From: an uncultured Pelagibacteraceae bacterium
Lineage (GTDB): Bacteria; Pseudomonadota; Alphaproteobacteria; Pelagibacterales; AG-422-B15
DNA length: 64,000 nucleotides
Assembly: GCA_902584215.1 (NCBI GenBank)
Contig: CACHYW010000001.1
Location: 26,065-90,064 of the forward strand
Direction of reading: 5' to 3'
Shown here: in pieces, positions 1 through 64,000 of the stretch
How positions within the stretch are numbered: position 1 is the first letter of the stretch
How the letters are laid out: each line of letters starts with the position of its first letter
Notes under the pieces: model-generated
What the model was told of the DNA's origin: nothing
The model's database searches: none
Seen by the model: only the letters and a program-made list of their open reading frames with translations
Program-made: the position numbers and the translations under genes

Positions 1-814
1 AAAATCCAAGATCAAGTGAATAAGCAATTTTCCAGTTCTTAATATTCTCAAACTTATTAGGAATAATTTTTTTGGGTCTGAGTGAAGCAATATCATTTTT
101 ATTTGGACCACTCATAACATTTTGCATAAGGGCACAATCACTAACAGTTCTCGCAAGGGGACCAACAACGCAATACGGATCATGATTAAAAGGATAACCC
201 ATTGGATTTCTTCCATAGGGAGGTTTGTAACCAACGATTCCGCATGCCCCAGCAGGGATACGAATTGATCCACCTATATCACTGCCAGTTGCAAGTGATG
301 TACAACCCGACGCTAGTGCGGCAGCACTCCCTCCACTTGAACCTCCTGGTGTCATATCTAAGTTCCAGGGATTTCTTGTGACGCCATTCACTTTGGAATG
401 GCAGAATGATGTCAGTGAAAACTCTGGGTTAGTTGTGCGCGCATGAATTATTGCACCAGAGCTTACAAGGGACTCTACGTCTACATCAGTTCTTTCTGCT
501 ATTACGTCTTTATAGATTAAGCTTCCATTCTTATTAGGTTGTCCCTCTATATTAACTTCATCTTTAATTGCTAAAGGCAAACCTTCCAAAGGCAAAGTAG
601 ATTTATCTTCTGTATATTTTAATTCTGAATGTTTTGCTTCTTTCAATGCTTCTTCGAAGCGAAAAAAATTAAAAGCATTAATTTTTGGGTTTACATTTTC
701 AATTCTTTTTATTGTCTCATTTAAAAGCTCAACTGGAGACAAAGATTTATTTTTAAATTTTTCTAGGGCTTCAGAAGCTGATAAATAACAAATATCGAGG
801 TCTAAACTACTCAT
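1..814 (-). CDS. amidase-signature family amidase (GatA-like); the C-terminal part runs off the window
   Basis: Absent from the ORF track because there is no stop in the window. A reverse-strand ATG at 814..812 opens an uninterrupted frame down to position 1 (MSSLDLDICYLSASEALEKF...). It contains LAIKDE (catalytic Lys context) and the GGSSGGSAAALA...GSDIGGSIRIPA amidase signature. Confidence 0.8.
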   Translation of the reverse strand, partial: MSSLDLDICYLSASEALEKFKNKSLSPVELLNETIKRIENVNPKINAFNFFRFEEALKEAKHSELKYTEDKSTLPLEGLPLAIKDEVNIEGQPNKNGSLIYKDVIAERTDVDVESLVSSGAIIHARTTNPEFSLTSFCHSKVNGVTRNPWNLDMTPGGSSGGSAAALASGCTSLATGSDIGGSIRIPAGACGIVGYKPPYGRNPMGYPFNHDPYCVVGPLARTVSDCALMQNVMSGPNKNDIASLRPKKIIPNKFENIKNWKIAYSLDLGF

Positions 815-866
815 AAGATTATTTTATTTTAATTTATTAATTAATAAAATATATTGAATTCACACC

Positions 867-1961
867 ATGATTGATCAAAACATTAGAGACATTATTAAAA
901 ACCAAGACCCTAATAAAGGAATGGATCAGCTTTTTTTCACCAACAAAGCATTGTTTGATCTAAGTTATGAGGCTGTTTTTAAGAAACAGTGGGTATTTCT
1001 CACTCATCTATCTTATTTTAATGAAAACAATACATTTATTTATCAAATTAACGGTGGGTTTGTTGAAATAAAAAATTCTAAAGATAATAATTTAACTATC
1101 TCATCATCTTTGCCTGATTTCAAATGTCATTTAAAAGTTTATGAAAGCTTAATTTTTGTCAACTTTTCTGAAGTACCATATTCATTTGAAGAATTCATAA
1201 AACCACTAGAACCATATATTAAAATTCATGGCCTTAATGACGGTAAGATCGCATTTCAAAAAGACTTTATATTTAATGCTTCTCATCTTGCAACCATTCA
1301 CAACTTCAAAGAATGCGCGCATTGTTGGGGGGGTGAGTTTACCCATAAAGATTATTTAAGTGTTCATGGGGAGGCGTATTGTAATTCTTATGGAGCTGGG
1401 GTTGGCTCAGGAATTGAATCTCCTGAATTCAATCAACGTATAAAAGATTGGACATTTGAAAGTCAAAATAAAGGTTTGTTTGTTGGCGAGTACAGTGAAG
1501 ATACCAATAAATATTTTAGAATTGCAGAGCGCACTCCTTTACCTGAAGGCATTATGTCTGAGACAATGGATGGTAGCTATTCATGCTCTTCACTGATGGG
1601 GGACTTTAAAACCATAGGACCGGATCATGGTTATACCGCTATTGGTTTTAGCCCATTCAATAGCTTTGTTGCCAATAATGAATTTGTAATTCTTTTTTTA
1701 TTTACTCCTGTTAGTCAAAATAAAACAATCGTTACTCAATATTGGGTTACTCACAAAGATGCTGAAGTTGACATTGATAAAATGATTTTTCTTTGGGACC
1801 AAACATCAACAGAAGATTCCCAATTGTGTGAAATGAATCAAAAGGGTATTGAAAGTCGAGCTTATCAGCCTGGAAAGTATGGCGAACTAGAGACAAGCTT
1901 GGTTCAATATCAAAAGTTCTATCTAAGTCATTTACAAAATCACGTTAATGGACTGACTTAA
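867..1961 (+). CDS. ring-hydroxylating oxygenase alpha-subunit-like protein lacking Rieske cluster ligands
   Basis: 364-aa ORF. The C-terminal half carries an RHO catalytic-domain-style His-rich motif (NFKECAHCWGGEFTHKDYLSVHG). The N-terminal ~110 aa contain a single Cys (FKCH) and no CxH...CxxH pair. The family call is from motif memory only. Confidence 0.55.
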   Translation: MIDQNIRDIIKNQDPNKGMDQLFFTNKALFDLSYEAVFKKQWVFLTHLSYFNENNTFIYQINGGFVEIKNSKDNNLTISSSLPDFKCHLKVYESLIFVNFSEVPYSFEEFIKPLEPYIKIHGLNDGKIAFQKDFIFNASHLATIHNFKECAHCWGGEFTHKDYLSVHGEAYCNSYGAGVGSGIESPEFNQRIKDWTFESQNKGLFVGEYSEDTNKYFRIAERTPLPEGIMSETMDGSYSCSSLMGDFKTIGPDHGYTAIGFSPFNSFVANNEFVILFLFTPVSQNKTIVTQYWVTHKDAEVDIDKMIFLWDQTSTEDSQLCEMNQKGIESRAYQPGKYGELETSLVQYQKFYLSHLQNHVNGLT

Positions 1962-1975
1962 GTCAGGGATATAAA

Positions 1976-3346
1976 ATGGAAGTTGCTACACAAGCTGAAT
2001 TTGACGAAATATTAAGTCAGCACAATAATATTCAATATGTCGATGCAATCTTCACAGATTTATGTGGTTACGTAAGAGGAAAACGTTTTCCAGTCCTTGA
2101 AGCAAATAAAATTTTCTCAGATGGCGTTCTTCTCCCATTCTCCGCATTTTATCTGGATGTTCTAGGAGGAGTAACAAATACCTTGAATCTAGGTTGGACA
2201 GATGGTGATCCTGATGGTGTTCTGGTTCCTGTTAAAGGAAGTATTAAGCCAGTACCGTGGGATGAACGCTTCTTGCAAGTTTTAATCACAATGAGAAAAG
2301 AGCAAGAAAATTGGGGAGTAATAAAAGACCCATCAGAGGTTGACCCAAGAAATATTCTAAAAAAAGTTATGAAGAATTTTAAGAACACTGGATTGAAGCC
2401 AGTGGTTGCTTTTGAATTAGAATTTTATCTTTTAGACAAAAACAGAGATGAGTCTGGAAAACCAATACCTGCTGAAGGTGCTAATAAAACACATGTTTAT
2501 GGTATACCAGACCTTGATCTCTTCGGTAAGTTATTTGATGATATTAACAAGAATTGTGAGATGCAAAATATACCAGCGACTACGGCTTCTAGTGAATTTG
2601 CTGCGGGACAGTATGAAATTAATCTAAAGCACACAGGAGATCTTCTGAAAGCCGCAGATGATGCTGCTTTATTAAGACGAATTATTAAAGAGACAAGTGC
2701 AAGGCACGGCTATGAAGCAACATTTATGGCGAAACCCTTTTTAGATCAAACGGGTAATGGAATGCATCTTCATCTCTCCGTTTATGATGAAAATGAAAAA
2801 AATATTTTTGCTACTCCCAATCGTTACGGAAATAAAAAATTAAAAAGTGCTATAGCTGGTTTTCAATCAATGTTTTATGATAGTTTTCCAATCTTTATTC
2901 CAAATCGAAATGGTTACAGAAGAATAGAAACAAGAAATTTTGTTCCCGTTAATACAAGTTGGTCCTGGAATCGAAGAGACGTTTCATTAAGAATACCAGC
3001 TGGATCAGATGACGCAAAAAGAATTGAGCATCGCGTTGCTTCATCAGACGCCAATCCTTATCTAGTCCTAGCATGCTTATTAGCAGGGTTGCATAATGGT
3101 TTAGCTAATGAATTAACTCCGTCAAACCAAGTTGATTTTGATAATAACGAAGGAGCGGATAAAGAAGCTGATATTGATATGCCAAAAAATATGGACCAAG
3201 CGTTAGCGCGTTTCCAATCTTCCAAACTATTAAAAAAATATCTTGGGAAAGAATATCTTGATCTTTACACTGCTGCAAAACAAGGTGAAATTGATCATGT
3301 CGAGTCAAGTTTTGTTCCTCGAGAGGAATATGATCTCTATCTATAA
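1976..3346 (+). CDS. glutamine synthetase family protein (gamma-glutamyl-amine synthetase-like, PuuA/GmaS type)
   Basis: 456 aa with GS catalytic-domain motifs: FELEFYL, KPFLDQTGNGMHLHLS, NRRDVSLRIPAG...RIEHRVASSDANPYL. Confidence 0.8.
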   Translation: MEVATQAEFDEILSQHNNIQYVDAIFTDLCGYVRGKRFPVLEANKIFSDGVLLPFSAFYLDVLGGVTNTLNLGWTDGDPDGVLVPVKGSIKPVPWDERFLQVLITMRKEQENWGVIKDPSEVDPRNILKKVMKNFKNTGLKPVVAFELEFYLLDKNRDESGKPIPAEGANKTHVYGIPDLDLFGKLFDDINKNCEMQNIPATTASSEFAAGQYEINLKHTGDLLKAADDAALLRRIIKETSARHGYEATFMAKPFLDQTGNGMHLHLSVYDENEKNIFATPNRYGNKKLKSAIAGFQSMFYDSFPIFIPNRNGYRRIETRNFVPVNTSWSWNRRDVSLRIPAGSDDAKRIEHRVASSDANPYLVLACLLAGLHNGLANELTPSNQVDFDNNEGADKEADIDMPKNMDQALARFQSSKLLKKYLGKEYLDLYTAAKQGEIDHVESSFVPREEYDLYL

Positions 3347-3348
3347 TC

Positions 3349-4062
3349 ATGACTGAATTACTTTTTAACAATGATGCTTACCTCACTCAGTCTGAAGCAG
3401 TTGTTACAAACGTCGATCAAAACTCTATTCAATTGAATCGAACAATTTTCTACGCTGAGTCAGGTGGACAGCCGGGTGATCAAGGAGAAATCATCCTAGG
3501 AGATCAAACTTACAAAGTTATTGACACTCAGAAAGGTAATTCTCCAAATGATATTATTCATTTAGTCGAAGGTGATATTGATCAGAGCATCGTTGGTAAA
3601 GAATGTGAGATCAAGATTGATTGGGAATTGAGACAAAGTCATATGAGAATGCATACCTCATGTCACATTCTGTGTAGTTTGATTGATGCTTTAATTACAG
3701 GTGCTTCAGTTGGTGCGCAAAAAAGTAGAGTCGATTTTGATGTCGACCCGAGTTTGCTTGATAAAGAGGCAATGAATCAACAGATTGATGAAATTATCAA
3801 AAATAATTTTCCTGTATTCACAAAACAAATTTCTGGAGATGAATTTAGAGATAATCCCCATTTAGCAAAAGGCGCTGCTGTTAGCCCTCCCATAATTGAT
3901 AACAAAGTACAAATTGTTCAAATTGGTGAAGATAAAATTTTAGACATACAGGCGTGTGGAGGCACTCATGTGAAATCAACGGGTGAGATTGAAGGATTAG
4001 AGATTGGAAAAATTGAAAATAAAGGTAAAAGAAACCGAAGAGTAAACATAAGGTTTAAATAA
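3349..4062 (+). CDS. AlaX-like Ala/Thr-tRNA synthetase editing-domain protein
   Basis: 237 aa with the zinc motifs HxxxH (HMRMH) and CxxxH (CGGTH) typical of the tRNA-synthetase second additional domain. The start is 2 nt after the GS-like stop. Confidence 0.75.
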   Translation: MTELLFNNDAYLTQSEAVVTNVDQNSIQLNRTIFYAESGGQPGDQGEIILGDQTYKVIDTQKGNSPNDIIHLVEGDIDQSIVGKECEIKIDWELRQSHMRMHTSCHILCSLIDALITGASVGAQKSRVDFDVDPSLLDKEAMNQQIDEIIKNNFPVFTKQISGDEFRDNPHLAKGAAVSPPIIDNKVQIVQIGEDKILDIQACGGTHVKSTGEIEGLEIGKIENKGKRNRRVNIRFK

Positions 4063-4847
4063 TGACGAATATTCTCATCAGAAGTGATAAAAACTCAGTT
4101 ACTACTTTAAGTTTGAATGATCTTCCAGCAAATAGTCTAAGTATGCCTATGATGGGAGAAATTCAAAATCAACTAACAAATATTGATCATGATGACTCTA
4201 TTCGAGTTGTAATTATAAAATCTGAAAGTGATAAAATATTTTCCTCAGGACATAATTTAAAAGAGGTAAAAGGCTTTCTTGATAATAATGATACTAAATC
4301 TCAAGTTGAATTATTTTCAACGTGTTCCTCAATGATGAAACAAATTCAGGCTTTAAGTAAGCCAGTCATTGCGCAGGTCAGAGGTATTGCAACTGCAGCT
4401 GGTGCCCAATTAGTCGCCTCATGTGATTTAGCTTATGGTTCATTAGACTCAAAATACGCAACTCCAGGCGTAAATATTGGATTATTTTGTCATACACCTC
4501 AAGTTGCTGTCTCAAGGACAATCGGCAGAAAACCAATGATGGAAATGTTGTTAAGTGGAGAACCGATTTCGTCTGAAAGGGCTGTACAAATTGGATTGAT
4601 CAATGCTGCGGTTGATAGTGCAGATTTAGAAAAAATAGTTGAAAAGTCATGCAATGATATTTGTAATAAATCAGCTGCCGTTATTGCTATGGGAAAGAAA
4701 AGTTTCTACCGTCAAAGTGAAATGCCATTAACTGACGCTTATGACTTTACGAGTGCAGAGATGGTAAGGAATTTAACACTCAATGATGGCAACGAGGGAA
4801 TATCTTCTTTTCTTGAAAAAAGAGATCCAAACTGGTCTAACGACTAA
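4062..4847 (+). CDS. enoyl-CoA hydratase/isomerase (crotonase) family protein
   Basis: 261 aa. Crotonase-type segments are present (IFSSGHNL, AQVRGIATAAGAQLVASCDL). The start overlaps the upstream stop by 1 nt (TAATG). Confidence 0.85.
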   Translation: MTNILIRSDKNSVTTLSLNDLPANSLSMPMMGEIQNQLTNIDHDDSIRVVIIKSESDKIFSSGHNLKEVKGFLDNNDTKSQVELFSTCSSMMKQIQALSKPVIAQVRGIATAAGAQLVASCDLAYGSLDSKYATPGVNIGLFCHTPQVAVSRTIGRKPMMEMLLSGEPISSERAVQIGLINAAVDSADLEKIVEKSCNDICNKSAAVIAMGKKSFYRQSEMPLTDAYDFTSAEMVRNLTLNDGNEGISSFLEKRDPNWSND

Positions 4848-5746
4848 CGTCTAATTACATATTTATCAGGTACAATTTCTTTTTTGAGTATTTTTTCTCT
4901 TCTCAGAATAGTTAGTGACGAAACAATAATGAAAAATGCACCAATATATGTATTCCACGCAGGAATTTCATTCCAAATAAAATAGCCAAAGATTATTCCA
5001 TAAATCAAACTCAAATACTTTAAAGGTGTAACAATTGATACTTCAGCATTCTTGTATGCTTGAGTTAAAGCTAGGTTTCCAATACCTCCACTAATCCCAA
5101 CTAATGCCAACATACCAAAATCAAATAAAGACACAGGCCACCAATACCAGCCACCAAAAGGGATTGTAAATAGAGAAGCAATTATTCCGAAAATTGTAAA
5201 GTATAAAGCTATTAAGTATGTAGGCTCTGTTTCACTTAACTTGCGTATCGAAATTGCAACTATTGAAAAAAATATACAAAATAAAATTGGTAATATCATA
5301 TAAAAGTTAAATCCAGATGATGTTGGATTAACTATTACTAAAACTCCAATGAACCCAATTGCAATTGCAGTCCATCTCCTGCTTCCAACTATTTCTCCAA
5401 GAATGAAAATTGATAATAATGTACTAAAAATAGGCGATGCGAACGTAAGCGATACTGTTGTTGCTAGAGGTAAGAAATGTAAGCTTGCGTAGACACAAAA
5501 TAAAGCAATTGTTCCAGCTAAACTTCTAATGAAATGAAGTCCAGGCTTTGAAGTTGTTAATAGATGTGCCCATCGATCACGAGGTATTGTAAATACAAGA
5601 GGTATTAAGCCTCCTATCATTCGCCAAAATACAACGTAACCAACACTGTAATCTTCTGTAGTCCATTTTACTGCCAAATCCATTAATGCAAAGCCAGTCA
5701 CACTGACGAGCATAAAAAAAGCACCAACTTTTATATTATTTTCCAT
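4844..5746 (-). CDS. EamA/DMT-family transporter
   Basis: 300 aa and very hydrophobic, with about 10 TM segments in two repeats, typical of the drug/metabolite transporter superfamily. Confidence 0.8.
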   Translation of the reverse strand: MENNIKVGAFFMLVSVTGFALMDLAVKWTTEDYSVGYVVFWRMIGGLIPLVFTIPRDRWAHLLTTSKPGLHFIRSLAGTIALFCVYASLHFLPLATTVSLTFASPIFSTLLSIFILGEIVGSRRWTAIAIGFIGVLVIVNPTSSGFNFYMILPILFCIFFSIVAISIRKLSETEPTYLIALYFTIFGIIASLFTIPFGGWYWWPVSLFDFGMLALVGISGGIGNLALTQAYKNAEVSIVTPLKYLSLIYGIIFGYFIWNEIPAWNTYIGAFFIIVSSLTILRREKILKKEIVPDKYVIRR

Positions 5747-5805
5747 ATATAAAACGATCTAAGATTGCGATTACAAATATTAAGAATTAGACTAGCATAA
5801 AAATT

Positions 5806-6540
5806 ATGAACGTTTGGAAATATTTACTCGCTGCTTCTCTTGGCAACATGATTGCAGGTCCTCTCGGAGCATTGGCTTTTACAGCTGGTGCATATTTTCT
5901 TGGGAAGAAAAATAACTTTAGAAATCCTGGTGCAAATTTTAATACGCAGCAAGGTGTATATGCTCTCGGCTTAGTTGTATTGTGTGCAAAGTTAGCTAAA
6001 GCAGATGGGAGAGTAACAGATGACGAAATAAGAAAATTTAAAAAGATTTTTAAAATCCCTCAAGAAAACATGAAACAAGTTGGCGCTATCTGGAAGGAAG
6101 CTTCGCAAACAAGTGCCGGATTTGAACCATATGCACAGCAATTAAGGGACACTTTTAGCCGATCACCTCAAATGTTAGAGCAAGTAATCATAGGACTCTT
6201 TGAAATTGGCTATGCCGATCATGATTTATCTAATCCCGAACTAAAATATATAAAAAAAGTAAGTCAAATATTTGGAATTGATCAAGCAACTTTTAACAGA
6301 TTAAGAAATTCAAGACCTGAGTTTGTAAAGGAAGACCCCTACAAAGTATTGGGAGTTAATAAATCACAATCAACATCAGAGATTAAAAAGATCTATCGAA
6401 ACTTGGCTAGAAAAAATCACCCTGATATTGTTAGGGCTAAGGGTATTACTGATAAGAGTTTAATAACTAAAGCTAAAGAAAATTTTCAACGTATTAATGA
6501 TGCTTATGAACAAGTTCTAAAAATAAGAGGTGAAAAATAG
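5806..6540 (+). CDS. djlA: DjlA-like co-chaperone (TerB-like domain plus C-terminal J domain)
   Basis: N-terminal hydrophobic segment, a middle KADGRVTDDEI TerB-like region, and a C-terminal J domain DPYKVLGV...YRNLARKNHPD with the HPD tripeptide. Confidence 0.7.
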   Translation: MNVWKYLLAASLGNMIAGPLGALAFTAGAYFLGKKNNFRNPGANFNTQQGVYALGLVVLCAKLAKADGRVTDDEIRKFKKIFKIPQENMKQVGAIWKEASQTSAGFEPYAQQLRDTFSRSPQMLEQVIIGLFEIGYADHDLSNPELKYIKKVSQIFGIDQATFNRLRNSRPEFVKEDPYKVLGVNKSQSTSEIKKIYRNLARKNHPDIVRAKGITDKSLITKAKENFQRINDAYEQVLKIRGEK

Positions 6541-6944
6541 GCATAATTTAAATTTTTTTATCAGTTTAAATTAAATGACCACGGGATATACTTAGTTATG
6601 GAATTTTTGACATTTATAGCGGTTTGTATCTTAATCTATCTTGTATATTTAATCCGTCAGGATTTTAAGGACCATTCAGTGCGTATTGAAAGCCAAATGC
6701 AGAGAGTTACTGAAGTGGTTATCAAAAGCCAAGACAAAGACGAATAATATTTATTTTTTCTTACCCCAACTATTTCTTTTTCTATTCCTTATCAATGGCG
6801 GATAAGTACCAGTTGATAAGAAGATTCTGATAAATCTCCATTGTAAGAACCATATTTTTTTTAAAACCTGAAACATTTTAGGACTCTTGTTTAAATTAAT
6901 TATTTTAATTCAATATTTTGGCAAATTCATTATAAATAATCCCT

Positions 6945-7550
6945 ATGAACATCGATATTTCATCTTTTAATCAGTGGATAGAGGCTTGGAATCATTTTTA
7001 TGACAAAGAGAAAGAGCTGGTTGACTTGGACCCCAACGCTGCACTGGTGTCATCCGTGAGTAGTGATGGCAAGCCTAATGCTAGAGTTATACTTATTAAA
7101 GATGTCAGCCAAGAAGGTTTCATTTTTTATACGAATTATGAGTCACAAAAGGGAAAAGAACTTTTTCATAATTCAGAGGGACATCTAACATGGTACAGCC
7201 GTGCACAAGGAGCTTCAATTAGAGTTCAAGGAAAAGTCGAAAAAATAAACTCAAGCTTGTCTGATGAGTATTTTTCTTCACGTGATCGTAATGCTCAAAT
7301 ATCAGCAAGCATTTCAAAACAATCTTATGATGTTGATAGTCGTGAAGTATTGGATAAAGAATTTCAAGAGTTTGCAGATGCACATGAAGGAAAAGAAATA
7401 AAAAGACCCGATCACTGGGGAGGAATAATCATTATGCCTTCAAGAGTAGAAGTATGGAAAAGCAGAGATGATTATAAAACTCGACTGCATGATAGGATTG
7501 TTTTCACGCAATCAAATGATGCATGGATAAAGACCAGACTTTACCCATAG
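6945..7550 (+). CDS. pdxH: pyridoxamine 5'-phosphate oxidase
   Basis: 201 aa. PNPOx-type pattern (ARVILIKD..GFIFYTNYESQKG, HWGG, RLHDRIVF, C-terminal RLYP). Confidence 0.9.
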   Translation: MNIDISSFNQWIEAWNHFYDKEKELVDLDPNAALVSSVSSDGKPNARVILIKDVSQEGFIFYTNYESQKGKELFHNSEGHLTWYSRAQGASIRVQGKVEKINSSLSDEYFSSRDRNAQISASISKQSYDVDSREVLDKEFQEFADAHEGKEIKRPDHWGGIIIMPSRVEVWKSRDDYKTRLHDRIVFTQSNDAWIKTRLYP

Positions 7551-7562
7551 AGTTTCTGTGAA

Positions 7563-8069
7563 ATGATAAAAATATTTTTAATACTTTCTCTCTTTATTCT
7601 GTGGCTACCCAATGTATCAGCAAATGATCTGCCAACACCTCGATGGGTAACTTCAAAAAATACAATTAATTGCCGGGCATCTTATATCACAGATGAAGAT
7701 GGAAAAGCTATGGGTTCTATAAAATATCAATATGTAAAAAAATATTTTCCATGGGAAGTCGTTAGGAATATTGATGATCTCTGGGTTCAGGCTAGAGATC
7801 CTCTAACTGATGACTTATGTTTTCTTTTCAGACCAATTCTATCACCTAAGAGAGCAGCAATTACGAAAGAAGCTGTATTGGGTTACAATAATCCAATAGA
7901 AAAGAAGGTCGTGGCTAAAGTTGAAAAAAATGTACATGGCATGATACTCAAAGCTGATTCAGCTTTTATCTTGTTTGAGGTTTATTTAGAGGAAGAGGGT
8001 AAAAAAAGTAAATTCTATATTCCAAAAAATAAAGTTTTTGGCATTTATCCTAATGAAATCATCAATTGA
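7563..8069 (+). CDS. secreted SH3-like (DUF1058-type) protein
   Basis: Signal peptide MIKIFLILSLFILWLPNVSA, then LPTPRWVTSK...W.V....D.W, resembling the alphaproteobacterial DUF1058 SH3-like family. The call is from memory. Confidence 0.5.
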   Translation: MIKIFLILSLFILWLPNVSANDLPTPRWVTSKNTINCRASYITDEDGKAMGSIKYQYVKKYFPWEVVRNIDDLWVQARDPLTDDLCFLFRPILSPKRAAITKEAVLGYNNPIEKKVVAKVEKNVHGMILKADSAFILFEVYLEEEGKKSKFYIPKNKVFGIYPNEIIN

Positions 8070-8074
8070 GTGGT

Positions 8075-8103
8075 TTGAAAAAACGCTTATTTTCTGATAT
8101 AAT
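8075..8103 (+). promoter_or_regulatory. candidate sigma70 promoter of the LLM operon
   Basis: TTGAAA (8075-8080), a 17-nt spacer, then a perfect TATAAT (8098-8103). It starts 6 nt after the upstream stop and lies about 87 nt before the ATG at 8190. Confidence 0.45.
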
Positions 8104-8189
8104 CCTTACCTGAAGCGATACATAACTCACCATTAAAGGAAGCGGGATCGGTCGACTTTTTATTGTTAATTTAATAAAAGGGGAAGCTA

Positions 8190-9365
8190 ATGATTTTTTC
8201 TAAATTCCTAAACGCTACAAACTGGCATAAGCGTCCATATACTGAAATTCTTGATGAAGTCAGGGAGATTACAGATTATTTAGATCAAAATAGTAATTTT
8301 AGACAAGTATGGTTGAGTGAACATCACCTACAAACGACAAACAATTGGACAATGGAGTGCATACCCAATCCAATTTTACTGGGCTCAGATCTTGCAGCCC
8401 GCACAAAAAACATTCGCATCGGACTAGCCGCAGCTATCGCAACCTTTTGGAATCCTCTTAGATTAGCAGAAGATGTTGCGCTTTTAGATAACTTGTCATC
8501 AGGCAGGTTGGATGTTGGTCTCGGTCGAGGTGTATTTGGAAAAGAAGCTATCCACATGAACATTGAGGCCGATTTAAAAGATCAGCCAAAAAACTTTAGA
8601 TTGTTTGTTGAAACGCTAGACATATTAAAGAAGGCTTGGACGCAAGAATACTTTTCACATAAAGGTGAATTCTATGAGTACCCAGCTCCAGAATTTAAAT
8701 ATTCAAATCCACTGTTGAATGAAACATCAGATGTTGTTGATCCAGAAACAAATGTCTTAAAGAAAATTAGTATAGTTCCTAAACCGTTTCAAAAAAATCT
8801 TCCTTTATGGCAAGTAGTTGATAGTCCTAGTTCAATTGAGTTTGCTGCAAAGAATGGTCTTAATTGCTTGATGTGGCTACCAACAATTGCTTCCTTGAAG
8901 TCACGCTTTGAGATTTATGCAAATACTAAATCTGAGGTTGAAAAGAGAGATGTTCCTATGGGCGAGGGAATTGCATTGGTTCGTGATTGCTTTATTGCCG
9001 ATACAATGGAAGAAGCTAAAGAATTAGCGGGTGAGCATTTTTTAAGATATTTAGTATCTGTTTGTGGCGGTGGTAGAGGAGTAGGCATCTTTGCAAACCC
9101 TGGTGAGGAATTACCAAAAACAGATAATCCAATTGATCTTTTAACATACGATTGGATCCATCCGAGAAACCAATTAGTAGGTACAGCTGAATTTGTAATC
9201 GATAAAATTCACGAATTAAAGTCAGAATTAAATCTCCAGCAGTTGGCAATATGGTCAAATCCTCCTGGAATGCCTCACAATGCAGCGATGAAATCATTAA
9301 AATTATTTAATGAAAAAGTGGCTCCTCAATTCAGTGATGATAATTTAATTAAGAAAGTTTCTTAG
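8190..9365 (+). CDS. LLM-class (luciferase-like) flavin-dependent monooxygenase/oxidoreductase
   Basis: 391 aa. Luciferase-like pattern (WLSEHH, RIGLAAAI, LAEDVALLDNLSSGRLDVGLGRG). A purine-rich SD (AAAGGGGA) precedes the ATG. Confidence 0.85.
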   Translation: MIFSKFLNATNWHKRPYTEILDEVREITDYLDQNSNFRQVWLSEHHLQTTNNWTMECIPNPILLGSDLAARTKNIRIGLAAAIATFWNPLRLAEDVALLDNLSSGRLDVGLGRGVFGKEAIHMNIEADLKDQPKNFRLFVETLDILKKAWTQEYFSHKGEFYEYPAPEFKYSNPLLNETSDVVDPETNVLKKISIVPKPFQKNLPLWQVVDSPSSIEFAAKNGLNCLMWLPTIASLKSRFEIYANTKSEVEKRDVPMGEGIALVRDCFIADTMEEAKELAGEHFLRYLVSVCGGGRGVGIFANPGEELPKTDNPIDLLTYDWIHPRNQLVGTAEFVIDKIHELKSELNLQQLAIWSNPPGMPHNAAMKSLKLFNEKVAPQFSDDNLIKKVS

Positions 9366-11062
9366 TGTCTTCAAAAAAAATGATTGGCGGCGAAGCCGTT
9401 GTTGAAACTTTATTGGTAAATGAAGTTGAGGTGGTTACGGGGCTGATTGGCTCATCAACACTTGAGATCTTGGATGGCCTTTACAATAACGCTGAAAAAA
9501 TCAGATATATAGGATGCAGACATGAGAGCAATGGGATGATCATGATGGATGCCTATGCCAGGTATACTGGGAAAAATGGGGTATTTCTGAGTGGCCAAGC
9601 AGGTCCGGGAGTAAGCAACACAGTGACTGCGATGGCTCAGGCAAAGGCTGCTTTTTCGCCAGTTGTTAACCTAGCTGGTGCAATTGCATCAGATCACAAA
9701 GGTAAGGATGCTTTTCAGGAAATAGATCAAGTCAGTTTGATGCAAGCGGTTTCAAAAAAAGTTTTTGAAGTAAAAGAGGTTGAGTCAATACCAGAAGTTT
9801 TAAATGAAGCGATGCAAACAGCACTGACACCACGGTGCGGCCCTGTTCATTTAGATATGCCTAGAGATGTTTTAGGTAAATCAGCTGAATTTAATCAGCC
9901 TACGAAATTTAAATCCATATCAACTTTAGCTGCTGATGAGGAAAATTTAAAAAAAGCTGTAAAGCTTTTAAGTGAAGCACATAAACCTGTAATTCTAGTT
10001 GGGGCAGGAGTTAAGAATTACGGAACAAGTGCAGCAGATAGTGTTTTAAAGTTAGCTGAACTTCTCAATGCCCCATGTACCACTTCTCCAGGACATGGTG
10101 ATGCAATTCCATATAGTCATCCGTTAAATGCGGGATCAGCCGGCCCTCGTGGATCAGGGTTAGGAACAAAACTTTTAAGAGAGGCGGATGTGATTCTAGT
10201 TTTAGGAAGTCGATTAGGTTTTAATACAACGTTCTATTCTTACGAGAACCTAAATGAAAAAGCTTCAATTATACAATGTGAAATAGATCTGAATTCGATA
10301 GGCCGATATTTTCCTGTCGAAGTAGGCATACATGCAGATGCTAAAACTGTAACCGATGAGCTTTGTAAAATGCTTGAAACCCATAAGTCGAAAAAAGAAG
10401 TACAAGATTGGTCAGATCAATTCAAAGACAATAGAAAAAATTATTTTGATAAAAGAGATGCTGACGCTGATACTAAAAGTGTACCAATTTCACCTTCAGG
10501 ATTATTTAAAGAATTAAGGAGAGCCTTGCCGGAGGATTGTGTCGTAACTTTGGATGCGGGCACAATGTGTCTCCAGTTAACTGATGCACTTCAATATCAT
10601 CAACCAAAGAGTTTATTTTCACCACTTGATTTTGGGCTGGTAGGATTCTCTTATCCTGCTGGACTAGGAATAAAACTTGCAGCCCCTGAAAGACCAGTAG
10701 TTTCTTTTCATGGAGATGGTGGCATGTCCATGGTTATCCCAGAGCTTTCAACTGCAATCGAAAATAATATTAATACTGTTGTATGTGTTATGAATAATGG
10801 CACGTGGGGCGCTGAAGCGGCCTACCAAAAAGATTTTTTTGAGGGACGTTTTATTGGTGCTCATATCACAACTCCTGAGTTTGATAAAGTTGCTGAATTG
10901 TATGGATGTAAGGGCATAAAGGTTGAAAAAGCTGGAGAAATTGGAGATGCGATTAAAGCTGGAATTGAGGCTGACTGCCCAACAGTAATCGATGTTCAAT
11001 GTTCCCCTGATGCACTATATTCATTCAGGCAGGACTCATTTAAACATAGAGTAAAACAGTAG
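9365..11062 (+). CDS. thiamine-diphosphate-dependent enzyme (acetolactate synthase large subunit-like)
   Basis: 565 aa. N-terminal Pyr domain, a middle domain, and the C-terminal ThDP motif GDGGMSM...NNGTWG. The GTG start overlaps the upstream stop; ATG 9380 is an alternative start. Confidence 0.85.
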   Translation: MSSKKMIGGEAVVETLLVNEVEVVTGLIGSSTLEILDGLYNNAEKIRYIGCRHESNGMIMMDAYARYTGKNGVFLSGQAGPGVSNTVTAMAQAKAAFSPVVNLAGAIASDHKGKDAFQEIDQVSLMQAVSKKVFEVKEVESIPEVLNEAMQTALTPRCGPVHLDMPRDVLGKSAEFNQPTKFKSISTLAADEENLKKAVKLLSEAHKPVILVGAGVKNYGTSAADSVLKLAELLNAPCTTSPGHGDAIPYSHPLNAGSAGPRGSGLGTKLLREADVILVLGSRLGFNTTFYSYENLNEKASIIQCEIDLNSIGRYFPVEVGIHADAKTVTDELCKMLETHKSKKEVQDWSDQFKDNRKNYFDKRDADADTKSVPISPSGLFKELRRALPEDCVVTLDAGTMCLQLTDALQYHQPKSLFSPLDFGLVGFSYPAGLGIKLAAPERPVVSFHGDGGMSMVIPELSTAIENNINTVVCVMNNGTWGAEAAYQKDFFEGRFIGAHITTPEFDKVAELYGCKGIKVEKAGEIGDAIKAGIEADCPTVIDVQCSPDALYSFRQDSFKHRVKQ

Positions 11063-11071
11063 GATCATATT

Positions 11072-11653
11072 ATGACACTTGAAATCAGGAAGATGTGTAA
11101 GTTTGTTGATACAACCTATGTTGAAGATTTTAAAAAATGTGATGAACCTGTAGTTTTAGTATCTGTCGCAGCAGTAATTACAAACCCATGGGTTGACCAA
11201 GGGTATGTAGAAGACTTAAAGCCTACAATTTTAGAAATAGCCCCAAAGCTTGGTGATTTTTTAGTTGGTGAGCTATTAGATGAAATTGGCTCTCCAGAAA
11301 AAGTCTTAGCCTACGGTAAGGCGAGTATGACCGGGATGCGTGGAAGCATACAACATGCAAGCGCACTGATTCATACGTTACATTTTGGCAATAAATTTCG
11401 TGATGCTGTTGGAGGAACATCCTATCTTTCATTTACCAATGTACGTGGACTTGCAGCTTCAAAAATATCAATTCCTATGATGCACAAAACAGATCCCGGT
11501 TTGAGACAATTTTATTTAACTCATGAGTTTACCATTCATGATGCTCCTGGTCCTGCTGAATTAGTTATAGCAATTGGCGCAAGTACTACTCCTCAAGCTC
11601 ATCATCGTATCGGAAACCGTTATGAAGATGAAAAGGAAATGGGACTGAAATAA
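11072..11653 (+). CDS. amino acid synthesis family protein (AA_synth / DUF1185-like)
   Basis: 193 aa. N-terminal IRK...E...AAVITNPW pattern as remembered for this uncharacterised family. It sits tightly inside the operon. Confidence 0.6.
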   Translation: MTLEIRKMCKFVDTTYVEDFKKCDEPVVLVSVAAVITNPWVDQGYVEDLKPTILEIAPKLGDFLVGELLDEIGSPEKVLAYGKASMTGMRGSIQHASALIHTLHFGNKFRDAVGGTSYLSFTNVRGLAASKISIPMMHKTDPGLRQFYLTHEFTIHDAPGPAELVIAIGASTTPQAHHRIGNRYEDEKEMGLK

Positions 11654-11658
11654 TATTC

Positions 11659-12444
11659 ATGTCTTTTCGCGAAGGACTTGACGATCAAGGTACATATTAT
11701 CAATTTAATGAAGTTGCTGGCACTACTCCCATAGTATTTATTCATGGGGTTGGTTTAAGTTTAGAAATATGGAAACCCCAAAGGGATTTTTTTAAAAATC
11801 ATTCAACAATTGTATACGACTTATATGGTCATGGAAGAACCACGAGTGCTGATGTCATTACCTTCGATAAATTTTCCAATCAAATTGATGGCCTCATGCA
11901 ATACTTAAAATATCCTTCATGCCATTTAATAGGTTTTTCCTTAGGCGGGTTAATCGCTGCTCACTATGCTTCAACGAGATCAAATAAGATCAATAAATTA
12001 ATTTTATTTGGGACCATATATGGTCGAAGTGCCGAACAACAGCAAGAAGCTATCAAAAGGTATGAAAATGTTTCAAAAGAATATTTTGATATTCCTAAAC
12101 AATTGAGCAGATGGTTTAATGAGGATTATCTTAAAAAAAATCCTAATGAGAGCCAATTGGTATCAACAATATTAGAAAACAATGATCATCAAGAGTTCTT
12201 AAAATCATATAAATTATTCTCTCATTTCCAAGACAATATGATTTTGTTTAATCAAATTTCAGCTCCTACATTAATTGTAACTGGAGAGAATGAGGAAGGA
12301 TCTACGCCTGAAATGTCGAAAAAGATTGGGGAAATAGTTAAAGATAGTAAAGTAGACATCATTCCTAATGGAAAACATATGTGTGGCATGGAGTGCGCAG
12401 ACAAGGTTAATCAAGTATTTGGAAAATTTTTAAATGACAACTAA
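11659..12444 (+). CDS. alpha/beta-fold hydrolase
   Basis: 261 aa. HGVG oxyanion region (IVFIHGVGLS), nucleophile elbow GFSLGG, and a C-terminal His (GKHM). Confidence 0.8.
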   Translation: MSFREGLDDQGTYYQFNEVAGTTPIVFIHGVGLSLEIWKPQRDFFKNHSTIVYDLYGHGRTTSADVITFDKFSNQIDGLMQYLKYPSCHLIGFSLGGLIAAHYASTRSNKINKLILFGTIYGRSAEQQQEAIKRYENVSKEYFDIPKQLSRWFNEDYLKKNPNESQLVSTILENNDHQEFLKSYKLFSHFQDNMILFNQISAPTLIVTGENEEGSTPEMSKKIGEIVKDSKVDIIPNGKHMCGMECADKVNQVFGKFLNDN

Positions 12445-13906
12445 TAATATTCAAAATTATCAAATGTTCATAGATGGCCAATGGACTGAAGCAGAAAACA
12501 ATCAAAGATTCGAAAGCACTAATCCCGAGAATAATAAACCTTGGTCTTCATTTCCAGATGCAACAGTCAATGATGTTAATAATGCAGTTGCAGCCGCGAA
12601 AAATGCATTTAAGTCATGGTCAGCAAGCGATGTAAAAATAAGATCTCAATATCTTAGGGCAATAGGGGATCAGCTTAAGAACAACGCTGAGCATATTGGA
12701 AAAATAGAAACTATCGATAGTGGTAAACTCTTGAAAGAAACAAAATTTCAAGCTGAATATATGAAAGATTATTTTTACTATTATGCAGAGCTCGCTGAGA
12801 AAATGGAAAATACAAAAATTATTTCTGACATAGATAAGCCTGATATGGAAGTTATTGAAGTTAGTGAACCAATTGGTGTTATCGCATGTATCATTCCATG
12901 GAATTCACAAATGTTTTTAACAGCGACTAAAGTTGCACCTGCACTGGCTGCAGGGAATACAGTGGTGATAAAATCCTCGGAACTTGCTCCAGCACCGTTA
13001 GCTGAATTTGCAAAATTAACAGAACAAGTAGGATTGCCAAAAGGTGTTATAAATCTAGTGAGCGGAGCAGCAGAAGTTGGGAAAAATTTAACATCCCATA
13101 AAGATATAGGTAAAGTGCTCTTTACTGGTGGAACCGAAACAGGATCTCATGTAATAAGAAATACAGCTGAAAATTTTGCACAGTTAACCCTTGAACTTGG
13201 AGGGAAATCACCAGTTATTGTATTTGCAGACGCTGATGTAGAGAATGCATTAAATAATATTACGACCGCTATCTTTTCTGGAAATGGCTGCAGTTGCATT
13301 GCTGGATCAGTATTGATTCTGCAAGATAAAATTTATGATGAATTTCTTCATCAATTAAAAAATAGAGCTGAGAGTATTAAATTGGGTTCACCGCTTGAGG
13401 CAGAAACTCAAATGGGACCGTTAAATAATCTCAAACAAGTAGAGTTCATCGAAAAAAACATTGAGTTATCTATTAAACAAGGAGCTAAAATATTATGTGG
13501 TGGTAAGCGGCAAAATAATTGTTATTTCCCACCAACAATTATTGAGTGTCCAGACAAATCAATCAATACAGCAAATACAGAACTTTTTGGGCCAGTTCTA
13601 TCTGTGATCAGATTTAGCTCTGAAGAAGAGGCCATAAATTTAGCAAACGACAATCGTTATGGCCTTTCATCAGGCGTATTCAGTGAAAATAAAGAAATAT
13701 GTGAGAGAGTAAGCAAAAAGATTGAAGCTGGTATTTGTTTTACAAATTGTTATAGGTTTATTTCATACGCTGCAAGTTTTGGTGGTAGAAAAAATAGTGG
13801 TTATGGACGAGAGAGCGGAGCTGAAGCAATAAGAGATATGCAATTAAGAAAAACTATCTGGAACTCAACTGCAAGAGTAACAGAAGACCCATTTAAGATC
13901 AGATAA
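12434..13906 (+). CDS. NAD(P)-dependent aldehyde dehydrogenase
   Basis: 490 aa. ALDH motifs PWNSQ, LELGGKSP (catalytic Glu), GNGCSCIAGS (catalytic Cys region), EEFGP-like ELFGPV. It overlaps the upstream gene by 11 nt. Confidence 0.9.
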   Translation: MTTNNIQNYQMFIDGQWTEAENNQRFESTNPENNKPWSSFPDATVNDVNNAVAAAKNAFKSWSASDVKIRSQYLRAIGDQLKNNAEHIGKIETIDSGKLLKETKFQAEYMKDYFYYYAELAEKMENTKIISDIDKPDMEVIEVSEPIGVIACIIPWNSQMFLTATKVAPALAAGNTVVIKSSELAPAPLAEFAKLTEQVGLPKGVINLVSGAAEVGKNLTSHKDIGKVLFTGGTETGSHVIRNTAENFAQLTLELGGKSPVIVFADADVENALNNITTAIFSGNGCSCIAGSVLILQDKIYDEFLHQLKNRAESIKLGSPLEAETQMGPLNNLKQVEFIEKNIELSIKQGAKILCGGKRQNNCYFPPTIIECPDKSINTANTELFGPVLSVIRFSSEEEAINLANDNRYGLSSGVFSENKEICERVSKKIEAGICFTNCYRFISYAASFGGRKNSGYGRESGAEAIRDMQLRKTIWNSTARVTEDPFKIR

Positions 13907-13917
13907 GTACTTTTATT

Positions 13918-14190
13918 ATGTCTAGTAAACTTGAACAAGATATCTCAAAACTTGATTATTTATTCAATCAAATAAAAGAACCAATAGTTTGTGTTAAATG
14001 CTCAGATGAATTAACTCGAGGCCTAACAGATGCAAAATCTATTCAAGATTATTCAAGAATCGATGTAGGTTTTACTGATCGAGGGCTTCAAATTTGGTGT
14101 CAAAGGCATCAATTAAATATTTGTCACATTAACTTTGAAGGAAAAATGCCTGAAGCAGATTTCAGGTGCTTAGAAAAAAAGAATAAATAA
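13918..14190 (+). CDS. hypothetical small Cys/His-rich protein
   Basis: 90 aa. CVKC ... WCQRHQLNICH ... C pattern suggests metal binding. Its stop TAA (14188-14190) is followed immediately by the sbcB ATG (14191). I recognise no family. Confidence 0.45.
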   Translation: MSSKLEQDISKLDYLFNQIKEPIVCVKCSDELTRGLTDAKSIQDYSRIDVGFTDRGLQIWCQRHQLNICHINFEGKMPEADFRCLEKKNK

Positions 14191-15615
14191 ATGAAATATA
14201 TTTTTTGGGATTTAGAGACATCAACATTGAACGCAGCTTATGGATCCATTGTTCAGGCAGCTGCTATATGCACGGATGAAGACTTTAATATTATTGACCA
14301 ATTTGATTTAAGAGGTCGAATGAAGAGGGAATATCCCGTTCCTTCAGCAAAGGCTTTGTTAGTTAACGGTGTTTCCATTGACCAGTTAAAGAATCATGAA
14401 AATTCAAACTTTAGTTTAATTGCTCAAATACAAAGTAAATTATTATCTTGGGGTGAGTGCCTTTTCATAGGATACAATTCAATTTCATTTGATGACATGC
14501 ACCTAAGGCAATCTCTTTACCAATCAGCTCTACCACCTTACATCACAAATACGAATGGCAATAAAAGAGGAGACGCAATGAAACTACTTCATTCTGCAGC
14601 AGCAGTTTATCCAAACGCTTTTGTGAGACCGCTTGATGATAATACTGGTAAAATTACTTTTAGATTAGAAAAGTTTGCTGCAGCTAATGGCATAGAACAT
14701 TCAAAGGCCCATGACGCTCTATCAGATGTTGAAGCAACATTGGGTGTTTGTAAGCTTATAAAAGACCGATGCAACGATGTATGGGAAAGCTCATTAAAAA
14801 CTGCATCAAAAAAAGACCTCTATAAATATGTTGATCAAGAAAAAGTATTTTGTGCGAGTAGGTTCTTTAGAGGAAAAGAATATACGCACGGCCTTGCTTA
14901 CATTACCAAGGACCCTTCATATGAAAATCATGTTTACTGTTTTGATTTGTCAATCGACCCAGATTATGTTTTTGATTTAGATAGGGCAGAGCTTAAGAAA
15001 ATGTTTAAGGGTAAGAATAAGTGTTTTCATATGATCAAAGCAAACGAACAGCCGATTTTATTAGATGAAGATTATCTCTTTAGGTCAGAAGATTATAAAG
15101 ATCTTTCGCCCGAAATCGTAAATGAGCGTATGAAAAAAATAAGAGGTAACAAAAATTTTATAGAAAAATTTACTAACCTTCTTTTAGACAAAGGTGAAGA
15201 TAGAGAACTTACCCAGGACCAAACTGAAAAACCTGTTGAAGAGCAAATTTATAATGGTTTTCCTAGTTCAAAAGACAATTATTTGATGTCTGATTTTCAT
15301 GCCGCTGAGTGGGATAAGAAGTATGAAATTGCCCAAAAAATAACTGACAATCGCTCAAAGGAATTTGCAAAAAGAGTAATTTACAATGAAAAACCTGAGT
15401 TTTTACCAGAACAAGAAGTTAAGAATCGCGATAAAATAATAGCTGAGAAAGTACTCTCAATGGACAAATGTTCATGGAATACAATTCCAGGAGCGATGAG
15501 TGAAATTGATGATCTAAGAGAAAGTGAAGATGAAATTGATATGGATCGTTTGGAAGAAATTGATACGTATATTCAAGAACTGGATACATATCATAGGGAA
15601 AAGTTAGATGGATAA
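14191..15615 (+). CDS. sbcB: exodeoxyribonuclease I
   Basis: 474 aa. DEDDh exonuclease motifs WDLETS, GYNSISFDD, HDALSDVEAT, plus RLE..A.ANGIEHS.AHDA as in E. coli ExoI. Confidence 0.85.
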   Translation: MKYIFWDLETSTLNAAYGSIVQAAAICTDEDFNIIDQFDLRGRMKREYPVPSAKALLVNGVSIDQLKNHENSNFSLIAQIQSKLLSWGECLFIGYNSISFDDMHLRQSLYQSALPPYITNTNGNKRGDAMKLLHSAAAVYPNAFVRPLDDNTGKITFRLEKFAAANGIEHSKAHDALSDVEATLGVCKLIKDRCNDVWESSLKTASKKDLYKYVDQEKVFCASRFFRGKEYTHGLAYITKDPSYENHVYCFDLSIDPDYVFDLDRAELKKMFKGKNKCFHMIKANEQPILLDEDYLFRSEDYKDLSPEIVNERMKKIRGNKNFIEKFTNLLLDKGEDRELTQDQTEKPVEEQIYNGFPSSKDNYLMSDFHAAEWDKKYEIAQKITDNRSKEFAKRVIYNEKPEFLPEQEVKNRDKIIAEKVLSMDKCSWNTIPGAMSEIDDLRESEDEIDMDRLEEIDTYIQELDTYHREKLDG

Positions 15616-16606
15616 TTTAACAGGTCTTGTTCTATTTTGTTTTGGCCTAATCATTGGTGCAGCAATTACTTATTTTTTATTGCAACGGAAAAAATCAGAT
15701 GATGACAATGATAAAAGTCTATCTGATGTAAAAGAAATGGTTAAAGACCTCAGTAATCAAATTTCTCTAAAAGAAGGAAAAGATGAAGAGCGCTATGATT
15801 TAATTAACAAGCTTACAGCAGCATTTACGGGAGGTTCAAAGAAGCAAGGAATTGCAGGAGAGATTTTATTATTGAATATTTTACAGCAGTCAGGTTTTAG
15901 AGAAGGCAAAGATTTTGAAGTACAGAAGAAATACGATGATGAAATTGATGGAGAGTTCAAAAAAAAATATCCAGATATTATTTTACATTTACCTGATGAT
16001 AGAGATTTAGTTATTGACTCAAAAATATCACTGAGTGCATGGCAAGATTATTGTAATGCAGATGATGAAACTACTAAGATTGATGCACACAAAAGACATA
16101 TTCAATCAATACGAACACATATTAAGAAGCTAAGTGAGGCAAATTATCAAAAAATTTATGAGATCAAAACACTTGATGCTGTGGTAATGTTCATGCCTTA
16201 CGAAAGTGCTTTTGACTCAATGTTGGATAAAGTTGAAGAGGTAATTCTTGAAGCTAATAAATTTAAAATTATTTTAGCAAGCCCTTCAACATTGATCTCT
16301 GTACTGAAAATAATTGATAATATGTGGTCGATTAATGAGAGAAACAGAAATGCTGATTCTATTGCAAGCACTGCATTAGAAATTTATGCGCAAGTTGAAA
16401 AAGTTTATTCTGCCTTCGAAAATGCTGGGCATGAACTTAATAAATCTATGGGTTCAATTGAAACAGCCAAATCAAGATTGAGGGATGGAAAAGGGAGCTT
16501 GGTTTTTAGAGTTAAGAAAATGCTCAAATTAGGCGGCTTGAAACCAGACAAGGAAATTCCTGACTTTGAAGAAAATGAAGTTACAAAAATAAAAAAAATT
16601 AAGTAA
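15608..16606 (+). CDS. rmuC: DNA recombination protein RmuC
   Basis: 332 aa. N-terminal TM segment, a coiled-coil, and an RmuC nuclease-like core (PDIILHLPDDRDLVIDSK..., VMFMPYESAF). It overlaps sbcB by 8 nt. Confidence 0.8.
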   Translation: MDNLTGLVLFCFGLIIGAAITYFLLQRKKSDDDNDKSLSDVKEMVKDLSNQISLKEGKDEERYDLINKLTAAFTGGSKKQGIAGEILLLNILQQSGFREGKDFEVQKKYDDEIDGEFKKKYPDIILHLPDDRDLVIDSKISLSAWQDYCNADDETTKIDAHKRHIQSIRTHIKKLSEANYQKIYEIKTLDAVVMFMPYESAFDSMLDKVEEVILEANKFKIILASPSTLISVLKIIDNMWSINERNRNADSIASTALEIYAQVEKVYSAFENAGHELNKSMGSIETAKSRLRDGKGSLVFRVKKMLKLGGLKPDKEIPDFEENEVTKIKKIK

Positions 16607-16644
16607 ATTCAATAGTTTAATAATGTTTTTAGCGGCCTTTAACC

Positions 16645-16673
16645 TTGACTTTAGGCCTCTCCGTACTTACATT
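16645..16673 (+). promoter_or_regulatory. candidate sigma70 promoter for trxA
   Basis: TTGACT (16645-16650), a 17-nt spacer, TACATT (16668-16673), about 27 nt upstream of the trxA ATG. Confidence 0.3.
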
Positions 16674-16699
16674 AAATCCAATTCAAGAAAGGAATCACT

Positions 16700-17023
16700 A
16701 TGGCTACGAAAAACATTACAGACGCAACTTTTGAGGAAGAAGTTTTAAAATCTGATAAACCAGTTGTTCTCGATTTTTGGGCGCCTTGGTGTGGTCCTTG
16801 TAAAATGATTGGTCCATCTTTAGAAGAAATCTCAGATGAAATGGCTGATAAGATTACTGTTGCTAAAGTTAACATTGATGAGAATCCAGAAACGCCAACT
16901 AAATACGGTGTAAGAGGGATCCCAACAATGCTTGTATTTAAAAATGGTGAAGCTGCAGCAACTAAAGTTGGAGCTGTATCAAAGACAGCTATTGTTGAGT
17001 GGATTGAAGACTCAATCGCCTAA
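16700..17023 (+). CDS. trxA: thioredoxin
   Basis: 107 aa with the WCGPC active site and a canonical thioredoxin fold sequence. Confidence 0.95.
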   Translation: MATKNITDATFEEEVLKSDKPVVLDFWAPWCGPCKMIGPSLEEISDEMADKITVAKVNIDENPETPTKYGVRGIPTMLVFKNGEAAATKVGAVSKTAIVEWIEDSIA

Positions 17024-18306
17024 TTAGCTTCTAAAACTTTTCCAGCAAGATATAGAGAGCCGCAAATTAATATGCGCGTATTCTCATTTGCTTCATTAAC
17101 ACTTTTTACTGCTTCAGAAATTGAACTTGAAACTGCAATTTTGGCACATTGATCTTTAAGTTTATTTTTGAGTTCATCTGCTGGGATTGCATTCTCCTCG
17201 CTTGGAATTGTTATTGTTGTAATCGAGAAGAAATTGCTAAATTGTCTGATATAGGCTGCAGGATCTTTTGTATTAATCATTCCAATAATGATGCATAACT
17301 TTTTTTCTGGTAAATTCTTGAGTGTCTTATTCAAATTAAATGCAGCATCAACATTATGTGATCCATCTAAGTAAAGTTCATTTGATGGTTTCATTTTTGA
17401 ACATAACTTACCATCCTCTATTTTTTGCATTCGGCCAGGGAAATAAATTGATTTATGTTTTTGATCTTTTAAGAATTCTCTTACTTCTATGTTTGGTAAT
17501 TGAAATATTGCAGCAATTGCAAGTCCAACATTTTTCTTTTGAAATTCATTTTGATCATCAAAATTAGAAAATTCTATTGTACTCGTATCGTCTTCATAAA
17601 TGAGAGAGTCATTATGTTCCGTTATATTCCAGTGTATTCCATGAACAAAAACAGGAGCCTCATTATGCTCTGCTTGATTTATTAACATTTCTTTTGCTTC
17701 TGGGTAGGGTTGATACCCAATAATTGCTGGAGTCTTAGGTTTAATAATACAAGATTTTTCAAATGCAATTTTCTCAATACTACTCCCCAGAAAATCCTGG
17801 TGATCGTAAGATATTGAGGAAATTATTGAGATTAATGGGTCTATTACGTTACTGCTATCAAGTCTTCCGCCAAGCCCTACCTCTAGCAGAGTATAGTCAG
17901 TATGTGATCTTGATGCAGCTTCAAAAAATGCTCCAGAAGTACTTTCAAAAAATGTTATTTCTGAACCTTCATTTATGTTTTTAATTTTGTTTAAAAGATT
18001 AAATAAGTCATCATTTGTTATTTGTTTATCATTTAATTCAAAACGTTCATTAAATCTGACCAGATGAGGAGATATGTAGGTATTGGTAGACTTATTGTTG
18101 TATCTAAGTATTTCTTGAATAAATCTTAGTGTAGAATATTTCCCATTAGTACCTGCTATATGCAATATATTTTTAATTTTGTTTTGTGGATTTCCTAACT
18201 TATTTAAAAGTATTTTAATTCGATCTAAAGAAAGATCGATTTTCTTAGGGTGTAGTTTTAATAATTCTTCTAAAAGATTATCGATTTGAACGTTAGAGAT
18301 ACTCAA
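17020..18306 (-). CDS. folC: bifunctional folylpolyglutamate synthase / dihydrofolate synthase
   Basis: 428 aa. Mur-ligase P-loop HIAGTNGKYST. It sits downstream of accD, as is common in proteobacteria. Confidence 0.9.
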   Translation of the reverse strand: MSISNVQIDNLLEELLKLHPKKIDLSLDRIKILLNKLGNPQNKIKNILHIAGTNGKYSTLRFIQEILRYNNKSTNTYISPHLVRFNERFELNDKQITNDDLFNLLNKIKNINEGSEITFFESTSGAFFEAASRSHTDYTLLEVGLGGRLDSSNVIDPLISIISSISYDHQDFLGSSIEKIAFEKSCIIKPKTPAIIGYQPYPEAKEMLINQAEHNEAPVFVHGIHWNITEHNDSLIYEDDTSTIEFSNFDDQNEFQKKNVGLAIAAIFQLPNIEVREFLKDQKHKSIYFPGRMQKIEDGKLCSKMKPSNELYLDGSHNVDAAFNLNKTLKNLPEKKLCIIIGMINTKDPAAYIRQFSNFFSITTITIPSEENAIPADELKNKLKDQCAKIAVSSSISEAVKSVNEANENTRILICGSLYLAGKVLEAN

Positions 18307-19161
18307 TTAAGCAACTCGTTTTAATAACAGCGAAATAATTTGAGATAATTTATCTTTTAAATCTTTTCTGTGTACTACTTGATCTATAAATCCATGATCA
18401 AGCAAATATTCAGATCGCTGGAAACCATCAGGAAGAGTTTCACCAACAGTATTAGATATAACTCTGGGTCCAGCAAAACAAATTAGCGCATTCGGTTCAG
18501 CCAATGTAATTGATCCAAGGGATCCAAATGAAGCAGTTACCCCGCCACTTGTTGGATTAGTATTTACTACGATGTAAGGTAATTTAGCATCCTTAACCAT
18601 TTGACAGGCAATGGTTGTCTTTGGAAGAGACTGCAGTGAGTGTTGATTTTCATCCATTCTTGCTCCACCTGAGCAGGTAAAAACAATTAATGGTGTATGA
18701 TTTGTTACTGAATGCTCTGCAGCTTTTATCATAGCCTCTGCAGCGGAAGCCCCAACGGAGCCCCCCATGAAATGAAAATTCTGAGCAGCAATTGTTACAT
18801 TCATATTATCCATTTTGCCAAACCCGATCAAAAAGCAATCGTCCATATCTGTTTTAGAGCGAGCCTCATTGAACCTTTCTTTATAAGTTTTAAGAGCTTT
18901 GAAATTTAATGGGTCGCTAAATCCTGAGGGGTATTTTATTTCCTCAAAAACTCCACCATCAAACAGACCTTTAAACCTAGCACGGGGATGGATTTGTAAA
19001 TGTTCATCGCAATTGGGACATACAAATAATGTTGACTCCAGATCACTCGAATAAAGCATAGTTTGGCACTGAGGACATTTAATCCAAGAATTCTCAGCAA
19101 TATCTAAACTTTTTTTCTTACGTGGAAAAACTTTTGATATTGTTCTGGTAAGCCAATTCAT
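18307..19161 (-). CDS. accD: acetyl-CoA carboxylase carboxyltransferase beta subunit
   Basis: 284 aa. N-terminal zinc ribbon CPQCQ...CPNC and a carboxyltransferase domain (GGSVGASAAE). Confidence 0.95.
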   Translation of the reverse strand: MNWLTRTISKVFPRKKKSLDIAENSWIKCPQCQTMLYSSDLESTLFVCPNCDEHLQIHPRARFKGLFDGGVFEEIKYPSGFSDPLNFKALKTYKERFNEARSKTDMDDCFLIGFGKMDNMNVTIAAQNFHFMGGSVGASAAEAMIKAAEHSVTNHTPLIVFTCSGGARMDENQHSLQSLPKTTIACQMVKDAKLPYIVVNTNPTSGGVTASFGSLGSITLAEPNALICFAGPRVISNTVGETLPDGFQRSEYLLDHGFIDQVVHRKDLKDKLSQIISLLLKRVA

Positions 19162-19952
19162 GATTTCAGTTTATTTGTAAGTTTTTTAACCATTGCGCCA
19201 ATATTGGTAGCAGGATTCTGTCCTTCATTCACCGACTTAGATATTTCCCTGCAAAGAGCAGATCCTACAACACAAGCATCTGTGTCTTTAAAGTCAGCAA
19301 TTGTTTCTTCAGTGATACCGAATCCAATAATACATTTTTTTTCAGGTGCTATTGCCTTAATTAAATTAAATCTGTTCTTGATTTCAATTGGACTCACTTT
19401 TAATTTTTGCCCAGTCGTAGATAACATAGAAATATAGTAAACGACATCGTGAGCATCGTTCAAAATCAATTTTAGCCTTTCCTCATTTGTTGTAGGACAA
19501 AGTAGTTGAATGAAATCTATATTATTTTTTTTACATTTGGCGGCAAAATTAAGATTAAGAGGCCATGGCCAATCCACACAAATAATTCCTGACACCTTAC
19601 TTTCTGCACACTTACTTAAAAAACTTTCTTCACCGTATGACATTATTTTATTTTGATAAGTCATTATGATTATTTTCGTATCAAACTCATCTCTTAAAGT
19701 TTTAATTATATCAAATACATCATCTGTTTTTATACCACTAGAAAGTGCTCTGTATGTACCATCTTGAATTGCGCCACCATCACCAATGTTTGCTCCATGG
19801 CCCAAGCCACATTCAATAATATCTGCTCCCGAACGAGCTATTTCTCTAAAGATTTCAAGAGAAGTTTCTTTGTTTGGGTCTCCGCCAACTGTATAAGTTA
19901 AGAAAGCCGCATTATTCTGATCAAACGCATTTAATAATGGTGAGTTAGTCAT
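19158..19952 (-). CDS. trpA: tryptophan synthase alpha chain (divergent)
   Basis: 264 aa. The catalytic Glu context IIECG and Asp in IGDGGAIQ are retained. It follows trpB with a 4-nt overlap. Confidence 0.8.
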   Translation of the reverse strand: MTNSPLLNAFDQNNAAFLTYTVGGDPNKETSLEIFREIARSGADIIECGLGHGANIGDGGAIQDGTYRALSSGIKTDDVFDIIKTLRDEFDTKIIIMTYQNKIMSYGEESFLSKCAESKVSGIICVDWPWPLNLNFAAKCKKNNIDFIQLLCPTTNEERLKLILNDAHDVVYYISMLSTTGQKLKVSPIEIKNRFNLIKAIAPEKKCIIGFGITEETIADFKDTDACVVGSALCREISKSVNEGQNPATNIGAMVKKLTNKLKS

Positions 19953-21181
19953 ATTTTATATCCTAGACGTTCAGCTATTATTTTAGAGTCCTTCGCGGAA
20001 TCTCCACAAGAGTCAACTACAATAATAGTGTCCTTACTTAAAGATGGGGCAATTTTTATTGCTTCAGCAAAAGCATGAGAAGGCTCTAGCGAAGGACTCA
20101 CAAAACCTTCCATTCTACTTACCAACTGAAAAGCACTAATCGCTTCCTCGTCAGTAGCAGAGGTATATCTTGCTCTACCAGACTCTTTGAGAAAACAGTG
20201 AAGTGGTGAAACGCCTGGATAGTCTAAACCCGCACTAATAGACGCCGTTTCCTCAATCTCTCCCTGATTATCTTGAATAACGTATTGAGTTGCTCCGTGA
20301 AGCACACCTAAAGGAGAATTATTGGTAAGAGGGGCCGCATGCATTGAGGACTCTTCAGGTCCACCAGCTTCTACTCCAATTAATTCCACATTATCATGAT
20401 CTATCCATTCATTCCAAAACCCAGCTGCAGAGGATCCTCCTCCTACACAGTTAATCAGTTTCATGACTTTAGGGATATCCCCAAACTCATCAATCACCTG
20501 TTTTTTCATTTCCCGAGAAATTTGTGCTGTAGACCATGCGCAGATTTTTACGAATATTGTTGGTCCAACTGTACTACCTACGCACATGTGCGCCTGCTCG
20601 TTTTCACTAGTCCACCACCTCATACATTCTGAAACAGCATCCACAAGTGTCTGAGATCCTGAGTCAACAGGAATAACTTCTGCACCATAACTTCTCATTG
20701 AAAATACATTAATGGATTGTCTCTCGATATCTTTAGAGCCCATAAATATTTTACATTTCAAATTGAATTTGGCAGCAGCCATACTCAACATCTTTCCTGC
20801 ATAGCCCGCACCTGTATCGCCACCGATATAAGTTTTTCCTAATCTCTTACAGATAAGACTATGAACTACCGCGTTATATGCTTTATGTGCTCCACCAGTT
20901 GCTTTTGAAACAAGCTTGCAATAAATTTGTGCTCCACCAAGATGTTTAGTTAGGTTTTCTAGTTTTATGAAAGGAGTAGGAGCTCCTATAAAGTTTTTAA
21001 AATAGAAATCTCTCTCTGCAATGAAGGTTTCGTCATTTCTAAGCTTCTCAAACTCTATAGTTAATTCTTCAATAGGGTGATTTAAACTCTCTGCAATCTG
21101 ATTTCCACCAAACTTTCCTCCCCAGTAACCATTTTCATCATGCTGATCAATAAGTGGAATGCCCTTTTGTAATTCGATCAT
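19949..21181 (-). CDS. trpB: tryptophan synthase beta chain (divergent active-site motifs)
   Basis: 410 aa. PLP-lysine motif GGAHK, CVGGGSS, SISAGLDYPGVSP, EPSHA. It sits between trpF and trpA. Confidence 0.8.
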   Translation of the reverse strand: MIELQKGIPLIDQHDENGYWGGKFGGNQIAESLNHPIEELTIEFEKLRNDETFIAERDFYFKNFIGAPTPFIKLENLTKHLGGAQIYCKLVSKATGGAHKAYNAVVHSLICKRLGKTYIGGDTGAGYAGKMLSMAAAKFNLKCKIFMGSKDIERQSINVFSMRSYGAEVIPVDSGSQTLVDAVSECMRWWTSENEQAHMCVGSTVGPTIFVKICAWSTAQISREMKKQVIDEFGDIPKVMKLINCVGGGSSAAGFWNEWIDHDNVELIGVEAGGPEESSMHAAPLTNNSPLGVLHGATQYVIQDNQGEIEETASISAGLDYPGVSPLHCFLKESGRARYTSATDEEAISAFQLVSRMEGFVSPSLEPSHAFAEAIKIAPSLSKDTIIVVDSCGDSAKDSKIIAERLGYKI

Positions 21182-21816
21182 ATAATATTTTTTGCTTTTT
21201 CAATAAACTCAGTAATTAATTGCTTATCTTTTATACCCTCTGAATTCTCAACACCAGAACTAACGTCAAAATAACTAGTCTTTTTAAGGTTTATAGCTGA
21301 GATTATATTGTCATTATTAAGTCCCCCTGACAGAAAAAAGTTCTTATTAATCGATAAATTCTCAATTATCTTCCAATCAAATCTATGCCCAGTTCCACCT
21401 TGAATGCCAGCTTGAGGAGGTGAGTCAAATAAGAAATATTCTACAAACGGCTCATATTTAACTAATTCATCTAAGTCATCAGAGGATGAAATTCCAATGG
21501 CCTTTATGATTTTAAAATCATACTTTAATTTAATTCTTTGGACCATTTCATGAGTTTCTTGACCATGCAATTGAATATATTGAAATCCAATCCTCAATAA
21601 ATCATCTAATAATTTATCATCTGGATTAACAGTAACTGCTACAGGTATGGTTAGATTTTTTATCTCAGATAAAATTTTTTCACAATTTTTAATATTAATG
21701 TTTCTGTGAGACTTTTTATATAAAATAAAACCTATAAAGTTTGCCCCAGCATCAATTGCATGCTGTGCAATTTCATGGTTTTTTACCCCACAAATTTTAA
21801 TTTGTATATCACTCAC
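21178..21816 (-). CDS. trpF: phosphoribosylanthranilate isomerase
   Basis: 212 aa. Motifs KICGV, QLHG, GGTG, LSGGL, DVSSGVE. Confidence 0.9.
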   Translation of the reverse strand: MSDIQIKICGVKNHEIAQHAIDAGANFIGFILYKKSHRNINIKNCEKILSEIKNLTIPVAVTVNPDDKLLDDLLRIGFQYIQLHGQETHEMVQRIKLKYDFKIIKAIGISSSDDLDELVKYEPFVEYFLFDSPPQAGIQGGTGHRFDWKIIENLSINKNFFLSGGLNNDNIISAINLKKTSYFDVSSGVENSEGIKDKQLITEFIEKAKNII

Positions 21817-22505
21817 GATATTTCTGAATAAATATTTTCAGCTGCTTTTGCAGGATCTCTAGCATCTGTTATTGGCCTGCCTATGACTAAAATATCAGCA
21901 CCAGCCTCAATAGCTTCCCTTGCTGAAAGTGTTCTTTTTTGATCATTTGATGCATTATCTTTACCTCTAATTCCTGGAGCAATTATCTGTAGATTATTTC
22001 CATGAGTATTTTTTACTTCTGAAACTTCCAGAGGACTACAAACAATTCCATCGATACCACAATTGACTGCAAGTTGAGTTAGTTGTTTAACATTCTCATT
22101 GACTGATTTTTCAATACCAATCTCTGAAATGAGCTTATCATTAAAGCTGGTCAGCATAGTTACACCGATCAATTTAGTTATACTATTAAGTTCGTTTTTT
22201 GCGTTTACACACTCAATTATCATTTCTGAGCCTCCTGAAAGGTGCAAAGTAGTATATCTTGGTTCAAATTGTAAAATATTAATAAGCGCTTGTTTTACTG
22301 TATTTGGAATATCGTATAATTTTAGATCTATAAAAATTGGTATCTCAAATTTTTTTATTTTTTCCATTCCTAAAAGACCACATGACGTAAAAAATTCTAA
22401 GCCTAATTTAATGCCCCCTACATATGGAGAAATTTGGTCTACTAATGCTAATGCCTTATCAATATCACTTGTATCGATAGCACAAAAAATAGGATTATTA
22501 GTCAA
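21813..22505 (-). CDS. pyrF: orotidine 5'-phosphate decarboxylase
   Basis: 230 aa. DxKxxD motif (FIDLKLYDIPNT) and the C-terminal VIGRPI motif. Confidence 0.9.
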   Translation of the reverse strand: MTNNPIFCAIDTSDIDKALALVDQISPYVGGIKLGLEFFTSCGLLGMEKIKKFEIPIFIDLKLYDIPNTVKQALINILQFEPRYTTLHLSGGSEMIIECVNAKNELNSITKLIGVTMLTSFNDKLISEIGIEKSVNENVKQLTQLAVNCGIDGIVCSPLEVSEVKNTHGNNLQIIAPGIRGKDNASNDQKRTLSAREAIEAGADILVIGRPITDARDPAKAAENIYSEIS

Positions 22506-22519
22506 AACAAAATTATAGG

Positions 22520-22840
22520 TTAATCGCCTTCTTCTTGTGAAACAGAGGTGTTGGTCTTTGAATTTAATTTGAGTCTTAATTCTTTTCCCGTTTTAAAACG
22601 GGGAATAAATTTTTCTTCTACCTGGACTGATTCTCCAGTTCTTGGGTTCCTTCCAGTTCTTTCTTTTCTATGTTGAACTGAAAATGCTCCAAAGCCCCTT
22701 AGCTCAACTCTTTTACCTTCTGCTAAAGATTGAGTAATTTCATTAAATATTGTATTAACTATTCTTTCTACATCTCTAATAAATAAATGAGGATTAGCTT
22801 CTGTAATATTTTGTATAAGTTTAGATTTAATTAAGCTCAT
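22520..22840 (-). CDS. ihfB: integration host factor beta subunit
   Basis: 106 aa. HU/IHF fold RGFGAFSV...[10 protein letters not shown]. The conserved cmk-rpsA-ihfB order is present. Confidence 0.85.
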
Positions 22841-22894
22841 TCAATAATTATAAGATATTAAGAGTTAATGTAAATAATTGAATGTAAAGAATAT

Positions 22895-24592
22895 TTATTC
22901 TTCTTTTTTATCTCGACCTAGCGCTTTTCCCAGAATAGCACCTAAAGATGCTCCAGAGTCTTTAGAGCCATATTTCTCCATTGCTTCTCGTTCTGTGGTT
23001 TCCTCCATCATTCGCACTGATAAACTAATTTTGTAATTTGAATGATCAATATTTGTAATGGATGCATCAAGCTTATCATTCTTAGCCCATCTTTCTGGGC
23101 GCGCGTCAGACTTTCTTAAAGCTAATTCATTTCTTTTAATAATTGAAACAGGACCCTTTTCACCAACTCGAACCTTTAATCCAAAATCACCTGTTTCTAT
23201 AACATTACAAGTTACTATATCATTTTTCTTCTTATCTTTTAATTCATCAAATGGGTTACCATCAACTTCTCTTATAGAAAGGGATACTTTATCGTTATCA
23301 TTTGTAATAATTTTAGCTTTAATGATATCACCGACCTTATAATTCTTAATCTCTTCTTTAGGATCTGCGTCCCATGATAGGTCTTTTCCAAATACTGCTC
23401 CATCTATTTCATTATCAAGATTGCAGAAGATTATACCATCCTTAATATTTGTAATACTTGTTTCCATTATGCTACCAACCGGATTGGCGTCATTGAATTT
23501 CTTCCATGGATTAGGTGATAACTGTTTAATGCCTAAACTTAATCTTCTTTTGTCATGATCAATTTCTAGTATTTGACAATCAACAGATTGCGATCTAGCG
23601 TAAAGGTTCCCTGGCTTGGAATTTTGTCTTTGGCTCCATGTGAGCATATCCTTGTGGCATAAGCCCTCGACTCCGTTTTCAATTTCTATAAAAATACCGT
23701 AATCGGTAACATTTGTTACAACTCCTTTAACCTTATCATTGACATTAAAATTTTCTTTTACCTTGAGCCATGGATCATCTTCCAGTTGCTTCATTCCAAC
23801 TGACACGCGATTTTTTTCTGGATCTACTTTTATAATTTTGACTTTTACTTGTTGATCAATTTTTAGAACTTCTGATGGATGTCCAATTCTCTTATATGTT
23901 ATATCGCTGCTGTGTAATAGTGAGTCATATCCCCCTAAATCTACAAATGCCCCATAATCAGTAATAGCTTTAATTTTTCCTTCTACAACATCTTCAAGTT
24001 TGAGTTGCAAGAACCTCTCTTCTCTAACTTCTTTATGCATTTCTTCTAATACAGCTCTTCGACTAACAACTATGTTATTTCTTTTAAGATCCATTTTTAA
24101 TATCTTAAATTTTTGAGGAACATCAATTAAATGGTTAATGTCTCGCACAGGTCTTGTATCAATCTGGCTTCCTGGTAAAAAAGCTGTTACTCCAATTTCA
24201 CAAGATAAACCTCCTTTAACTTTTCCCGTAATAACGCCTTCAATTAGTTCTCCTGCTTCAAATGATTTTTCAATTTCCGCCCAGATTTCCTTTGACTTAG
24301 CTTTGGAGCGAGAGAGTATACATTCTCCATTATGATTCTCAATTTTATCTAAATAAACGTCAATTTGATCACCAACTTCCAGTTCCTTCTGGTCTTTTCT
24401 GAATGCAAATTCTCGCTTAGGAATTCTACCTTCGACTTTTGCTCCAATATCTACTATAACAGCCTCGTCTTCGATTTCTGCGATAATGCCTTTTATAATA
24501 GTTCCCTCTTTAAGTTTTGAATTATTTATTGACTCTGCAAGGATTGAGTCAAACTCAGTTGAATTGATATTATTGATTGACTCTTGATTCAT
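22895..24592 (-). CDS. rpsA: 30S ribosomal protein S1
   Basis: 565 aa made of repeated S1 domains (G..V.G.V..I...G.FV recurring about six times). Confidence 0.95.
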   Translation of the reverse strand: MNQESINNINSTEFDSILAESINNSKLKEGTIIKGIIAEIEDEAVIVDIGAKVEGRIPKREFAFRKDQKELEVGDQIDVYLDKIENHNGECILSRSKAKSKEIWAEIEKSFEAGELIEGVITGKVKGGLSCEIGVTAFLPGSQIDTRPVRDINHLIDVPQKFKILKMDLKRNNIVVSRRAVLEEMHKEVREERFLQLKLEDVVEGKIKAITDYGAFVDLGGYDSLLHSSDITYKRIGHPSEVLKIDQQVKVKIIKVDPEKNRVSVGMKQLEDDPWLKVKENFNVNDKVKGVVTNVTDYGIFIEIENGVEGLCHKDMLTWSQRQNSKPGNLYARSQSVDCQILEIDHDKRRLSLGIKQLSPNPWKKFNDANPVGSIMETSITNIKDGIIFCNLDNEIDGAVFGKDLSWDADPKEEIKNYKVGDIIKAKIITNDNDKVSLSIREVDGNPFDELKDKKKNDIVTCNVIETGDFGLKVRVGEKGPVSIIKRNELALRKSDARPERWAKNDKLDASITNIDHSNYKISLSVRMMEETTEREAMEKYGSKDSGASLGAILGKALGRDKKEE

Positions 24593-24596
24593 AAAC

Positions 24597-25235
24597 TTAA
24601 GTATTTAAAACTATTTTATTTAAAGCATTAAAAGCCTGTTCTATATCAATATAACTGGTATCTAGCAATACTGAATTTGCGGCTGGCTTAAGCGGAGCTA
24701 TTTTTCTTGTTAAATCCTTTAAATCTCTATCATTAATTTTTCTTAAAATTGAGTTATAGCTTGCATTTATCCCATTTTTTTTGACCTGCTCATATCTTCT
24801 TCTTGCCCTTATCTTGGCATCTGCCCATAAGAATATCTTGTAATCCGCATCAGGAAAAATAACTGTCCCTATATCTCTTCCCTCAATAATTGAATATTTA
24901 CTATTCTTGTTAGTATTTTTTGGAAAATCTCTCTGGAACTTAACAAGCTTGTCCCTAATTTGTTTTTTTGATGAAATTTTTGAAGAAATATGATCAATTT
25001 GACTAGAATAAAGTTCTTTAGAACTTAATTTATTTAGGTCAATATTAGAAACACAATCCAAAATTTCTTTTGTACTATTTGGGTTGATCTTTCTTTCGAT
25101 TATTTCTAATGCAATTGCTCTGTACAGTTTTCCGCTATATAAAATTGGTGATTTGTATCTAATTGATAATTTCTTTGCAAGTGTCGTCTTTCCTACTGAG
25201 GCGGGACCATCTATCGCAATAATTTTCACCATCAA
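24597..25235 (-). CDS. cmk: cytidylate kinase
   Basis: 212 aa. P-loop IAIDGPASVGKTT, located upstream of rpsA. Confidence 0.9.
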   Translation of the reverse strand: MMVKIIAIDGPASVGKTTLAKKLSIRYKSPILYSGKLYRAIALEIIERKINPNSTKEILDCVSNIDLNKLSSKELYSSQIDHISSKISSKKQIRDKLVKFQRDFPKNTNKNSKYSIIEGRDIGTVIFPDADYKIFLWADAKIRARRRYEQVKKNGINASYNSILRKINDRDLKDLTRKIAPLKPAANSVLLDTSYIDIEQAFNALNKIVLNT

Positions 25236-26524
25236 TAAAAAGCAGATAATTTTTTTAAATGTTTTTTAAAATCAGGATAGCTTATTGATATACATGACTC
25301 ATCGTCAATAATTAATTTATCTTTATAAAGTAAATTTAATATTGAAAAAGACATAGCGATTCTATGGTCACCATATGTTTTTATTTTTTTTTGATATTTT
25401 AATTCAATTCTTTTTGTACCTTCAATTTTAATATTATCTTTTTTTTGAATTACATTAAAGCCGACCTTAGAAAGGTTAATGGTTATACTTTTAATTCTAT
25501 CACTTTCTTTGTGTCTAAGTTCAGATAAACCTTCCATAATTGTAAATCCTCTAGCTTGAGATGCTGCAATTGAAAGAATTGGATATTCATCTATCAAATA
25601 TGGAGAATACTTTGACTCAATTTTTACTCCATGAAGTAAACTATATGATACTTTAATATCTCCTACTTCTTCTCCCGAAATTGTTTTAGTTTTTTTTATT
25701 CTTATTTTACCACCCATTTTTTTTAATACATCAATAAAAGCAATCCTAGTTTTGTTTAGCGCTATATTTTTTAGAGTAATATTAGACTTTGGAATAATTA
25801 ACGCTCCCACTATAAAAAAAGCTGCACTTGATGGATCACTTGCTACAGAAATGTTTTTTGGCTTTATTTCATATGGACCATTAAGCTCAATTGATGTTGA
25901 ATTTGTATTAAGTATTTTTTTTTTATATTTTATTTTTAAGTATTTCATCAGTCTTTCAGTATGATCGCGAGTATTTTTCTTTTCAATTATTTTAGTCTTG
26001 CCTCGTAAATTGAGTGCAGATAGTATTAGGGCAGTCTTTACCTGTGCCGAAGCTTTCTGCATGATATGCTCCATTGGTAATAAATTTGTATTTCCAGTTA
26101 TATACAATGGCAAAAAGTCTTTATTTGTGAGTGTTATTTCTGCTCCCATTCTTTCTAAATATGTTGATAGTCTTGACATAGAGCGTTTACTTAATGATTT
26201 ATCGCCAATAAAGGTGCAGCTTATTGGGTTTGAAGAAACTGCCCCCATAATTAAACGTGAAGTTGTCCCACTATTTCCACAGTTAAGCACTTGTGAGGGT
26301 TGAAAATAACCCCCAGTGCCATTACCAAATACAATCCATTTGTTCTCTTTTTTGATTATTTTAATCCCTAACTCCTTAAGAATATTAAGAGTTCTTAAAA
26401 CATCATCAGACTCTAATAAATTTGAAATTGTAACTCGCCCCGTAGACAGTGATGCAAAAATCAAAGCTCTGTGTGAGATAGACTTATCTCCTGATATTTT
26501 AATTGAACCTTTTAATTTAAGCAC
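25232..26524 (-). CDS. aroA: 3-phosphoshikimate 1-carboxyvinyltransferase (EPSP synthase)
   Basis: 430 aa. KSISHRAL, CGNSGTTSRL, RHKESDRI and GDHRIAMSF motifs. Confidence 0.9.
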   Translation of the reverse strand: MLKLKGSIKISGDKSISHRALIFASLSTGRVTISNLLESDDVLRTLNILKELGIKIIKKENKWIVFGNGTGGYFQPSQVLNCGNSGTTSRLIMGAVSSNPISCTFIGDKSLSKRSMSRLSTYLERMGAEITLTNKDFLPLYITGNTNLLPMEHIMQKASAQVKTALILSALNLRGKTKIIEKKNTRDHTERLMKYLKIKYKKKILNTNSTSIELNGPYEIKPKNISVASDPSSAAFFIVGALIIPKSNITLKNIALNKTRIAFIDVLKKMGGKIRIKKTKTISGEEVGDIKVSYSLLHGVKIESKYSPYLIDEYPILSIAASQARGFTIMEGLSELRHKESDRIKSITINLSKVGFNVIQKKDNIKIEGTKRIELKYQKKIKTYGDHRIAMSFSILNLLYKDKLIIDDESCISISYPDFKKHLKKLSAFY

Positions 26525-26625
26525 TTTTATATTGTCAATTTAATAAGTAACGGTTAGTGTTAAATATTACTGTATATTTTTTAAATTGCCAAAATTTTAA
26601 CCAATTAATTATCAAGAGATCAAAT

Positions 26626-26994
26626 ATGCCAAAACCAGAGTTTGGAAAAAAAGTTATTTGTAACAATTGTGAAGCTAAATTTTATGACTTAAATCGAAAG
26701 CCTGCTACCTGTCCTCATTGCGGTACAGAATACATAGAGCCGGCAAATGAAATAATAGCTTCAACAGCTAAACAAGTATTTGTTGATGAAGTAGATACAG
26801 TAACTGATAGTAATTTGGTGGGAAGTGATGCAACTGAGTCAATAGCCGAAGTAACTGATATAGAATTGGAAGACGAATTGGATGAGGATACAATTAGCCT
26901 TGAGGATTCAGATGTAGATGATCAAGTGATTTCAAGCGATGTTGACATCGATATTGATAGCAGCGAAACAACAGAAGATATTGATAGAGATTAA
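26626..26994 (+). CDS. FYDLN_acid (TIGR02300-like) zinc-ribbon protein with an acidic tail
   Basis: MPKPEFGKKVICNNCEAKFYDLNRKPATCPHCGTEY followed by a D/E-rich tail. I prefer ATG 26626 over the track's 26557 because family members begin at this conserved motif. Confidence 0.7.
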   Translation: MPKPEFGKKVICNNCEAKFYDLNRKPATCPHCGTEYIEPANEIIASTAKQVFVDEVDTVTDSNLVGSDATESIAEVTDIELEDELDEDTISLEDSDVDDQVISSDVDIDIDSSETTEDIDRD

Positions 26995-26997
26995 ATT

Positions 26998-27073
26998 GGG
27001 GCTGTAGCTCAGCTGGGAGAGCATCAGCATGGCATGTTGAGGGTCACCGGTTCGATCCCGGTCAGCTCCACCA
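26998..27073 (+). tRNA. tRNA-Ala (anticodon GGC)
   Basis: 76 nt. Cloverleaf folded by hand: acceptor GGGGCTG/CAGCTCC with the G3:U70 Ala identity pair, D arm GCTC/GAGC, anticodon loop AT-GGC-AT, T arm ACCGG-TTCGATC-CCGGT, and an encoded CCA. Confidence 0.95.
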
Positions 27074-27826
27074 TCAAAATTTAAATGTATCTCCCAAATA
27101 GAATTTCCTTGCTTCTTTGTTGCCTAGTATTTTGTCACTTGTTCCATGGGCAATAATTTCACCACTGAAAAGAAGATAGCTGTAATCACTTATATCAAGT
27201 ACTTCTCTAACCTGATGATCGGTAATAATCACTGATATACCTTTTTGCTTAAGTCTATTAATCTCAGATTTAATATCATTAATAGAAATGGGGTCCAGTG
27301 CAGAAAATGGCTCATCAAACAAAACATAAGATGGGTTTGTACCTAATAATCTTGCGCATTCACATTTTCGCCTTTCCCCACCAGACAATTGATGAGGCAT
27401 AGCATTTCTTAAGTGTGTTAAATTAAATTCTGCTAAGAGCTCTTCAAGTCTATTTGCTCTTTGATCTAGATTAAGACTTGTGGTCTCTAAGATTGCCATT
27501 ATATTATTTTCTACACTTAAACCTCTAAAGATACTTGGTTGTTGAGGTAAATATCCTAGTCCAGCTCTAGCTCTTTTCCACATTGGAAGTAATGTAATGT
27601 CACGATTATTTAATTTGATTTCTCCACTATCGCAAACTAAAAGCCCCATAATACAATATAAAGCTGTACTTTTGCCTGCTCCATTAGGACCGAGTAAACC
27701 AATAACACTTCCCTTTTTAACTTTAATAGATATATCTCTAACAATTTGCTTTCCTGATAGAGACTTCCTCAAATTGTTTATTTCAAGGCCAGTATTTGTA
27801 GAGACCAACTTAGGTTTTGTATTCAT
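27074..27826 (-). CDS. lptB: LPS export ABC transporter ATP-binding protein
   Basis: 250 aa. Walker A GPNGAGKST, signature LSGGERR, Walker B VLFDEP. The operon context is kdsD-lptC-lptA-lptB. Confidence 0.9.
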   Translation of the reverse strand: MNTKPKLVSTNTGLEINNLRKSLSGKQIVRDISIKVKKGSVIGLLGPNGAGKSTALYCIMGLLVCDSGEIKLNNRDITLLPMWKRARAGLGYLPQQPSIFRGLSVENNIMAILETTSLNLDQRANRLEELLAEFNLTHLRNAMPHQLSGGERRKCECARLLGTNPSYVLFDEPFSALDPISINDIKSEINRLKQKGISVIITDHQVREVLDISDYSYLLFSGEIIAHGTSDKILGNKEARKFYLGDTFKF

Positions 27827-28282
27827 TTAATTAATATCTTCTGTAATTATCAATGCTTCAACTCTATTTAATGCTTTACTTTTCATAATACTTGATGAGT
27901 TTTCTAGATCCAGTATTATTTCATCACATAATATAATATTCTCATTTTGAAGCACCCTGACCCCCCCGAAAACTTGCAATAAGTTATTTATAGGATCGTA
28001 TTTGGCTCTTTCACCTTCAATTGAGAGCTCTTGTCTTAAAATTTTAACATCATACTGAGCAGTTATTTCTCTAATTTGTTTCTCATCTTTTGTTGAATAT
28101 ACAATTAATTCTTCCGACCAAATTTCTAAATTTTCTTCAATTACATAGACATTGCCAGAAAAGATGGATGTATTCTCTGTCCTTATAATCTCTAAATTAT
28201 CTGAAGTTATTGTTAATTCTTTTGTATAAGAATTTGTAGAAAACAAAAAAAATAAAAGAATAAACAATATATCTTTTAGCAT
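27827..28282 (-). CDS. lptA: LPS transport periplasmic protein LptA (OstA-like)
   Basis: 151 aa. Signal peptide plus a beta-jellyroll-like repeat sequence. It lies directly upstream of lptB. Confidence 0.65.
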   Translation of the reverse strand: MLKDILFILLFFLFSTNSYTKELTITSDNLEIIRTENTSIFSGNVYVIEENLEIWSEELIVYSTKDEKQIREITAQYDVKILRQELSIEGERAKYDPINNLLQVFGGVRVLQNENIILCDEIILDLENSSSIMKSKALNRVEALIITEDIN

Positions 28283-28285
28283 GAA

Positions 28286-28834
28286 CTACTCAATGTCATA
28301 AATCATCCTAACATTATTCTTATAAATAATATGATTAAAATTATTATGTATTATTGATTCATCAGATGTTATTATATTGTCACCTTTATTATGTTTAACA
28401 TTTTTTTTAAATTTGACTAAATCATCATTTATTGAAAATAAAGCGTAATCAGATTGAAATTTATCATCTTCATCAGTATAGAAAATAATTTCTCCATTCA
28501 GCTCTATTAGATTTTTTAATTGATTGAAGTTCCCTTCCTTAGCATTTAAATATATCCAAATACCTGACTCGGTTCTTAATTTACCTTCTACACTAAATAA
28601 TTTTAAGTCATCCTTTCTTTGAATTCCTCTCTCAGCTTTGATCTCATAAAGTCTGTTATCGAGCCCTTTTTCGGAAAATTTTGGACCATCTATTTCTATC
28701 TCCAAATCATCATTAGCTAACAAACAAAATGGAAATAAGATTAATATAATTGGTAGAATATTTATGGATTTAGAATAATTACTTATTAGTTCAGTTAACA
28801 TAGCGAACGCAATCATGAATGTGAATGATGCCAA
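28286..28834 (-). CDS. lptC: LPS export system protein LptC
   Basis: One N-terminal TM segment plus a periplasmic domain, positioned between kdsD and lptA. The true start may be an internal Met (28816 or 28801), which would shorten the overlap with kdsD. Confidence 0.55.
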   Translation of the reverse strand: MASFTFMIAFAMLTELISNYSKSINILPIILILFPFCLLANDDLEIEIDGPKFSEKGLDNRLYEIKAERGIQRKDDLKLFSVEGKLRTESGIWIYLNAKEGNFNQLKNLIELNGEIIFYTDEDDKFQSDYALFSINDDLVKFKKNVKHNKGDNIITSDESIIHNNFNHIIYKNNVRMIYDIE

Positions 28835-29756
28835 TTGGTTTTTTATCTCTTAAATTATTTACCACAAATAAACATGTAATTTTGTTACTGTTCATTTTTT
28901 GCAGTGTATTAGTTACTAATTCGTCTTTATTACTAAGTATTGGTTTCGATGACATAATTTCTCTAACACTTAAATCTAAGAGTTCTTTTTTTATTTGCCT
29001 TCTTAAATCCCCATCAGTTATTATACCAATTAGTCTATTATTTTTATTTCTTACTGCAACATGACCAAATGATTTTCTTGTCATTTCAACAATAACAGAT
29101 TTCATAGATGCATCTTCTGACACAATTGGGATTCTTTTTCCAGTGTGCATTATATCCTTTACTTGAAGCATATTTATGCCCAAGGCACCTCCAGGGTGAA
29201 TCTTCTTATAGTCTGTAAGTTTGAAATTCTTTACTTTCATTAAAGATACACATATTGCATCTCCTAAAATCAATGATAAAGTAGTCGATGTTGTTGGCGC
29301 TAACCCAATTGAACAAGCTTCTTTTGCGTCTGGAATCAATAGAGGAATATTGCACAATTTGAAAAGACTACTTTTTGCATTTGACGTAATTCCTATTACA
29401 AGAACTTTATTTTTTTTTGCAAATTCCAATAAAGATCGAAATTCTTCACTTTTACCAGAATTAGATATTATTATTAAAGCATCGCGTTTTGTAATTATTC
29501 CTAAATCACCATGACTCATGTCTGTAGGAGAACAGTATTGGGATGGGGTACCAGTTGAACTCATTGTGCTTGAAATCTTGCTTGCAATATGACCCGATTT
29601 TCCAACACCTGTTATTATTACTTTACCTTTAATTTTTGATAGCTTCTTTACAGCTTTTACAAAATCCGTATTTATTGATTTAAAAAGTTTATTCGCACCA
29701 GATATCTCGGTTTCTACTACTGATTTACCATAACTTTTAATTTTATTAAAACTCAT
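28791..29756 (-). CDS. kdsD: arabinose-5-phosphate isomerase (KdsD/KpsF; SIS plus tandem CBS)
   Basis: 321 aa. SIS motif ITGVGKSGHIA and two C-terminal CBS domains. Confidence 0.85.
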   Translation of the reverse strand: MSFNKIKSYGKSVVETEISGANKLFKSINTDFVKAVKKLSKIKGKVIITGVGKSGHIASKISSTMSSTGTPSQYCSPTDMSHGDLGIITKRDALIIISNSGKSEEFRSLLEFAKKNKVLVIGITSNAKSSLFKLCNIPLLIPDAKEACSIGLAPTTSTTLSLILGDAICVSLMKVKNFKLTDYKKIHPGGALGINMLQVKDIMHTGKRIPIVSEDASMKSVIVEMTRKSFGHVAVRNKNNRLIGIITDGDLRRQIKKELLDLSVREIMSSKPILSNKDELVTNTLQKMNSNKITCLFVVNNLRDKKPIGIIHIHDCVRYVN

Positions 29757-29764
29757 GAATAATA

Positions 29765-30376
29765 CTAACTCGAATGAGAAAAAATATCATTTTCCCAACC
29801 TCTTAAATCAAGTTCAACTCTAGTAGGTAAAAATTTAATGCAAGACTCAACTAGTTGCTCTCTATTTTGTCTTTTGAGAATTTCGTCTAGTTTTGTTTTT
29901 ATTGCATGCAAGTGTATTACGTCTGTTGCAGCATAATTAATTTGTTCTTTAGTTAATTCAGGATTAGACCAGTCACTTGATTGTTGTTTCTTCGAAATAT
30001 CTATACTTAGGAGTTCCTTACACAAATCTTTATATCCGTGGCCTTGTGAATATGTTCTAGCAATTTTCGAACTTATTTTTGTGCAATAAACATTTTTAAT
30101 CATGATGTCTAAATCATGCTTTATAGCTGCTAGGTCATGTCGAGCATAATGAAATATGAACATCTTATTGCTGTTGAGTAATTCTTTAAGATTTGGAGCA
30201 TCAAATTTTTTATCAACAAATTGAATTAAATGACAATCACCTTGACCATCATACAATTGAATAAGACACAAAGGATCCCTTTCAGGTTGTAAGCCCATCA
30301 TTTCACAATCGGCAGCAATTAGATTTGAAAATTTAATATCATCCGCCAAATCGTTTTTATGTAAAATTGTTTGCAT
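29765..30376 (-). CDS. rnd: short-form ribonuclease D / DEDDy 3'-5' exonuclease
   Basis: 203 aa. Exo motifs IAADCEM (DxE), FHYARHDL, and YAATDVIHL. Confidence 0.7.
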   Translation of the reverse strand: MQTILHKNDLADDIKFSNLIAADCEMMGLQPERDPLCLIQLYDGQGDCHLIQFVDKKFDAPNLKELLNSNKMFIFHYARHDLAAIKHDLDIMIKNVYCTKISSKIARTYSQGHGYKDLCKELLSIDISKKQQSSDWSNPELTKEQINYAATDVIHLHAIKTKLDEILKRQNREQLVESCIKFLPTRVELDLRGWENDIFSHSS

Positions 30377-30428
30377 TGTATGAAAATTAACTTATTTCAA
30401 AGAAGTACATAAGGTATATTTATCAAAT

Positions 30429-31334
30429 ATGAAGCAAAAAAGAATTACAATACTTGGGGGTTCTGGTTTTTTAGCGAAATACTGCATTTCAGAATTGATC
30501 AAGCGAGGGCATAAATTGAAAATTATTTGTAGAAATACCCACCTGGCTGGTCATCTTAGAATGATGGGTCCAGTAGATCAGTTAGATTTAATAAAGGGAA
30601 ATATTTATTTAAAGTCAACAATTGAGCCTCATATAATCGGATCTGATATAGTTATTAATTTTGTAGGAATACTTAATGAAACTTCTGGAGATCAGACTTT
30701 TAACAATTGTCATTCAATTGGCCCAAAAAATATTGCAGAAATATGCTCCGAATACAAAATTGAACGTTTTATTCACTTTTCATCCATAGGTGCTGATGTC
30801 AATAGTGATGCAAAATATCAAGTTTCTAAAGGATTAGGTGAAAAAAATATTTTAAATAATTTTTCACAATCAACAATAATAAGACCATCAATTGTTTTTG
30901 GGCCTGGCGATGGTTTTTTTACTTTGCAATCAAAATTGGTAAAGCTTCTTCCAGTTGTCCCTCTCTTTAGCAATAACAAGTTTCAATGCGTCTATGTGAA
31001 GGATATTGCTGAGGGGTTAATTAAAATTTTAGAAGATAAGGAGACAGCCGGAAAGATTTATGAATTTGGGGGACCCGAAGTCATGACACTTAAAGAAATT
31101 TATCGATTAATTCTAAACACATTAAAAATAAAAAGAATTATTCTGCCTCTGCCTCTATCTTTTGCAAACGTTACTGCATTATTAATGAAGTTATCACCGT
31201 CTCCTATGATTACATTTGATCAAGTCAAAATGTTAAAGAAAGATAACATAGTATCAGATACTCCATACAATCTTAGTTCGTTAGGGATAACTGCAAAATC
31301 ATCAAGAGATATAATAGGTAATTATATTTCTTAA
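30429..31334 (+). CDS. NAD(P)H-binding, complex I NDUFA9-like SDR protein
   Basis: 301 aa. N-terminal Rossmann motif ILGGSGFLA and an atypical-SDR architecture. Confidence 0.7.
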   Translation: MKQKRITILGGSGFLAKYCISELIKRGHKLKIICRNTHLAGHLRMMGPVDQLDLIKGNIYLKSTIEPHIIGSDIVINFVGILNETSGDQTFNNCHSIGPKNIAEICSEYKIERFIHFSSIGADVNSDAKYQVSKGLGEKNILNNFSQSTIIRPSIVFGPGDGFFTLQSKLVKLLPVVPLFSNNKFQCVYVKDIAEGLIKILEDKETAGKIYEFGGPEVMTLKEIYRLILNTLKIKRIILPLPLSFANVTALLMKLSPSPMITFDQVKMLKKDNIVSDTPYNLSSLGITAKSSRDIIGNYIS

Positions 31335-31337
31335 TTT

Positions 31338-32132
31338 CTAAAGATAAATTAAGATAAGTGTTCCAATAACAATTCGATAAATTACAAATGGTTTCATAGT
31401 ATTTTTCTTCAACCATTTAAGTAAGTAGTCAATTGAAATATAAGCCACAAAAAATGAGATCAGAAATCCAAAAAAGCTAGAAGAAATATTAGCACTTGTT
31501 GGTGACTCTATGAGTTTAAGAATGGGTATTGCAGAAGAAATTAAAATAACTGGAATTGACAGTAAAATAGAAAGCTTTGCTGCTTCAATTCTATTTAATC
31601 CAATTATTCTTGAACCCGAATACACAACTCCCGCTCTACTTGCCCCAGGTATAATTGCTAGTATTTGAAAAAGACCAATGATGAGAGCACTTTTTATTGA
31701 TAATCTCTCAATCCCTTTAGTGTTGGCATTAGTGTAACTATCAGAATAATAGAGAAGAAGTCCAAAAATTATTGTTGCTAGTCCAACAATTTTTATATTC
31801 CTTAAAATGTCAGCATAACCTGTAAGAAAAAGTAAGCCTCCAACAATCACAACAGGCAGTGTTCCAAAAATGAGACAAAAAGCTAAATTTTTCTCATCCT
31901 TACTTAATTCGATACTGAAGGGTAAAAGCAGAAAAACTAATACTTTAATATCATTTCTAAAATAGATAATGACAGCCAAAAGAGATCCCAAATGCAGGCT
32001 TACATCCATCATCAGACTTTCGGGAATATTCAATATTTCAGCGGCAATTAATAAATGTCCGGAACTTGAAATAGGCAAAAACTCTGTAATACCCTGGATA
32101 ATTCCTAATAGTAGTATTGGTAAAAAAGCCAT
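31338..32132 (-). CDS. uppP: undecaprenyl-diphosphate phosphatase
   Basis: 264 aa polytopic membrane protein. BacA motifs GITEFLPISSSGHL and PGASRAG. Confidence 0.9.
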   Translation of the reverse strand: MAFLPILLLGIIQGITEFLPISSSGHLLIAAEILNIPESLMMDVSLHLGSLLAVIIYFRNDIKVLVFLLLPFSIELSKDEKNLAFCLIFGTLPVVIVGGLLFLTGYADILRNIKIVGLATIIFGLLLYYSDSYTNANTKGIERLSIKSALIIGLFQILAIIPGASRAGVVYSGSRIIGLNRIEAAKLSILLSIPVILISSAIPILKLIESPTSANISSSFFGFLISFFVAYISIDYLLKWLKKNTMKPFVIYRIVIGTLILIYL

Positions 32133-32186
32133 AAGAATTAAAAAAATACTGTTTTACGCCATTTAGGCAAGAAAAACTTAAACTGT

Positions 32187-32279
32187 GTCATACTATATGA
32201 CTATTATTATATATTTTAAATGTTATAAAAAGTTTACCTGAATGAGAGGAATCCAAATATGTCATGTATTGTGACATAT
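32187..32279. promoter_or_regulatory. two perfect palindromes upstream of gltD (candidate operators)
   Basis: GTCATA-cta-TATGAC (32187-32201) and ATATGTCA-tgtattg-TGACATAT (32257-32279). The second ends 10 nt before the gltD ATG. Both contain GTCAT/ATGAC. Confidence 0.3.
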
Positions 32280-32289
32280 AAAAAACGTT

Positions 32290-33729
32290 ATGCTTAAATT
32301 TACTAATTTAAATCAAGAATACCCTGAAAAAAGATCCTCAGAAAATAGAAAAAAAGATTTTGGAGAAATCTATGAGAACTTTATAAAGAATACTGCTAAA
32401 GAACAGTCCAGTCGCTGTTCACAATGTGGCGTACCTTATTGCACCGTCCATTGTCCTTTGCATAATCATATTCCTGATTGGCTTAAGCTTGCGGCTGAGG
32501 ACCGACTTGAAGAGGCTTACCAAATATCTTCGAGCACAAATAATATGCCAGAGATATGTGGAAGAATTTGCCCGCAAGATCGATTATGTGAAGGAAACTG
32601 TGTTATTGAGCAATCAGGTCATGGCTCAGTCACTATTGGATCAGTAGAAAAATATCTAACCGACAATGCGTTCGAAAAGGGATGGATTAAACCGATCAAA
32701 GTTCCTGAGTACCTAGAAAAAGAAAATAGCATTGGTATCATTGGTGCGGGCCCCGCAGGTCTTGCCGCCGCCGAGGAACTAAGAAAAAGAGGTTATAAAA
32801 TTGATGTGTATGATCGCTATGACCGTGCAGGAGGGTTGCTGATTTATGGAATTCCGAATTTTAAACTTGAAAAAGATATTGTTCAAAGGAGAATGAAATA
32901 TCTTGAGGATTCAGATATTAAGATTCATCTGAATACTGAAATTGGAAAAGATATTCAATTTTCGGATCTTCAAAAAAAACATGATGCTGTTTTAATCGCA
33001 ACAGGAGTTTATAAAGCTAGAGAAATTTCTTTGGAAGGAGATACATCCGAAGTAGTTCCTGCTTTGGATTTTCTAACTGCATCAAACCGAAAAGGCTTGG
33101 GAGATAGCGTAGAGGCTTTTGATAATGGATTCCTAAACGCCAAAGGTAAGAATGTGGTTGTAATTGGTGGAGGGGATACAGCTATGGATTGCGTAAGAAC
33201 GGCTATTAGACAGGAGGCAAAATCAGTTAAGTGTCTTTATCGAAGAGATAAAGAGAATATGCCTGGCTCGGCCAGAGAAGTTAACAATGCGGAGGAAGAA
33301 GGAGTAGAATTTTTATGGCAATCTCTCCCAAAAAAAATTGAAAGCAATAATAATGGTAGCCTCTTAAATTGTATAAAAATGAAGTTAAGTGAACCAGACT
33401 CCGATGGCAGAAGAATACCTCAGGAGATAGCAGGTTCTGATTTTGAATTAGAGACCGATTTAGTAATCGCTGCTCTGGGTTTTTCTCCTGAAAATTTGCC
33501 AAAAATGTTTGAAGTCGAAGAACTTCCAGTCACTAAATGGGGTACGGTTCGTGTAGGATTTAATACCATGATGACCAGTCTTGAGGGTGTATTTGCTGCA
33601 GGAGATATCGTCAGAGGAGCTTCCCTGGTAGTTTGGGGAATCAGAGATGGGCGAGATGTAGCAAATACTATTCATGAATATATTGAAGAAAAAAATAATG
33701 CAAAAAATCTAAATTCTAAAGCATCATGA
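32290..33729 (+). CDS. gltD: glutamate synthase small (beta) subunit
   Basis: 479 aa. N-terminal Cys clusters (CSQCGVPYC..C; CGRICP..C..C) and the dinucleotide motif GAGPAGLAAA. Confidence 0.9.
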   Translation: MLKFTNLNQEYPEKRSSENRKKDFGEIYENFIKNTAKEQSSRCSQCGVPYCTVHCPLHNHIPDWLKLAAEDRLEEAYQISSSTNNMPEICGRICPQDRLCEGNCVIEQSGHGSVTIGSVEKYLTDNAFEKGWIKPIKVPEYLEKENSIGIIGAGPAGLAAAEELRKRGYKIDVYDRYDRAGGLLIYGIPNFKLEKDIVQRRMKYLEDSDIKIHLNTEIGKDIQFSDLQKKHDAVLIATGVYKAREISLEGDTSEVVPALDFLTASNRKGLGDSVEAFDNGFLNAKGKNVVVIGGGDTAMDCVRTAIRQEAKSVKCLYRRDKENMPGSAREVNNAEEEGVEFLWQSLPKKIESNNNGSLLNCIKMKLSEPDSDGRRIPQEIAGSDFELETDLVIAALGFSPENLPKMFEVEELPVTKWGTVRVGFNTMMTSLEGVFAAGDIVRGASLVVWGIRDGRDVANTIHEYIEEKNNAKNLNSKAS

Positions 33730-36700
33730 CAAACGAATTAAAAAGATATTTAAAAAATAAAAAAAATTTAGAGGATGCCTTTCTATATTATCAGGGACAT
33801 GAACACGACGCTTGTGGAGTAGGTTTTGTAGCATCTACAGATGGCAAACAAAGACGTGAAGTTGTCCAAGGGGGGATTGATGCCCTCAAGGCTGTATGGC
33901 ATCGAGGTGCTGTTGATGCTGACGGAAAGACTGGCGATGGAGCAGGTATACTTACTCAGATACCTTATAATTTTTTTGACGATGAGATAGCTAAGACAGG
34001 CCATGAAAAAAGAGATGAACCTCTTGGGATTGGCATGATGTTTCTTCCAAGAAATGATTATGCGGCTCTCGAAAAGTGTAGAACTATCATTGAGTCAGAA
34101 TTATTAGATCATGGTTACTATATTTATGGCTGGAGGCAAGTTCCTATAAATAATAGTGTAATTGGGGAAAAAGCAAACTCTACTCGCCCTGAGATTGAAC
34201 AGGTCATGTTTGTAAATAATATAGAAAGAGATAAAGACTTTGATTTTGCGAAAGAGTTATATCTTGTGAGAAGAAGACTTGAAAAAAGAATAGCTAAACA
34301 GCAAATTAATGGTTTCTATGTCTGCTCATTGAGTTTCGAGTCAATTATTTACAAAGGACTTTTCTTAGCCGAACAACTATCAATTTTCTATCCTGACTTG
34401 GCGGATGAAGAATTTATTTCATCCTTTGCTGTATTTCATCAGCGGTACTCGACAAATACTTTTCCATCTTGGGGCTTAGCACAACCTTTTAGAATGTTAG
34501 CTCATAACGGTGAAATTAACACAATATCAGGAAATACTAACTGGATGAGGAATCACCAAACACGAATTACCACTGAAATTTTTGGAGATGACAGTGAGCA
34601 AGTTAAGCCAATTATTGAAAAAAATGTTTCAGACTCTTCAGCACTAGACGCAGCTTTTGAGTTGTATGTAAGAGCAGGAAGGTCAGTCCCTCTTGTAAAA
34701 ACCCTTTTAATACCTGAAGCCTGGTCAAAAAGAAGCGAACTTATGCCGATTGAGCATAGAAATATGTATGAATTTTCAAACGCCATTGTTGAACCTTGGG
34801 ATGGTCCTGCAGCAATAGCAGCAGTTGATGGAGATTGGATCGTTGGAGGCATGGACAGAAATGGACTACGGCCTATGAGATTTTCAATTTCAAGAGATAA
34901 TCTTATCTATGTAGGATCCGAAACAGGAATGGTGACAGTAGATGAATCTAAAATCATTGAAAAAGGTAAATTAGGACCTGGTGAAATTATCGGCATTAAT
35001 CTTAAAGAAGGTAAAATATTTAGAGATCATGAAATGAAGGATCGTTTGGCATCTGAAGCACCATATGAAGAGTATGTCAAAAAAATAATACGATTAGATA
35101 AGCGAGTTAAAATTTCAAAAGAAATAACCGTTACAGATCAAGCTAAATTAAGAAAGAAAATGATTGCTGCAGGGTATACGATGGAAGAACTCGAACTCAT
35201 CCTTCACCCAATGGTTTCGGATGCGAAAGAGTCTACTGGCAGCATGGGCGATGATACACCAATAGCGGTATTGTCGGATAAGTACAGACCGTTGTCACAC
35301 TTTTTTAGACAAAAATTTAGCCAGGTAACAAATCCTCCCATCGACAGCCTAAGAGAGCAAAGTAGAATGAGTTTGAAAACGAGATTTGGAAATCTCCAAG
35401 ACATTCTGAGTCCAAATCCGTATGAAGAGAATGTTTTTGTAATAGATAGTCCTTTTATTACTAATGGTTTTTTTAAAAAAATTTCATCACGTGGTCAACA
35501 GACAACAACAAATATTGATTGCACTGTAGAAAAAAAGTCATTTGATTTAAAAAAAGAAATTAAGCGTATTCAATTAGAGGCTGAAACTGCAGTGCTAAGT
35601 GGAAAGTCTCACATAATCTTATCAGATATTAATGCTGATGAAGAAAAAATTGCTTTACCATTAATTCTCATTACTGCTGCAGTTCATACAGATCTTACTC
35701 GAAAAGGAATAAGATCATTTGTTTCGTTACATGTCAGATCTTCAGAATGTATTGATACTCATTACTTCGCTGTATTAATTGGCGTTGGGGCAACAACTGT
35801 AAATCCTTATTTGGCGCAAGACTGCATCTATGAGAGGTACCAGAAAGGGTTATTTGGCGACATGTCCTACGAAGAATGTGTTGATCGATATAAAAAAGCT
35901 ATCGATCAAGGACTTCTAAAAGTAATGTCTAAGTTGGGTATATCTGTCATTAGTGCGTATCGAGGGGGTTTTAATTTTGAAGCAGTAGGTCTTAGTCGTT
36001 CTACAGTAAACGAATATTTCCTTGGAGTGCAAAGCCGAATGTCAGGAATAGGTCTTACTGGAATTCAAAAAAAACTTACTGAATTACATGATTACGCTTA
36101 TTCAGACACTGTTCAAACACTTCCTATAGGGGGGATATACCGATATCGAAGTGGAGGAGAAACACACGCTTATGAAGGCAAATTAATACACCTTCTTCAA
36201 ACGGCAGTAGCTGAGGATTCTTATGATATGTATAAAAAGTATTCTAGCTCCATGGGGAATTTTGCGCCAATCAACATAAGAGATCTTCTTGAATTTAAGG
36301 AAGCAGAGAATGATTTAGATCTTTCTGAAGTTGAATCTATTACATCAATTAGAAAAAGGTTTGGAACAGGAAGTATGTCCCATGGCGCTTTATCAAAAGA
36401 AGCTCATGAAACACTTGCAATTGCAATGAATAGAATTGGAGGAGCGTCTTGCTCGGGTGAAGGTGGTGAGTCGATTGAACGATCATACCCACTTGAGAAC
36501 GGAGATAGTGCAAATTCAAAAGTTAAACAAGTAGCCTCTGCAAGATTTGGGGTGACTACAGAATATCTTAACAATTGTGAAGAAATTGAAATTAAGATTG
36601 CACAAGGGGCAAAACCTGGAGAGGGAGGCCAATTACCAGGTTTTAAAGTCACAGCGGAAATTGCTAAACTAAGACATTCAACTCAAGGAGTAACATTAAT

Positions 36701-38246
36701 TAGTCCTCCTCCACACCACGATATCTACTCAATCGAAGACCTTGCGCAGCTTATTTATGACTTGAAACAAGTAAACTCAAATGCAAGGGTATGTGTAAAA
36801 TTAGTTGCTTCTTCTGGAATAGGAACAATTGCTGCGGGAGTTGCTAAGGCAAAAGCTGATGTAATTCTAATTTCTGGTCACAATGGGGGCACTGGAGCAA
36901 GCCCACAAACAAGTATTAAATATGCAGGCATCCCGTGGGAAATGGGTCTGACGGAAGTAAATCAAGTACTAACATTAAATGGTTTGCGTCAGAATGTAGT
37001 ACTACGAACGGATGGTGGAATTAAGACCGGTCGAGATGTAGTAATCGCTGCGATGATGGGAGCAGAAGAGTTTGGAGTTGGCACAACATCTTTAGTGGCT
37101 ATGGGATGTATTATGGTCAGGCAATGTCATTCAAACACATGTCCTGTAGGTGTTTGTACGCAAGATGATGATTTGAGAGCAAGATTTTCAGGCACCCCAG
37201 AAAAAGTGGTTAATCTTTTTAGTTTTATAGCAGAAGAGGTTAGGGAAATTTTAGCGGACCTGGGCGTGAAAAGCTTAAATGATGTTATTGGAAGAACAGA
37301 TTTATTGTATCAAATATCAAGAGGATCAACTCATTTAGACGATTTAGATTTGAATTCACTTTTAATTCAAGCTGAGAAAGATCCAGATGTTGAGTACTTC
37401 AACCACTCTGTAATTAATGATGTTGGTTCTACGCTTGATGAAAAAATTATTCAAGATGCCTCTAAATTTTTACAGACTGGACAAAAAACAGAATTAAATT
37501 ATCCAATCAAAAATACTGATAGAGCGGTAGGTACTAGGCTATCATCAGCAATTTATAGAACATTTAAAAATACAGAGGTTAATAAGGAGCACTTGACAAT
37601 CAATCTCACAGGATCAGCTGGACAATCACTTGGAGCTTTTGGGATAAAAGGATTAAAAATAAACCTATTTGGCGACTCAAACGATTATGTTGGAAAAGGA
37701 TTATCAGGTGCTACAATTTCAATTAGGCCTCACAAAAATAGTTCTTTAATTAGTAATGAAAATACAATCATTGGAAACACAGTACTGTATGGTGCAACCT
37801 CTGGTGAATTATATGCGGCCGGTGAAGCGGGTGAGAGGTTTGCTGTTAGAAACTCAGGCGCAACATCTGTAGTTGAAGGATGTGGTTCAAATGGGTGTGA
37901 ATATATGACTGGTGGTACTGTTGTAATATTAGGTAAAACAGGAGACAATTTTGGAGCTGGAATGACTGGCGGCATGGCATTTATATACGATGAAGATCAA
38001 AATTTTAACTTAAGAGTAAATCCAGAGACCTTAATTTTTGATACAATTTCTTCTGATTATTGGACAAATGAGCTTTACCAAATTATTCTTAGTCATCATC
38101 AAAATACATTAAGCTTGCATGCCAAAAATATATTAGATAACTGGGAAACGGAAAAATTAAAATTTATTCATGTATGTCCGAAAGAGATAGCCAATATATT
38201 AGTTCAACCCCTGGGATTCAAAAAAAAATTAAAGCAAGCCAATTAA
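33726..38246 (+). CDS. gltB: glutamate synthase large (alpha) subunit
   Basis: 1506 aa. Ntn amidotransferase start (HDACGVGF), an FMN/3Fe-4S central region, and the C-terminal GXGXG beta-helix domain. It overlaps the gltD stop (ATGA). Confidence 0.95.
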   Translation: MTNELKRYLKNKKNLEDAFLYYQGHEHDACGVGFVASTDGKQRREVVQGGIDALKAVWHRGAVDADGKTGDGAGILTQIPYNFFDDEIAKTGHEKRDEPLGIGMMFLPRNDYAALEKCRTIIESELLDHGYYIYGWRQVPINNSVIGEKANSTRPEIEQVMFVNNIERDKDFDFAKELYLVRRRLEKRIAKQQINGFYVCSLSFESIIYKGLFLAEQLSIFYPDLADEEFISSFAVFHQRYSTNTFPSWGLAQPFRMLAHNGEINTISGNTNWMRNHQTRITTEIFGDDSEQVKPIIEKNVSDSSALDAAFELYVRAGRSVPLVKTLLIPEAWSKRSELMPIEHRNMYEFSNAIVEPWDGPAAIAAVDGDWIVGGMDRNGLRPMRFSISRDNLIYVGSETGMVTVDESKIIEKGKLGPGEIIGINLKEGKIFRDHEMKDRLASEAPYEEYVKKIIRLDKRVKISKEITVTDQAKLRKKMIAAGYTMEELELILHPMVSDAKESTGSMGDDTPIAVLSDKYRPLSHFFRQKFSQVTNPPIDSLREQSRMSLKTRFGNLQDILSPNPYEENVFVIDSPFITNGFFKKISSRGQQTTTNIDCTVEKKSFDLKKEIKRIQLEAETAVLSGKSHIILSDINADEEKIALPLILITAAVHTDLTRKGIRSFVSLHVRSSECIDTHYFAVLIGVGATTVNPYLAQDCIYERYQKGLFGDMSYEECVDRYKKAIDQGLLKVMSKLGISVISAYRGGFNFEAVGLSRSTVNEYFLGVQSRMSGIGLTGIQKKLTELHDYAYSDTVQTLPIGGIYRYRSGGETHAYEGKLIHLLQTAVAEDSYDMYKKYSSSMGNFAPINIRDLLEFKEAENDLDLSEVESITSIRKRFGTGSMSHGALSKEAHETLAIAMNRIGGASCSGEGGESIERSYPLENGDSANSKVKQVASARFGVTTEYLNNCEEIEIKIAQGAKPGEGGQLPGFKVTAEIAKLRHSTQGVTLISPPPHHDIYSIEDLAQLIYDLKQVNSNARVCVKLVASSGIGTIAAGVAKAKADVILISGHNGGTGASPQTSIKYAGIPWEMGLTEVNQVLTLNGLRQNVVLRTDGGIKTGRDVVIAAMMGAEEFGVGTTSLVAMGCIMVRQCHSNTCPVGVCTQDDDLRARFSGTPEKVVNLFSFIAEEVREILADLGVKSLNDVIGRTDLLYQISRGSTHLDDLDLNSLLIQAEKDPDVEYFNHSVINDVGSTLDEKIIQDASKFLQTGQKTELNYPIKNTDRAVGTRLSSAIYRTFKNTEVNKEHLTINLTGSAGQSLGAFGIKGLKINLFGDSNDYVGKGLSGATISIRPHKNSSLISNENTIIGNTVLYGATSGELYAAGEAGERFAVRNSGATSVVEGCGSNGCEYMTGGTVVILGKTGDNFGAGMTGGMAFIYDEDQNFNLRVNPETLIFDTISSDYWTNELYQIILSHHQNTLSLHAKNILDNWETEKLKFIHVCPKEIANILVQPLGFKKKLKQAN

Positions 38247-39358
38247 TAACAGATAATAATTATCAAAAGCTTGATCAATTAATCAAAGAAAATGGTTTTG
38301 ATACTTTTGGAGTTGTATCTGCAAGCTCAAAATTAGACTTTAAAAACCAGCTTAATGAGTTTCTAGTAAACAACCATCATGGTGATATGAAGTGGATGTA
38401 TGAAAGATCACACCTGAGATCTAATCCAAAATCACTTTGGGATAAAACAAAATCAATAATAGTACTTGGGGTAAATTATAATTTTGATTGTAATTCACTT
38501 GAGCTTTTATCAAATAAAGAAAAAGGAATCGTATCGGTATACTCAAGAAATAATGACTACCATAAAGTTATTAAAAAAAAATTGAAACATTTATCACTTC
38601 AAATTTCAGATTTGTATGACTGTGATTTTAAATATTTCATTGATACAGCACCGGTAATGGAAAAACCTATCGGTATGTTAGGAGGAATTGGTTGGCAAGG
38701 AAAGCATACAAATCTTGTTTCAAAAGAGTATGGATCATGGCTATTCCTTTCAACAATATTTGTTGATAAAGAAATTATATTTTCAGAACCTGAAGTAAAC
38801 CATTGTGGTTCCTGTTCGGATTGTGTAGACATATGTCCTACTGGTGCAATAATTGAACCTTATAAGTTAGATGCAAGAAAATGTATTTCTTATCTAACTA
38901 TAGAACATAAAGGTAAAATTGATAAAAACTTAAGACCTCTATTGGGGAATAGAATCTATGGATGCGATGACTGTTTAGCTGTATGTCCGTGGAATAAATT
39001 TGCAAAATTATCAAACGAAACTAATTTTCATCCGAAAGCAGAACTAATAGAACCTGATCTCAAATCTTTTATTAATCTTAATGATGCACAATTTAGAAAG
39101 AAATTTAGCGGATCGAGTATAAAAAGAATTGGAAGAGATCGCTTTATTAGAAATGTATTAATTGCAGTGGGTAATAGTAGAAATAAGATATTTATTGAGG
39201 ACGTAAAAGATCTTCTTCATGATAAATCAAGTTTAGTGAGGTCAATGGCTGTATGGGCTCTAAAACAAATAATTGATACTCAGGATTTTGATAATTTCAA
39301 AAAAGAGTACATATCAGTTGAAGTAGATGAAGATGTAAAAGCAGAATGGTTAGACTAG
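38174..39358 (+). CDS. queG: epoxyqueuosine reductase
   Basis: Two 4Fe-4S motifs (CGSCSDCVDICP; CDDCLAVCPWN) and ISYLTIEHKG. ATG 38174 overlaps gltB by 73 nt. Alignment to E. coli QueG from memory suggests the real N-terminus may lie near 38228-38246, where only ATT or ATA codons are available. Confidence 0.8.
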   Translation: MSERDSQYISSTPGIQKKIKASQLITDNNYQKLDQLIKENGFDTFGVVSASSKLDFKNQLNEFLVNNHHGDMKWMYERSHLRSNPKSLWDKTKSIIVLGVNYNFDCNSLELLSNKEKGIVSVYSRNNDYHKVIKKKLKHLSLQISDLYDCDFKYFIDTAPVMEKPIGMLGGIGWQGKHTNLVSKEYGSWLFLSTIFVDKEIIFSEPEVNHCGSCSDCVDICPTGAIIEPYKLDARKCISYLTIEHKGKIDKNLRPLLGNRIYGCDDCLAVCPWNKFAKLSNETNFHPKAELIEPDLKSFINLNDAQFRKKFSGSSIKRIGRDRFIRNVLIAVGNSRNKIFIEDVKDLLHDKSSLVRSMAVWALKQIIDTQDFDNFKKEYISVEVDEDVKAEWLD

Positions 39359-39362
39359 TATC

Positions 39363-40205
39363 ATGATTTTTATTTATGGACATGGTTATACTTCGCAACA
39401 TTTGTGTAAGCTGCTAACCAGTAGTAAGATAATTGCAACTTCTAGAAATTGTGAAGAAAAAAAATCAATCAATGACAATGTTGAACTTATTTTGCCAAGT
39501 GAATCTAACTTAATAATAGAGAAATATGGAGACAACATTACTCATCTACTGATATCAGCCCCACCCATCGATAATGGAGATCTCTTTTTATATAATTTCA
39601 ATAAGGATCTAAAATCTCTTAAAAATTTAAAGTGGGTAGGGTATTTATCATCTACAAGTGTGTATGGAGATCATAAGGGTGAATTTGTAAATGAGAATTC
39701 TGAACTTCTTACTAAGTCTGTAAGAGGCATCAACAGAAAACTTGCAGAAGATCAATGGATTGATATTTCAAGTAAAAATAATCTTCCTCTTCATATATTT
39801 AGGATTGCTGGCATATATGGACCAAAAAGAAACATTATAGATAGGATGAGTTCAGGAAATTTTATTAATATAATTAAAGATAATCATTTTTTTTCGAGAA
39901 TTTATATTGATGACTTGGTAAATATAATTAATGCCTCAATGAATAAACCAAATCCTATTAGTATTTATAATGTAGCTGATGATCTACCGTCATCTTTAAA
40001 TGATGTTATTCGATATATATCTGAGAAAACAGGACTGAGAATTGATCGAGAGGTACAATACTCTGAATTAAGTGAAGATAAAAAAAATGAAAGTTTCTTC
40101 AGTGAAAATAAAAAAGTTAATAATAAACTAATAAAGAAGGAATTAGGCGTAATATTAAAGTACCCAACATATATTGAAGGTTATAATAAACTTATAAATT
40201 GTTGA
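39363..40205 (+). CDS. NAD-dependent epimerase/dehydratase-like (SDR family) protein
   Basis: 280 aa. Degenerate N-terminal Rossmann motif (IYGHGYTS) and an extended-SDR-like YGxxK region (AGIYGPKR). Confidence 0.55.
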   Translation: MIFIYGHGYTSQHLCKLLTSSKIIATSRNCEEKKSINDNVELILPSESNLIIEKYGDNITHLLISAPPIDNGDLFLYNFNKDLKSLKNLKWVGYLSSTSVYGDHKGEFVNENSELLTKSVRGINRKLAEDQWIDISSKNNLPLHIFRIAGIYGPKRNIIDRMSSGNFINIIKDNHFFSRIYIDDLVNIINASMNKPNPISIYNVADDLPSSLNDVIRYISEKTGLRIDREVQYSELSEDKKNESFFSENKKVNNKLIKKELGVILKYPTYIEGYNKLINC

Positions 40206-40209
40206 TTTC

Positions 40210-41100
40210 TTAAATTCCAGAATTTGTTTCAACCTGTAAACGGCTTATTGCAATACCAACCACGACTAAAATAACCCCAATTAATAGTGAAAATTTCAAA
40301 GGCTCATTCATCAACACCCACCCGTAAAATATCCCAAAAACAGGTATTAAATAAGCAACTTGCATCATGAATGTAGTTCCAGCCGAGCGAATTAAAACTT
40401 GCCTTAAGCTAAAAGCTAAACCAGTGGGAATAATTCCTAAATAAATCACTGCAGTTATTGCTGCAGTGTTTACTTCATAACTCATGGGCTGTGCATAAAT
40501 GAACATAAACGGAATAAGCCATATACTTCCCCACGCTAGCGTATTCATTGTTACCATATCAGATGGCAAGTCCGAGACTTTTCTGATAATTAAATTTGAT
40601 ACAACATATGAACAACCTGCAAGATATATAGCAAGAGCACCAATAAAACTTGACATATCTGTAACAAAAACCTGCACACCTACAGCAAATACGACTCCTG
40701 AAAAGCCTATAATCGTTCCAATTGTTTTTCTCAAATTGAGTTTTTCATCTTCAGTAAAGTAGTGTGCGAGTACAAGAGCTAAGAAAGGATTAGCGGACAT
40801 GATTATCACTCCAATATTACTTGGCAGCGACATAAGTCCATATGGAATTAATGTAAATGGTACTGCTGCATTAAATAATCCTATGATTGCATAAGTAAAT
40901 GAATTTTTTTGAAAAAGTTCTAATTTTCCTGAACGAAAAAGAACAGCCAATAATAATATTAAAGCACCAATAAACGTTCTAAAAAAACCAACTTCAATTG
41001 GGTTGAACATTAAATTACAAAATTTTATTGCAACAAATGATGCGCCCCATACAGCACCAAGAAAGATTAGAAGAAAATAATTATTTAGTGTGGAATTCAC
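40210..41100 (-). CDS. EamA/DMT-family transporter
   Basis: 296 aa with about 10 TM segments in two EamA-type repeats. Confidence 0.8.
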   Translation of the reverse strand: MNSTLNNYFLLIFLGAVWGASFVAIKFCNLMFNPIEVGFFRTFIGALILLLAVLFRSGKLELFQKNSFTYAIIGLFNAAVPFTLIPYGLMSLPSNIGVIIMSANPFLALVLAHYFTEDEKLNLRKTIGTIIGFSGVVFAVGVQVFVTDMSSFIGALAIYLAGCSYVVSNLIIRKVSDLPSDMVTMNTLAWGSIWLIPFMFIYAQPMSYEVNTAAITAVIYLGIIPTGLAFSLRQVLIRSAGTTFMMQVAYLIPVFGIFYGWVLMNEPLKFSLLIGVILVVVGIAISRLQVETNSGI

Positions 41101-41846
41101 AGAGCTAACTCTGTGATTGTTTGGAATAATATTTTTAGATCCTGATCTCTAGACAAACTATGATCACCATCTTCAATTATTTTCAATTGTTTATCTTCAC
41201 TTTCTATCTTATTAATAATTTTTTCAGAAGTCTCAAAACTTACAACTTGGTCTAGTCGCCCATGAAGCAATCTAATAGGACACTTTATTTTAATTGGCCC
41301 GTGTAATATCATATTCTTCTTGCCGTCTTCTAAGAATTTATATGTTATCGTATAATCTTCTGAATATTTGTCCCAATTGATAATGATTTTTCCATCTTTT
41401 TTAATTTGAGTTTTTTGTTCATCACTCAATCTATTCCACTCTCCAACTACAAAGTCAGGAGCTGATGCGATACCTATTAATCCATTGATCGTTGAGGGAT
41501 TTCTCTTAGCTACTATTAAAGAAATCCAACCCCCCATACTTGACCCAATAATTATATTAATCTTTGATTTACATAAATTGAAAATTTCATGAGCTTCCTC
41601 TGACCACTTGCTTATACCTCCATCTTCAAACTCACCTGCTGACGATCCATGACCTGAATAATCGAATCTTACGAAATTTAAATTATTCGTTTTACACCAT
41701 GCACTTAAAGCAGTTGCTTTTGTTCCAGTCATCGTAGAGCTATAGCCTCCAAAAAAAAATATCGAGATCTCTGATTTCTGATTCTCATGCAAATATGCAA
41801 TTTGATCGTTTAGAGATGATACATGATATTTTATATTATTGAGCAT
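41097..41846 (-). CDS. alpha/beta-fold hydrolase
   Basis: 249 aa. Nucleophile elbow GSSMGG and a C-terminal DGDHS catalytic His context. Confidence 0.75.
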   Translation of the reverse strand: MLNNIKYHVSSLNDQIAYLHENQKSEISIFFFGGYSSTMTGTKATALSAWCKTNNLNFVRFDYSGHGSSAGEFEDGGISKWSEEAHEIFNLCKSKINIIIGSSMGGWISLIVAKRNPSTINGLIGIASAPDFVVGEWNRLSDEQKTQIKKDGKIIINWDKYSEDYTITYKFLEDGKKNMILHGPIKIKCPIRLLHGRLDQVVSFETSEKIINKIESEDKQLKIIEDGDHSLSRDQDLKILFQTITELAL

Positions 41847-41886
41847 AATGATTTACTATTAAGCATTTAACTATTAGAAATACTAT

Positions 41887-43026
41887 ATGCAATCAAAAAT
41901 TTGTGTATTGCAAGTTATACCTAATCTTGACGTAAGTGGGGCTTCACAAGGTTGTGTAGATGTTGCAAATTATTTGACAGAAAAAAATTATAATTCCTAC
42001 ATTGCAACAAATTCAGGACAAAATATAAAAAAAGTTAATGAACATAAAACTAAAGTCATAAAAGTTCCCGTACATTCAAAGAACCCTTTAATCATAATTT
42101 TGAATGTCTTTAGGCTTGCAAGAATTATAAAATTGTTTGGTATAAATATTCTTCATGTACGAAGTAGGGCGCCTGCATGGAGTTCGTATTTTGCTTGTTT
42201 AATGACACGCACTAAATATGTTTCTACTTTTCATGGAACCTATAATGTTAATAATGTTTTGAAAAAATATTATAATTCAGTCATGCTAATGACTGATGGC
42301 ACAATCGCGATTTCTGAATTTATATATAACGAGATCAAAACCAAATATCAAAAAATGCCAAAAGTAATTAAAATAATTCCAAGAGGTATTGACTTAGAAT
42401 TTTTCAATGTAGCATCTATAGATCAACAAATCAAAAATGACATTTTAACAGAGTTTAAAATAAATAAAGATGCTATCAAAATAATGTTGCCTGGGAGAAT
42501 GACAGAATGGAAAGGTCATTTACTATTACTAAAAGCGTTTGAGCAAGTAAGCCAACAAACTGATAAAAAACTTGAATTATTAATGGTAGGGCCTGACGAC
42601 AATAATTCACTTAAAAAAAGATTAACGACTTTTGTTCATGAAAAAGATATTGAAGGTAATGTACATTTTATCAGTACAAGAAATGATATTAATAACTTTT
42701 ACAGCATTGCAGATATAGTTGTCTCACCATCTACAGATCCCGAGGCTTTTGGTAGAATTTCTGTTGAAGCGCAAGCAATGGGCAAATTTGTTATAGCCTC
42801 TAATCATGGGGGTTCAACTGAAACTATTATTAATAATGAAACAGGTTACTTATTTAATAATGCCGATGAGATTGATTTATCTGCTAAAATATTAAAAGCA
42901 ATTAATGAAGATAAACACAGCTCAGAAACAGTTAGGCAAGCATGCATAACGAATGTTCAAAAAAATTATTCAGATAAAAAAATGTGTGACTCAACTTTAA
43001 ATTTTTATAATGAAATAATCGGATAA
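41887..43026 (+). CDS. glycosyltransferase family 4 (GT-B, group 1)
   Basis: 379 aa. C-terminal E(x7)E-type region (PEAFGRISVEAQAMGKFVIASNHGGSTE). Confidence 0.8.
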   Translation: MQSKICVLQVIPNLDVSGASQGCVDVANYLTEKNYNSYIATNSGQNIKKVNEHKTKVIKVPVHSKNPLIIILNVFRLARIIKLFGINILHVRSRAPAWSSYFACLMTRTKYVSTFHGTYNVNNVLKKYYNSVMLMTDGTIAISEFIYNEIKTKYQKMPKVIKIIPRGIDLEFFNVASIDQQIKNDILTEFKINKDAIKIMLPGRMTEWKGHLLLLKAFEQVSQQTDKKLELLMVGPDDNNSLKKRLTTFVHEKDIEGNVHFISTRNDINNFYSIADIVVSPSTDPEAFGRISVEAQAMGKFVIASNHGGSTETIINNETGYLFNNADEIDLSAKILKAINEDKHSSETVRQACITNVQKNYSDKKMCDSTLNFYNEIIG

Positions 43027-43953
43027 ATGACCAACAAAATTTTAGTGATAAAACACGGATCATTTGGTGATATTATACAAATTAATGGTTGCCTGAGAGA
43101 TATACGAGAAAATTACATTGATAATGAAATTTATATTCTTACTACACCTGCGTTCAGATCTTATTTTGAAAGATGTCCCTACATTGATAAAGTTATAGTT
43201 GATGAAAGAAAATCTAGGTGGAATATTTTTTATTTACTAAAGATTAAAGATGTAATTGTAAACTTAAAATTTCAAAAAATATTTGACTTACAAAATTCAC
43301 GTAGAACAGAGTTCTATAGAAAATATTTATCGAATTCGATTGAATGGATTTCTTCAAGAACAATATTAAATCCAAATGAAAGAAAAGAAGAGTTTGATAA
43401 AAAAAGTATACTTGAGAGATTTAACATTCAATTATCAAGGGCTAATGTGAATGTACAATTTACACATAAACCTCAAGTTACATGGATGATTGATCAAGAA
43501 TTTGCTATACCCTCATCAATAAAGAAAAATTATATTATACTTTTTCCATTTTGTTCCATTAAGCATCGTCAGAAACTATGGCCTCATTACCATGATTTAA
43601 TTACTAAATTAAAAATAAAATATCCAGACATCGATATCATTATTGTTCCAGGGCCAGGAGAATATGAAAAAGCAAGAAATTATGATGTCAAAATATTAAT
43701 GAATAACAAAGAACATACAAATTTCTTTCAATTATCGAAGATATTGGCTGGCTCAAAATATGTAATCTCAAACGATACTGGACCTGCACACCTTGCGGCC
43801 CATTTGGGTTGTAAAGGCTTAGCTATATTTGGAAGCCACACATCTCCTGAGAAAGTAAGCATTCATACAGATAATTTTCACAGTATTTCCAGTAAAAATT
43901 TTCATGAACTCACTCCTGAAATGGTCATTGAGAAAATAGATTCTCATTTGTAG
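43027..43953 (+). CDS. glycosyltransferase family 9 (heptosyltransferase-like)
   Basis: 308 aa. ILVIKHGSFGDII start and a C-terminal NDTGPAHLAA motif. Confidence 0.75.
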   Translation: MTNKILVIKHGSFGDIIQINGCLRDIRENYIDNEIYILTTPAFRSYFERCPYIDKVIVDERKSRWNIFYLLKIKDVIVNLKFQKIFDLQNSRRTEFYRKYLSNSIEWISSRTILNPNERKEEFDKKSILERFNIQLSRANVNVQFTHKPQVTWMIDQEFAIPSSIKKNYIILFPFCSIKHRQKLWPHYHDLITKLKIKYPDIDIIIVPGPGEYEKARNYDVKILMNNKEHTNFFQLSKILAGSKYVISNDTGPAHLAAHLGCKGLAIFGSHTSPEKVSIHTDNFHSISSKNFHELTPEMVIEKIDSHL

Positions 43954-43971
43954 ATAGATGATATAATAGTT

Positions 43972-45720
43972 ATGTCCTTTATGGAAAATGAAGAAAAATT
44001 TATAGACACATTACGTCACGATACGGCCCATGTTCTTGCCATGGCTGTTCAAGAGTTATTCCCTGAAACACAAGTCACTATTGGACCTGTTATTGAGAAT
44101 GGGTTCTACTATGACTTTGACCGCAAAGACCCTTTTACTGATAAAGACCTTAGTGTCATCGAAAAGAAGATGAAAGAAATTGTGAATAGAGATGTGAAGA
44201 CGTCCTTTAAAGTAATGAAAAGAGAAGATGCAATTAAATTATTTTTAGACAAGGGTGAAAAATATAAAGTTGAAATTATCAAAGATTTGCCTGAAAGTGA
44301 AGAGTTAAAAGTATACTACCATGGTGATTGGTTTGATTTATGTAAAGGTCCACACTTAGAATCGACTGGAAAGATTGGTAAGGCTTTTAAACTAACAAAA
44401 GTCGCAGGAGCATATTGGAGAGGTGACTCTAATAATCCAATGCTGCAAAGAATATATGGCACGGCATGGGAAACTGAAGAAGAATTAAAAAACTACTTAA
44501 TACTTTTAGAGGAAGCTGAAAAAAGAGATCATAGAAAACTTGGTAAGCAACTTGATTTGTTTCATTTTCAAGAAGAAGCTCCTGGGTCTGTTTTCTGGCA
44601 TGCAAAAGGATGGACCTTATTCAGAACATTGATCGATTACATGAGACATCGCCAAGAGGAAGCTGGTTATGAAGAGATTAATACTCCTGATATTATGGAC
44701 AAATCTCTATGGGAACTTTCAGGACATTTAGAAAAATTTGGTGACAACATGTTCACCACTGAAGCAAGGGAAGATAGAGTTTATGCTTTAAAGCCAATGA
44801 ATTGTCCAGGATGTGTTCAAGTATATAAGCAGGGATTGAAAAGTTACCGAGATTTGCCATTAAGAGTTGCAGAATTTGGTAAAGTGCACAGATATGAGCC
44901 ATCTGGCGCACTGCATGGATTGATGCGAGTTAGAGCATTTACTCAGGATGATGCGCATATATTTTGTACAGAGGATCAAATTACTGAAGAAAGTAAAAAA
45001 GTTTGTGATCTTGTCCTCAGTATTTATAAGGATTTTGGATTTGATAAAGTTTCAATTAAATTTTCTGATAGACCTGAGAAAAGAGTTGGCAGCGATGCAA
45101 TATGGGACAAATCCGAAGAAGCTCTTCGACATGCCATGGAAGCTACAGGATTAGAATATTCATTGAATCCAGGTGAAGGAGCTTTTTACGGCCCAAAGCT
45201 TGAATTCATCCTTAAAGACGCAATAGGTCGTGAGTGGCAATGTGGTACTTTGCAAGTTGATTTAAACATGCCTGAAAGATTAGGAGGACATTTTATTGCA
45301 GAGGATGGACAAAAATATAATCCAGTAATGCTACACAGAGCACTCTTCGGGTCTTTAGAACGTTTTACAGGAATTTTAATTGAACATTATGCTGGCGTGC
45401 TACCACTATGGCTTTCACCAGTACAAGCAATAGTATCACCAATAACTTCTGATATAAATGAATACGGTGAAGAAGTTTATGAAAGTTTAAAAAATGCAGG
45501 AATCAGGGTTGAAAAAGATCTACGTAATGAAAAGATTAGTTATAAAATTAGAGAAAATTCACTTAAAAAAATTCCATTTCAATTAATTCTTGGAAAGAAA
45601 GAAATTGAGGAACGTTCTATAACAATGAGAGCATTTGGAAGCGATAAGCAAGAAAAAATAAAGTTTGAAAATTTAAATGATTTTTTTATAAAAAAATGTA
45701 TGATGCCTTCACAACAATAG
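43972..45720 (+). CDS. thrS: threonine--tRNA ligase (lacks the N-terminal TGS domain)
   Basis: 582 aa. The editing domain is present (RHDTAH, CKGPH), as are the class II core (FRGF-like [13 protein letters not shown]) and the anticodon domain. It begins at the position equivalent to about residue 60 of E. coli ThrRS. Confidence 0.95.
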
Positions 45721-45729
45721 ATATAGGAG

Positions 45730-46284
45730 ATTAAAATAGCACTGCAAAAGAAAAATAATAGATATAATCAATCTACTAAAGGCCCAAAATTCCGAATTAA
45801 CGAATTCATAACCACTTCCACAGTAAGACTAATTGATGAAAAAGGTAACAACCTAGGAGTTGTTAATACCGAAGAAGCTGTTAAGAAAGCTGTTGAGGTA
45901 GGCTTAGATCTTGTAGAAGTATCCCCACAAGTTGACCCGCCGGTATGCAAAATTTTAGACTTTGGAAAATTTAAATATGAGGCGCAAAAAAAAGCTAGTA
46001 CTTCAAAGAAAAAACAAAAAGAAGTCACAATAAAAGAAATAAAAATGCGTCCAGGAATAGACGTTCACGATTATGATTTTAAAGTAAGAGCTGCACAAAA
46101 GTTTATTACTGCTGGAGACAAAGTAAAATTTACCATCAGGTTTAAAGGGCGTGAGTTTGAGCATCATGATATTGCCGAGAATTTAATGGAAAGAATAAGG
46201 GAGACAATGGGATCAACCAGTAAAATTGAGCAAGAACCCAAATTAGAAGGCAGGCAATTTACTATGATTTTCACTCCTAACTAG
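45730..46284 (+). CDS. infC: translation initiation factor IF-3 with a non-ATG start
   Basis: The track only shows the C-terminal 79 aa from ATG 46045. The same frame is open back to the TAG at 45724-45726 and encodes the IF3 N-domain and linker (KFRINEFITTSTVRLIDEKGN...PPVCKILDFGKFKYE...KEIKMRPG). Candidate starts are ATT 45730, ATA 45736 and CTG 45742, after the SD AGGAG (45725-45729). Confidence 0.85.
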   Translation: MKIALQKKNNRYNQSTKGPKFRINEFITTSTVRLIDEKGNNLGVVNTEEAVKKAVEVGLDLVEVSPQVDPPVCKILDFGKFKYEAQKKASTSKKKQKEVTIKEIKMRPGIDVHDYDFKVRAAQKFITAGDKVKFTIRFKGREFEHHDIAENLMERIRETMGSTSKIEQEPKLEGRQFTMIFTPN

Positions 46285-46363
46285 GCTATTTTTTCATATT
46301 CTTTTCAATTATAAAAACCTTTGATTTTTTCCTATCCAGGAGATATAACCCTGCTCATTCATT

Positions 46364-46561
46364 ATGACAAAACTCAAAACAAAAAAGGGTGCTAATAAAA
46401 GGTTCAGAGTTACTGCATCTGGTAAAGTTAAATCTTATCAAAGTGGGAAAAAGCACGGTATGATTAAAAGGACTAATAAGCAGATAAGAAATCAGAGAGG
46501 GTCAACTATTTTGTCTGATCAAGATGCCCGCATTGTTAAAAAGTTTTTACCGTACGCATAG
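46364..46561 (+). CDS. rpmI: 50S ribosomal protein L35
   Basis: 65 aa, basic, starting [14 protein letters not shown]. Confidence 0.95.
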
Positions 46562-46574
46562 ATAGGTTATTTTT

Positions 46575-46931
46575 ATGGCAAGAGTTAAAGGAGGAGTTAC
46601 TGCACACGCAAGACACAAGAAGGTGATCAAGCAAGCGAAAGGTTACAGAGGTCGAAGAAAAAACACCTTTAAAGTAGCAAAGCAGGCAGTTGAAAAATCT
46701 CTACAATATGCATATCGTGATCGCCGAGCTAAAAAGAGAGACTTTAGGTCTTTATGGACTCAAAGAATAAATGCAGGAGCAAGAGAGTACGGTATATCAT
46801 ACTCAGTGTTTATAAGTGGATTAAAAAAATTGAATATCTCACTCGATAGAAAGATCCTAGCTGATTTAGCTATGAATGAACCATCGTCGTTTAAGCATTT
46901 AGCCGAACAAGTTCAATCTACCACTAAATAA
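46575..46931 (+). CDS. rplT: 50S ribosomal protein L20
   Basis: 118 aa, MARVKGGV...AHARHKK...YAYRDRR. Confidence 0.95.
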
Positions 46932-47002
46932 CTAGCTTATTAGCTTTTACATAAATATATTCTTATTACAGAAAAAACTAAATCTGATATTGTTGTATTG
47001 TT

Positions 47003-48073
47003 ATGGTTGATTTTGCAAAACTAGGGCAAGAAATTAAGTATTCTTTATCTAAAGTTACAGATTTAGAAAGTTTGAGTGAATGCCGTATAAAATATCTTGG
47101 TAAAAAAGGAAAGATCTCTCTTTTAATGAAGGAGCTCGCTAACCTCTCAGGCGAAGATAGAAAAAAACAAGCTGAAATACTAAATACTCTTAAAAATCAA
47201 ACATTGAGTCTTATAGAAGACAAGACAGAGGAATTAAACGATAAGAATTTAAATGAAAAATTATCCTCTGAGACACTCGATGTAACATTACCAGTATCAA
47301 GTTCTTTGGGATCAATTCACCCTATAACTCAAGTCATTGAGGAAGTAGTCACAATATTTGGTGACTTAGATTTTTATGTTGCAGAGGGGCCAGAAGTCGA
47401 AACGGACTATAATAATTTCACTGCGCTAAATACATCAGAACATCATCCGGCAAGGCAAATGCATGATACATTTTATGTAGAAACGCAAACAGACAATATG
47501 CAGAATGTATTAAGAACACATACATCACCTGTACAAATCAGGAGCATGCTTGAGCATAAACCTCCTATTAGACTGATTGCTCCTGGGAAAACATTTAGGT
47601 GCGATAATGACCAAACACATTCTCCAATGTTTCATCAAGTTGAGGGATTAGTAATCGATCAAGAAAGCAATATGAGTCATCTCAAGGGATGTCTTGAAAT
47701 ATTTCTTAAAACTTTTTTTGAAACAGATAAAGTTAAAATGAGATTTCGACCAAGTCATTTTCCATTCACAGAACCGTCAGCAGAAGTTGATATAGGTTAT
47801 ACAAAAAAAGGAAATCAATTAGTTATTGGTGAAGGCGATGACTGGCTAGAAATATTAGGCTGTGGGATGGTGCACCCAAAAGTTCTACAAAATGTAAATA
47901 TTGATCCAAGTAGTTTTCAAGGGTATGCCTTTGGCATGGGCATAGAACGCCTGGCAATGCTTAAGTACGGCATAAGTGATTTAAGAACTTTTTTTGAGTG
48001 CGATTTAAGATGGAATAAGCATTATGGCTTTTCTCCACTGAACTTTCCTTCTCTCATCAGGGACTTAAGCTAA
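47003..48073 (+). CDS. pheS: phenylalanine--tRNA ligase alpha subunit
   Basis: 356 aa. Class II motifs (HPARQMHDTFY; FRCD; GFAFGMGIERLAM). Confidence 0.95.
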   Translation: MVDFAKLGQEIKYSLSKVTDLESLSECRIKYLGKKGKISLLMKELANLSGEDRKKQAEILNTLKNQTLSLIEDKTEELNDKNLNEKLSSETLDVTLPVSSSLGSIHPITQVIEEVVTIFGDLDFYVAEGPEVETDYNNFTALNTSEHHPARQMHDTFYVETQTDNMQNVLRTHTSPVQIRSMLEHKPPIRLIAPGKTFRCDNDQTHSPMFHQVEGLVIDQESNMSHLKGCLEIFLKTFFETDKVKMRFRPSHFPFTEPSAEVDIGYTKKGNQLVIGEGDDWLEILGCGMVHPKVLQNVNIDPSSFQGYAFGMGIERLAMLKYGISDLRTFFECDLRWNKHYGFSPLNFPSLIRDLS

Positions 48074-50460
48074 TGAAGTTCACTTACTCATGGCTAAAAG
48101 AGCATCTAGAAACAGAGCATCAATTTAACGAAGTAGTTGATAAATTAACGGCAATTGGATTGGAGGTAGAGAGTGTTCAAGATACAGGCCTAGCCTATAG
48201 AGACTTTATTGTTGGCCAGGTTTTGGAAGAAGAAAAACACCCTAATGCAGATAAACTAAAATTATGCAAAGTAGATATCGGTAGAGAAAAAGTTGATGTA
48301 GTATGCGGAGCTCCCAATGTTACAAAAGGGATGAAAGTTGTATATGCACCTGTTGGATCCGTCATTCCTGTAAATCAAATGAAAATAAAAGCAGCCAAGA
48401 TTCGTGGCGTTGAGTCTTATGGAATGATGTGTTCAGAGTATGAGCTTGGAATTTCAAATGAGCACGACGGTATTATCAGTTTAGAGCAAGATAAAGAGGT
48501 TGGCAGCTCATTTGCAGACTCGTCCGGAATGAATGATATTTTAATTGAAATAGGTATTACTCCCAACCGTCAAGACTGTTTGGGTGTTCTTGGTGTTGCA
48601 CGGGATTTAGCCGCAGCAGGTGTTGGGAAGTTAAAGAATCGAGAGTTCAAGACAGAAAAAGGTTCGTTCGAGTCCCCAATTAAAATTGAAATACAAGATA
48701 ATGATATATGTCCAGCATTCGCAGGAAGCTATATTAAAAATGTAAAAAATGTAGCAAGTCCTGACTGGCTACAGAAAAAATTAAAGTCAATTGGCTTAAG
48801 GCCTATTTCCGCTTTAGTCGATATTACAAATTATGTAATGTTTGACCAAAATAGACCATTGCATGTCTACGATGCTGATAAAGTTAAAGGGAAAATTATA
48901 GTTCGATCAGCTCAAGACGGTGAAAGCTTTAAAGCTTTAGATGAAAAGACCTATGATTTAAAAAAGGGTATGTGCACAATTACAGATGAAGAAAAGGTTT
49001 TAGGTCTGGGAGGCATTATGGGCGGTGAAAGCACGGGGTGTAATTTTGATACAATTAATGTCCTTTTAGAGTCTGCACTTTTTGATAACGTAAACACAGC
49101 AAGAACAGGGAGAGATTTATCAATATTGAGCGATGCAAGATACAGATTTGAAAGAGGAATTGACCCAAGGTCAACTTTAGAGGGGATTCACTATGCAACT
49201 CAACTAATACTTGAAATATGCGGAGGTGAATGTAGTGAAATTGTATTAGCCGGACAAATATCTGAAACTCTAAATACAATTCATATTTCAGGAAAAAATA
49301 TAGTTAAAAGATTGGGATTAGAGATCACAGATGATGAAATTATTTTAATTTTGAATTCTTTAGGCTTTGGAGCAAAGAAAAGTGGTGAGGGTATTCACTG
49401 TACAATTCCATCATGGCGGCAGGACATCCACGGAGAAGCAGATATAAGTGAGGAAATTATTCGTATCAAAGGGTATGAAAATATTCCAACTTCAAATATT
49501 AGAGCTATCAGTAAGGTCAACAAAGATATACTAAATAGTACTCAAAAAATTATTTCAAAGGCAAAGCATTTCATAGCGTCAGAGGGATATAATGAATTTA
49601 TTACATTCTCTTTTTCAGATTCTAAGAAAAGTATTTTTTTTGGCGAAGTTGAAAAATTAAAAATAATCAATCCGATTTCTGAGGATTTAGATATACTAAG
49701 ACCTAGCCTTATTCCTAACTTATTAGCATCAATTAAAAAAAATACAGCACGTGGAATTGATTCTTTGTCTATTTTTGAAGCTGGCAGTCAGTACAGTTCA
49801 ACCACTCCTGAAGATCAAATAAATTCAATATGTGGTGTGAAATATGGCTTAAGCAATAGTAAGACTTGGAGAAGTGAAAAAAAAGAATTTGATATTTTTG
49901 ATGTTAAAAATGATTTATTAAACGTTGTAAATTATTTAGTACCAGGAAATAAAAAAATTTCAATCTCTGATGAAGCCCCTTCATGGTATCATCCAGGACG
50001 TTCAGGCAAGATTATCCTAAACAAGAAAATAGAGATTGGTTACTTTGGCGAATTACATCCAAGAATTGCAAATAAATTTAAAATAAAAACAAGAGTAAAC
50101 TTATTTGAGTTAATAATCGATAATGTTCCCTTGACCGAAAAGAAGACCACGAATAAACCACAACTAATTCTAAGTGATTTTCAAAGTGTAACGAGAGATT
50201 TTGCGTTTATACTTGATAAGGATATTAAAAGTAGTGATTTAATCAAAGCGGCATTAAATGTTGATACAAAAATAATAAAGAGTGCAGAAATATTTGACTT
50301 ATTTGAGGACAAAAGTTTGGGAGAAGATAAAAAATCAATGGCAATCAAGGTTGTTTTGCAGTCTGAAGAAAAGACATTAGATGAAAATGATATTAATAGC
50401 TTGAGTTCAAAAATAGTTGAGGCTATTGAAAAATCTACTTCTGGAACTGTTCGATCCTAA
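48073..50460 (+). CDS. pheT: phenylalanine--tRNA ligase beta subunit
   Basis: 795 aa. N-terminal tRNA-binding domain ([10 protein letters not shown]), B3/4, B5 and a C-terminal FDX-ACB domain. The start overlaps the pheS stop. Confidence 0.95.
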
Positions 50461-50473
50461 AATTTTATATTCT

Positions 50474-52273
50474 ATGACTGGAACCAAAAATATCAGAAAC
50501 TTCTCAATTATTGCGCACATTGATCACGGTAAATCTACACTTGCAGATAGATTAATCCAATTTTGTGGCGGTCTGTCAGAACGAGAGATGAAGTCCCAAG
50601 TACTTGATTCAATGGATATTGAACGAGAAAGAGGGATTACTATCAAAGCACAGACAGTCCAATTAAAGTATAAGGCTAAAGATGGTGAAATCTATACATT
50701 AAATATCATAGATACCCCGGGCCATGTTGATTTCAGCTATGAAGTTAACCGCTCACTCTCAGCCTGTGAAGGCTCACTTCTTGTTGTTGACGCAAGTCAA
50801 GGCGTAGAAGCTCAAACACTAGCAAATTTATACCAAGCCGTTGAGAATGATCATGTTATTATTCCTGTCTTAAATAAGATTGATTTACCTGCAGCAGATC
50901 CTGAGAGAGTAAAAGGACAAATTGACGATATTCTTGGAATCGATACAAGCAATGTTTTAGAAATTTCGGCAAAATCTGGAATAGGCATAGAAGATGTACT
51001 CGAAACCATTGTAAATGATCTCCCTGCTCCTGTTGGGAGTACAACGGAACCTTTAAAAGCATTACTTGTTGATAGTTGGTACGACACTTACTTAGGTGTT
51101 GTGGTTTTGGTAAGAGTTATTAATGGTACATTGAAAAAAGGCATGGAAGTCAGGTTCCATCAAACTGACACCAAGCATTTAATTGAAAGAATTGGATGCT
51201 TTACTCCAAAAATGATTGTCAATGAAGAGATCAAAACAGGTGAACTCGGATTTATTACTGCTGCAATTAAAGAGGTTTCTCAAACCAAAGTCGGAGATAC
51301 TATTATTTTATCAAATGATAAGAAAACTCAACCATTGCCTGGCTTCAAACCCAGTCAACCAGTAGTATTTTGTGGTCTTTTTCCAACCAATGCAGCAGAC
51401 TTTAAATTCCTAAAAGATGCTCTTGCAAAACTAAAGCTAAATGATTCAAGTTTTCATTATGAGCAAGAAACCTCAGCTGCATTAGGCATGGGCTTTAGGT
51501 GTGGTTTCTTAGGATTACTTCACCTTGAAATTATAGTTGAAAGATTGGACAGAGAATTTGATTTAGATTTGATCACAACAGCTCCCAGTGTAATTTATGA
51601 CATATTACTTACTGATAATAGTAAAATTGAGCTTCATAATCCAGCGGACATGCCTGAGATAATGAAAATCAAGACAATTTCTGAGCCTTGGATCAAAGCA
51701 ACGATAATATGTCCAGATGAGTATTTAGGTAGTATCATTTCACTTTGTGAGGACAAAAGAGGCATTCAGAATGAACTGACTTATTCAGGATCAAGAGTAA
51801 TACTTACATATAGGCTGCCACTTAATGAAATTGTTTTTGATTTTTATGACAAACTAAAATCAATATCAAGCGGATATGCAAGCTTTGATTATGAAATTGA
51901 TCAGTATATGGAAAGTGATCTTGTTCGTTTAAGTATTCTAGTTAATGATGAATCTGTTGATGCCTTATCAATTATTGTTCATAGAAACTTTTCTGAGAAA
52001 AAGGGAAGAGCGGTGTGTGAAAAACTCAAGGAATTAATACCAAGGCATCAGTTTCATATACCTATTCAAGCAGCAATAGGAGGAAAAATAATTGCTCGAG
52101 AAACAGTACGCGGATACAGAAAAAATGTGATTGATAGAATTCATGGCGGTGGAGCTACGGATAGAAAAAGAAAACTATTGGATAAGCAAAAAAAAGGTAA
52201 GCAAAGACTTAGAACTTACGGAAAAGTTGATATTCCTCAAGAAGCATTTATCGCTGCTTTGAAGGTTGAATAA
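50474..52273 (+). CDS. lepA: translation elongation factor 4 (LepA)
   Basis: G domain [18 protein letters not shown], and the LepA C-terminal domain. I prefer ATG 50474 ([15 protein letters not shown]) over the track's 50417, which lies inside pheT. Confidence 0.95.
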
Positions 52274-52363
52274 GGAAAGGTGGCCGAGTGGTTGAAGGCG
52301 CACGCTTGGAAAGCGTGTATGCGGGTGACCGTATCGTGGGTTCGAATCCCATCCTTTCCGCCA
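52274..52363 (+). tRNA. tRNA-Ser (anticodon GGA)
   Basis: 90 nt. Acceptor GGAAAGG/CCTTTCC, anticodon stem CACGC/GCGTG with loop TT-GGA-AA, a long variable arm, T arm GTGGG-TTCGAAT-CCCAT, and an encoded CCA. Confidence 0.95.
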
Positions 52364-52791
52364 ATTTTTTGAAAATGCTAATTGTCTAATTTATTTTCAA
52401 TGTAATCGAGCTTTGTGGTCAATTCTTCAACTTTGGATAAAATTCTTAAGATATTTAGAAAGCTTAAATAAATAATTAATATTAATAAAAAAATAAGTGA
52501 AATTAGAAGCGCATTTATCATTAAAAGAATCTATTTATAAATTAAAAGATAAAAAATACTTATTATTAATAATATTTTTATAAACCGCCTGTTATAAGTC
52601 CTACCATCCCAAGGATTAGCCATAAAACAAGCATTGCTTTTTCATCAAACTTTTTTGTACTTTCTATACCTTTAATCTGCTTTCTAGCAAATAAGGTTAG
52701 GAGCAATACAAGGACTATCAGGTATACTATTGTAAATGCCATAAGCAATTAGTGTAGCAAGTAAGAAATATTTGTATATAAAATATATGTA

Positions 52792-53994
52792 ATGAAATTT
52801 TTTAGACACTCTTCTTCCTTATTAGTGATAGTAGGTGGATGTGTTCTTTTATTAGTATCTTTTGGAATAAGACACTCATCTGGATTATATTTAATTCCTA
52901 TTTCTGACCATATACAAACTGGAAGAGAAGTGTTTGGTTTCGCCATTGCAATTCAATTCCTTATGATTGGGATTGGATCCCCAATCTTTGGAGCCATTGC
53001 AGATAAATATGGTTCATCTATTGCTGGTCTTTATGGAGCAATCTTTTTCTTAATTGGTCTTTATATGATGTCACTTGTAGAAGGATCAGGTCTCCTGATC
53101 GTTTCACAAGTAGTTTTTGGTTTTGGGTGTGCTGGATGTGGAACAGCAGTAATTCTCGGAGCTGTAGGAAAAGCGGTTACAGGAAAATACCAAACGTTGT
53201 CATTAGGTATTGTGATGGCTGCAGGTTCTTTGGGGCAATTCTTAATCGTTCCACTATCAGGATTTATGATCGAAGCAACCGATTGGCAAAAATCAATCGT
53301 CTATCTTTGTTTTATATCCCTAATCATGATTTTATTTGCCTTAACTCTAACAAAATCTTCTTTTAATTCAGGAAAGGATGATCAAGCTGCTCAATCATTA
53401 GCATCTGTACTCAATGAAGCTTTTGTAAATAAAAGCTATGTGTTGTTAACAGTTGGTTTTTTTGTATGTGGCTTTCATGTTTCATTTGTAGCAACACATT
53501 TACCAGCTTATTTGACTGACCTCTCATTACCTTTGTGGATTGGCTCTTGGTCGCTCGCTTTGATTGGTTTATTCAATGTTTTTGGGACATTATTTTTTGG
53601 TCATTTAGGTGATAAAAATTCTAAAAAAAATCTTCTAGTTATTTTATACACACTTCGTGCACTTTTATTCTTAGCATTTATATTTCTTCCTAAAACTGAG
53701 ATAACAGTACTAATTTTTGCTGCATTACTTGGTATTCTGTGGCTCTCAACTGTTCCTCTTACCAGTGGTATTATTTCTGTAATTTTTGGGACCAAATATA
53801 TGTCTATGCTGTATGGCTTTACATTCCTTTCACATCAAGTTGGTTCATTTATGGGCTCATGGTTTGGAGGTCGTTTTTATGATTTTTATGGCTCATACGA
53901 TATCATGTGGTGGGTGTGTGTAGTTCTTGGTTTTGTGTCTGCATTAATGCACTTTCCAATTACTGAAAAACCAATCAAAAGAAAAATTGCTTAA
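52792..53994 (+). CDS. MFS transporter
   Basis: 400 aa with about 12 TM segments and an MFS-type loop motif (GAIADKYGSS). Confidence 0.85.
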   Translation: MKFFRHSSSLLVIVGGCVLLLVSFGIRHSSGLYLIPISDHIQTGREVFGFAIAIQFLMIGIGSPIFGAIADKYGSSIAGLYGAIFFLIGLYMMSLVEGSGLLIVSQVVFGFGCAGCGTAVILGAVGKAVTGKYQTLSLGIVMAAGSLGQFLIVPLSGFMIEATDWQKSIVYLCFISLIMILFALTLTKSSFNSGKDDQAAQSLASVLNEAFVNKSYVLLTVGFFVCGFHVSFVATHLPAYLTDLSLPLWIGSWSLALIGLFNVFGTLFFGHLGDKNSKKNLLVILYTLRALLFLAFIFLPKTEITVLIFAALLGILWLSTVPLTSGIISVIFGTKYMSMLYGFTFLSHQVGSFMGSWFGGRFYDFYGSYDIMWWVCVVLGFVSALMHFPITEKPIKRKIA

Positions 53995-54086
53995 GTATAG
54001 ATTAAATTTATTTATTATTTTATTGATTCTATTACTAAATAAGTTTTCCACTTATCCACAAGTTAAGAAATACAAATAATTTTTTT

Positions 54087-54116
54087 TTGATTTAAAAATT
54101 TTATTAAAAATAATAT
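54087..54116 (+). promoter_or_regulatory. candidate sigma70 promoter for the leader plus LysE-family gene
   Basis: TTGATT (54087-54092), an 18-nt spacer, TAATAT (54111-54116), inside a nearly pure A/T stretch. Confidence 0.3.
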
Positions 54117-54122
54117 TGTCTA

Positions 54123-54236
54123 TTTATCGGAACAACGAAGTTCGAAAGCCTTTCGGGGAGTTTGTTCGGAGTTAGTCCGGAATTTCGGGGCGATATAGAG
54201 ACCTTTCGGGGTATTTGTAGCGCCCCGTTTTTTTTT
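54123..54236 (+). promoter_or_regulatory. structured G/C-rich 5' leader (riboswitch/attenuator-like) of the LysE-family gene
   Basis: Hairpins at 54141-54157 and 54166-54180, plus a terminator hairpin at 54186-54227. TTTCGGGG occurs three times (54151, 54183, 54204). There is no ATG on this strand anywhere in 53995-54271. Confidence 0.45.
54186..54236 (+). terminator. Rho-independent terminator
   Basis: CGGGGCG/CGCCCCG (7 G:C pairs), extended by TATAGA/TTTGTA and ACC/GGT around a 6-nt loop, followed by T9 (54228-54236). Confidence 0.7.
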
Positions 54237-54271
54237 GTGCTTTGTGTCTAAAAATCGGATACAAATTCCAT

Positions 54272-54898
54272 ATGTTTTTAGACTTTACCCTTCTATATTT
54301 TTTTATTCCTTTGTTTTTTGTTATTTCTATAACTCCAGGTCTTTGCATGACTCTTGCTTTAACTATGGGTATTACCATTGGTCTTAAAAATACGATGAAA
54401 ATGATGGTAGGGGAACTTGTGGGTGTCTTAATTGTTGCTGGAAGTGCAGTTATTGGCGGTGGTGCAATTATTTCATCATATCCAATGACATTTCTTTTTT
54501 TTAAATATGGGGGAGGAATTTATTTAATGTTTGTTGGCTATCAAATGTTCAATTCAAGAGGGTCACTGGCATTAAACTTAGATGGAACACATTCCTTTGA
54601 AATTAATTTTTTAAAGCTAGCAAGTCAGGGCTTTATTACTGCAGTTGCAAACCCTAAGGGATGGGCTTTTTTTATTGCTATGGTACCCGCATTTATCAAT
54701 TATGACTTAGCGCTTATGCCTCAGATGTCAGCATTGGTTCTCATCATATTAATAATAGAATTCATATCTTTAATGATTTACGCAACTGGCGGACAGATGC
54801 TTGGTATTATCTTGAAGAAACAAAAAAATATTCAATCAATAAATCGTTTAGCTGGTTTACTAATGGTAGGCGTTGGGATTTGGCTAGCTCTTAGTTAG
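54272..54898 (+). CDS. LysE/RhtB-family amino-acid exporter
   Basis: About 208 aa, six TM segments, LysE-type motifs (ISITPG..., ANPKGWAFF). I prefer ATG 54272, because the track's TTG 54242 begins 5 nt after the terminator T-run (54228-54236). Confidence 0.8.
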   Translation: MFLDFTLLYFFIPLFFVISITPGLCMTLALTMGITIGLKNTMKMMVGELVGVLIVAGSAVIGGGAIISSYPMTFLFFKYGGGIYLMFVGYQMFNSRGSLALNLDGTHSFEINFLKLASQGFITAVANPKGWAFFIAMVPAFINYDLALMPQMSALVLIILIIEFISLMIYATGGQMLGIILKKQKNIQSINRLAGLLMVGVGIWLALS

Positions 54899-55630
54899 AT
54901 TCTGCTTAAAAAGCATCCCAGGTCCTTTTGTTGAGTCATTCCCTGAACCACGAAACATATGCCATATCATTGCCTGGTTTGAAGATATAACAGGTTTACT
55001 CAGTACACGCTCTGCTTCATCTATTATTTTAAATGTTTTCAAATTTGTGCATGAAATAAATACTGCATCACAATCATTTTTTCCAATTTCTAATATTGCA
55101 CGCAAACTATCTCTCTCAGATATTCTTGCCACTACCGTGTCATCTGATTCATTAAATGATTTTTCTTCTGATATGCTAAAATTATCACTCTGAAGATTTT
55201 GTTTGAGTTTCTGAGTTACAGATTGTTCATAGGGTGAAACGAATGCAATATTCTTACATCCAAAGCTATTAAGCGCTTCCTTAACCGCTCTTATGGGATC
55301 TGTTATAAAAGTATTTTTATACTGTTCATTAATTAATTTATTAATTTTTTCAGAACCAATTACTGTTGCACCTGAGGTACATGCATATCCAATGCTGTTA
55401 AAGTCAATTTTTGGAAGCAGGTCCACCGCAATCGGTAAATCATTTTCCATTTTTGCAAGATTTTCATTATTGACAGACTGGTCACACGGAATCCTTGAGT
55501 GATAAATGGCCATATTTTCATCAAGCGTGCTTCTAATTTCTTGCTCAATTGTCTCATCACTTTGCAGTACGATTAATCCAAATCTCATACTGTAATAGTT
55601 TGGATCATCTAGCTCAAAATTTGATACCAT
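54884..55630 (-). CDS. Asp/Glu racemase superfamily protein (maleate isomerase / arylmalonate decarboxylase-like)
   Basis: 248 aa. Two Cys-containing motifs at the expected positions (GYACTSG and FISCTNL). Confidence 0.7.
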   Translation of the reverse strand: MVSNFELDDPNYYSMRFGLIVLQSDETIEQEIRSTLDENMAIYHSRIPCDQSVNNENLAKMENDLPIAVDLLPKIDFNSIGYACTSGATVIGSEKINKLINEQYKNTFITDPIRAVKEALNSFGCKNIAFVSPYEQSVTQKLKQNLQSDNFSISEEKSFNESDDTVVARISERDSLRAILEIGKNDCDAVFISCTNLKTFKIIDEAERVLSKPVISSNQAMIWHMFRGSGNDSTKGPGMLFKQNLTKS

Positions 55631-55635
55631 AAAAC

Positions 55636-57145
55636 TTATCTCGCTGCTTTTAATATTACGCTTCTAGTTTCTGTAGGATCAATTACTGCATCAATCTCAA
55701 GGTGAGCTGCGGCTTCAATTGCTTTTCCTTTTTCGTACAATTGATCGACCAACTTATTAAACAGTTCTTCTTTCTTTTTTCCGTCTTTTATTTCATCAAG
55801 TTCTTTTTTGAATCCAAGCTTGATGGCACCTTCTAATCCCATCGCTCCAAATTCTCCAGTAGGCCATGCAGCTGAGTATACTGGTTGGTGAAAGCTTCCC
55901 CCTGCTAATGCTTGTGCACCCAGTCCGTAACCTTTTCTTAAAAAAATTGTGATTAAAGGTATATTTATTTGCGAACCTATTTTAAAAAGAGCAGACATTC
56001 TTCTAACTGCCCCTTCTTCTTCACTATCGGGTCCAACCATAAAACCAGGGGTATCAACAAAAGAAATGATAGGAAGATTTTGAAGATTGCAAAGCTCAAT
56101 AAAACTTGCAGCTTTATCAGCTGACTCTGAGTCTATTGCCCCCCCCCAAATGTTGGCTATCGCTCGCCATCAATCCAAACGCTTTTCCTTCAATACGTAA
56201 AAGTCCTGTTACGATACTTTTCCCATATATCTGCTTGAGTTCTATAAAAGCATCTTTATCAGAAATGATATTAATAATATTTCTGATTGGATAAGACCAC
56301 TTTCTATTTTTTGGCATAATATCTTTTAATTGAGTCTGATCTTCAACTTTCCAATCAGCTAAATTACCTTGAAAGTAAGAAAGTATTTTCTTTGCTAAAT
56401 CTGTTGCTTCAGCTTCATCTTTTGCTACTAAATCAATAACACCATTTTTTTCATTTACCTCTGATGGACCAATTTCTTTTGGACTATAGGATCCAAGACC
56501 CCCTCCCTCAATCATTGCAGGGCCTGCCATACCGATCCATGAATTTTTAGTAGCTATTCTAATATCTGCACAGCCAAATAGAGCAGCATTTCCAGCAAAG
56601 CAGAAACCATTATTTATGGCAATTCGTAAGCACCTTCCAGTGAGACTTCCCCATAGAGCAAAAGTAGGTACATGCAATCCTGCTATACTTGTATTGATGT
56701 CTGTATCGCCTGGTCTACCACCTCCACCCTCAGTAAATATAACAATAGGTAGTTTGTATTTTTTTGCTTTCTCGCAAATTCGATCAAGCTTCATATGATG
56801 AAAATAACCTTGTGTTCCTGCTAAGACGGAATAATCGTATACAATAGCAACAGCATTAGTTGACTCATTGTCTATTATATTACCATTAATTTTACAGAAA
56901 CCAGTGATAACGCCATCACCAGAAGTTTCCATCAAAAGTTCTTCTTTGTTTTTACGACTTTTTTGAGCCGCCACAGCAAATGCTCCATACTCTAGAAAGC
57001 TATCTTTATCCACTAGATCAGAAAGATTTTCTCTTGCAGTTCTTAAATTTAGTTTATGCCGTTTATTTTTTGCATTCTCTCGAAAATCATCAGTTGTCTT
57101 GTGTAGCCGTTCAATAAATTCAGCAAAGTTTTTTTTGTCTTCCAT
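55636..57145 (-). pseudogene. acyl-CoA carboxylase carboxyltransferase (beta) subunit, interrupted by a frameshift in a G9 run
   Basis: ORFs 56117..57145 and 55636..56040 are the two halves of one carboxyltransferase. Deleting one G from the G9 run (C9 on the + strand, 56139-56147) restores ...SQHLGGAIDSESADKAASFIELCNLQNLPIISFVDTPGFMVGPDSEEEG..., a conserved carboxyltransferase stretch. Confidence 0.8.
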
Positions 57146-57153
57146 ATTTAACT

Positions 57154-57684
57154 CTATAGCATTTTTCTCAATATCTTATCCTTTTGAAAAACATGATGAT
57201 ATATGACAGCACTCAAATGAATAGAAAAAAGAATTAATAGAAAATAAGCTGACAACGCGTGGATTGCATAAAATTTATCAGCGAGATCATAGTTGTAGTA
57301 ATCAATTGATGCTTTTATAATGATAAAATTGACTTCCTCACCAGATAATAAAAGTTTACTTATGCCACTTATGGTAATGATTAGTAAAGTCATATAGAAA
57401 AGACCATGCACAATTCGAGAGGCAATAATCTGAATTTTGCTCATTAATATATTATCAATGGGCTTTGTATTAATTGATTTCCATATTAATCTAAGAAGAG
57501 TTACGTAAAAAATAGTCATGCCAATGATTGTATGAATATTTTCAATAGAAAGTTTAAATTCTGAAAATTCAAGATTATCTAAATATATTCCTAAAGGCAG
57601 TTGGAACAGTAATATTACAAAAGTAATCCAGTGAAAAAGACGTGCAAGAAATCCATAAGAATTAGTGTCATTTGTAATTTTCAT
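57154..57684 (-). CDS. cytochrome b561 family protein
   Basis: 176 aa, four TM segments, with His residues in TM helices (FHWITF..., H in TM2-4) as in CybB-type proteins. Confidence 0.75.
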   Translation of the reverse strand: MKITNDTNSYGFLARLFHWITFVILLFQLPLGIYLDNLEFSEFKLSIENIHTIIGMTIFYVTLLRLIWKSINTKPIDNILMSKIQIIASRIVHGLFYMTLLIITISGISKLLLSGEEVNFIIIKASIDYYNYDLADKFYAIHALSAYFLLILFSIHLSAVIYHHVFQKDKILRKML

Positions 57685-57701
57685 ATTATATAATTAAGTT
57701 C

Positions 57702-58154
57702 ATGATTAATTTTTTTCAATTTCTAATCTCCTCAATTCTATCGATATTACTATTAATTGTAATTGCTTTTGCGGACGATCATGGAAATATTATCAAGGAG
57801 AGAAAGTCACTATTTAAGCAGAATTATAGTCATGCTAAGAGAATGAGTGCTGAAATTACTAAAGGGAATAACGAGAAAGTGATTGAGCTATCACAAAAGA
57901 TGAGCACAAATTATGACAAGCTTTTAGATTTATTTCCAGATAACACCAAAACAGGCTACGATACAGAGGCTTTGCCAACGATATGGCTACAAAAAGAAGA
58001 GTTTAATACTCTAATGATAGAGACGTCGAATAAAGTTAAGGAGTTTACAATTCTAGCGTCTGATCTTACTGGCAATGAATTAAAAGATGCTCAAAAGAAA
58101 TTAATCTGGTCAAGTTGTAAGACTTGTCACGATAAATTTAGAATGCCTCATTAA
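57702..58154 (+). CDS. class II c-type cytochrome (cytochrome c'/c-556-like)
   Basis: 150 aa. A signal/TM segment and a single CxxCH (CKTCH) close to the C-terminus, as in class II cytochromes c. It is divergent from the b561 gene. Confidence 0.65.
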   Translation: MINFFQFLISSILSILLLIVIAFADDHGNIIKERKSLFKQNYSHAKRMSAEITKGNNEKVIELSQKMSTNYDKLLDLFPDNTKTGYDTEALPTIWLQKEEFNTLMIETSNKVKEFTILASDLTGNELKDAQKKLIWSSCKTCHDKFRMPH

Positions 58155-58156
58155 AC

Positions 58157-58591
58157 TTAAGCTACAATTGTCATACTAATTATTCTTCTTATACCAGGAT
58201 CATTATTTTTATAACGATGTTCAAATATAAAAACTCCTTGCCATGTTCCTAAATCAAGTTTTTTCTCTTTGATAGGTATATTAATACTTGTATTTGTTAG
58301 AGCTGACTTAATATGAGCTGGCATATCGTCAGGTCCTTCTTCCCTATGTGCATAATTTTCTGATTCAGGGACTACACGATCAAAAAAATCCAATATGTCC
58401 TTCAGAACGTTTGGATCAGCATTTTCTTGAATAATAAGTGATGCTGAAGTGTGCTTAATAAATAATGTACACAAGCCCTTTGCTATTCTGTGCTTTGCAA
58501 TAGCCTGGTTTATTATTTCCGTGATATTATAAAGCCCTTTGCCGTCAATAGTAATTTCGAGTTCTTTTTGGATTAACATTTTAGATATCAA
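58157..58591 (-). CDS. YjbQ/UPF0047 family protein
   Basis: 144 aa. HTSASL...EN and GTWQGV..EHR motifs. Confidence 0.8.
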   Translation of the reverse strand: MISKMLIQKELEITIDGKGLYNITEIINQAIAKHRIAKGLCTLFIKHTSASLIIQENADPNVLKDILDFFDRVVPESENYAHREEGPDDMPAHIKSALTNTSINIPIKEKKLDLGTWQGVFIFEHRYKNNDPGIRRIISMTIVA

Positions 58592-58621
58592 TAATTAAGA
58601 ATTTAAATTAAATTTAAAATA

Positions 58622-60085
58622 ATGATAAATCATAATGAGACATTTTCAAATATTGGATTGAATCTTAGTGCTACTTATACCCAATTGCCCGAGATACTTT
58701 TCTCTAAACTAATGCCCATAAGCGTTAAAGATCCTAAAACTGTAGTTCTTAATAACGAATTGTCTTCTGAACTAGGAATAGACTTTTCAAACTTGTCCAG
58801 TAAAGATGTCTCTAATTTTTTATCTGGTAATACAATACCCACTGGCATTAGTCCTTTCGCACAAGCATATGCAGGTCATCAATTTGGAAATTTCACAATT
58901 CTAGGTGATGGAAGAGCTCTTACCATTGGAGAGCAAAGCACTCCTAAAGGAGAAATTTATGATATTCAGTTTAAAGGATCTGGGAGAACACCGTACTCAA
59001 GGGGAGGTGATGGAAGAGCAGCTCTTGGACCTATGCTTCGTGAATATTTAATCAGTGAAGCGATGTTCTATTTAAATATTCCTACTACAAGAAGTCTTGC
59101 TGTTGTTGAAACAGGAGAAAAAGTTTTTAGAGAGACTCCTTTAAAAGGAGCTATCTTAACAAGAGTTGCAGCTAGTCATGTTAGATTTGGTACATTTCAA
59201 TTCTTAGCAGCCCACAAGGACATCGATGCTATTTCAAAATTACTTGACTACTGCATCAAAAGACACTTCCCAGAAATTTTAGATAGTCCAAATAAAGTAG
59301 TTAAATTTATAGAGTTAGTGATGTCAAAACAAATTGATCTAATAGTAAACTGGATGCGGGTTGGATTTATACATGGCGTTATGAATACAGACAACTCAAC
59401 AATTTGTGGAGAAACTATAGACTACGGTCCATGCGCCTTTATGGATCAGTATGACCATAAAGCAGTATTTAGTTCTATCGATTTTCAAGGAAGATACGCC
59501 TATGGGAATCAGCCTGCGACTATTCATTGGAATTTAGTAAGGCTTACCGAAAGCTTACTTCCTTTAATTGATGAGGATGAGTCAAAATCTTTAGAAGTAG
59601 CTCAGTCAACTATTGATTCTTTTAGTAATATTTTTAGTAAAGAATGGCAGAAAATGATGAGATCAAAACTGGGACTGATTGATCAAAGTGAAGAAGATGA
59701 AGTTTTAATCAAAGATTTACTAACATGGATGCAATCAAAAAAACCAGACTTTACAAATACGTTTTGCAACTTGATGGATAGCAATCATGCAAAAGATGAA
59801 GATTTTGAAGATAATGATTTTGTGGTCTGGAAAAAAAATTGGAAAGAAAGGGTCAACAACAATAATTATCTAAATATTATGAAAAAAGCTAATCCCATTT
59901 TTATTCCTAGAAATTATTTAGTTGAAGAAGCTTTAACTGAAGCTGAAGTAGAAGGCAAATTCGATAAATTTAAAGAGCTACTTGCTGTTCTGTCAAAGCC
60001 ATATGAGCAAATAGAGATTGATGAAAAATATTCTAAAACTCCTCAAATTCAGGCTGAACCTTATAAAACTTTCTGCGGAACATAG
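58622..60085 (+). CDS. selO: protein adenylyltransferase SelO (YdiU/UPF0061)
   Basis: 487 aa. AGHQFG, LGDGRA, KGSGRTPYSRGGDGRA, and HGVMNTDN motifs. Confidence 0.9.
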   Translation: MINHNETFSNIGLNLSATYTQLPEILFSKLMPISVKDPKTVVLNNELSSELGIDFSNLSSKDVSNFLSGNTIPTGISPFAQAYAGHQFGNFTILGDGRALTIGEQSTPKGEIYDIQFKGSGRTPYSRGGDGRAALGPMLREYLISEAMFYLNIPTTRSLAVVETGEKVFRETPLKGAILTRVAASHVRFGTFQFLAAHKDIDAISKLLDYCIKRHFPEILDSPNKVVKFIELVMSKQIDLIVNWMRVGFIHGVMNTDNSTICGETIDYGPCAFMDQYDHKAVFSSIDFQGRYAYGNQPATIHWNLVRLTESLLPLIDEDESKSLEVAQSTIDSFSNIFSKEWQKMMRSKLGLIDQSEEDEVLIKDLLTWMQSKKPDFTNTFCNLMDSNHAKDEDFEDNDFVVWKKNWKERVNNNNYLNIMKKANPIFIPRNYLVEEALTEAEVEGKFDKFKELLAVLSKPYEQIEIDEKYSKTPQIQAEPYKTFCGT

Positions 60086-60130
60086 ACAAAAATTGCTATA
60101 AATTATCTAAATTTTGTAAGTAAATAAAAT

Positions 60131-60158
60131 TTGCTTTTTTATTAGATATCAATATAAG
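60131..60158 (+). promoter_or_regulatory. candidate sigma70 promoter for cspA, giving a roughly 70-nt 5' UTR
   Basis: TTGCTT (60131-60136), a 16-nt spacer, TATAAG (60153-60158). The predicted UTR contains the hairpin GGACTT-gaacg-AAGTCT. Confidence 0.3.
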
Positions 60159-60235
60159 ATCGACTTAAAGATTGAGTGCTTGTTCCTAATTGGACTTGAA
60201 CGAAGTCTAAATTTAAAAAAAGGAATAAGAATAAT

Positions 60236-60442
60236 ATGGCTACTGGTACTGTTAAATGGTTTAATCCAAAAAAAGGTTACGGTTTTGTTGCACCTGATGA
60301 GGGCGATAAAGACATTTTTGTTCATATCACTGCTGTTCAAGCAGCTGGTATCAATAGATTGGATGAAGGCCAAAAAATAAGCTACGAAGCTGAAGAAAAA
60401 AATGGAAAAGTATCTGCAGTTAATTTGCAGATCTCAGAATAA
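60236..60442 (+). CDS. cspA: cold-shock protein (CspA family)
   Basis: 68 aa. [15 protein letters not shown] (RNP1) and DIFVH (RNP2). Confidence 0.95.
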
Positions 60443-60444
60443 AT

Positions 60445-60822
60445 TTAAGCAGCTTTATAAATCATATCTAGCCACATAGTGAATTCGTCAATCAATTCAC
60501 TTGAGGGCTGGATAATTTTTACTCTTTTATCTTTTGTACTGATTTGAGTGGTTAGCGATCCCTTACTTATCTCATCATTTATGAAATTTATAATTGTGGC
60601 TCTTGAGGCTAAGTCAGCCATATTTTTTGTTAAATATTCTTTTGTGCATTCGATCTTGTTTATATCATCATCGAAATGAAATTTCATGATTTCAAAACAG
60701 ATCCTTATCCCATAAACAGAACGCCTAAAATGGCTAAGTCTTCCGAAAATTTTTTTGTCACCGGCTGAGTCAAATACTTTGATCTGTTGGCTTACACCTT
60801 TGAATATTTGTTCTGATTTCAT
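60445..60822 (-). CDS. hypothetical protein (possible winged-helix)
   Basis: 125-aa ORF with no family recognised. The segment INDEISKGSLTTQISTKDKRVKIIQPS loosely resembles a recognition helix plus wing. Confidence 0.4.
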   Translation of the reverse strand: MKSEQIFKGVSQQIKVFDSAGDKKIFGRLSHFRRSVYGIRICFEIMKFHFDDDINKIECTKEYLTKNMADLASRATIINFINDEISKGSLTTQISTKDKRVKIIQPSSELIDEFTMWLDMIYKAA

Positions 60823-60972
60823 TTTAATTTTTATAAATTATAAATAATCATATTATTTTTTATTGATAATAATTAACTATAATTACTTGCCACATTGGCG
60901 AATTATATTAAAATGAGAATTATGGAAAGTGGGATGCATAACATACCCAAACTATTGATTTAGACAACTATT

Positions 60973-61200
60973 TTGAATAAAGAAAACTCATCCTTAATAT
61001 GGAAGCTTATTCAAGAAACTGGGGATTTTCTTAGATACAAACTTCAACCACATCCAAACCATCCGAAAGGTAGGAATCCATATGCTCATGTGGCCCTAAT
61101 GGTAAAGAATCATTTTGGCATGACTTACAAAGACATCACAGATGATAGAATGGAAGAGGTAGTTAAATATTTAAATTATTTGAGAGAGAATCCAGAATAA
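60973..61200 (+). CDS. hypothetical protein
   Basis: 75-aa ORF with a TTG start and no recognised motifs. Coding status is uncertain. Confidence 0.35.
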   Translation: MNKENSSLIWKLIQETGDFLRYKLQPHPNHPKGRNPYAHVALMVKNHFGMTYKDITDDRMEEVVKYLNYLRENPE

Positions 61201-61210
61201 ATAATTTTAT

Positions 61211-62062
61211 TTATAATTTCCATTCAGGAGTTCCAAAGAAAGATAATACTTTATCTTTAAAATTCTTTGATTTCCTAAAATCCTTATACATTGAATACCA
61301 GAACATAAAGGTAATTTTTAGAGGATTGAAGGTATTCACATTTTCGCGAATACCATAAGTGACTCTTTCTTCCTCTGCGGCAAAGGTTCCAAATATTTTA
61401 TCCCATATAATTAAAAGATTTCCATAATTCTTATCAATATATATTTCATTGCTTCCATGGTGCACACGGTGATGTGAGGGTGTAATAAATATGTATTCAA
61501 GTATTCCAAGTTTATTTACCCACTTGGTGTGAGTCAGTAATCCATAAAGAGTAGACACTGCGCCCGCTATAGCAGTTATAATTGGATCAAAGCCAATAAG
61601 AGGCATAACAGCAAAAAAGGGGACTTTTGTTAAAGGACCAAACCATGGTTGTCTAAGAGCTACAGTAAAATTCATTTCTTTACTTGAATGGTGATTCATA
61701 TGTACAGCCCATAAAAGTCTAATTCTATGTGAGCATCGATGGTACCAATAATATACAAAGTCGATGATTATAAATGTCAGAGTCCAAACTAACCAAGTAG
61801 GAAAAAGCTCATTTACTGTTAACAGTTTGTATTGATACAGAAAAAGTGAAAAAAAAAAGATAGAACTCTTTGTTAGAAGTGAGACTGTAACATTGCCAAA
61901 TAAAAGACCAAAACCCGCAAGAGAGTCCTCTAACTTATAATAGTCGAGATTATTTATAGTTGAATAAGCTACCTCTGCTACAATAAGGGTTAGAACAATT
62001 GGTATTCCATAAAAATATATATCTAATTCATTCATATTTATCTCTCTTGAAATATATATCAC
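61211..62062 (-). CDS. fatty acid hydroxylase / sterol desaturase family membrane protein
   Basis: Three His boxes (HRCSH, HMNHH, HHRVHH) in a polytopic membrane protein. ATG 62035 is an alternative start. Confidence 0.8.
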   Translation of the reverse strand: MIYISREINMNELDIYFYGIPIVLTLIVAEVAYSTINNLDYYKLEDSLAGFGLLFGNVTVSLLTKSSIFFFSLFLYQYKLLTVNELFPTWLVWTLTFIIIDFVYYWYHRCSHRIRLLWAVHMNHHSSKEMNFTVALRQPWFGPLTKVPFFAVMPLIGFDPIITAIAGAVSTLYGLLTHTKWVNKLGILEYIFITPSHHRVHHGSNEIYIDKNYGNLLIIWDKIFGTFAAEEERVTYGIRENVNTFNPLKITFMFWYSMYKDFRKSKNFKDKVLSFFGTPEWKL

Positions 62063-62082
62063 TAGAATTAAATGATTAAAGC

Positions 62083-62652
62083 ATGAAAAATATATTTATT
62101 TTAGTATTTATTTCAATCTGCCTAAGTTTTCCAGCACTTGCCAAACAAGATGGTGGTGGAAGCTCCGGTGGCCAAGGAAGCTCAGGAGGAAGCTCAGGAG
62201 GAAGCTCAGGAGGAAGCTCAGGAGGCAGCGCTAGTGATGGTTCATCTGGCCCAAGTGGAAATTACTCATACTCAACAGGTTTCGACGCAGAATTGAAAAG
62301 AATTCTCTTTGAAATCGAAAAAAATGAAAATTATGAGGGTGCTCTTAAAGATTTAGAAGTTTATGTTTACGAAAACCCACAAAATGCAAATGGATGGAGC
62401 TTAATAGGTTTCGCAAGCAGAAAGCTTGGTAACTATGAAGACTCAGAACTTTATTATAGTACTGGCTTAGAAATTGATCCAAACCACGATGATATTTTAG
62501 CATATCAGGGAGAACTATTTCTTGAAACAGGCAGATATGAAAAAGCACTCCTCAATCTTGAAAAATTGACTGAGATATGCGTATTTAATTGTGATGAGAA
62601 AAACGAATTAAGTGCAGCAATTTCAAAGTATGAAAGTGAAAATAACCTGTAA
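62083..62652 (+). CDS. secreted TPR-repeat protein with a Gly/Ser-rich linker
   Basis: Signal peptide MKNIFILVFISICLSFPALA, then GGGSSGGQGSSGGSSGGSSGGSSGGSAS, then TPR-like helices (GWSLIGFASRKLGNYEDSELYYSTGLEIDPNH...). Confidence 0.7.
   Translation: MKNIFILVFISICLSFPALAKQDGGGSSGGQGSSGGSSGGSSGGSSGGSASDGSSGPSGNYSYSTGFDAELKRILFEIEKNENYEGALKDLEVYVYENPQNANGWSLIGFASRKLGNYEDSELYYSTGLEIDPNHDDILAYQGELFLETGRYEKALLNLEKLTEICVFNCDEKNELSAAISKYESENNL
62176..62223 (+). repeat. perfect 12-nt tandem repeat x4 (GGAAGCTCAGGA) inside the TPR gene
   Basis: Copies at 62176, 62188, 62200 and 62212, in frame, encoding (GSSG)n. Confidence 0.9.
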
Positions 62653-62704
62653 TAAGTTGATTTCTTCAAAAACCTAATTAAGCTAAAATATTAGATTAAT
62701 TATA

Positions 62705-62923
62705 ATGATTAAGTTTTTAGTATTTTTTGTATTAGGTGCAGCTACCTTATATTTTATTATTCGTGTATTTGTTAACAGTGAACCAGGAAAAGTTGGAAGG
62801 TTTTTAAAGGTTATTTTCGTAGCAGCCATAATTTTTGGAATAATTTATTTATTGTTTCGAGGTAATCTTGGTTTTCTTGCGCCGCTTATTGGTTTAGCTC
62901 GAAAATTATTAGTTGGTTTTTAA
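62705..62923 (+). CDS. small membrane protein, unknown function
   Basis: 72 aa with two hydrophobic helices. Its stop lies 1 nt before the next ATG. Confidence 0.45.
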   Translation: MIKFLVFFVLGAATLYFIIRVFVNSEPGKVGRFLKVIFVAAIIFGIIYLLFRGNLGFLAPLIGLARKLLVGF

Positions 62924-62924
62924 A

Positions 62925-64000
62925 ATGGACCAAACTTTAAAAAAAATATCTATAATTATTTTCTTCTTTATTGCATCCATAATTTTTTTCACATCTTGTG
63001 ATAGTGGCGTAGATCAGTCCGCAGCTTTTACAGGAGTAAGGGTAATTGATAATTCTTATTCGCCGCCAGTTGTGCGTATCAATCCTGGGGGTAAAGTAAG
63101 GTTTAATAACTGGGGTAATAACCCCCACAATGTTATAGCGGTCGATGAAAGTTGGGGCTCCTTAGCAGAAATTCCAAAGGGCGACTATCTTGATATAAAT
63201 TATGAAAATGAAGGACTGTATAAATATTTGTGCTCATTTCATGCTTCTCCTGATGGAAAATGGGGCATGGTTGGTTCTGTTGTTGTCGGTGATATAAATT
63301 ATGAAGATTATACCAACTTCTCAAAAAAAGATGTGGTTTCAAGGTTTACAGGAAATGTAAGACATGTGCCTGATCAATATGAAACAATTCAAGACGCTGT
63401 TAATGCATCAAACCCAGGTGATCTTGTTTTGATTAAGCCAGGTATCTACTACGAGGAGGTTGTTGTCAATGTTCCTTCAATTACAATTAGGGGTTGGGAT
63501 AGAAACACAACAATCATCGACGGTGAGTTTGAAAGAGGTAATGGTATTTTAGTTGCAGGTGTTGATGGAGTAGTTATAGAAAATATAACTGCAAGAAATG
63601 CATTACTGAATGGTTTTTATTGGGCAACAGTAAAAGGTTACAGAGGCTCTTATTTAACAGCGTATAATAATGGTGATTATGGTGTATATGCATTTGATGC
63701 TGTTGATGGAGTTTTAGATCATTCTTATGCTTCTGGTTCACCAGATGCTGGTTTTTATATTGGTCAATGTTATCCATGTGATGCAATTGTAAATGATGTT
63801 ATTTCTGAAAATAATGGTCTCGGCTATTCAGGAACAAACTCAGGTGGATCTCTGTATATTATAAGTTCAGTTTTTAAAAATAATAAGGGTGGATTAGCAC
63901 CCAACACTCTAGACTCGGAACTTCTGCCACCAGAAAGAGAAACTTTTATTATTGGTAATCTTATTGAAAACAATAATAACACAGATGCTCCTGCAACCCA
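62925..64000 (+). CDS. lipoprotein with a cupredoxin-like domain fused to right-handed beta-helix (NosD/pectin-lyase-fold) repeats; the C-terminal part runs off the window
   Basis: Absent from the track because there is no stop in the window. Lipobox FFTSC. Type-1-copper-like ligands NPHN...CSFH...M, then QDAVNASNPGDLVLIKPGIYYEEVVVNVPSITIRG and repeated beta-helix turns. The frame is open to 64000. Confidence 0.7.
   Translation, partial: MDQTLKKISIIIFFFIASIIFFTSCDSGVDQSAAFTGVRVIDNSYSPPVVRINPGGKVRFNNWGNNPHNVIAVDESWGSLAEIPKGDYLDINYENEGLYKYLCSFHASPDGKWGMVGSVVVGDINYEDYTNFSKKDVVSRFTGNVRHVPDQYETIQDAVNASNPGDLVLIKPGIYYEEVVVNVPSITIRGWDRNTTIIDGEFERGNGILVAGVDGVVIENITARNALLNGFYWATVKGYRGSYLTAYNNGDYGVYAFDAVDGVLDHSYASGSPDAGFYIGQCYPCDAIVNDVISENNGLGYSGTNSGGSLYIISSVFKNNKGGLAPNTLDSELLPPERETFIIGNLIENNNNTDAPAT

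What the first reader, a model, noticed from the sequence alone, without database searches (positions are those of the whole stretch)
8075..13906. Uncharacterised five-gene oxidative operon (LLM monooxygenase, ThDP enzyme, AA_synth/DUF1185, alpha/beta hydrolase, ALDH) behind a near-consensus promoter
Five genes are packed with -11 to +9 nt spacing, including a TAGTG stop/start overlap at 9363-9367 and an 11-nt overlap at 12434-12444. They are preceded by TTGAAA-17-TATAAT and an ~80-nt leader containing two GAAGCG repeats (8112, 8139). The enzyme set comprises a flavin monooxygenase, a ThDP-dependent C-C lyase/ligase, a hydrolase, an aldehyde dehydrogenase and a protein of a family with no established function. 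This looks like a self-contained catabolic route. Two hypotheses consistent with the chemistry are alicyclic/ketone degradation (Baeyer-Villiger-type LLM, lactone or C-C hydrolase, ThDP diketone cleavage) and organosulfonate processing (SsuD-like, Xsc-like, SafD-like). I cannot discriminate between them from sequence alone.
Basis: partly seen in the sequence, partly recalled or inferred. Interest (0 to 1): 0.55.

Follow-up and report, generated by a model that had tools for sequence, protein, structure and literature searches.

The report
Trigonelline-like ring-cleavage operon with leader RNA
The five genes are a real, widely conserved catabolic operon of marine bacteria (SAR11 and relatives) that resembles the known trigonelline-degradation genes but carries an extra thiamine-dependent enzyme and sits behind a previously undescribed, riboswitch-like leader RNA; its substrate is still unknown.

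Summary
Five co-directional genes (8190-13906) carry the stated domains and spacings, behind TTGAAA-17-TGnTATAAT.

The unit is conserved. In 53 well-flanked species loci carrying the ThDP gene, 47 also have the hydrolase, 45 the LLM and 39 the ALDH.

Four of the five proteins are homologues of the trigonelline (tgn) pathway enzymes:
- AA_synth matches TgnF at 54.5% identity.
- The ALDH matches TgnC at 45%.
- The hydrolase matches TgnD at 31%.
- The LLM matches TgnB at only 25%.

The ThDP enzyme has no counterpart in canonical tgn clusters. It fails the Xsc and acetolactate-synthase cut-offs. It has been gained and lost repeatedly among operons with closely related LLMs. Elsewhere it follows other putative aldehyde-forming enzymes, so I infer that it processes an aldehyde intermediate.

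It precedes every operon of this type (17 genome loci, about 75 metagenome contigs). 94% of its cells are paired and 7 of 9 pairs show compensatory changes. It has no Rfam match, and a hairpin that masks the Shine-Dalgarno sequence follows it.

Best reading: an N-heterocyclic betaine ring-cleavage pathway, a variant of tgn, under riboswitch-like control. The substrate and the ThDP reaction are unresolved.

The parts
8075..8103 (+). Sigma-70-type promoter: TTGAAA, 17 nt, TGaTATAAT (extended -10)
   Evidence: the only 11/12 match in 6500-17200. It is conserved in L012. The motif alone is not above chance at the scale of the window.
8110..8165 (+). Conserved leader RNA, an aptamer-like element. 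P1 pairs 8115-8119 with 8151-8155. P2 pairs 8130-8131 with 8138-8139 and is short in this lineage. The internal loops are invariant: ACAUAACUC and AAGCGGGAUC.
   Evidence: Model R1 hits it at 64 bits, E 9e-12, once per type-B locus and always upstream of the LLM. On 92 sequences, 94% of cells are paired, 7 of 9 pairs show compensatory changes, and 0 of 500 shuffles reach the observed values. No Rfam match.
8156..8181 (+). Predicted hairpin that pairs a U-rich tract with the start of the Shine-Dalgarno sequence (expression platform)
   Evidence: Single-sequence folds. At least 3 of 4 SD nucleotides are paired in 82% of 55 distinct leaders; the shuffled control gives 2.1 of 4 paired.
8190..9365 (+). 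Luciferase-like flavin monooxygenase, 391 aa ('type B'). Presumed ring-opening oxygenase.
   Evidence: Pfam Bac_luciferase 140 bits. Below every NCBIfam cut-off. 25% identical to TgnB, E 2e-31. 56-71% identical to the LLMs of SAR11 and L004 operons.
9365..11062 (+). ThDP-dependent enzyme of a distinct clade; the start may be the ATG at 9380
   Evidence: Three TPP domains. Xsc models 404-424 bits against cut-offs of 620-676; ALS model 366 against 538. 30-32% identical to annotated Xsc. 52-98% identical to the relatives kept from more than 572 places found in species genomes.
11072..11653 (+). AA_synth/DUF1185 protein, TgnF-like helper
   Evidence: Pfam 184 bits. 54.5% identical to the protein at the TgnF position of the annotated tgn cluster. 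Solved relatives are 2QTP and 3BYQ.
11659..12444 (+). Alpha/beta hydrolase, TgnD-like, with a GFSLGG nucleophile motif
   Evidence: Pfam. 31% identical to TgnD, E 6e-41. Its best NCBIfam model is PcaD, as for genuine TgnD. Motif seen.
12434..13906 (+). NAD(P)-dependent aldehyde dehydrogenase, TgnC-like
   Evidence: Pfam 507 bits. 45% identical to TgnC against 31% to the SSADH of the same tgn cluster. Its best NCBIfam models, HpaE and BADH, are among the three best models of genuine TgnC.

Best explanation
This is a catabolic operon of the trigonelline (tgn) type. It opens and dismantles a small N-heterocyclic, probably N-methylated, zwitterionic compound: a pyridine betaine, or trigonelline itself.

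Inferred steps, by analogy with tgn:
1. The FMNH2-dependent LLM oxidatively opens the ring to an N-formyl enamide aldehyde or lactol. A flavin reductase encoded elsewhere supplies the reduced flavin.
2. The TgnC-like ALDH oxidises that aldehyde.
3. The TgnD-like hydrolase releases formate, an amine and a C4 aldehyde.
4. The ThDP enzyme, with the TgnF-like protein (replaced by a CMD protein in a relative), converts an aldehyde intermediate into a central metabolite. It stands where the succinate-semialdehyde dehydrogenase TgnE stands in the Acinetobacter cluster.

Expression is driven by a strong sigma-70 promoter. It is probably gated by a riboswitch-like leader RNA: forming its ligand-binding fold would free a Shine-Dalgarno sequence that is otherwise held in a hairpin.

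Shown: the homologies, the conservation of the gene set, and the conservation and covariation of the RNA.
Inferred: the substrate class, the order of the reactions, the ThDP reaction, and ligand sensing.
For: Homology to an annotated tgn cluster (Acinetobacter plasmid; PGAP names tgnA, tgnB and tgnC) and to the S. meliloti pSymA cluster: AA_synth 54.5%, ALDH 45%, hydrolase 31%, LLM 25%.

Genuine TgnC and TgnD give the same best NCBIfam models as the window proteins.

Conservation:
- ThDP homologues at 52-64% identity sit with the LLM, hydrolase and ALDH in SAR11, SAR116, Roseobacter, Arenicellales, Rhizobiaceae and other groups, in shuffled order.
- Counts in 53 well-flanked loci: hydrolase 47, LLM 45, ALDH 39.

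Betaine context. The relatives with the 345-aa TgnB-like LLM ('type A') are often next to OpuAC/ProW-type ABC transporters, Rieske GbcA-like oxygenases, MttB-like methyltransferases and LysR or GntR regulators. These family names were read by eye from representative sequences.

Placement of the ThDP enzyme:
- ThDP-CMD adjacency parallels SSADH-CMD adjacency in the Acinetobacter cluster.
- The same ThDP-CMD pair follows a GMC oxidoreductase in Xanthobacter and Hwanghaeella.
- A 41-44% paralogue ends an aminotransferase cluster in R. pomeroyi.

Leader RNA.
Against: - The LLM is only 25% identical to TgnB and the hydrolase 31% to TgnD, so the ring substrate may differ greatly from trigonelline. 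At that distance the LLM could even catalyse another type of oxygenation.
- There is no flavin reductase, transporter or regulator gene in the cluster, and no reductase anywhere in the 64 kb.
- Canonical tgn clusters have no ThDP enzyme.
- Operons with the same leader and closely related LLMs exist without ThDP (LLM, AA_synth, hydrolase, ALDH) or without ALDH and AA_synth (LLM, ThDP, hydrolase). The roles of the variable genes are therefore not fixed by context.
- I could not read the primary tgn paper. The pathway steps rest on my memory of its abstract and on PMC7913881.
- Ligand binding by the RNA is untested.
Confidence: 0.6

Rival explanations
1. Organosulfonate variant. The pathway yields an aldehyde with a sulfonate (or another leaving group) on the alpha carbon. 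The ThDP enzyme works like Xsc: ThDP adds to the aldehyde, sulfite is eliminated, and an acyl phosphate is formed. One possible substrate would be a sulfonated analogue of trigonelline, in which the group that trigonelline loses spontaneously as CO2 cannot leave without help.
For: - The best NCBIfam models for the ThDP enzyme are the two Xsc models (424 and 404 bits, above ALS at 366).
- TauE/SafE-type sulfite-exporter genes lie near the cluster in SAR11 loci and in an Arenicellales locus.
- A TauD-like dioxygenase (family read by eye) sits between ThDP and CMD in Roseovarius and Nioella.
- The R. pomeroyi paralogue follows an MttB-like protein, two FAD dehydrogenases and a class-III aminotransferase. 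That would fit methylated taurine going to sulfoacetaldehyde.
- The Xanthobacter ThDP-GMC-TRAP context resembles isethionate clusters (the resemblance is from my own knowledge).
Against: - The scores are far below the Xsc cut-offs (620 and 676), and identity to annotated Xsc is 30-32%, about the same as to ilvB.
- The SAR11 TauE copies are syntenic, so they are not independent observations.
- Operons without ThDP share the same leader and LLM clade. That is hard to reconcile with an obligatory C-S cleavage step unless ThDP is encoded elsewhere in those genomes.
- I know of no abundant marine sulfonated pyridinium compound.
- There is no pta gene or sulfite dehydrogenase in the window.
Confidence: 0.2
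2. Plain trigonelline catabolism. The operon is simply the SAR11-type version of tgn. The divergent LLM still opens trigonelline, and the ThDP enzyme replaces the succinate-semialdehyde dehydrogenase.
For: - The gene set matches TgnB, TgnC, TgnD and TgnF.
- Trigonelline is an abundant marine metabolite (PMC8269262).
- ThDP occupies the position next to CMD that SSADH holds in Acinetobacter.
- ThDP is dispensable in many operons, as TgnE is in the S. meliloti cluster.
Against: - TgnB is 72% identical between Acinetobacter and Sinorhizobium, but only 40-42% to the type-A LLMs and 25% to the window LLM.
- One Arenicella contig carries a canonical-like tgn set directly beside a ThDP-type set. This suggests different substrates.
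- Both the LLM and the hydrolase are swapped (26-28% identity) between types A and B, while ThDP, ALDH and AA_synth are kept at about 46-55%.
Confidence: 0.25
3. Alicyclic or ketone degradation. The LLM is a type II Baeyer-Villiger monooxygenase, the hydrolase a lactonase, and the ThDP enzyme a diketone hydrolase of the cyclohexane-1,2-dione hydrolase type.
For: - 3,6-diketocamphane monooxygenase is among the solved LLM relatives (E 1e-11).
- Cyclohexane-1,2-dione hydrolase is among the ThDP relatives (E 4e-42).
- The hydrolase's best models are enol-lactonases (PcaD).
Against: - Genuine TgnD also gives PcaD as one of its three best models, alongside two bifunctional PcaD/PcaC models.
- About 35 other solved ThDP proteins score better than Cdh.
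- The AA_synth and ALDH are specifically TgnF- and TgnC-like.
- The genome contexts are betaine and amine catabolism, not terpene or alicyclic catabolism.
Confidence: 0.05

Closest known systems
Trigonelline catabolic cluster tgnABCDEF of Acinetobacter baylyi ADP1 (Perchat et al. 2018, PNAS; not readable here), represented by the PGAP-annotated cluster on Acinetobacter sp. PK01 plasmid NZ_CP094644 and by the S. meliloti pSymA cluster
   Same: LLM oxygenase, ALDH, alpha/beta hydrolase and DUF1185 protein in one operon. AA_synth is 54.5% identical, ALDH 45%, hydrolase 31%. A CMD-family protein is an occasional companion.
   Different: - The LLM is only 25% identical and 46 residues longer.
- There is no TgnA flavin reductase.
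- There is no ALDH-type SSADH.
- An extra ThDP enzyme is present.
- There is no GntR or LysR regulator; a structured leader RNA stands in its place.
Sulfoacetaldehyde acetyltransferase Xsc (TIGR03457, NF005713)
   Same: It gives the best-scoring curated models for the ThDP enzyme. The same three-domain ThDP fold is present, with the GDGG...NN cofactor motif and the catalytic Glu.
   Different: - 404 and 424 bits against cut-offs of 676 and 620.
- 30-32% identical to annotated Xsc.
- No taurine, isethionate or pta genes are adjacent in the window.
Rut pyrimidine pathway (RutA LLM, RutD alpha/beta hydrolase, RutC RidA-like protein, RutF reductase). Comparison from my own knowledge.
   Same: An LLM opens an N-heterocycle directly. 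An alpha/beta hydrolase and a small protein with a chorismate-mutase/YjgF-like fold then deal with enamine-type products.
   Different: The NCBIfam RutD model scores only 53 bits against a cut-off of 238. There are no RutB or RutE equivalents, and Rut has no ThDP enzyme.
Homarine operon homABCDER (PMC13236597)
   Same: It is a catabolic operon for an abundant marine pyridine betaine, present in SAR11, and includes an ALDH-like enzyme.
   Different: Its enzymes differ: FAD-binding HomA, HomB and the peptidase HomC. It has no LLM, no ThDP enzyme and no DUF1185 protein.
Small translational riboswitches (general class)
   Same: - Located in the 5' UTR between the promoter and the SD sequence.
- Two stems with compensatory changes.
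- Invariant internal-loop nucleotides.
- A P2 terminal loop of variable length.
- A downstream hairpin that masks the SD sequence.
- No regulator gene in the operon.
   Different: It matches none of the 4227 Rfam 15 families. The ligand is unknown and no binding has been shown.

Membership tests
tgn (trigonelline) catabolic cluster | TgnB-type LLM oxygenase component | tested here: inconclusive
   Homologous (E 2e-31) but only 25% identical. TgnB orthologues are 72% identical to each other, and type-A LLMs are 40-42% identical to TgnB. NCBIfam holds no HMM for TgnB.
tgn (trigonelline) catabolic cluster | TgnA flavin reductase encoded in the cluster | tested here: not met
   tblastn finds no TgnA or Flavin_Reduct homologue anywhere in the 64-kb window. 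It is present in some type-A relatives.
tgn (trigonelline) catabolic cluster | TgnC-type aldehyde dehydrogenase | tested here: met
   45% identical to TgnC over the full length, against 31% to the SSADH of the same cluster.
tgn (trigonelline) catabolic cluster | TgnD-type alpha/beta hydrolase | tested here: inconclusive
   31% identical, E 6e-41. The best curated model is PcaD, as for TgnD.
tgn (trigonelline) catabolic cluster | TgnF (DUF1185/AA_synth) helper protein | tested here: met
   54.5% identical. Pfam PF06684 scores 184 bits.
tgn (trigonelline) catabolic cluster | Conversion of trigonelline to succinate, methylamine, formate and CO2 | not testable with these tools
   Needs enzyme assays or growth experiments.
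Xsc, sulfoacetaldehyde acetyltransferase | Score above the curated NCBIfam cut-off (TIGR03457 676.4; NF005713 620) | tested here: not met
   403.6 and 424.3 bits. 30-32% identical to plasmid genes annotated xsc.
Biosynthetic acetolactate synthase (IlvB) | Score above the TIGR00118 cut-off (538) and an adjacent ilvN small subunit | tested here: not met
   365.7 bits. The neighbours are the LLM and AA_synth, not ilvN.
SsuD/SfnG/DmoA-type desulfonating LLMs | Score above the curated cut-offs | tested here: not met
   SfnG scores 46 bits against 383. NtaA/DmoA scores 25 against 280. No SsuD model is listed among the 20 matches.
Riboswitch (cis-regulatory ligand-sensing RNA) | Conserved structured element in the 5' UTR with covariation | tested here: met
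   92 sequences, 94% of cells paired, 7 of 9 pairs with compensatory changes, 0 of 500 shuffles reach the observed values, slid controls at most 60% paired. The alignment was fitted to the model, which favours the structure. The hand-made 14-sequence alignment gave 5 of 9 pairs.
Riboswitch (cis-regulatory ligand-sensing RNA) | Expression platform coupled to the aptamer | tested here: inconclusive
   An SD-masking hairpin is predicted in 82% of leaders. The proposed competition with an extended P1 is only weakly supported: the extension pairs form in 88%, 66% and 40% of sequences, and only the outermost shows changes on both sides.
Riboswitch (cis-regulatory ligand-sensing RNA) | Direct, selective ligand binding that changes gene expression | not testable with these tools
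   Needs in-line probing, ITC and reporter assays.

The most novel reading that the evidence does not exclude
The leader is a new riboswitch class that senses a pyridinium-type betaine or a pathway intermediate. It controls an uncharacterised ring-cleavage pathway that is widespread in SAR11. In that pathway a new clade of ThDP enzymes carries out chemistry not yet described for this family: conversion of an aldehyde intermediate to an acyl phosphate or acid, possibly with alpha-elimination of sulfite or another group. The ThDP enzyme would be a portable 'aldehyde-processing module' together with a CMD or DUF1185 partner.
Probability: 0.3. Interest if true: 0.85.

Novelty: new variant of a known kind. 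Interest (0 to 1): 0.68.

Why it matters
- SAR11 and its relatives dominate the surface ocean, and pyridine betaines such as trigonelline and homarine are major phytoplankton-derived sources of carbon and nitrogen.
- A conserved operon of this type points to a substantial, unassigned route of dissolved organic nitrogen turnover. It is present in cultured Pelagibacter strains and in SAR116, Roseobacter and Arenicellales genomes.
- The leader RNA offers a direct experimental handle. Its ligand would name the substrate, and it would add a riboswitch class in a lineage known to rely on RNA regulators.
- The ThDP clade is easily mislabelled as acetolactate synthase or Xsc (a JGI name does so). Defining it would correct annotations that are used to infer sulfonate cycling in marine metagenomes.

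Tried and rejected
- Homarine operon: considered because it is the obvious recent SAR11 pyridine-betaine pathway. Rejected because its enzyme families are different.
- Xsc, IlvB, SsuD/SfnG and PcaD membership: all below the curated cut-offs.
- Rut pathway: an analogy only (RutD model 53 bits against 238).
- Literature searches for DUF1185, PF06684, combinations of the five families, trigonelline with SAR11, PGAP product names, riboswitch with the operon's genes, and xsc in SAR11 found no description of this cluster or of the leader. One search (TgnC to TgnF as terms) was swamped by unrelated abbreviations.
- The primary tgn paper is not held.
- Plasmid database: it holds no ThDP-type cluster, only canonical tgn clusters and a 41-44% ThDP paralogue in Ruegeria.
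- Rfam: no family matches the leader.
- Promoter statistics: sites of at least 11/12 are no more frequent than chance in the window, so the motif alone proves nothing.
- An extended P1 that would sequester the anti-SD tract is only weakly supported.
- Neighbouring arginase, creatinase and DDAH genes recur in about 10 loci, but at variable distance and orientation. I did not build on them.
- I did not use structure prediction or fold search. Folds would not have separated the candidate ThDP reactions.

Full report
**1. The observation**

The window has about 35% G+C. Between pdxH plus a 168-aa ORF and sbcB-rmuC-trxA lie five co-directional ORFs:

| Gene | Coordinates |
|---|---|
| LLM | 8190-9365 |
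| ThDP enzyme | 9365-11062 |
| AA_synth | 11072-11653 |
| Alpha/beta hydrolase | 11659-12444 |
| ALDH | 12434-13906 |

- Pfam confirms every domain call.
- The promoter TTGAAA-17-TATAAT (8075-8103) also has a TG extension. It is the only 11/12 match in 6500-17200.
- Three such sites occur in the 64 kb, against 3.9 expected. Its credibility therefore rests on position and on conservation in L012.
- The ThDP start could be the GTG at 9365 or the ATG at 9380. A conserved Lys-Lys upstream favours the GTG.
- Tight packing continues into a 90-aa ORF, sbcB and rmuC without a predicted terminator. The 3' boundary is therefore set by comparative evidence, not by spacing.

**2. Not a member of the named families**

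- No protein reaches a curated NCBIfam cut-off.
- The ThDP enzyme scores best with the Xsc models: 424 and 404 bits against cut-offs of 620 and 676. The acetolactate synthase model gives 366 against 538.
- The ThDP enzyme is 30-32% identical to annotated Xsc and 29.7% to an ilvB.
- The LLM is far below the SfnG and NtaA/DmoA cut-offs.
- Solved structures give only generic relatives.

**3. The cluster is conserved as a unit**

- ThDP homologues at 55-64% identity sit with an LLM, a hydrolase and an ALDH in three unrelated contigs, in shuffled order.
- LLM homologues at about 60% identity do the same in a SAR11 single-cell genome and in a MAG.
- A scan of one genome per species with a ThDP alignment found more than 572 relatives. 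The best 80 include:
  - Pelagibacter isolates HIMB1746, HIMB1748, HIMB1495 and nBUS_49
  - SAR116 and many Roseobacters
  - Rhizobiaceae, Arenicellales, Granulosicoccaceae and Leucothrix
  - Acidimicrobiales and a Chloroflexi MAG
- The window's nearest relatives (96-98% ThDP identity) are single-cell genomes labelled Pelagibacteraceae.
- In 53 loci with enough flank, the ThDP gene has these neighbours within 7 kb on the same strand:

| Neighbour | Loci (of 53) |
|---|---|
| Hydrolase | 47 |
| LLM | 45 |
| ALDH | 39 |
| AA_synth | 32 |
| CMD protein | 14 |
| Flavin reductase | 11 |
| Hydrolase, LLM and ALDH together | 38 |

Two architectures exist.
- **Type A:** (reductase)-ALDH-LLM of 345 aa-(AA_synth)-hydrolase-ThDP-(CMD).
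  - It often has a divergent LysR or GntR regulator and an OpuAC/ProW-type ABC transporter.
  - These two family names were read by eye from representative sequences.
- **Type B:** LLM of about 390 aa-ThDP-AA_synth-hydrolase-ALDH.
  - It occurs in the window lineage and in Pelagibacter.
  - It has no regulator and no reductase.

**4. What it resembles**

- A paper on coumarin degradation states that DUF1185 proteins are homologous to TgnF. TgnF stimulates TgnE-dependent succinate-semialdehyde oxidation in the trigonelline pathway of Acinetobacter baylyi (PMC7913881).
- TgnB is listed as a luciferase-like trigonelline monooxygenase (PMC11354265).
- A tblastn search of the window's AA_synth against plasmids found 387 records, the best at 52-55% identity.
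- One is an Acinetobacter plasmid on which PGAP names tgnA, tgnB and tgnC. Its gene order is GntR, AA_synth, hydrolase, tgnA, tgnB, tgnC, permease, a hypothetical protein, SSADH, CMD.
- Another is S. meliloti pSymA, beside nod genes. From my own knowledge, this is the classical trigonelline-catabolism region.

Pairwise BLASTP:

| Comparison | Identity |
|---|---|
| Window AA_synth vs TgnF | 54.5% |
| Window ALDH vs TgnC | 45% |
| Window ALDH vs the SSADH of the tgn cluster | 31% |
| Window hydrolase vs TgnD | 31% |
| Window LLM vs TgnB | 25% |
| Type-A LLMs vs TgnB | 40-42% |
| TgnB, Acinetobacter vs Sinorhizobium | 72% |

Genuine TgnC and TgnD give the same best curated models as the window proteins. 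The homarine operon, the other known SAR11 pyridine-betaine pathway, uses different enzyme families.

**5. The ThDP enzyme**

- Canonical tgn clusters have none.
- In type-A clusters ThDP is followed by a CMD protein, just as the SSADH is in Acinetobacter.
- In the syntenic relative L004 a CMD protein replaces AA_synth in the same slot.
- In Xanthobacter tagetidis and Hwanghaeella the same ThDP-CMD pair (74% and 73% identity to type-A proteins) goes with a GMC oxidoreductase. In Xanthobacter it also goes with a metallo-beta-lactamase-fold protein and a TRAP transporter. Neither locus has an LLM or a hydrolase.
- In R. pomeroyi a 41-44% paralogue ends a cluster of an MttB-like methyltransferase, a class-III aminotransferase and two FAD dehydrogenases.
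- In all three contexts the preceding enzymes would plausibly make an aldehyde. I therefore infer that the ThDP enzyme, with a CMD or DUF1185 partner, processes an aldehyde.
- Behind the shared leader RNA the operon occurs in these forms:

| Gene order | Count |
|---|---|
| LLM-ThDP-AA_synth-hydrolase-ALDH | 21 |
| LLM-AA_synth-hydrolase-ALDH | 10, plus 5 partial |
| LLM-ThDP-hydrolase | 3 |
| LLM-ThDP-CMD-hydrolase-ALDH | 1 |
| LLM-AA_synth-ThDP-hydrolase | 1 |

- The three-gene form is complete in L166.
- In an LLM tree the ThDP-less operons nest among the ThDP-containing ones. ThDP has therefore been gained or lost repeatedly, and the constant core is LLM plus hydrolase.
- This fits a terminal, replaceable step better than an obligatory one.
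- Whether the reaction is oxidative, an Xsc-like alpha-elimination or a decarboxylation cannot be decided here.
- Hints of sulfonate chemistry exist but are weak: TauE neighbours, a TauD-like gene inside some operons, and Xsc as the best model.

**6. The leader**

- Aligning the upstream regions showed two invariant blocks, CATAACTC and AAG(C/U)GGGAUC. They survive in relatives whose proteins are only 56-71% identical.
- They flank a hairpin of variable length and sequence (P2) and are enclosed by a second stem (P1, GCGAU with GUCGU).
- On a 14-sequence alignment, 92.7% of cells pair and 5 of 9 pairs show compensatory changes.
- A covariance model finds the element exactly once in each of the 17 type-B loci searched, always just upstream of the LLM. 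It never appears in type-A or canonical loci or elsewhere in the window.
- A pattern scan of metagenomes returned 120 contigs. About 78 carry the full element, and nearly all with enough sequence have the LLM 57-90 nt downstream.
- On 92 sequences, 94.1% of cells pair, 7 of 9 pairs have compensatory changes (18 cells), no shuffle in 500 reaches these values, and slid controls pair at 20-60%. The alignment was fitted to the model, which favours the structure.
- A U-rich tract directly after P1 pairs with the SD sequence. In 82% of 55 distinct leaders at least 3 of 4 SD nucleotides are paired.
- A possible extension of P1 into that tract is only weakly supported.
- No Rfam family matches, and I found no description in the literature.
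- The predicted transcription start, about 7 nt after the -10 hexamer, lies about 5 nt before P1.
- A hairpin with a variable loop and compensatory changes argues for an RNA element rather than a DNA operator.

**7. Mechanism, by analogy**

The steps are as given in the best explanation: ring opening by the LLM, aldehyde oxidation by the ALDH, hydrolysis to formate, amine and a C4 aldehyde, then conversion of an aldehyde by the ThDP enzyme with its helper. All of this would be under RNA control of translation initiation. The tgn steps come from my memory of the Perchat abstract and from PMC7913881.

Between types A and B the LLM and the hydrolase are swapped (26-28% identity), while ThDP, ALDH and AA_synth are retained at about 46-55%. 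One Arenicella contig carries a canonical-like set beside a ThDP-type set. I therefore think the substrate is related to trigonelline but not necessarily identical to it.

**8. Verdict**

This is a real, conserved catabolic operon. It is a new variant of the tgn kind, with an uncharacterised ThDP clade and a candidate new cis-regulatory RNA. The substrate and the ThDP chemistry are unknown.

Noticed in passing
window 867-3346: A GbcA-like (Rieske-type betaine oxygenase) ORF matches only the C-terminal two thirds of the model. It is followed by a glutamine-synthetase-like protein that falls below the GlnA, GS-III and gamma-glutamylputrescine synthetase cut-offs. These could be quaternary-amine or methylamine handling genes, 5-7 kb upstream of the operon.
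   Followed up: partly
window 13918-14190: A 90-aa Cys-rich ORF is squeezed between the ALDH and sbcB. It has no Pfam or NCBIfam match. It is found only in the two closest relatives (L011, L013) and is absent from L004.
   Followed up: partly
L004 5754-6125: In a syntenic relative (64-71% protein identity, same flanking pdxH and sbcB genes), a CMD-family protein occupies the exact slot of AA_synth. This is a non-homologous replacement.
   Followed up: partly
L091 (R. pomeroyi DSS-3 megaplasmid NC_006569, 339974-349294): A 41-44% paralogue of the ThDP enzyme ends a cluster of LysR, an MttB-like methyltransferase, a class-III aminotransferase and two FAD-dependent oxidoreductases of about 800 aa. 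It may be a pathway for a methylated amine that yields an aldehyde.
   Followed up: no
L059 9995-17339 (Xanthobacter tagetidis) and L046 (Hwanghaeella): ThDP, GMC oxidoreductase and CMD occur together without an LLM or a hydrolase. In Xanthobacter a metallo-beta-lactamase-fold protein and a TRAP transporter follow. The same ThDP and CMD orthologues are used in a different pathway context.
   Followed up: partly
L057 389-12062 (Arenicella sp.): A canonical-like tgn set (AA_synth, hydrolase, TgnA-like reductase, ALDH) lies directly beside a ThDP-type set, with a LysR gene between them. The LLM of the first set is not on the fetched stretch.
   Followed up: partly
L069 11687-12316; also L060, L067, L090: A 209-aa SAM-dependent methyltransferase is inserted between ThDP and AA_synth in some Pelagibacter operons. 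It might methylate a precursor to make the ring substrate.
   Followed up: no
L134 (leader at about 1683-1738, minus strand) and L131: In one metagenome contig the leader RNA precedes a 2OG-Fe(II) oxygenase gene, which is followed by the LLM. In SAR11 genomes the same oxygenase lies just upstream of the operon.
   Followed up: partly
L096, L120, L167 (second copy), L186, L196: These are copies of the leader RNA that are not followed by the LLM operon; unrelated or opposite-strand genes lie downstream. They may be remnants left after loss of the operon.
   Followed up: partly
L069 2589-3964 and syntenic SAR11 loci: A TauD-like dioxygenase is followed by a small protein that looks like an HD-domain protein (judged by eye from its sequence). 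The pair is reminiscent of TmpA/TmpB or PhnY*/PhnZ phosphonate oxygenases. A GMC oxidoreductase and an EamA transporter follow, all upstream of the operon.
   Followed up: no
window 9384-9405: A terminator-like hairpin with a T-run lies just inside the 5' end of the ThDP gene. It is probably a chance match, since fewer such sites were found than expected (4 against 6.3).
   Followed up: no

What the first reader, a model, noticed from the sequence alone, without database searches (positions are those of the whole stretch)
54087..54271. Riboswitch-like leader with a strong terminator and triple UUUCGGGG repeat upstream of a LysE/RhtB exporter
The 277-nt gap between the MFS gene (stop 53994) and the exporter (ATG 54272) is long for this window.

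Layout:
- The 5' part is almost pure A/T and has a candidate promoter (TTGATT 54087, 18 nt, TAATAT 54111).
- The 3' part (~54128-54227) is conspicuously G/C-rich.

By hand it folds into three hairpins:
- TTCGAAA-gcc-TTTCGGG (54141-54157).
- TCGGA-gttag-TCCGG (54166-54180).
- A long hairpin CGGGGCG-a-TATAGA-g-ACC / tttcgg / GGT-a-TTTGTA-g-CGCCCCG (54186-54227), followed by T9. This terminator ends 35 nt before the start codon.

TTTCGGGG occurs three times (54151, 54183, 54204) and CCTTTCGGGG twice (54149, 54202). The 3' arm of the first hairpin is therefore identical to the terminator apex, which allows alternative pairings with the single GAAAG (54144-54148). CGGA also occurs three times (54128, 54167, 54178).

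No ATG exists on this strand in the whole gap, which argues against leader-peptide attenuation. Terminators are essentially absent elsewhere in the window, so one placed upstream of a gene looks like an expression platform for ligand- or protein-controlled read-through into an exporter. I cannot match the sequence to any riboswitch class I know.
Basis: partly seen in the sequence, partly recalled or inferred. Interest (0 to 1): 0.65.

Follow-up and report, generated by a model that had tools for sequence, protein, structure and literature searches.

The report
SAR11 small RNA gene with DnaA boxes
The G+C-rich hairpins in front of the exporter gene are real and conserved, but they look like a separate, undescribed ~110-base small RNA gene of SAR11 bacteria, with its own promoter, terminator and two upstream DnaA-type boxes, rather than a riboswitch for the exporter.

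Summary
The sequence features are all present as described, and the hairpin plus T9 at 54186-54236 is the strongest terminator-like site in the window.

- **Conservation.** Comparative data show a conserved ~110-nt RNA (window 54126-54235, + strand). It was found in five Pelagibacterales lineages, and helices P1 and P3 show covariation. No Rfam 15 family matches it.
- **Link to LysE.** The link is not conserved. Two lineages and one genome carry the RNA next to a convergent gene. In that genome the LysE orthologue lies 5.4 kb away without the RNA, and several other LysE orthologues also lack it.
- **Terminator.** It is predicted to form with probability ~1 in every lineage. No conserved antiterminator was found.
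- **Promoter.** A TAnnAT -10 element sits at -12..-7 before the invariant 5' AUCGG.
- **Upstream boxes.** An overlapping tandem DnaA box (TTWTCCAC-WTATCCACA, window 54044-54060) lies 63-66 nt upstream in all 32 distinct copies. The same tandem recurs in phage DnaA-box clusters.
- **Repeated motif.** The repeated UUUCGGGG arises because the P2 hairpin and the terminator apex are two copies of one ~20-nt module.

Best reading: a stand-alone small RNA, possibly DnaA-controlled and protein-binding. LysE is a lineage-specific downstream neighbour, reached only by read-through or a weak promoter. The RNA's function is unproven.

The parts
54044..54060 (+). Overlapping tandem DnaA-box-like repeat TTTTCCAC-TTATCCACA. 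The second 9-mer, 54052-54060, is a perfect TTATCCACA. It spans -82 to -66 relative to the predicted RNA 5' end.
   Evidence: This is the only perfect TTATCCACA in the window. It is present in every copy of the element. Its 3' end lies 63-66 nt (mostly 65) from the A of ATCGG in 32 distinct upstream regions, although the spacer sequence has diverged. The same 17-mer gives at least 120 exact hits in viral contigs. 70% of those hits have further DnaA boxes within 150 nt, against 7% of control windows.
54091..54119 (+). Predicted sigma-70-type promoter of the RNA: -35-like TTTAAA (54091-54096), a 17-nt spacer, and -10 TATTGT (54114-54119).
   Evidence: When 15 representatives below 85% identity are anchored on the RNA 5' end, T-12, A-11 and T-7 (TAnnAT) and a TTtAAA-like -35 are conserved. 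The consensus scan also flags TTGATT(54087)-16-AATAAT. This is an in-silico prediction only.
54126..54236 (+). The small RNA, from the predicted +1 (A of AUCGGA) to the end of the T9 tract; about 110 nt.
   Evidence: Covariance model R1 hits 54126-54235 at 119.6 bits, E = 1e-25. The only other hit in the window is a weak reverse-strand echo of the same terminator hairpin, so there is no second copy. Homologues score 96-121 bits in five lineages. There are no hits in 728 kb of control DNA that contains the 14-mer TTCGGGGAGTTTGT.
54128..54179 (+). P1: an irregular long-range helix, 54128-54136 paired with 54171-54179, enclosing P2.
   Evidence: Single-sequence folds of lineages A, C, D and E all give this helix. 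On alignment A4, 5 of its 9 pairs show changes on both sides (A-U/G-C/C-G). Only 66% of cells are paired, lineage B fits poorly, and C/D have a tandem G.A/A.G.
54143..54164 (+). P2 hairpin module CGAAAG-CCU-UUCG-GGG-AG-UUUG: a 4-bp stem, a 2x2 AG/AG internal loop, a 3-bp stem and a UUCG-type tetraloop.
   Evidence: It is invariant apart from U/C at 54151, which pairs with G (U.G to C-G), in the 17 aligned sequences. In L366 the loop UUCG becomes CUUG and the internal-loop G.A becomes U-A. Lineages C and D were found using this sequence as the search pattern, so invariance there is by construction.
54186..54227 (+). P3: the terminator hairpin. Its apex (54199-54213) is a second copy of the P2 module.
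   Evidence: Folding energy is -22.8 kcal/mol. The lower P3 helix (alignment columns 61-70 with 95-104) is 96% paired and four of its pairs covary: C-G/U-A, G-C/U-A/C-G and others. In all five representatives folded (one per lineage), the outermost base pair has probability 0.81-1.0 and the next four pairs 0.995 or higher. The P3 interior aligns to P2 better than 1980-2000 of 2000 shuffles in six representatives.
54228..54236 (+). T9 tract of the intrinsic terminator.
   Evidence: A T-rich tract follows the hairpin in all lineages: T7-T10 in A, B and E; TTTCTATTT in C; TTTCTTTT in D.
54272..54898 (+). LysE/RhtB-family exporter gene (208 aa). It is the downstream neighbour and not an obligatory partner of the RNA.
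   Evidence: Pfam PF01810, E = 2e-20. Its scores against the NCBIfam homoserine/threonine, LeuE and RhtC models are far below their cut-offs. It follows the RNA in lineages A, B and E only.
52792..53994 (+). MFS transporter gene, the usual upstream neighbour of the RNA (lineages A, B, C, E and L366).
   Evidence: Pfam MFS_1. Synteny MFS - (DUF2061-like ORF in B) - boxes - RNA is seen. Three other sets of MFS orthologue loci, found at 73-77% identity, abut the next gene with no RNA: L238-L241, L242-L245 and L368 (R1 search of L238, L242 and L368).

Best explanation
Window 54126-54236 (+) is a stand-alone small RNA gene of Pelagibacterales (SAR11). It is not a leader dedicated to the exporter.

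**Anatomy**
- A sigma-70-type promoter (-35 TTTAAA, -10 TATTGT) is predicted to start transcription at the invariant AUCGG.
- The ~110-nt transcript folds into two irregular hairpins. The first is P1 closing P2. The second is P3, which together with the U-tract forms an efficient intrinsic terminator and defines the RNA's 3' end.
- P2 and the apex of P3 are two copies of one ~20-nt module, (A)AAG-CC-YUUCG-GGG-AR-UUUG.
- An overlapping tandem DnaA box lies at a fixed -82..-66.

**Inferences**
- The initiator DnaA (or a protein with the same specificity) modulates this promoter. This would tie RNA output to replication or initiator status.
- The RNA acts in trans, most plausibly by presenting two identical hairpin modules to a protein partner. 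G-rich base-pairing with C-rich targets is a less likely alternative.
- In the window's lineage, LysE sits 35 nt after the terminator. It is transcribed only by read-through or from a weak near-leaderless promoter, so the RNA gene also acts as a largely constitutive transcriptional barrier in front of LysE.

**Shown**: conservation, structure with covariation, independence from LysE, the fixed box-to-RNA spacing, and the module duplication.

**Inferred**: the transcription start, DnaA binding, action in trans, the protein partner, and LysE read-through.
For: **Conservation and structure**
- The element is conserved in five lineages: A and B, C and D, and E, plus L366 and L367.
- On alignment A4, 87.8% of cells are paired against 36-50% for slid controls. 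The covariation score is 0.221 against 0.09 or less for slid controls. Ten pairs change on both sides, and 0 of 500 shuffles reach the observed values for percentage of cells paired, cells changed on both sides and covariation score (49 of 500 reach the count of ten pairs).
- R1 finds one copy per locus at 96-121 bits and none in control DNA.

**Independence from LysE**
- In lineages C and D the downstream gene is convergent: a 99-aa ORF, an 81-aa ORF or a 346-aa ORF.
- In L102 the upstream gene is divergent, so the RNA there needs its own promoter.
- On contig CACNXQ010000008.1 the RNA follows the MFS gene, while LysE lies about 5.4 kb away without it.

**Promoter and boxes**
- TAnnAT is conserved at -12..-7 across 15 diverged representatives.
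- The box-to-RNA spacing is 63-66 nt in 32 distinct sequences.
- The same overlapping tandem occurs within DnaA-box clusters in viral contigs of 29-69% G+C.

**Terminator and modules**
- The terminator forms with probability ~1, and there is no conserved alternative fold.
- The P2/P3 module similarity is significant in all six representatives tested (five lineages plus L366), and L366 shows a parallel G-to-U change in both modules.
- A UUCG-to-CUUG tetraloop swap occurs in L366.
- No Rfam family matches.
Against: - There is no expression data. The 5' end, the 3' end and even transcription itself are predictions.
- Sequence diversity is modest: five lineages and an effective sequence number of 1.35 in the model.
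- P2 shows no compensatory pairs, and P1 is only 66% paired and poor in lineage B.
- Lineages C and D were retrieved with a P2 pattern, which biases apparent conservation.
- The two boxes overlap by 1 nt, giving an 8-bp period. E. coli DnaA prefers 2-3 bp spacing (PMC11317965).
- Only two boxes are present, with none nearby except one in L102.
- In three lineages LysE does start about 30-45 nt after the terminator with no recognisable separate promoter or Shine-Dalgarno sequence. A cis role there cannot be excluded.
- A different conserved hairpin plus U9 also precedes rhtB in Ca. P. ubique HTCC1062 relatives (PMC2704228). This hints at a recurrent terminator-before-RhtB arrangement.
Confidence: 0.6

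Rival explanations
1. This is a riboswitch or protein-dependent attenuator for the LysE exporter. P1 and P2 form an aptamer. A ligand or factor prevents formation of the P3 terminator and so allows transcription into LysE.
For: In lineages A, B and E the terminator ends about 30-45 nt before the LysE start, with no clear separate promoter or Shine-Dalgarno sequence. The structure is conserved with covariation and has no Rfam match. SAR11 is known to rely on riboswitches (PMC2704228). A different conserved hairpin plus U9 precedes rhtB in other SAR11. Terminator-embedded aptamers exist (HMP-PP riboswitch; title and abstract of PMC6478431, listed).
Against: The RNA is maintained, with compensatory changes, where no co-oriented gene follows: lineages C and D, and L366. 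LysE orthologues at 70-87% identity lack it. There is no conserved antiterminator, and the terminator forms with probability ~1. The terminator apex is itself a conserved module copy.
Confidence: 0.1
2. The element has a dual use. It is a stand-alone small RNA in some lineages. In A, B and E the same promoter also drives LysE through regulated read-through, so LysE would be co-regulated with the RNA promoter, for example through DnaA, without any ligand sensing.
For: The evidence is the same layout as above, together with the conserved promoter and box architecture.
Against: The predicted terminator is very strong: -22.8 kcal/mol followed by T9. The sequences between the terminator and the ATG are unrelated in A, B and E. 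Each carries a chance-level -10-like hexamer close to the ATG, so an independent near-leaderless promoter is also possible.
Confidence: 0.15
3. This is a DNA-level DnaA site: a replication origin or basal unwinding system, or a DnaA-titrating or reactivating locus. The adjacent hairpins would be incidental or serve transcription-assisted unwinding, by analogy with the CcnA gene in the Caulobacter origin.
For: A perfect consensus DnaA box sits in a tandem, followed by a 65-nt stretch of very low G+C, and the spacing is strictly conserved. CcnA shows that an origin can carry a small RNA gene with DnaA boxes (PMC8959179).
Against: There are only two boxes and no further boxes within 150 nt. By inspection of the sequences there is no conserved DnaA-trio array (criteria from PMC8287927). 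There is no GC-skew minimum, and genes converge rather than diverge at about 54.9 kb. The neighbours are thrS, pheST, lepA, an MFS gene and SelO, with no dnaA, hemE, parAB or gid genes among the ORFs annotated between 41.9 and 62.7 kb. The flanking genes differ in lineage D.
Confidence: 0.07
4. This is an ordinary terminator of the upstream MFS or DUF2061 gene, and the hairpins and repeats are chance.
For: The upstream gene is co-oriented in most lineages.
Against: The terminator lies about 190-240 nt past the upstream stop codon, and a conserved promoter-like block lies in between. The upstream gene is divergent in L102. The 5' domain is conserved and covaries. All + strand TTTCGGGG copies in the window are clustered here.
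Confidence: 0.03

Closest known systems
rhtB-associated element of Ca. Pelagibacter ubique (Meyer et al. 2009, BMC Genomics 10:268; PMC2704228, Fig. 3A and Additional file 8)
   Same: Both are SAR11-specific conserved hairpins, often followed by a U6-9 tract, lying just upstream of an rhtB/LysE-type gene. Both are also found in other contexts (proC, livM, livK), and their function is unresolved: the authors suggested either regulation or a conserved terminator. The promoter-like sequence before it (UGCUAUAUU, about 7 nt, then the hairpin) and the GCUCCC after the U-tract resemble lineage B here (my comparison). It may therefore occupy the equivalent locus.
   Different: Its sequence and shape differ. 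It is a single bulged hairpin, GAUAGUCCU...AGCCAUCUUUAGCUCCCGG...AGGACUAUC, of about 55 nt with a C-rich loop. It has no match in the window or in any fetched locus. The element here has two hairpins and is G-rich. The published alignment starts only about 18 nt upstream, so I could not check for DnaA boxes.
CcnA small RNA of Caulobacter crescentus (PMC8959179)
   Same: Both are alphaproteobacterial small RNA genes physically associated with DnaA boxes. In both, a short homopolymeric G/C motif sits in a hairpin: CCCC in the loop of CcnA, and GGGG on the 3' side of the apical hairpins here.
   Different: CcnA is 182 nt long and lies inside the replication origin. It has CtrA boxes and weak DnaA boxes within the gene, and it is not detectably similar in sequence. 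The RNA here is about 110 nt, has a consensus double box at -82..-66, and sits at a locus with no origin features. The resemblance is an analogy only.
Intrinsically terminated trans-acting or protein-sequestering small RNAs with repeated hairpin modules (e.g. CsrB/RsmZ-type sponges; my own knowledge)
   Same: It has its own promoter, a size of about 100 nt, repeated similar hairpin modules and a Rho-independent terminator that forms part of the functional RNA.
   Different: The module here is not an AnGGA loop. GGA counts of 4-5 per RNA are near my own rough estimate of the chance expectation (no tool call). CsrA is, to my knowledge, not typical of Alphaproteobacteria. No partner protein is known.
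Transcription-terminating riboswitches, including terminator-embedded aptamers (HMP-PP/thiS motif; known to me only from the title and abstract of PMC6478431, listed)
   Same: It is a compact structured RNA whose terminator lies directly upstream of a transporter gene in some lineages.
   Different: The gene association is not conserved, there is no conserved antiterminator, and the element persists without a downstream gene.
Double DnaA boxes at DnaA-regulated promoters (E. coli ChIP-seq, PMC11317965) and tandem boxes of the origin basal unwinding system (PMC8287927)
   Same: Two same-orientation 9-mers are present, one of them a perfect TTATCCACA, upstream of a promoter or an A/T-rich stretch.
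   Different: The boxes overlap by 1 nt instead of being 2-3 bp apart. There are no DnaA-trios and no box cluster.

Membership tests
Any Rfam 15 family | Covariance-model score at or near the family's gathering threshold | tested here: not met
   The gathering scan of the window finds only two tRNAs. The E<=10 scan of 53950-54350 gives a best hit of suhB/mmgR at 18 bits against a gathering score of 41, covering only the terminator. No hit at E<=1 in L098, L099 or L110.
Riboswitch / transcription attenuator of LysE | Consistent position in the 5' leader of the regulated gene or a coherent gene set | tested here: not met
   In lineages C and D and in L366 the next gene is convergent. LysE orthologues without the element: L005, L014, L016-L019 and L081-L089.
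Riboswitch / transcription attenuator of LysE | Conserved mutually exclusive terminator and antiterminator pairing | tested here: not met
The outermost terminator pair has probability 0.81-1.0 and the next four pairs 0.995 or higher. The best terminator-free folds are 13-20 kcal/mol weaker and differ in each lineage. This is thermodynamic modelling only.
Riboswitch / transcription attenuator of LysE | Conserved structured domain supported by covariation | tested here: met
   P1 and P3 covary and P2 is invariant. This feature is not specific to riboswitches.
Riboswitch / transcription attenuator of LysE | Specific ligand binding that changes termination | not testable with these tools
   This needs in-line probing or in-vitro transcription.
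Stand-alone bacterial small RNA gene | Own promoter at a fixed position relative to the conserved 5' end | tested here: met
   TAnnAT at -12..-7 and a TTtAAA-like -35 are conserved across 15 representatives below 85% identity. The upstream gene is divergent in L102. In silico only.
Stand-alone bacterial small RNA gene | Intrinsic terminator conserved with compensatory changes | tested here: met
   The lower P3 helix (alignment columns 61-70 with 95-104) is 96% paired, with 4 covarying pairs. A T-rich tail is present in all lineages.
Stand-alone bacterial small RNA gene | Conservation independent of the flanking protein genes | tested here: met
   There are five different downstream neighbours and at least four upstream neighbours.
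Stand-alone bacterial small RNA gene | A discrete transcript is detected | not testable with these tools
   No transcriptome data are available here. The papers searched gave no mapping for this locus.
DnaA box pair | Match to the 9-mer consensus TTATCCACA | tested here: met
   There is one perfect 9-mer and one with 7-8 of 9 matches in every copy.
DnaA box pair | Two boxes 2-3 bp apart, the preferred E. coli DnaA dimer site | tested here: not met
   The boxes overlap by one base, giving an 8-bp period. The criterion comes from PMC11317965.
DnaA box pair | The same arrangement is used where DnaA binding is expected (box clusters) | tested here: met
   TTATCCACWTATCCACA gives at least 120 viral-contig hits. 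Of 104 distinct sites, 70% have at least one further box within 150 nt (mean 1.8), against 7% of control windows (mean 0.08).
DnaA box pair | Binding by the organism's own DnaA | not testable with these tools
   This needs EMSA or ChIP.
Chromosomal origin / basal unwinding system | DnaA-box cluster, DnaA-trios, a GC-skew switch and origin-type neighbours | tested here: not met
   Only two boxes are present. No conserved trio array is seen by inspection (criteria). There is no skew minimum at 54 kb. Genes converge there, and no dnaA, hemE, par or gid genes were found among the ORFs annotated between 41.9 and 62.7 kb.
Meyer 2009 rhtB-associated element | Consensus GAUAGUCCU-(YYUAGCCAUCUUUAGCUCCCGGUUUU)-AGGACUAUC | tested here: not met
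   No match with up to 3 mismatches in the window, and none with up to 2 mismatches in 365 loci.
CcnA | About 182 nt, located in the origin, CtrA box in the promoter, CCCC loop | tested here: not met
   The RNA here is about 110 nt, has G-rich apices and shows no origin features. I did not search for a CtrA box (TTAA-N7-TTAA).

The most novel reading that the evidence does not exclude
SAR11, which has very few transcription factors, may use the replication initiator DnaA to drive or gate a dedicated small RNA. The RNA's two identical hairpin modules would titrate an RNA-binding protein or pair with C-rich mRNAs. This would be a direct link from replication-initiation status to post-transcriptional control in the ocean's most abundant bacteria. 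The overlapping 8-bp-period double DnaA box would then be a distinct, widespread DnaA-binding mode, also used by many phages.
Probability: 0.2. Interest if true: 0.75.

Novelty: new member of a known kind. Interest (0 to 1): 0.5.

Why it matters
SAR11 genomes are extremely streamlined. A ~230-bp non-coding block kept across several lineages is therefore likely to matter. The block comprises the boxes, a spacer of fixed length and a structured RNA.

If expression is confirmed, this would add an unannotated small RNA family to an organism in which few regulators are known. It would also offer a testable case of DnaA acting as a transcription factor for an RNA regulator.

For annotation, the result warns against calling "terminator in front of a transporter" a riboswitch without checking whether the gene association is conserved.

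The phage data also show that overlapping tandem DnaA boxes are a recurrent natural arrangement. This differs from the 2-3-bp spacing rule derived from E. coli.

Tried and rejected
- **Rfam identity.** No family matched. No tRNA or tmRNA lies in the gap.
- **Leader-peptide attenuation.** There is no ATG, and 1-2-nt indels between lineages break all reading frames.
Neither is conserved. The UUUCGGGG at the base of P3 is AUUGCGGGG in lineage E.
- **Identity with the published rhtB element.** It is a different sequence.
- **Replication origin or BUS.** Rejected on box number, trios, skew, gene orientation and neighbours.
- **CsrA-type GGA sponge.** GGA counts of 4-5 are close to my own rough estimate of the chance expectation for this composition (no tool call). 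I did not pursue this.
- **Viral-contig scan with the 14-mer TTCGGGGAGTTTGT.** It gave only chance hits. I reused these as a negative control: no R1 hits.
- **Literature search for SAR11 small RNAs, TSS maps or origin descriptions.** Nothing covered this locus.
- **MFS-anchored look-ups.** Three sets of MFS orthologue loci (found at 73-77% identity) abut the next gene and have no RNA. L237 ends too early to tell.
Full report
**1. Observation**

The MFS gene ends at 53994 and the PF01810 LysE gene starts at 54272.

- The 277-nt gap has no ATG on the + strand.
- TTTCGGGG occurs at 54151, 54183 and 54204. These are the only three + strand copies in the whole 64-kb window.
- CCTTTCGGGG occurs at 54149 and 54202, and CGGA at 54128, 54167, 54178 and 54256.
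- G+C rises from 15-21% to 48% across the gap.
- The hairpin 54186-54227 plus T9 folds at -22.8 kcal/mol. It is the strongest hairpin-plus-T-run site on either strand of the window.
- The simple terminator scan missed it because of its bulges.
- The + strand folds better than the - strand.

**2. Not a known RNA family**

The Rfam 15 gathering scan finds only two tRNAs in the window. A permissive scan of 53950-54350 gives nothing better than an 18-bit partial suhB/mmgR hit on the terminator. Diverged homologues give no hit at E<=1.

**3. Homologues and their context**

I collected related loci by four routes.

*LysE as the anchor (genome scan).* The whole intergenic block is conserved in two Pelagibacteraceae lineages: A (L001-L004) and B (L006-L013, L015). 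It is absent upstream of LysE orthologues at 70-82% identity (L005, L014, L016-L019). It is also absent upstream of metagenomic orthologues at 79-87% identity (L081-L089).

*A metagenome scan with the P2 sequence.* This returned 19 true copies and two chance hits. It revealed two further lineages.
- Lineage C: L097, L098, L101, L104.
- Lineage D: L099, L102, L105, L106, L110.
- In these lineages the RNA is followed by the 3' end of a convergent gene: a conserved 99-aa ORF, an 81-aa ORF or a 346-aa ORF.
- In L102 the upstream gene is divergent.

*MFS homologues as the anchor.* This gave lineage E (L231-L236: MFS - RNA - LysE), another B copy (L367) and L366.

*One genome with both genes.* L366 and L005 are parts of the same contig, CACNXQ010000008.1. 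The RNA sits right after the MFS gene and faces a convergent ORF. The 82%-identical LysE lies about 5.4 kb further on, with no such element in front of it.

The RNA is therefore maintained without LysE, and LysE without the RNA.

**4. Structure**

On a 17-sequence alignment (A4) I tested a three-helix model.
- P1 pairs RNA positions 3-11 with 46-54.
- P2 is a hairpin with a 2x2 AG/AG internal loop and a UUCG loop.
- P3 is the terminator hairpin.

The counts:
- 87.8% of cells are paired, against 36-50% when partners are slid by 1-3 columns.
- The covariation score is 0.221, against 0.09 or less for the slid controls.
- Ten pairs change on both sides.
- 0 of 500 shuffles reach the observed values for percentage of cells paired, cells changed on both sides and covariation score. 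For the count of ten pairs, 49 of 500 shuffles reach it.

The helices differ in how well they are supported.
- P3 is well supported: its lower helix is 96% paired, with four covarying pairs.
- P1 covaries at five of nine pairs but is only 66% paired. It fits lineage B poorly. In C and D it contains a tandem G.A/A.G.
- P2 never varies in A4 except for U.G to C-G. For C and D that invariance is partly by construction.
- In L366, which was found by synteny, the UUCG loop is replaced by CUUG. To my knowledge CUUG is another stable tetraloop type.
- Also in L366, the internal-loop G.A becomes U-A.

Its 3' arm belongs to P1.

A covariance model (R1) scores the window copy at 119.6 bits (54126-54235). 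Other copies score 96-121 bits. It finds no second copy in the window and none in loci lacking the element. It finds nothing in 728 kb of control DNA that contains the 14-mer core.

**5. The repeat explained**

The interior of the P3 hairpin aligns to the P2 hairpin far better than shuffled sequence does in all six representatives. Between 0 and 20 of 2000 shuffles reach the observed score.

The consensus module is (A)AAG-CC-YUUCG-GGG-AR-UUUG. In L366 both modules carry the same G-to-U change. The RNA is thus built from two copies of one hairpin module.

The third UUUCGGGG, at the base of P3, is not invariant. It reads AUUGCGGGG in lineage E.

**6. Promoter and upstream boxes**

I anchored 15 representatives below 85% identity on the invariant AUCGG.
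- TAnnAT lies at -12..-7, with a TTtAAA-like hexamer 17 nt upstream.
- In the window these are TATTGT (54114-54119) and TTTAAA (54091-54096). This predicts a transcription start at A54126.

Further upstream, every copy has TT(A/T)TCCAC-(A/T)TATCCACA (window 54044-54060). This is two DnaA-type 9-mers in the same orientation, overlapping by one base, and one of them is always a perfect TTATCCACA.
- Its 3' end lies 63-66 nt, mostly 65, from the RNA start in all 32 distinct upstream sequences.
- The A/T-rich spacer itself has diverged almost completely between lineages.

The 8-bp period differs from the 2-3-bp gaps preferred by E. coli DnaA (PMC11317965). There it usually sits inside obvious DnaA-box clusters: 70% of sites have further boxes within 150 nt, against 7% of control windows. 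It is therefore a genuine, recurrent DnaA-box arrangement. Binding by SAR11 DnaA remains an inference.

**7. Is it an origin?**

This is unlikely, for five reasons.
- Only two boxes are present.
- No conserved DnaA-trio array follows them (my inspection, against the criteria in PMC8287927).
- There is no GC-skew minimum at the site.
- Genes converge at about 54.9 kb. The neighbours are thrS, pheS, pheT, lepA, tRNA-Ser, the MFS gene, LysE, a eutA-like gene, a carboxyltransferase and SelO.
- The flanking genes differ in lineage D.

**8. Is it a switch?**

In all five representatives folded, the outermost terminator base pair has equilibrium probability 0.81-1.0 and the next four pairs 0.995 or higher. 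The best structures with the 3' arm blocked are 13-20 kcal/mol less stable and are unrelated between lineages. No conserved competitor helix is visible.

This does not exclude factor-dependent antitermination. Together with section 3, though, it leaves the LysE-riboswitch reading with little support.

What remains true is the layout in A, B and E. LysE begins about 30-45 nt after the U-tract, and the intervening sequences are unrelated and lack a clear Shine-Dalgarno sequence. LysE must therefore be transcribed either by read-through or from a weak promoter close to its ATG.

**9. Comparison with known elements**

*Meyer et al. 2009.* They described an "rhtB associated element" in Ca. P. ubique. 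It is a conserved bulged hairpin, followed by U6-9 in about half of its ~1250 representatives. It mostly lies between a hypothetical gene and rhtB, but is also found before proC, livM and livK.
- Its sequence is unrelated to the RNA here and is absent from the window and from all fetched loci.
- The short promoter-like stretch before it and the GCUCCC after its U-tract resemble lineage B. It may be a different RNA occupying the equivalent locus. I could not test this.

*CcnA of Caulobacter.* This is an origin-encoded small RNA with DnaA boxes and a CCCC loop. It is an analogy, not a relative.

**10. Verdict**

The riboswitch interpretation is only partly supported.

The best-supported explanation is an undescribed, lineage-restricted SAR11 small RNA gene. 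It has a fixed-distance double DnaA box, its own promoter and a terminator that is part of the functional RNA.

My confidence differs for each part of this reading:
- Stand-alone conserved RNA gene: about 0.8.
- Control by DnaA: about 0.4.
- Protein binding through the duplicated module: about 0.25.
- Overall statement: 0.6.

All expression-level statements are predictions.

Noticed in passing
window 55636-57145 (- strand): The carboxyl-transferase gene is split into two ORFs of 134 aa and 342 aa, which match Pfam Carboxyl_trans positions 342-474 and 3-308. The orthologue in L006 is one intact 505-aa ORF. This suggests a frameshift, pseudogene or assembly error near 56040-56117.
   Followed up: partly
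It is usually embedded in arrays of further TTATCCACA boxes. This 8-bp-period arrangement differs from the 2-3-bp spacing reported for E. coli.
   Followed up: partly
Literature: PMC2704228, Additional file 11 (not in the window): The published consensus of the SAR11_0636 element ends in UGUGGAUAAYU, a DnaA box on the other strand. It also contains two GAAUC (GANTC) sites. This raises the possibility that the published 'RNA motif' is, or overlaps, a DNA-level DnaA/CcrM site.
   Followed up: no
L006 2514-2738 (and the other lineage B loci): Lineage B has an extra 74-aa ORF between the MFS gene and the DnaA boxes (KRSLVKALTWRVTATADTFLISYLV...). By eye it resembles a DUF2061-type membrane protein. 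Lineages A, C and E lack it.
   Followed up: no
window 52274-52363 (+): tRNA-Ser (anticodon GGA) starts on the base immediately after the lepA stop codon (52273). ARAGORN and Rfam give ends that differ by 3 nt (52363 vs 52360).
   Followed up: partly
L097 2686-2985, L098 922-1221, L101 10380-10679 (- strand in RNA orientation): A conserved 99-aa Cys-rich ORF (…PVVCTKCSDEF…WCRRHELN(I/V)CHFNF…) converges on the RNA terminator in lineage C and overlaps it by a few bases. In lineage D an 81-aa ORF ending in …KEKDTCSCC occupies the same position. The terminator may serve both strands' genes.
   Followed up: no
window 54884-55630 (- strand): The gene overlapping the LysE stop codon region matches the ectoine-utilization EutA model at E = 1e-41, but its score is well below the NCBIfam cut-off (143 vs 318 bits). 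It also matches Pfam Amdase. It keeps its position next to LysE in lineages A, B and E.
   Followed up: no

What the first reader, a model, noticed from the sequence alone, without database searches (positions are those of the whole stretch)
56139..56147. Single-base frameshift inside a G9/C9 homopolymer splits an otherwise intact carboxyltransferase gene
On the coding (minus) strand the sequence reads CAT TTG GGG GGG GGC AAT AGA ... TGA. With one G fewer it reads LGGAIDSESADKAASFIELCNLQNLPIISFVDTPGFMVGP..., which joins the two ORFs seamlessly through a conserved carboxyltransferase stretch. Both halves otherwise look undamaged, with no other stops. There are four options: a homopolymer sequencing or assembly error, a very recent pseudogene, a phase-variable contingency tract, or expression rescued by transcriptional slippage or +1 ribosomal slippage on the G run. 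Such rescue of homopolymer frameshifts is documented for poly(A) tracts in reduced endosymbiont genomes. A 9-nt G/C run is itself an outlier in this AT-rich sequence.
Basis: seen in the sequence. Interest (0 to 1): 0.55.

Follow-up and report, generated by a model that had tools for sequence, protein, structure and literature searches.

The report
One-base homopolymer frameshift in SAR11 carboxyltransferase
A run of nine G's, one too many, breaks an otherwise healthy carboxyltransferase gene in a marine SAR11 (Pelagibacteraceae) genome; it is found in this assembly only and is an ordinary polymerase-slippage event, either a technical error or a very recent private mutation, not a programmed signal.

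Summary
Window 56139-56147 is C9 on the + strand (G9 on the coding strand) and is the longest G/C run in the window. It splits a 502-codon acyl-CoA carboxylase-type carboxyltransferase gene (55636-57145, minus strand) at the conserved L-G-G-A-I-D motif. Removing one G restores a full-length protein.

The restored protein aligns end to end with about 34 intact SAR11 orthologues of 502 aa (93-96% identity) and with the CT domains of PDB 5fif and 4rcn.

The tract is private to this sequence. About 150 homologous loci are in frame and have at most seven G's there. The closest relatives read TTA GGT GGG GCA.

Both gene halves show dN/dS of about 0.1, there are no other lesions, and synteny is conserved. 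Old decay is therefore excluded. Conserved recoding or a contingency tract has no comparative support.

The source appears to be a single-cell-type Pelagibacteraceae assembly. A sister SAG is 99.8% identical elsewhere in the window.

My estimates are: in-vitro slippage or consensus error about 0.5, a genuine recent null allele in a mismatch-repair-less SAR11 cell about 0.4, and anything programmed below 0.1. Only reads or population data can separate these. Interest is low.

The parts
56139..56147 (-). G9 homopolymer (C9 on the + strand) covering the third base of Leu333 (TTG), Gly334 (GGG), Gly335 (GGG) and the first two bases of the next codon. It holds one G more than the in-frame state.
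   Evidence: All 15 close relatives show exactly one extra window base here.
55636..57145 (-). The whole disrupted gene: an acyl-CoA carboxylase-type carboxyltransferase, closest to the CT domain of LCC-like single-chain carboxylases. It is 1510 nt as found and 1509 nt when repaired.
   Evidence: Pfam PF01039 over residues 30-500, E 1.3e-68. PDB 5fif_A at 1e-163 and 4rcn_A at 8e-163. Intact 502-aa orthologues at 93-96% identity.
56117..57145 (-). N-terminal ORF of 342 aa: native residues 1-335, then seven out-of-frame residues (GNRLRVS), then TGA at 56119-56117.
   Evidence: The exact product is recorded on a single NCBI contig of 121,031 bp.
55636..56139 (-). C-terminal remainder in the shifted frame (native residues Ala336-Arg502 plus TAA). 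The first ATG/GTG/TTG in this frame is only at 56040 (Met369), so residues 336-368, which include the conserved FVDTPGF stretch, would be missing from any independently started product.
54884..55630 (-). Downstream gene, arylmalonate-decarboxylase/EutA-like (Asp/Glu racemase superfamily). It starts 5 nt after the carboxyltransferase stop and is a probable operon partner. The pair is conserved in all SAR11 loci examined.
   Evidence: Pfam PF17645 and NCBIfam TIGR02990 below cut-off. Synteny in 42 loci.
57154..57684 (-). Upstream same-strand gene, cytochrome b561 family. It ends 8 nt before the carboxyltransferase start.

Best explanation
The G9 is a non-programmed one-base expansion of a young, lineage-private G8 run (TTG GGG GGG GCA, Leu-Gly-Gly-Ala). 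It was produced by polymerase slippage. Most probably it arose outside the cell, during whole-genome amplification, library preparation, sequencing or consensus calling of what looks like a single-cell Pelagibacteraceae assembly.

On this reading the organism's real gene is G8 and encodes an intact, functional 502-aa carboxyltransferase that is co-transcribed with an Amdase/EutA-like gene.

Shown here: the tract, the +1 shift, the perfect restoration with G8, the privacy of the tract, and the purifying selection on the gene. Inferred: that the slippage happened in vitro rather than in vivo, and that the source is a single-cell genome.
For: 1. The lesion is exactly +1 in the longest G/C homopolymer of the window, which is the classic site of technical indels.

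2. G8 restores a gap-free alignment to 34 close orthologues of 502 aa and to solved CT domains.

3. There is no other damage. dN/dS against ten relatives is 0.08-0.12 in both halves, the same as among the relatives themselves (mean 0.088). The window has 15 synonymous and 10 non-synonymous private changes, a ratio similar to the other terminal branches.

4. The gene and its neighbourhood are conserved in every SAR11 locus retrieved, at three divergence levels (96%, 74% and 69% aa), so loss is not the norm.

5. All nearest relatives are AG-series single amplified genomes. A sister SAG, GCA_902539505.1, is 99.8% identical to window 12386-29952 and contains an MDA-type chimeric junction. The split products exist on only one NCBI contig.

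6. The standard workflow used for such SAGs reports 3.0 indels per 100 kb on benchmark cultures, which is about two per 64-kb window (PMC9771814).
Against: The assembly is otherwise clean at homopolymers.
- All of the roughly 40 other long runs that lie inside ORFs keep their frame (A/T of 8 or more, G/C of 6 or more).
- No other coding, frame-breaking, window-specific indel appears against 15 relatives over about 10 kb.
- There are zero gaps against the sister SAG over 20.8 kb, a stretch that includes T9, T10 and C7 runs.
- A relative's G9 in the same gene was assembled in frame.

SAR11 lacks mutS and mutL (PMC12374537). In MMR-deficient bacteria, single-base indel rates rise with homopolymer length (PMC5854121). 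A true in-vivo G8 to G9 change in one cell is therefore also quite plausible.

The source record could not be identified, so its single-cell origin is an inference.
Confidence: 0.5

Rival explanations
1. The frameshift is a genuine, very recent mutation. Replication slippage expanded G8 to G9 in the sampled cell or its immediate lineage. SAR11 has no MutS/MutL to correct it. The result is a null allele of an accessory carboxyltransferase. The 342-aa N-fragment lacks most of the AccA-like C-subdomain, and no start codon allows residues 336-368 to be made. The allele has no adaptive role and would be purged or would revert.
For: The assembly shows no other homopolymer errors. SAR11 lacks mutS and mutL. 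In MMR-deficient bacteria, indel rates scale with run length.

Rare independent lesions of the same gene exist in short metagenome contigs. L162 has a -1 in the GGGG of the very same Gly-Gly codons, and L163 has a TCA to TAA nonsense change five codons downstream.

The housekeeping accD is separate and intact at 18307-19161, so this carboxyltransferase is an accessory enzyme.
Against: The gene is under strong purifying selection and is intact in about 34 close and more than 40 total SAR11 loci.

The two metagenome lesions sit on short contigs of 1.2-1.7 kb, presumably assembled at low coverage (coverage for these two contigs was not retrieved), and they were found through an ascertainment that selects for breaks just upstream of Met369.

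No second genome carries G9. The exact products are on one contig only, and a pattern scan of metagenome contigs found nothing.
Confidence: 0.38
2. The tract is a phase-variable contingency locus. It switches the carboxyltransferase/Amdase-like operon on and off at high frequency in the population, and selection maintains this behaviour.
For: A G8/G9 run in an MMR-less organism would inevitably be hypermutable. G8 and G11 are ON states and G9 and G10 are OFF states.
Against: The tract is absent from all of about 150 homologous loci, where the maximum run is G7. In the closest relatives it is interrupted: TTA GGT GGG GCA in 19 loci.

The tract lies two-thirds into the gene, in an invariant Gly-Gly motif, rather than near the 5' end. 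The gene is a cytoplasmic metabolic enzyme and not a surface or restriction-modification function.

No length variants were found in metagenome contigs.
Confidence: 0.05
3. The gene is expressed by recoding. RNA polymerase slippage on the C9 template (-1 or +2 nt in the mRNA), or +1 ribosomal slippage of tRNA-Gly on GGG-G, restores the frame and gives full-length LGGAID protein. This would resemble the poly(A) rescue seen in endosymbionts.
For: A +1 re-pairing of a GGG-decoding tRNA on the G run would give exactly the native sequence (inference). Long homopolymers are known slippage sites (established knowledge, not tested here). Some low-level, unselected rescue is likely if the G9 is real.
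Against: The frameshifted arrangement is not conserved in any orthologue.

There is no slow or stop codon in the A site. GGC follows, and the downstream 0-frame codons include AGA, which I take from general knowledge to be a common Arg codon in AT-rich genomes (Arg codon usage was not computed here).

The 126 nt around the site fold no better than shuffled sequence (z = 0.12).

The documented efficient bacterial cases involve A/T runs (my own knowledge).
Confidence: 0.03
4. The gene is an old pseudogene undergoing decay.
For: The gene is split into two ORFs.
Against: There is a single lesion. There are no further stops or indels. dN/dS is about 0.1 in both halves, the divergence is equal to that of neighbouring intact genes, and synteny is conserved.
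Confidence: 0.02

Closest known systems
Homopolymer indel artefacts in single-cell (MDA/WGA-X plus Illumina) genome assemblies, which annotation pipelines flag as 'frameshifted' pseudogenes
   Same: The lesion is a +1 error in the longest G/C run. The gene is otherwise perfect. It occurs in one assembly only, and the relatives are SAGs with a documented indel error rate.
   Different: No other such error is visible in this window or against the sister SAG. The reads were not available.
Replication-slippage frameshift alleles at mononucleotide runs in mismatch-repair-deficient bacteria (mutation-accumulation studies such as PMC5854121)
   Same: It is a single-base insertion in a long homopolymer in a lineage that naturally lacks MutS/MutL.
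   Different: The rate in SAR11 is unknown. Here only one sequence is available, so the event cannot be placed in vivo.
Poly-G/poly-C contingency loci of Neisseria, Haemophilus and Campylobacter (my own knowledge)
   Same: It is a G run of 8-9 inside a coding sequence whose length sets the reading frame.
   Different: The tract is not conserved in relatives, it is not 5'-proximal, the gene is a metabolic enzyme, and no length polymorphism was found.
Poly(A) transcriptional-slippage rescue in Buchnera and Blochmannia, and programmed +1 frameshifting in prfB (my own knowledge)
   Same: A frameshift at a slippery homopolymer could in principle be bypassed to give the native protein.
   Different: This is a G run rather than an A run. 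There is no conservation, no stimulator and no expression data.
CT domain of long-chain acyl-CoA carboxylase (PDB 4rcn) and of the Deinococcus single-chain carboxylase (PDB 5fif)
   Same: The repaired protein aligns over about 495 residues with E values near 1e-163, including LGGAID.
   Different: Here the CT is a stand-alone 502-aa protein with no BC or BCCP domain and no BC/BCCP gene among its immediate neighbours. It is paired instead with an Amdase/EutA-like gene. Its substrate is unknown.

Membership tests
Acyl-CoA carboxylase carboxyltransferase (Pfam PF01039 Carboxyl_trans; LCC-like CT clade) | A full-length match to the carboxyltransferase domain covering both crotonase-like subdomains | tested here: met
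   The repaired protein matches PF01039 over residues 30-500 of a 493-position model, E 1.3e-68. The ACCA-like match covers residues 339-416. 5fif_A and 4rcn_A match at about 1e-163.
Acyl-CoA carboxylase carboxyltransferase (Pfam PF01039 Carboxyl_trans; LCC-like CT clade) | An uninterrupted reading frame that encodes both subdomains | tested here: not met
   As assembled (G9), the frame breaks after Gly335 and stops seven codons later.
Acyl-CoA carboxylase carboxyltransferase (Pfam PF01039 Carboxyl_trans; LCC-like CT clade) | A biotin carboxylase/BCCP partner, either fused or encoded nearby | tested here: inconclusive
   None is found among the ten neighbouring genes or the roughly 40 window ORFs scanned. 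The rest of the genome was not available.
Homopolymer sequencing/amplification/assembly error | A plus-or-minus-one lesion in a long mononucleotide run whose correction restores a perfect orthologue | tested here: met
Homopolymer sequencing/amplification/assembly error | Reads that disagree with the consensus length or are heterogeneous at the tract | not testable with these tools
   No reads were available, and the source record was not retrievable.
Homopolymer sequencing/amplification/assembly error | Similar errors at other long homopolymers of the same assembly | tested here: not met
   About 40 other long runs inside ORFs keep their frame. There are zero gaps against the 99.8% sister over 20.8 kb.
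Simple-sequence contingency (phase-variable) locus | The tract is present, with varying length, in related strains | tested here: not met
   About 150 loci have a run of seven G's or fewer, and the close relatives read GGT GGG G. No flank-matched variants were found in metagenome contigs.
Simple-sequence contingency (phase-variable) locus | Length polymorphism within one population | not testable with these tools
   This needs read-level data from the sampling site.
Programmed recoding (transcriptional slippage or +1 ribosomal frameshift) | The frameshifted gene organisation and the slippery site are conserved among orthologues | tested here: not met
   All orthologues are single in-frame ORFs without the run.
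Programmed recoding (transcriptional slippage or +1 ribosomal frameshift) | Stimulatory elements (structure, or a slow or stop codon at the A site) | tested here: not met
   The fold z-score is 0.12. The next 0-frame codon is GGC, which makes up 17% of Gly codons and is not rare.
Decaying pseudogene | Multiple lesions and relaxed selection | tested here: not met
   There is one lesion, and dN/dS is about 0.1 in both halves.

The most novel reading that the evidence does not exclude
The G9 is real. Because SAR11 has no mismatch repair, a newly arisen G8/G9 run acts as a de-facto hypermutable ON/OFF switch for the carboxyltransferase/Amdase-like operon, with cells toggling between G8 and G9. Low-level transcriptional or ribosomal slippage would keep some enzyme in OFF cells. 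This would be an accidental contingency locus in a streamlined free-living oligotroph.
Probability: 0.06. Interest if true: 0.5.

Novelty: already known. Interest (0 to 1): 0.12.

Why it matters
The finding matters mainly as a quality flag. This carboxyltransferase should not be scored as lost or as a pseudogene in this genome without read support, and the repaired G8 gene should be used in pangenome or metabolic reconstructions.

If the frameshift were real, it would be one small example of the mutational hazard that long G/C runs pose in a lineage lacking MutS/MutL. That is of modest interest and is not new in kind.

A side product is that the stand-alone LCC-like carboxyltransferase and its Amdase/EutA-like neighbour form a conserved, SAR11-specific gene pair of unknown substrate. 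That pair is a more worthwhile target than the frameshift itself.

Tried and rejected
1. A pattern scan of metagenome contigs for window-like flanks with any 3-10 nt filling (CAACATTTGGG N{3,10} CAATAGACTCAGA) found no hits. No same-population variants could be compared.

2. A protein-guided metagenome scan gave only three close contigs (L081-L083), all in frame with GGT GGG/GGA.

3. Exact-product look-ups of the window's own genes to find the source record mostly failed. The cluster look-up showed that the split products exist on one NCBI contig of 121,031 bp. The trpA look-up found only the sister SAG, whose contig does not reach the locus.

4. I looked for an intact CT more than 98% identical among cluster members. 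The best was 96.4%.

5. Other 134-aa C-terminal products looked like recurrent splits, but most are artefacts:
   - L161 is a contig edge that begins with a Nextera adapter.
   - L164 is a contig edge.
   - L165 is a misassembly with an inverted duplicate.
   - The 226-aa and 177-aa products (L166-L174) come from scaffolds with a 100-N gap inside the gene.
   - Only L162 (-1) and L163 (nonsense) are real-looking lesions, and they are ascertainment-biased toward this region.

6. I considered calling the Gly-Gly the biotin oxyanion hole. I rejected this because, by position, the PccB Gly419/Ala420 equivalent (recalled from my own knowledge, not retrieved here) would fall near residues 408-411 (GLGA) and not at 334-335. 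The role of LGGAID was not tested.

7. I considered a functional two-piece CT of the AccD/AccA type. I rejected this because the break is inside the C-subdomain, and residues 336-368 cannot be made from any ATG/GTG/TTG start.

Full report
**Observation**

On the minus strand the window reads ...GCG AGC GAT AGC CAA CAT TTG GGG GGG GGC AAT AGA CTC AGA GTC AGC TGA. The nine G's occupy 56147 to 56139, which is C9 on the + strand. This is the longest G/C run in the 64 kb; the next longest are two 7-mers. The iid expectation for a G/C run of 9 or more here is about 0.013.

The run separates a 342-aa ORF (56117-57145) from a 134-aa ORF (55636-56040) on the same strand. Deleting one G yields a single 502-aa ORF, adding two G's yields 503 aa, and G10 stays broken.

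**What the gene is**

The repaired protein matches Pfam Carboxyl_trans over residues 30-500. Its best solved relatives are the CT domains of the Deinococcus single-chain carboxylase (5fif_A, 1e-163) and the mycobacterial long-chain acyl-CoA carboxylase (4rcn_A, 8e-163). Both align without a gap straight through HLGGAID.

It is not the housekeeping acetyl-CoA carboxylase. An intact accD lies at 18307-19161.

The neighbourhood, in + strand order, is:
- lepA
- tRNA-Ser
- an MFS transporter
- a LysE-type exporter
- an Amdase/EutA-like gene (minus strand)
- this carboxyltransferase (minus strand)
- cytochrome b561 (minus strand)
- cytochrome c'
- UPF0047
- SelO

The Amdase/EutA-like gene starts 5 nt after the carboxyltransferase stop, so the two are probably co-transcribed. 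No BC/BCCP gene was seen among the ORFs scanned.

**Where it comes from**

The closest genomic loci are all Pelagibacteraceae (SAR11) single amplified genomes of the AG series. They are 93-96% identical at the protein level and 88-94% identical in DNA over about 10 kb of perfectly conserved synteny.

A sister SAG (GCA_902539505.1, contig CACBJF010000007.1) is 99.8% identical to window 12386-29952 without a single gap. It then jumps to window 33287, which is a typical MDA chimera in the sister. I infer, but could not show, that the window is itself from a SAG of this kind.

**Comparative test of the tract**

In about 150 homologous loci from genomes and metagenomes, the Leu-Gly-Gly-Ala codons are in frame and contain at most seven consecutive G's.

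The close SAR11 relatives read TTA GGT GGG GCA (19 loci) or TTA GGT GGA GCA. The window's tract therefore needs two synonymous changes (TTA to TTG and GGT to GGG) to make G8, plus one extra G. GGG is 12% of Gly codons and TTG is 13% of Leu codons in this window. GGG-GGG pairs occur three more times in the window, so a G8 is an occasional accident of coding for Gly-Gly.

Against all 15 close relatives, the window has exactly one extra base at this run. That is the only frame-breaking, window-specific indel in coding sequence across about 10 kb. Every other indel is intergenic, a multiple of three, or a compensated pair shared by several relatives.

**State of the gene**

dN/dS against ten relatives is 0.08-0.12, and it is the same for the parts before and after the tract. 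Among the relatives themselves the mean is 0.088. There are no further stops or indels. The window's private changes (15 synonymous, 10 non-synonymous) resemble those of the other terminal branches.

The carboxyltransferase/Amdase-like pair and its flanks are conserved in every SAR11 locus at three divergence levels. The Amdase-like neighbour is absent from the SAR86, Woeseia, Luminiphilus and Polaromonas loci.

The gene has therefore been under purifying selection until essentially the present. Old decay is excluded.

**Consequence if the G9 is real**

The N-product would carry native residues 1-335 plus GNRLRVS. The shifted frame has no ATG/GTG/TTG before Met369, so residues 336-368, including the conserved FVDTPGF stretch, would be lost. 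The break lies inside the AccA-like C-subdomain (the Pfam ACCA match covers 339-416) and not at the AccD/AccA-type domain boundary. A working two-piece enzyme is therefore unlikely.

**Programmed or adaptive readings**

A contingency tract or a recoding site should be conserved in relatives, and this one is not. The 126 nt around the site fold no better than shuffled sequence (z = 0.12). The next 0-frame codon (GGC) is not rare. The tract sits two-thirds into a cytoplasmic enzyme.

A +1 re-pairing of tRNA-Gly on the run, or RNA polymerase stutter, could give native protein at some low, unselected level. That is inference only.

**Artefact versus real mutation**

*For an artefact.* The lesion is the textbook +1 in the longest G/C run. 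It is seen in one assembly only. The relatives are SAGs, and the standard SAG workflow reports 3.0 indels per 100 kb on benchmark genomes (PMC9771814).

*For a real event.* The assembly is otherwise clean:
- About 40 other long homopolymers inside ORFs keep their frame.
- There are no gaps against the sister over 20.8 kb, including T9, T10 and C7 runs.
- A relative's G9 in the same gene (L010, GAG GGG GGG GGA) was assembled in frame.

In addition, SAR11 lacks mutS and mutL (PMC12374537). In MMR-deficient bacteria, single-base indel rates climb with run length (PMC5854121).

Two short metagenome contigs carry other lesions close by. L162 has a -1 in the GGGG of the same codons, and L163 has a TCA to TAA change five codons downstream. 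However, they were found through a search that selects for breaks just upstream of Met369, and they sit on short contigs of 1.2-1.7 kb whose coverage I did not retrieve.

Several other apparent 'truncations' turned out to be adapter-contaminated contig ends, a misassembly, or scaffolds with a 100-N gap.

I put in-vitro slippage or consensus error at about 0.5, a genuine private null allele at about 0.4, and phase variation, recoding or old decay together at about 0.1.

**Verdict**

This is a known kind of event, a homopolymer +1 frameshift, private to one assembly, in a gene that the population clearly keeps intact. Interest is low. The practical message is to treat the gene as present (G8) unless reads say otherwise.

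Noticed in passing
L176:17564 (sister SAG GCA_902539505.1, CACBJF010000007.1), compared with window 12386 and 33287: The sister SAG is 99.8% identical and gap-free to window 12386-29952, then jumps to window 33287. The jump truncates the hydrolase (window 11659-12444) and the 479-aa gene (32290-33729). It looks like an MDA chimera in the sister; the window is intact at both points.
   Followed up: partly
L010:6639-6647 (AG-900-K14): A relative carries an in-frame G9 (GAG GGG GGG GGA, the EGGG motif) elsewhere in the same carboxyltransferase gene. Such runs therefore arise naturally from Gly-rich motifs, and the SAG pipeline can assemble them in frame.
   Followed up: partly
L162:~420-430 (JGI Ga0163179_10149473) and L163:112-114: There are two independent lesions of the orthologous gene in short metagenome contigs. 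One is GGTGGG-CA, a -1 frameshift in the same Gly-Gly codons. The other is a TCA to TAA nonsense codon five codons downstream. They could be real rare null alleles or assembly errors; contig coverage was not retrieved.
   Followed up: partly
L161:1-59; protein P0128: Public metagenome assemblies contain adapter contamination. L161 begins with a Nextera adapter (…GTCTCGTGGGCTCGGAGATGTGTATAAGAGACAG). P0128 starts with MCIRDR and ends with LSLIHISEPTRPY, which are adapter-derived peptides.
   Followed up: no
L166-L174 (METAG scaffolds): Nine independent metagenome scaffolds all carry a 100-N gap inside this gene, with gene nucleotides of about 125-735 missing to varying extents. This is a recurrent assembly break, perhaps caused by microdiversity or by similarity to paralogous carboxyltransferases.
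   Followed up: no
window 54228-54236: An intergenic T9 just upstream of the LysE-type gene (54242) is one T longer than in 13 of 15 relatives. It is the only other window-specific single-base homopolymer length difference in the 10-kb comparison.
   Followed up: no
window 52274-52579: tRNA-Ser(GGA) at 52274-52363 is followed by a hypervariable, indel-rich intergenic stretch (52364-52579) that differs among all relatives.
   Followed up: no
window 54884-57145 and 42 SAR11 loci: A stand-alone LCC-like carboxyltransferase is followed, 5 nt later, by an arylmalonate-decarboxylase/EutA-like gene. The pair is conserved in all SAR11 loci, but the Amdase-like neighbour was not found beside the homologues in SAR86, Woeseia, Luminiphilus or Polaromonas. 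No BC/BCCP gene lies nearby, and the substrate is unknown.
   Followed up: partly
window 62083-62652: The TPR-repeat protein shows many in-frame (multiple-of-three) indel differences among relatives around 62100-62260.
   Followed up: no
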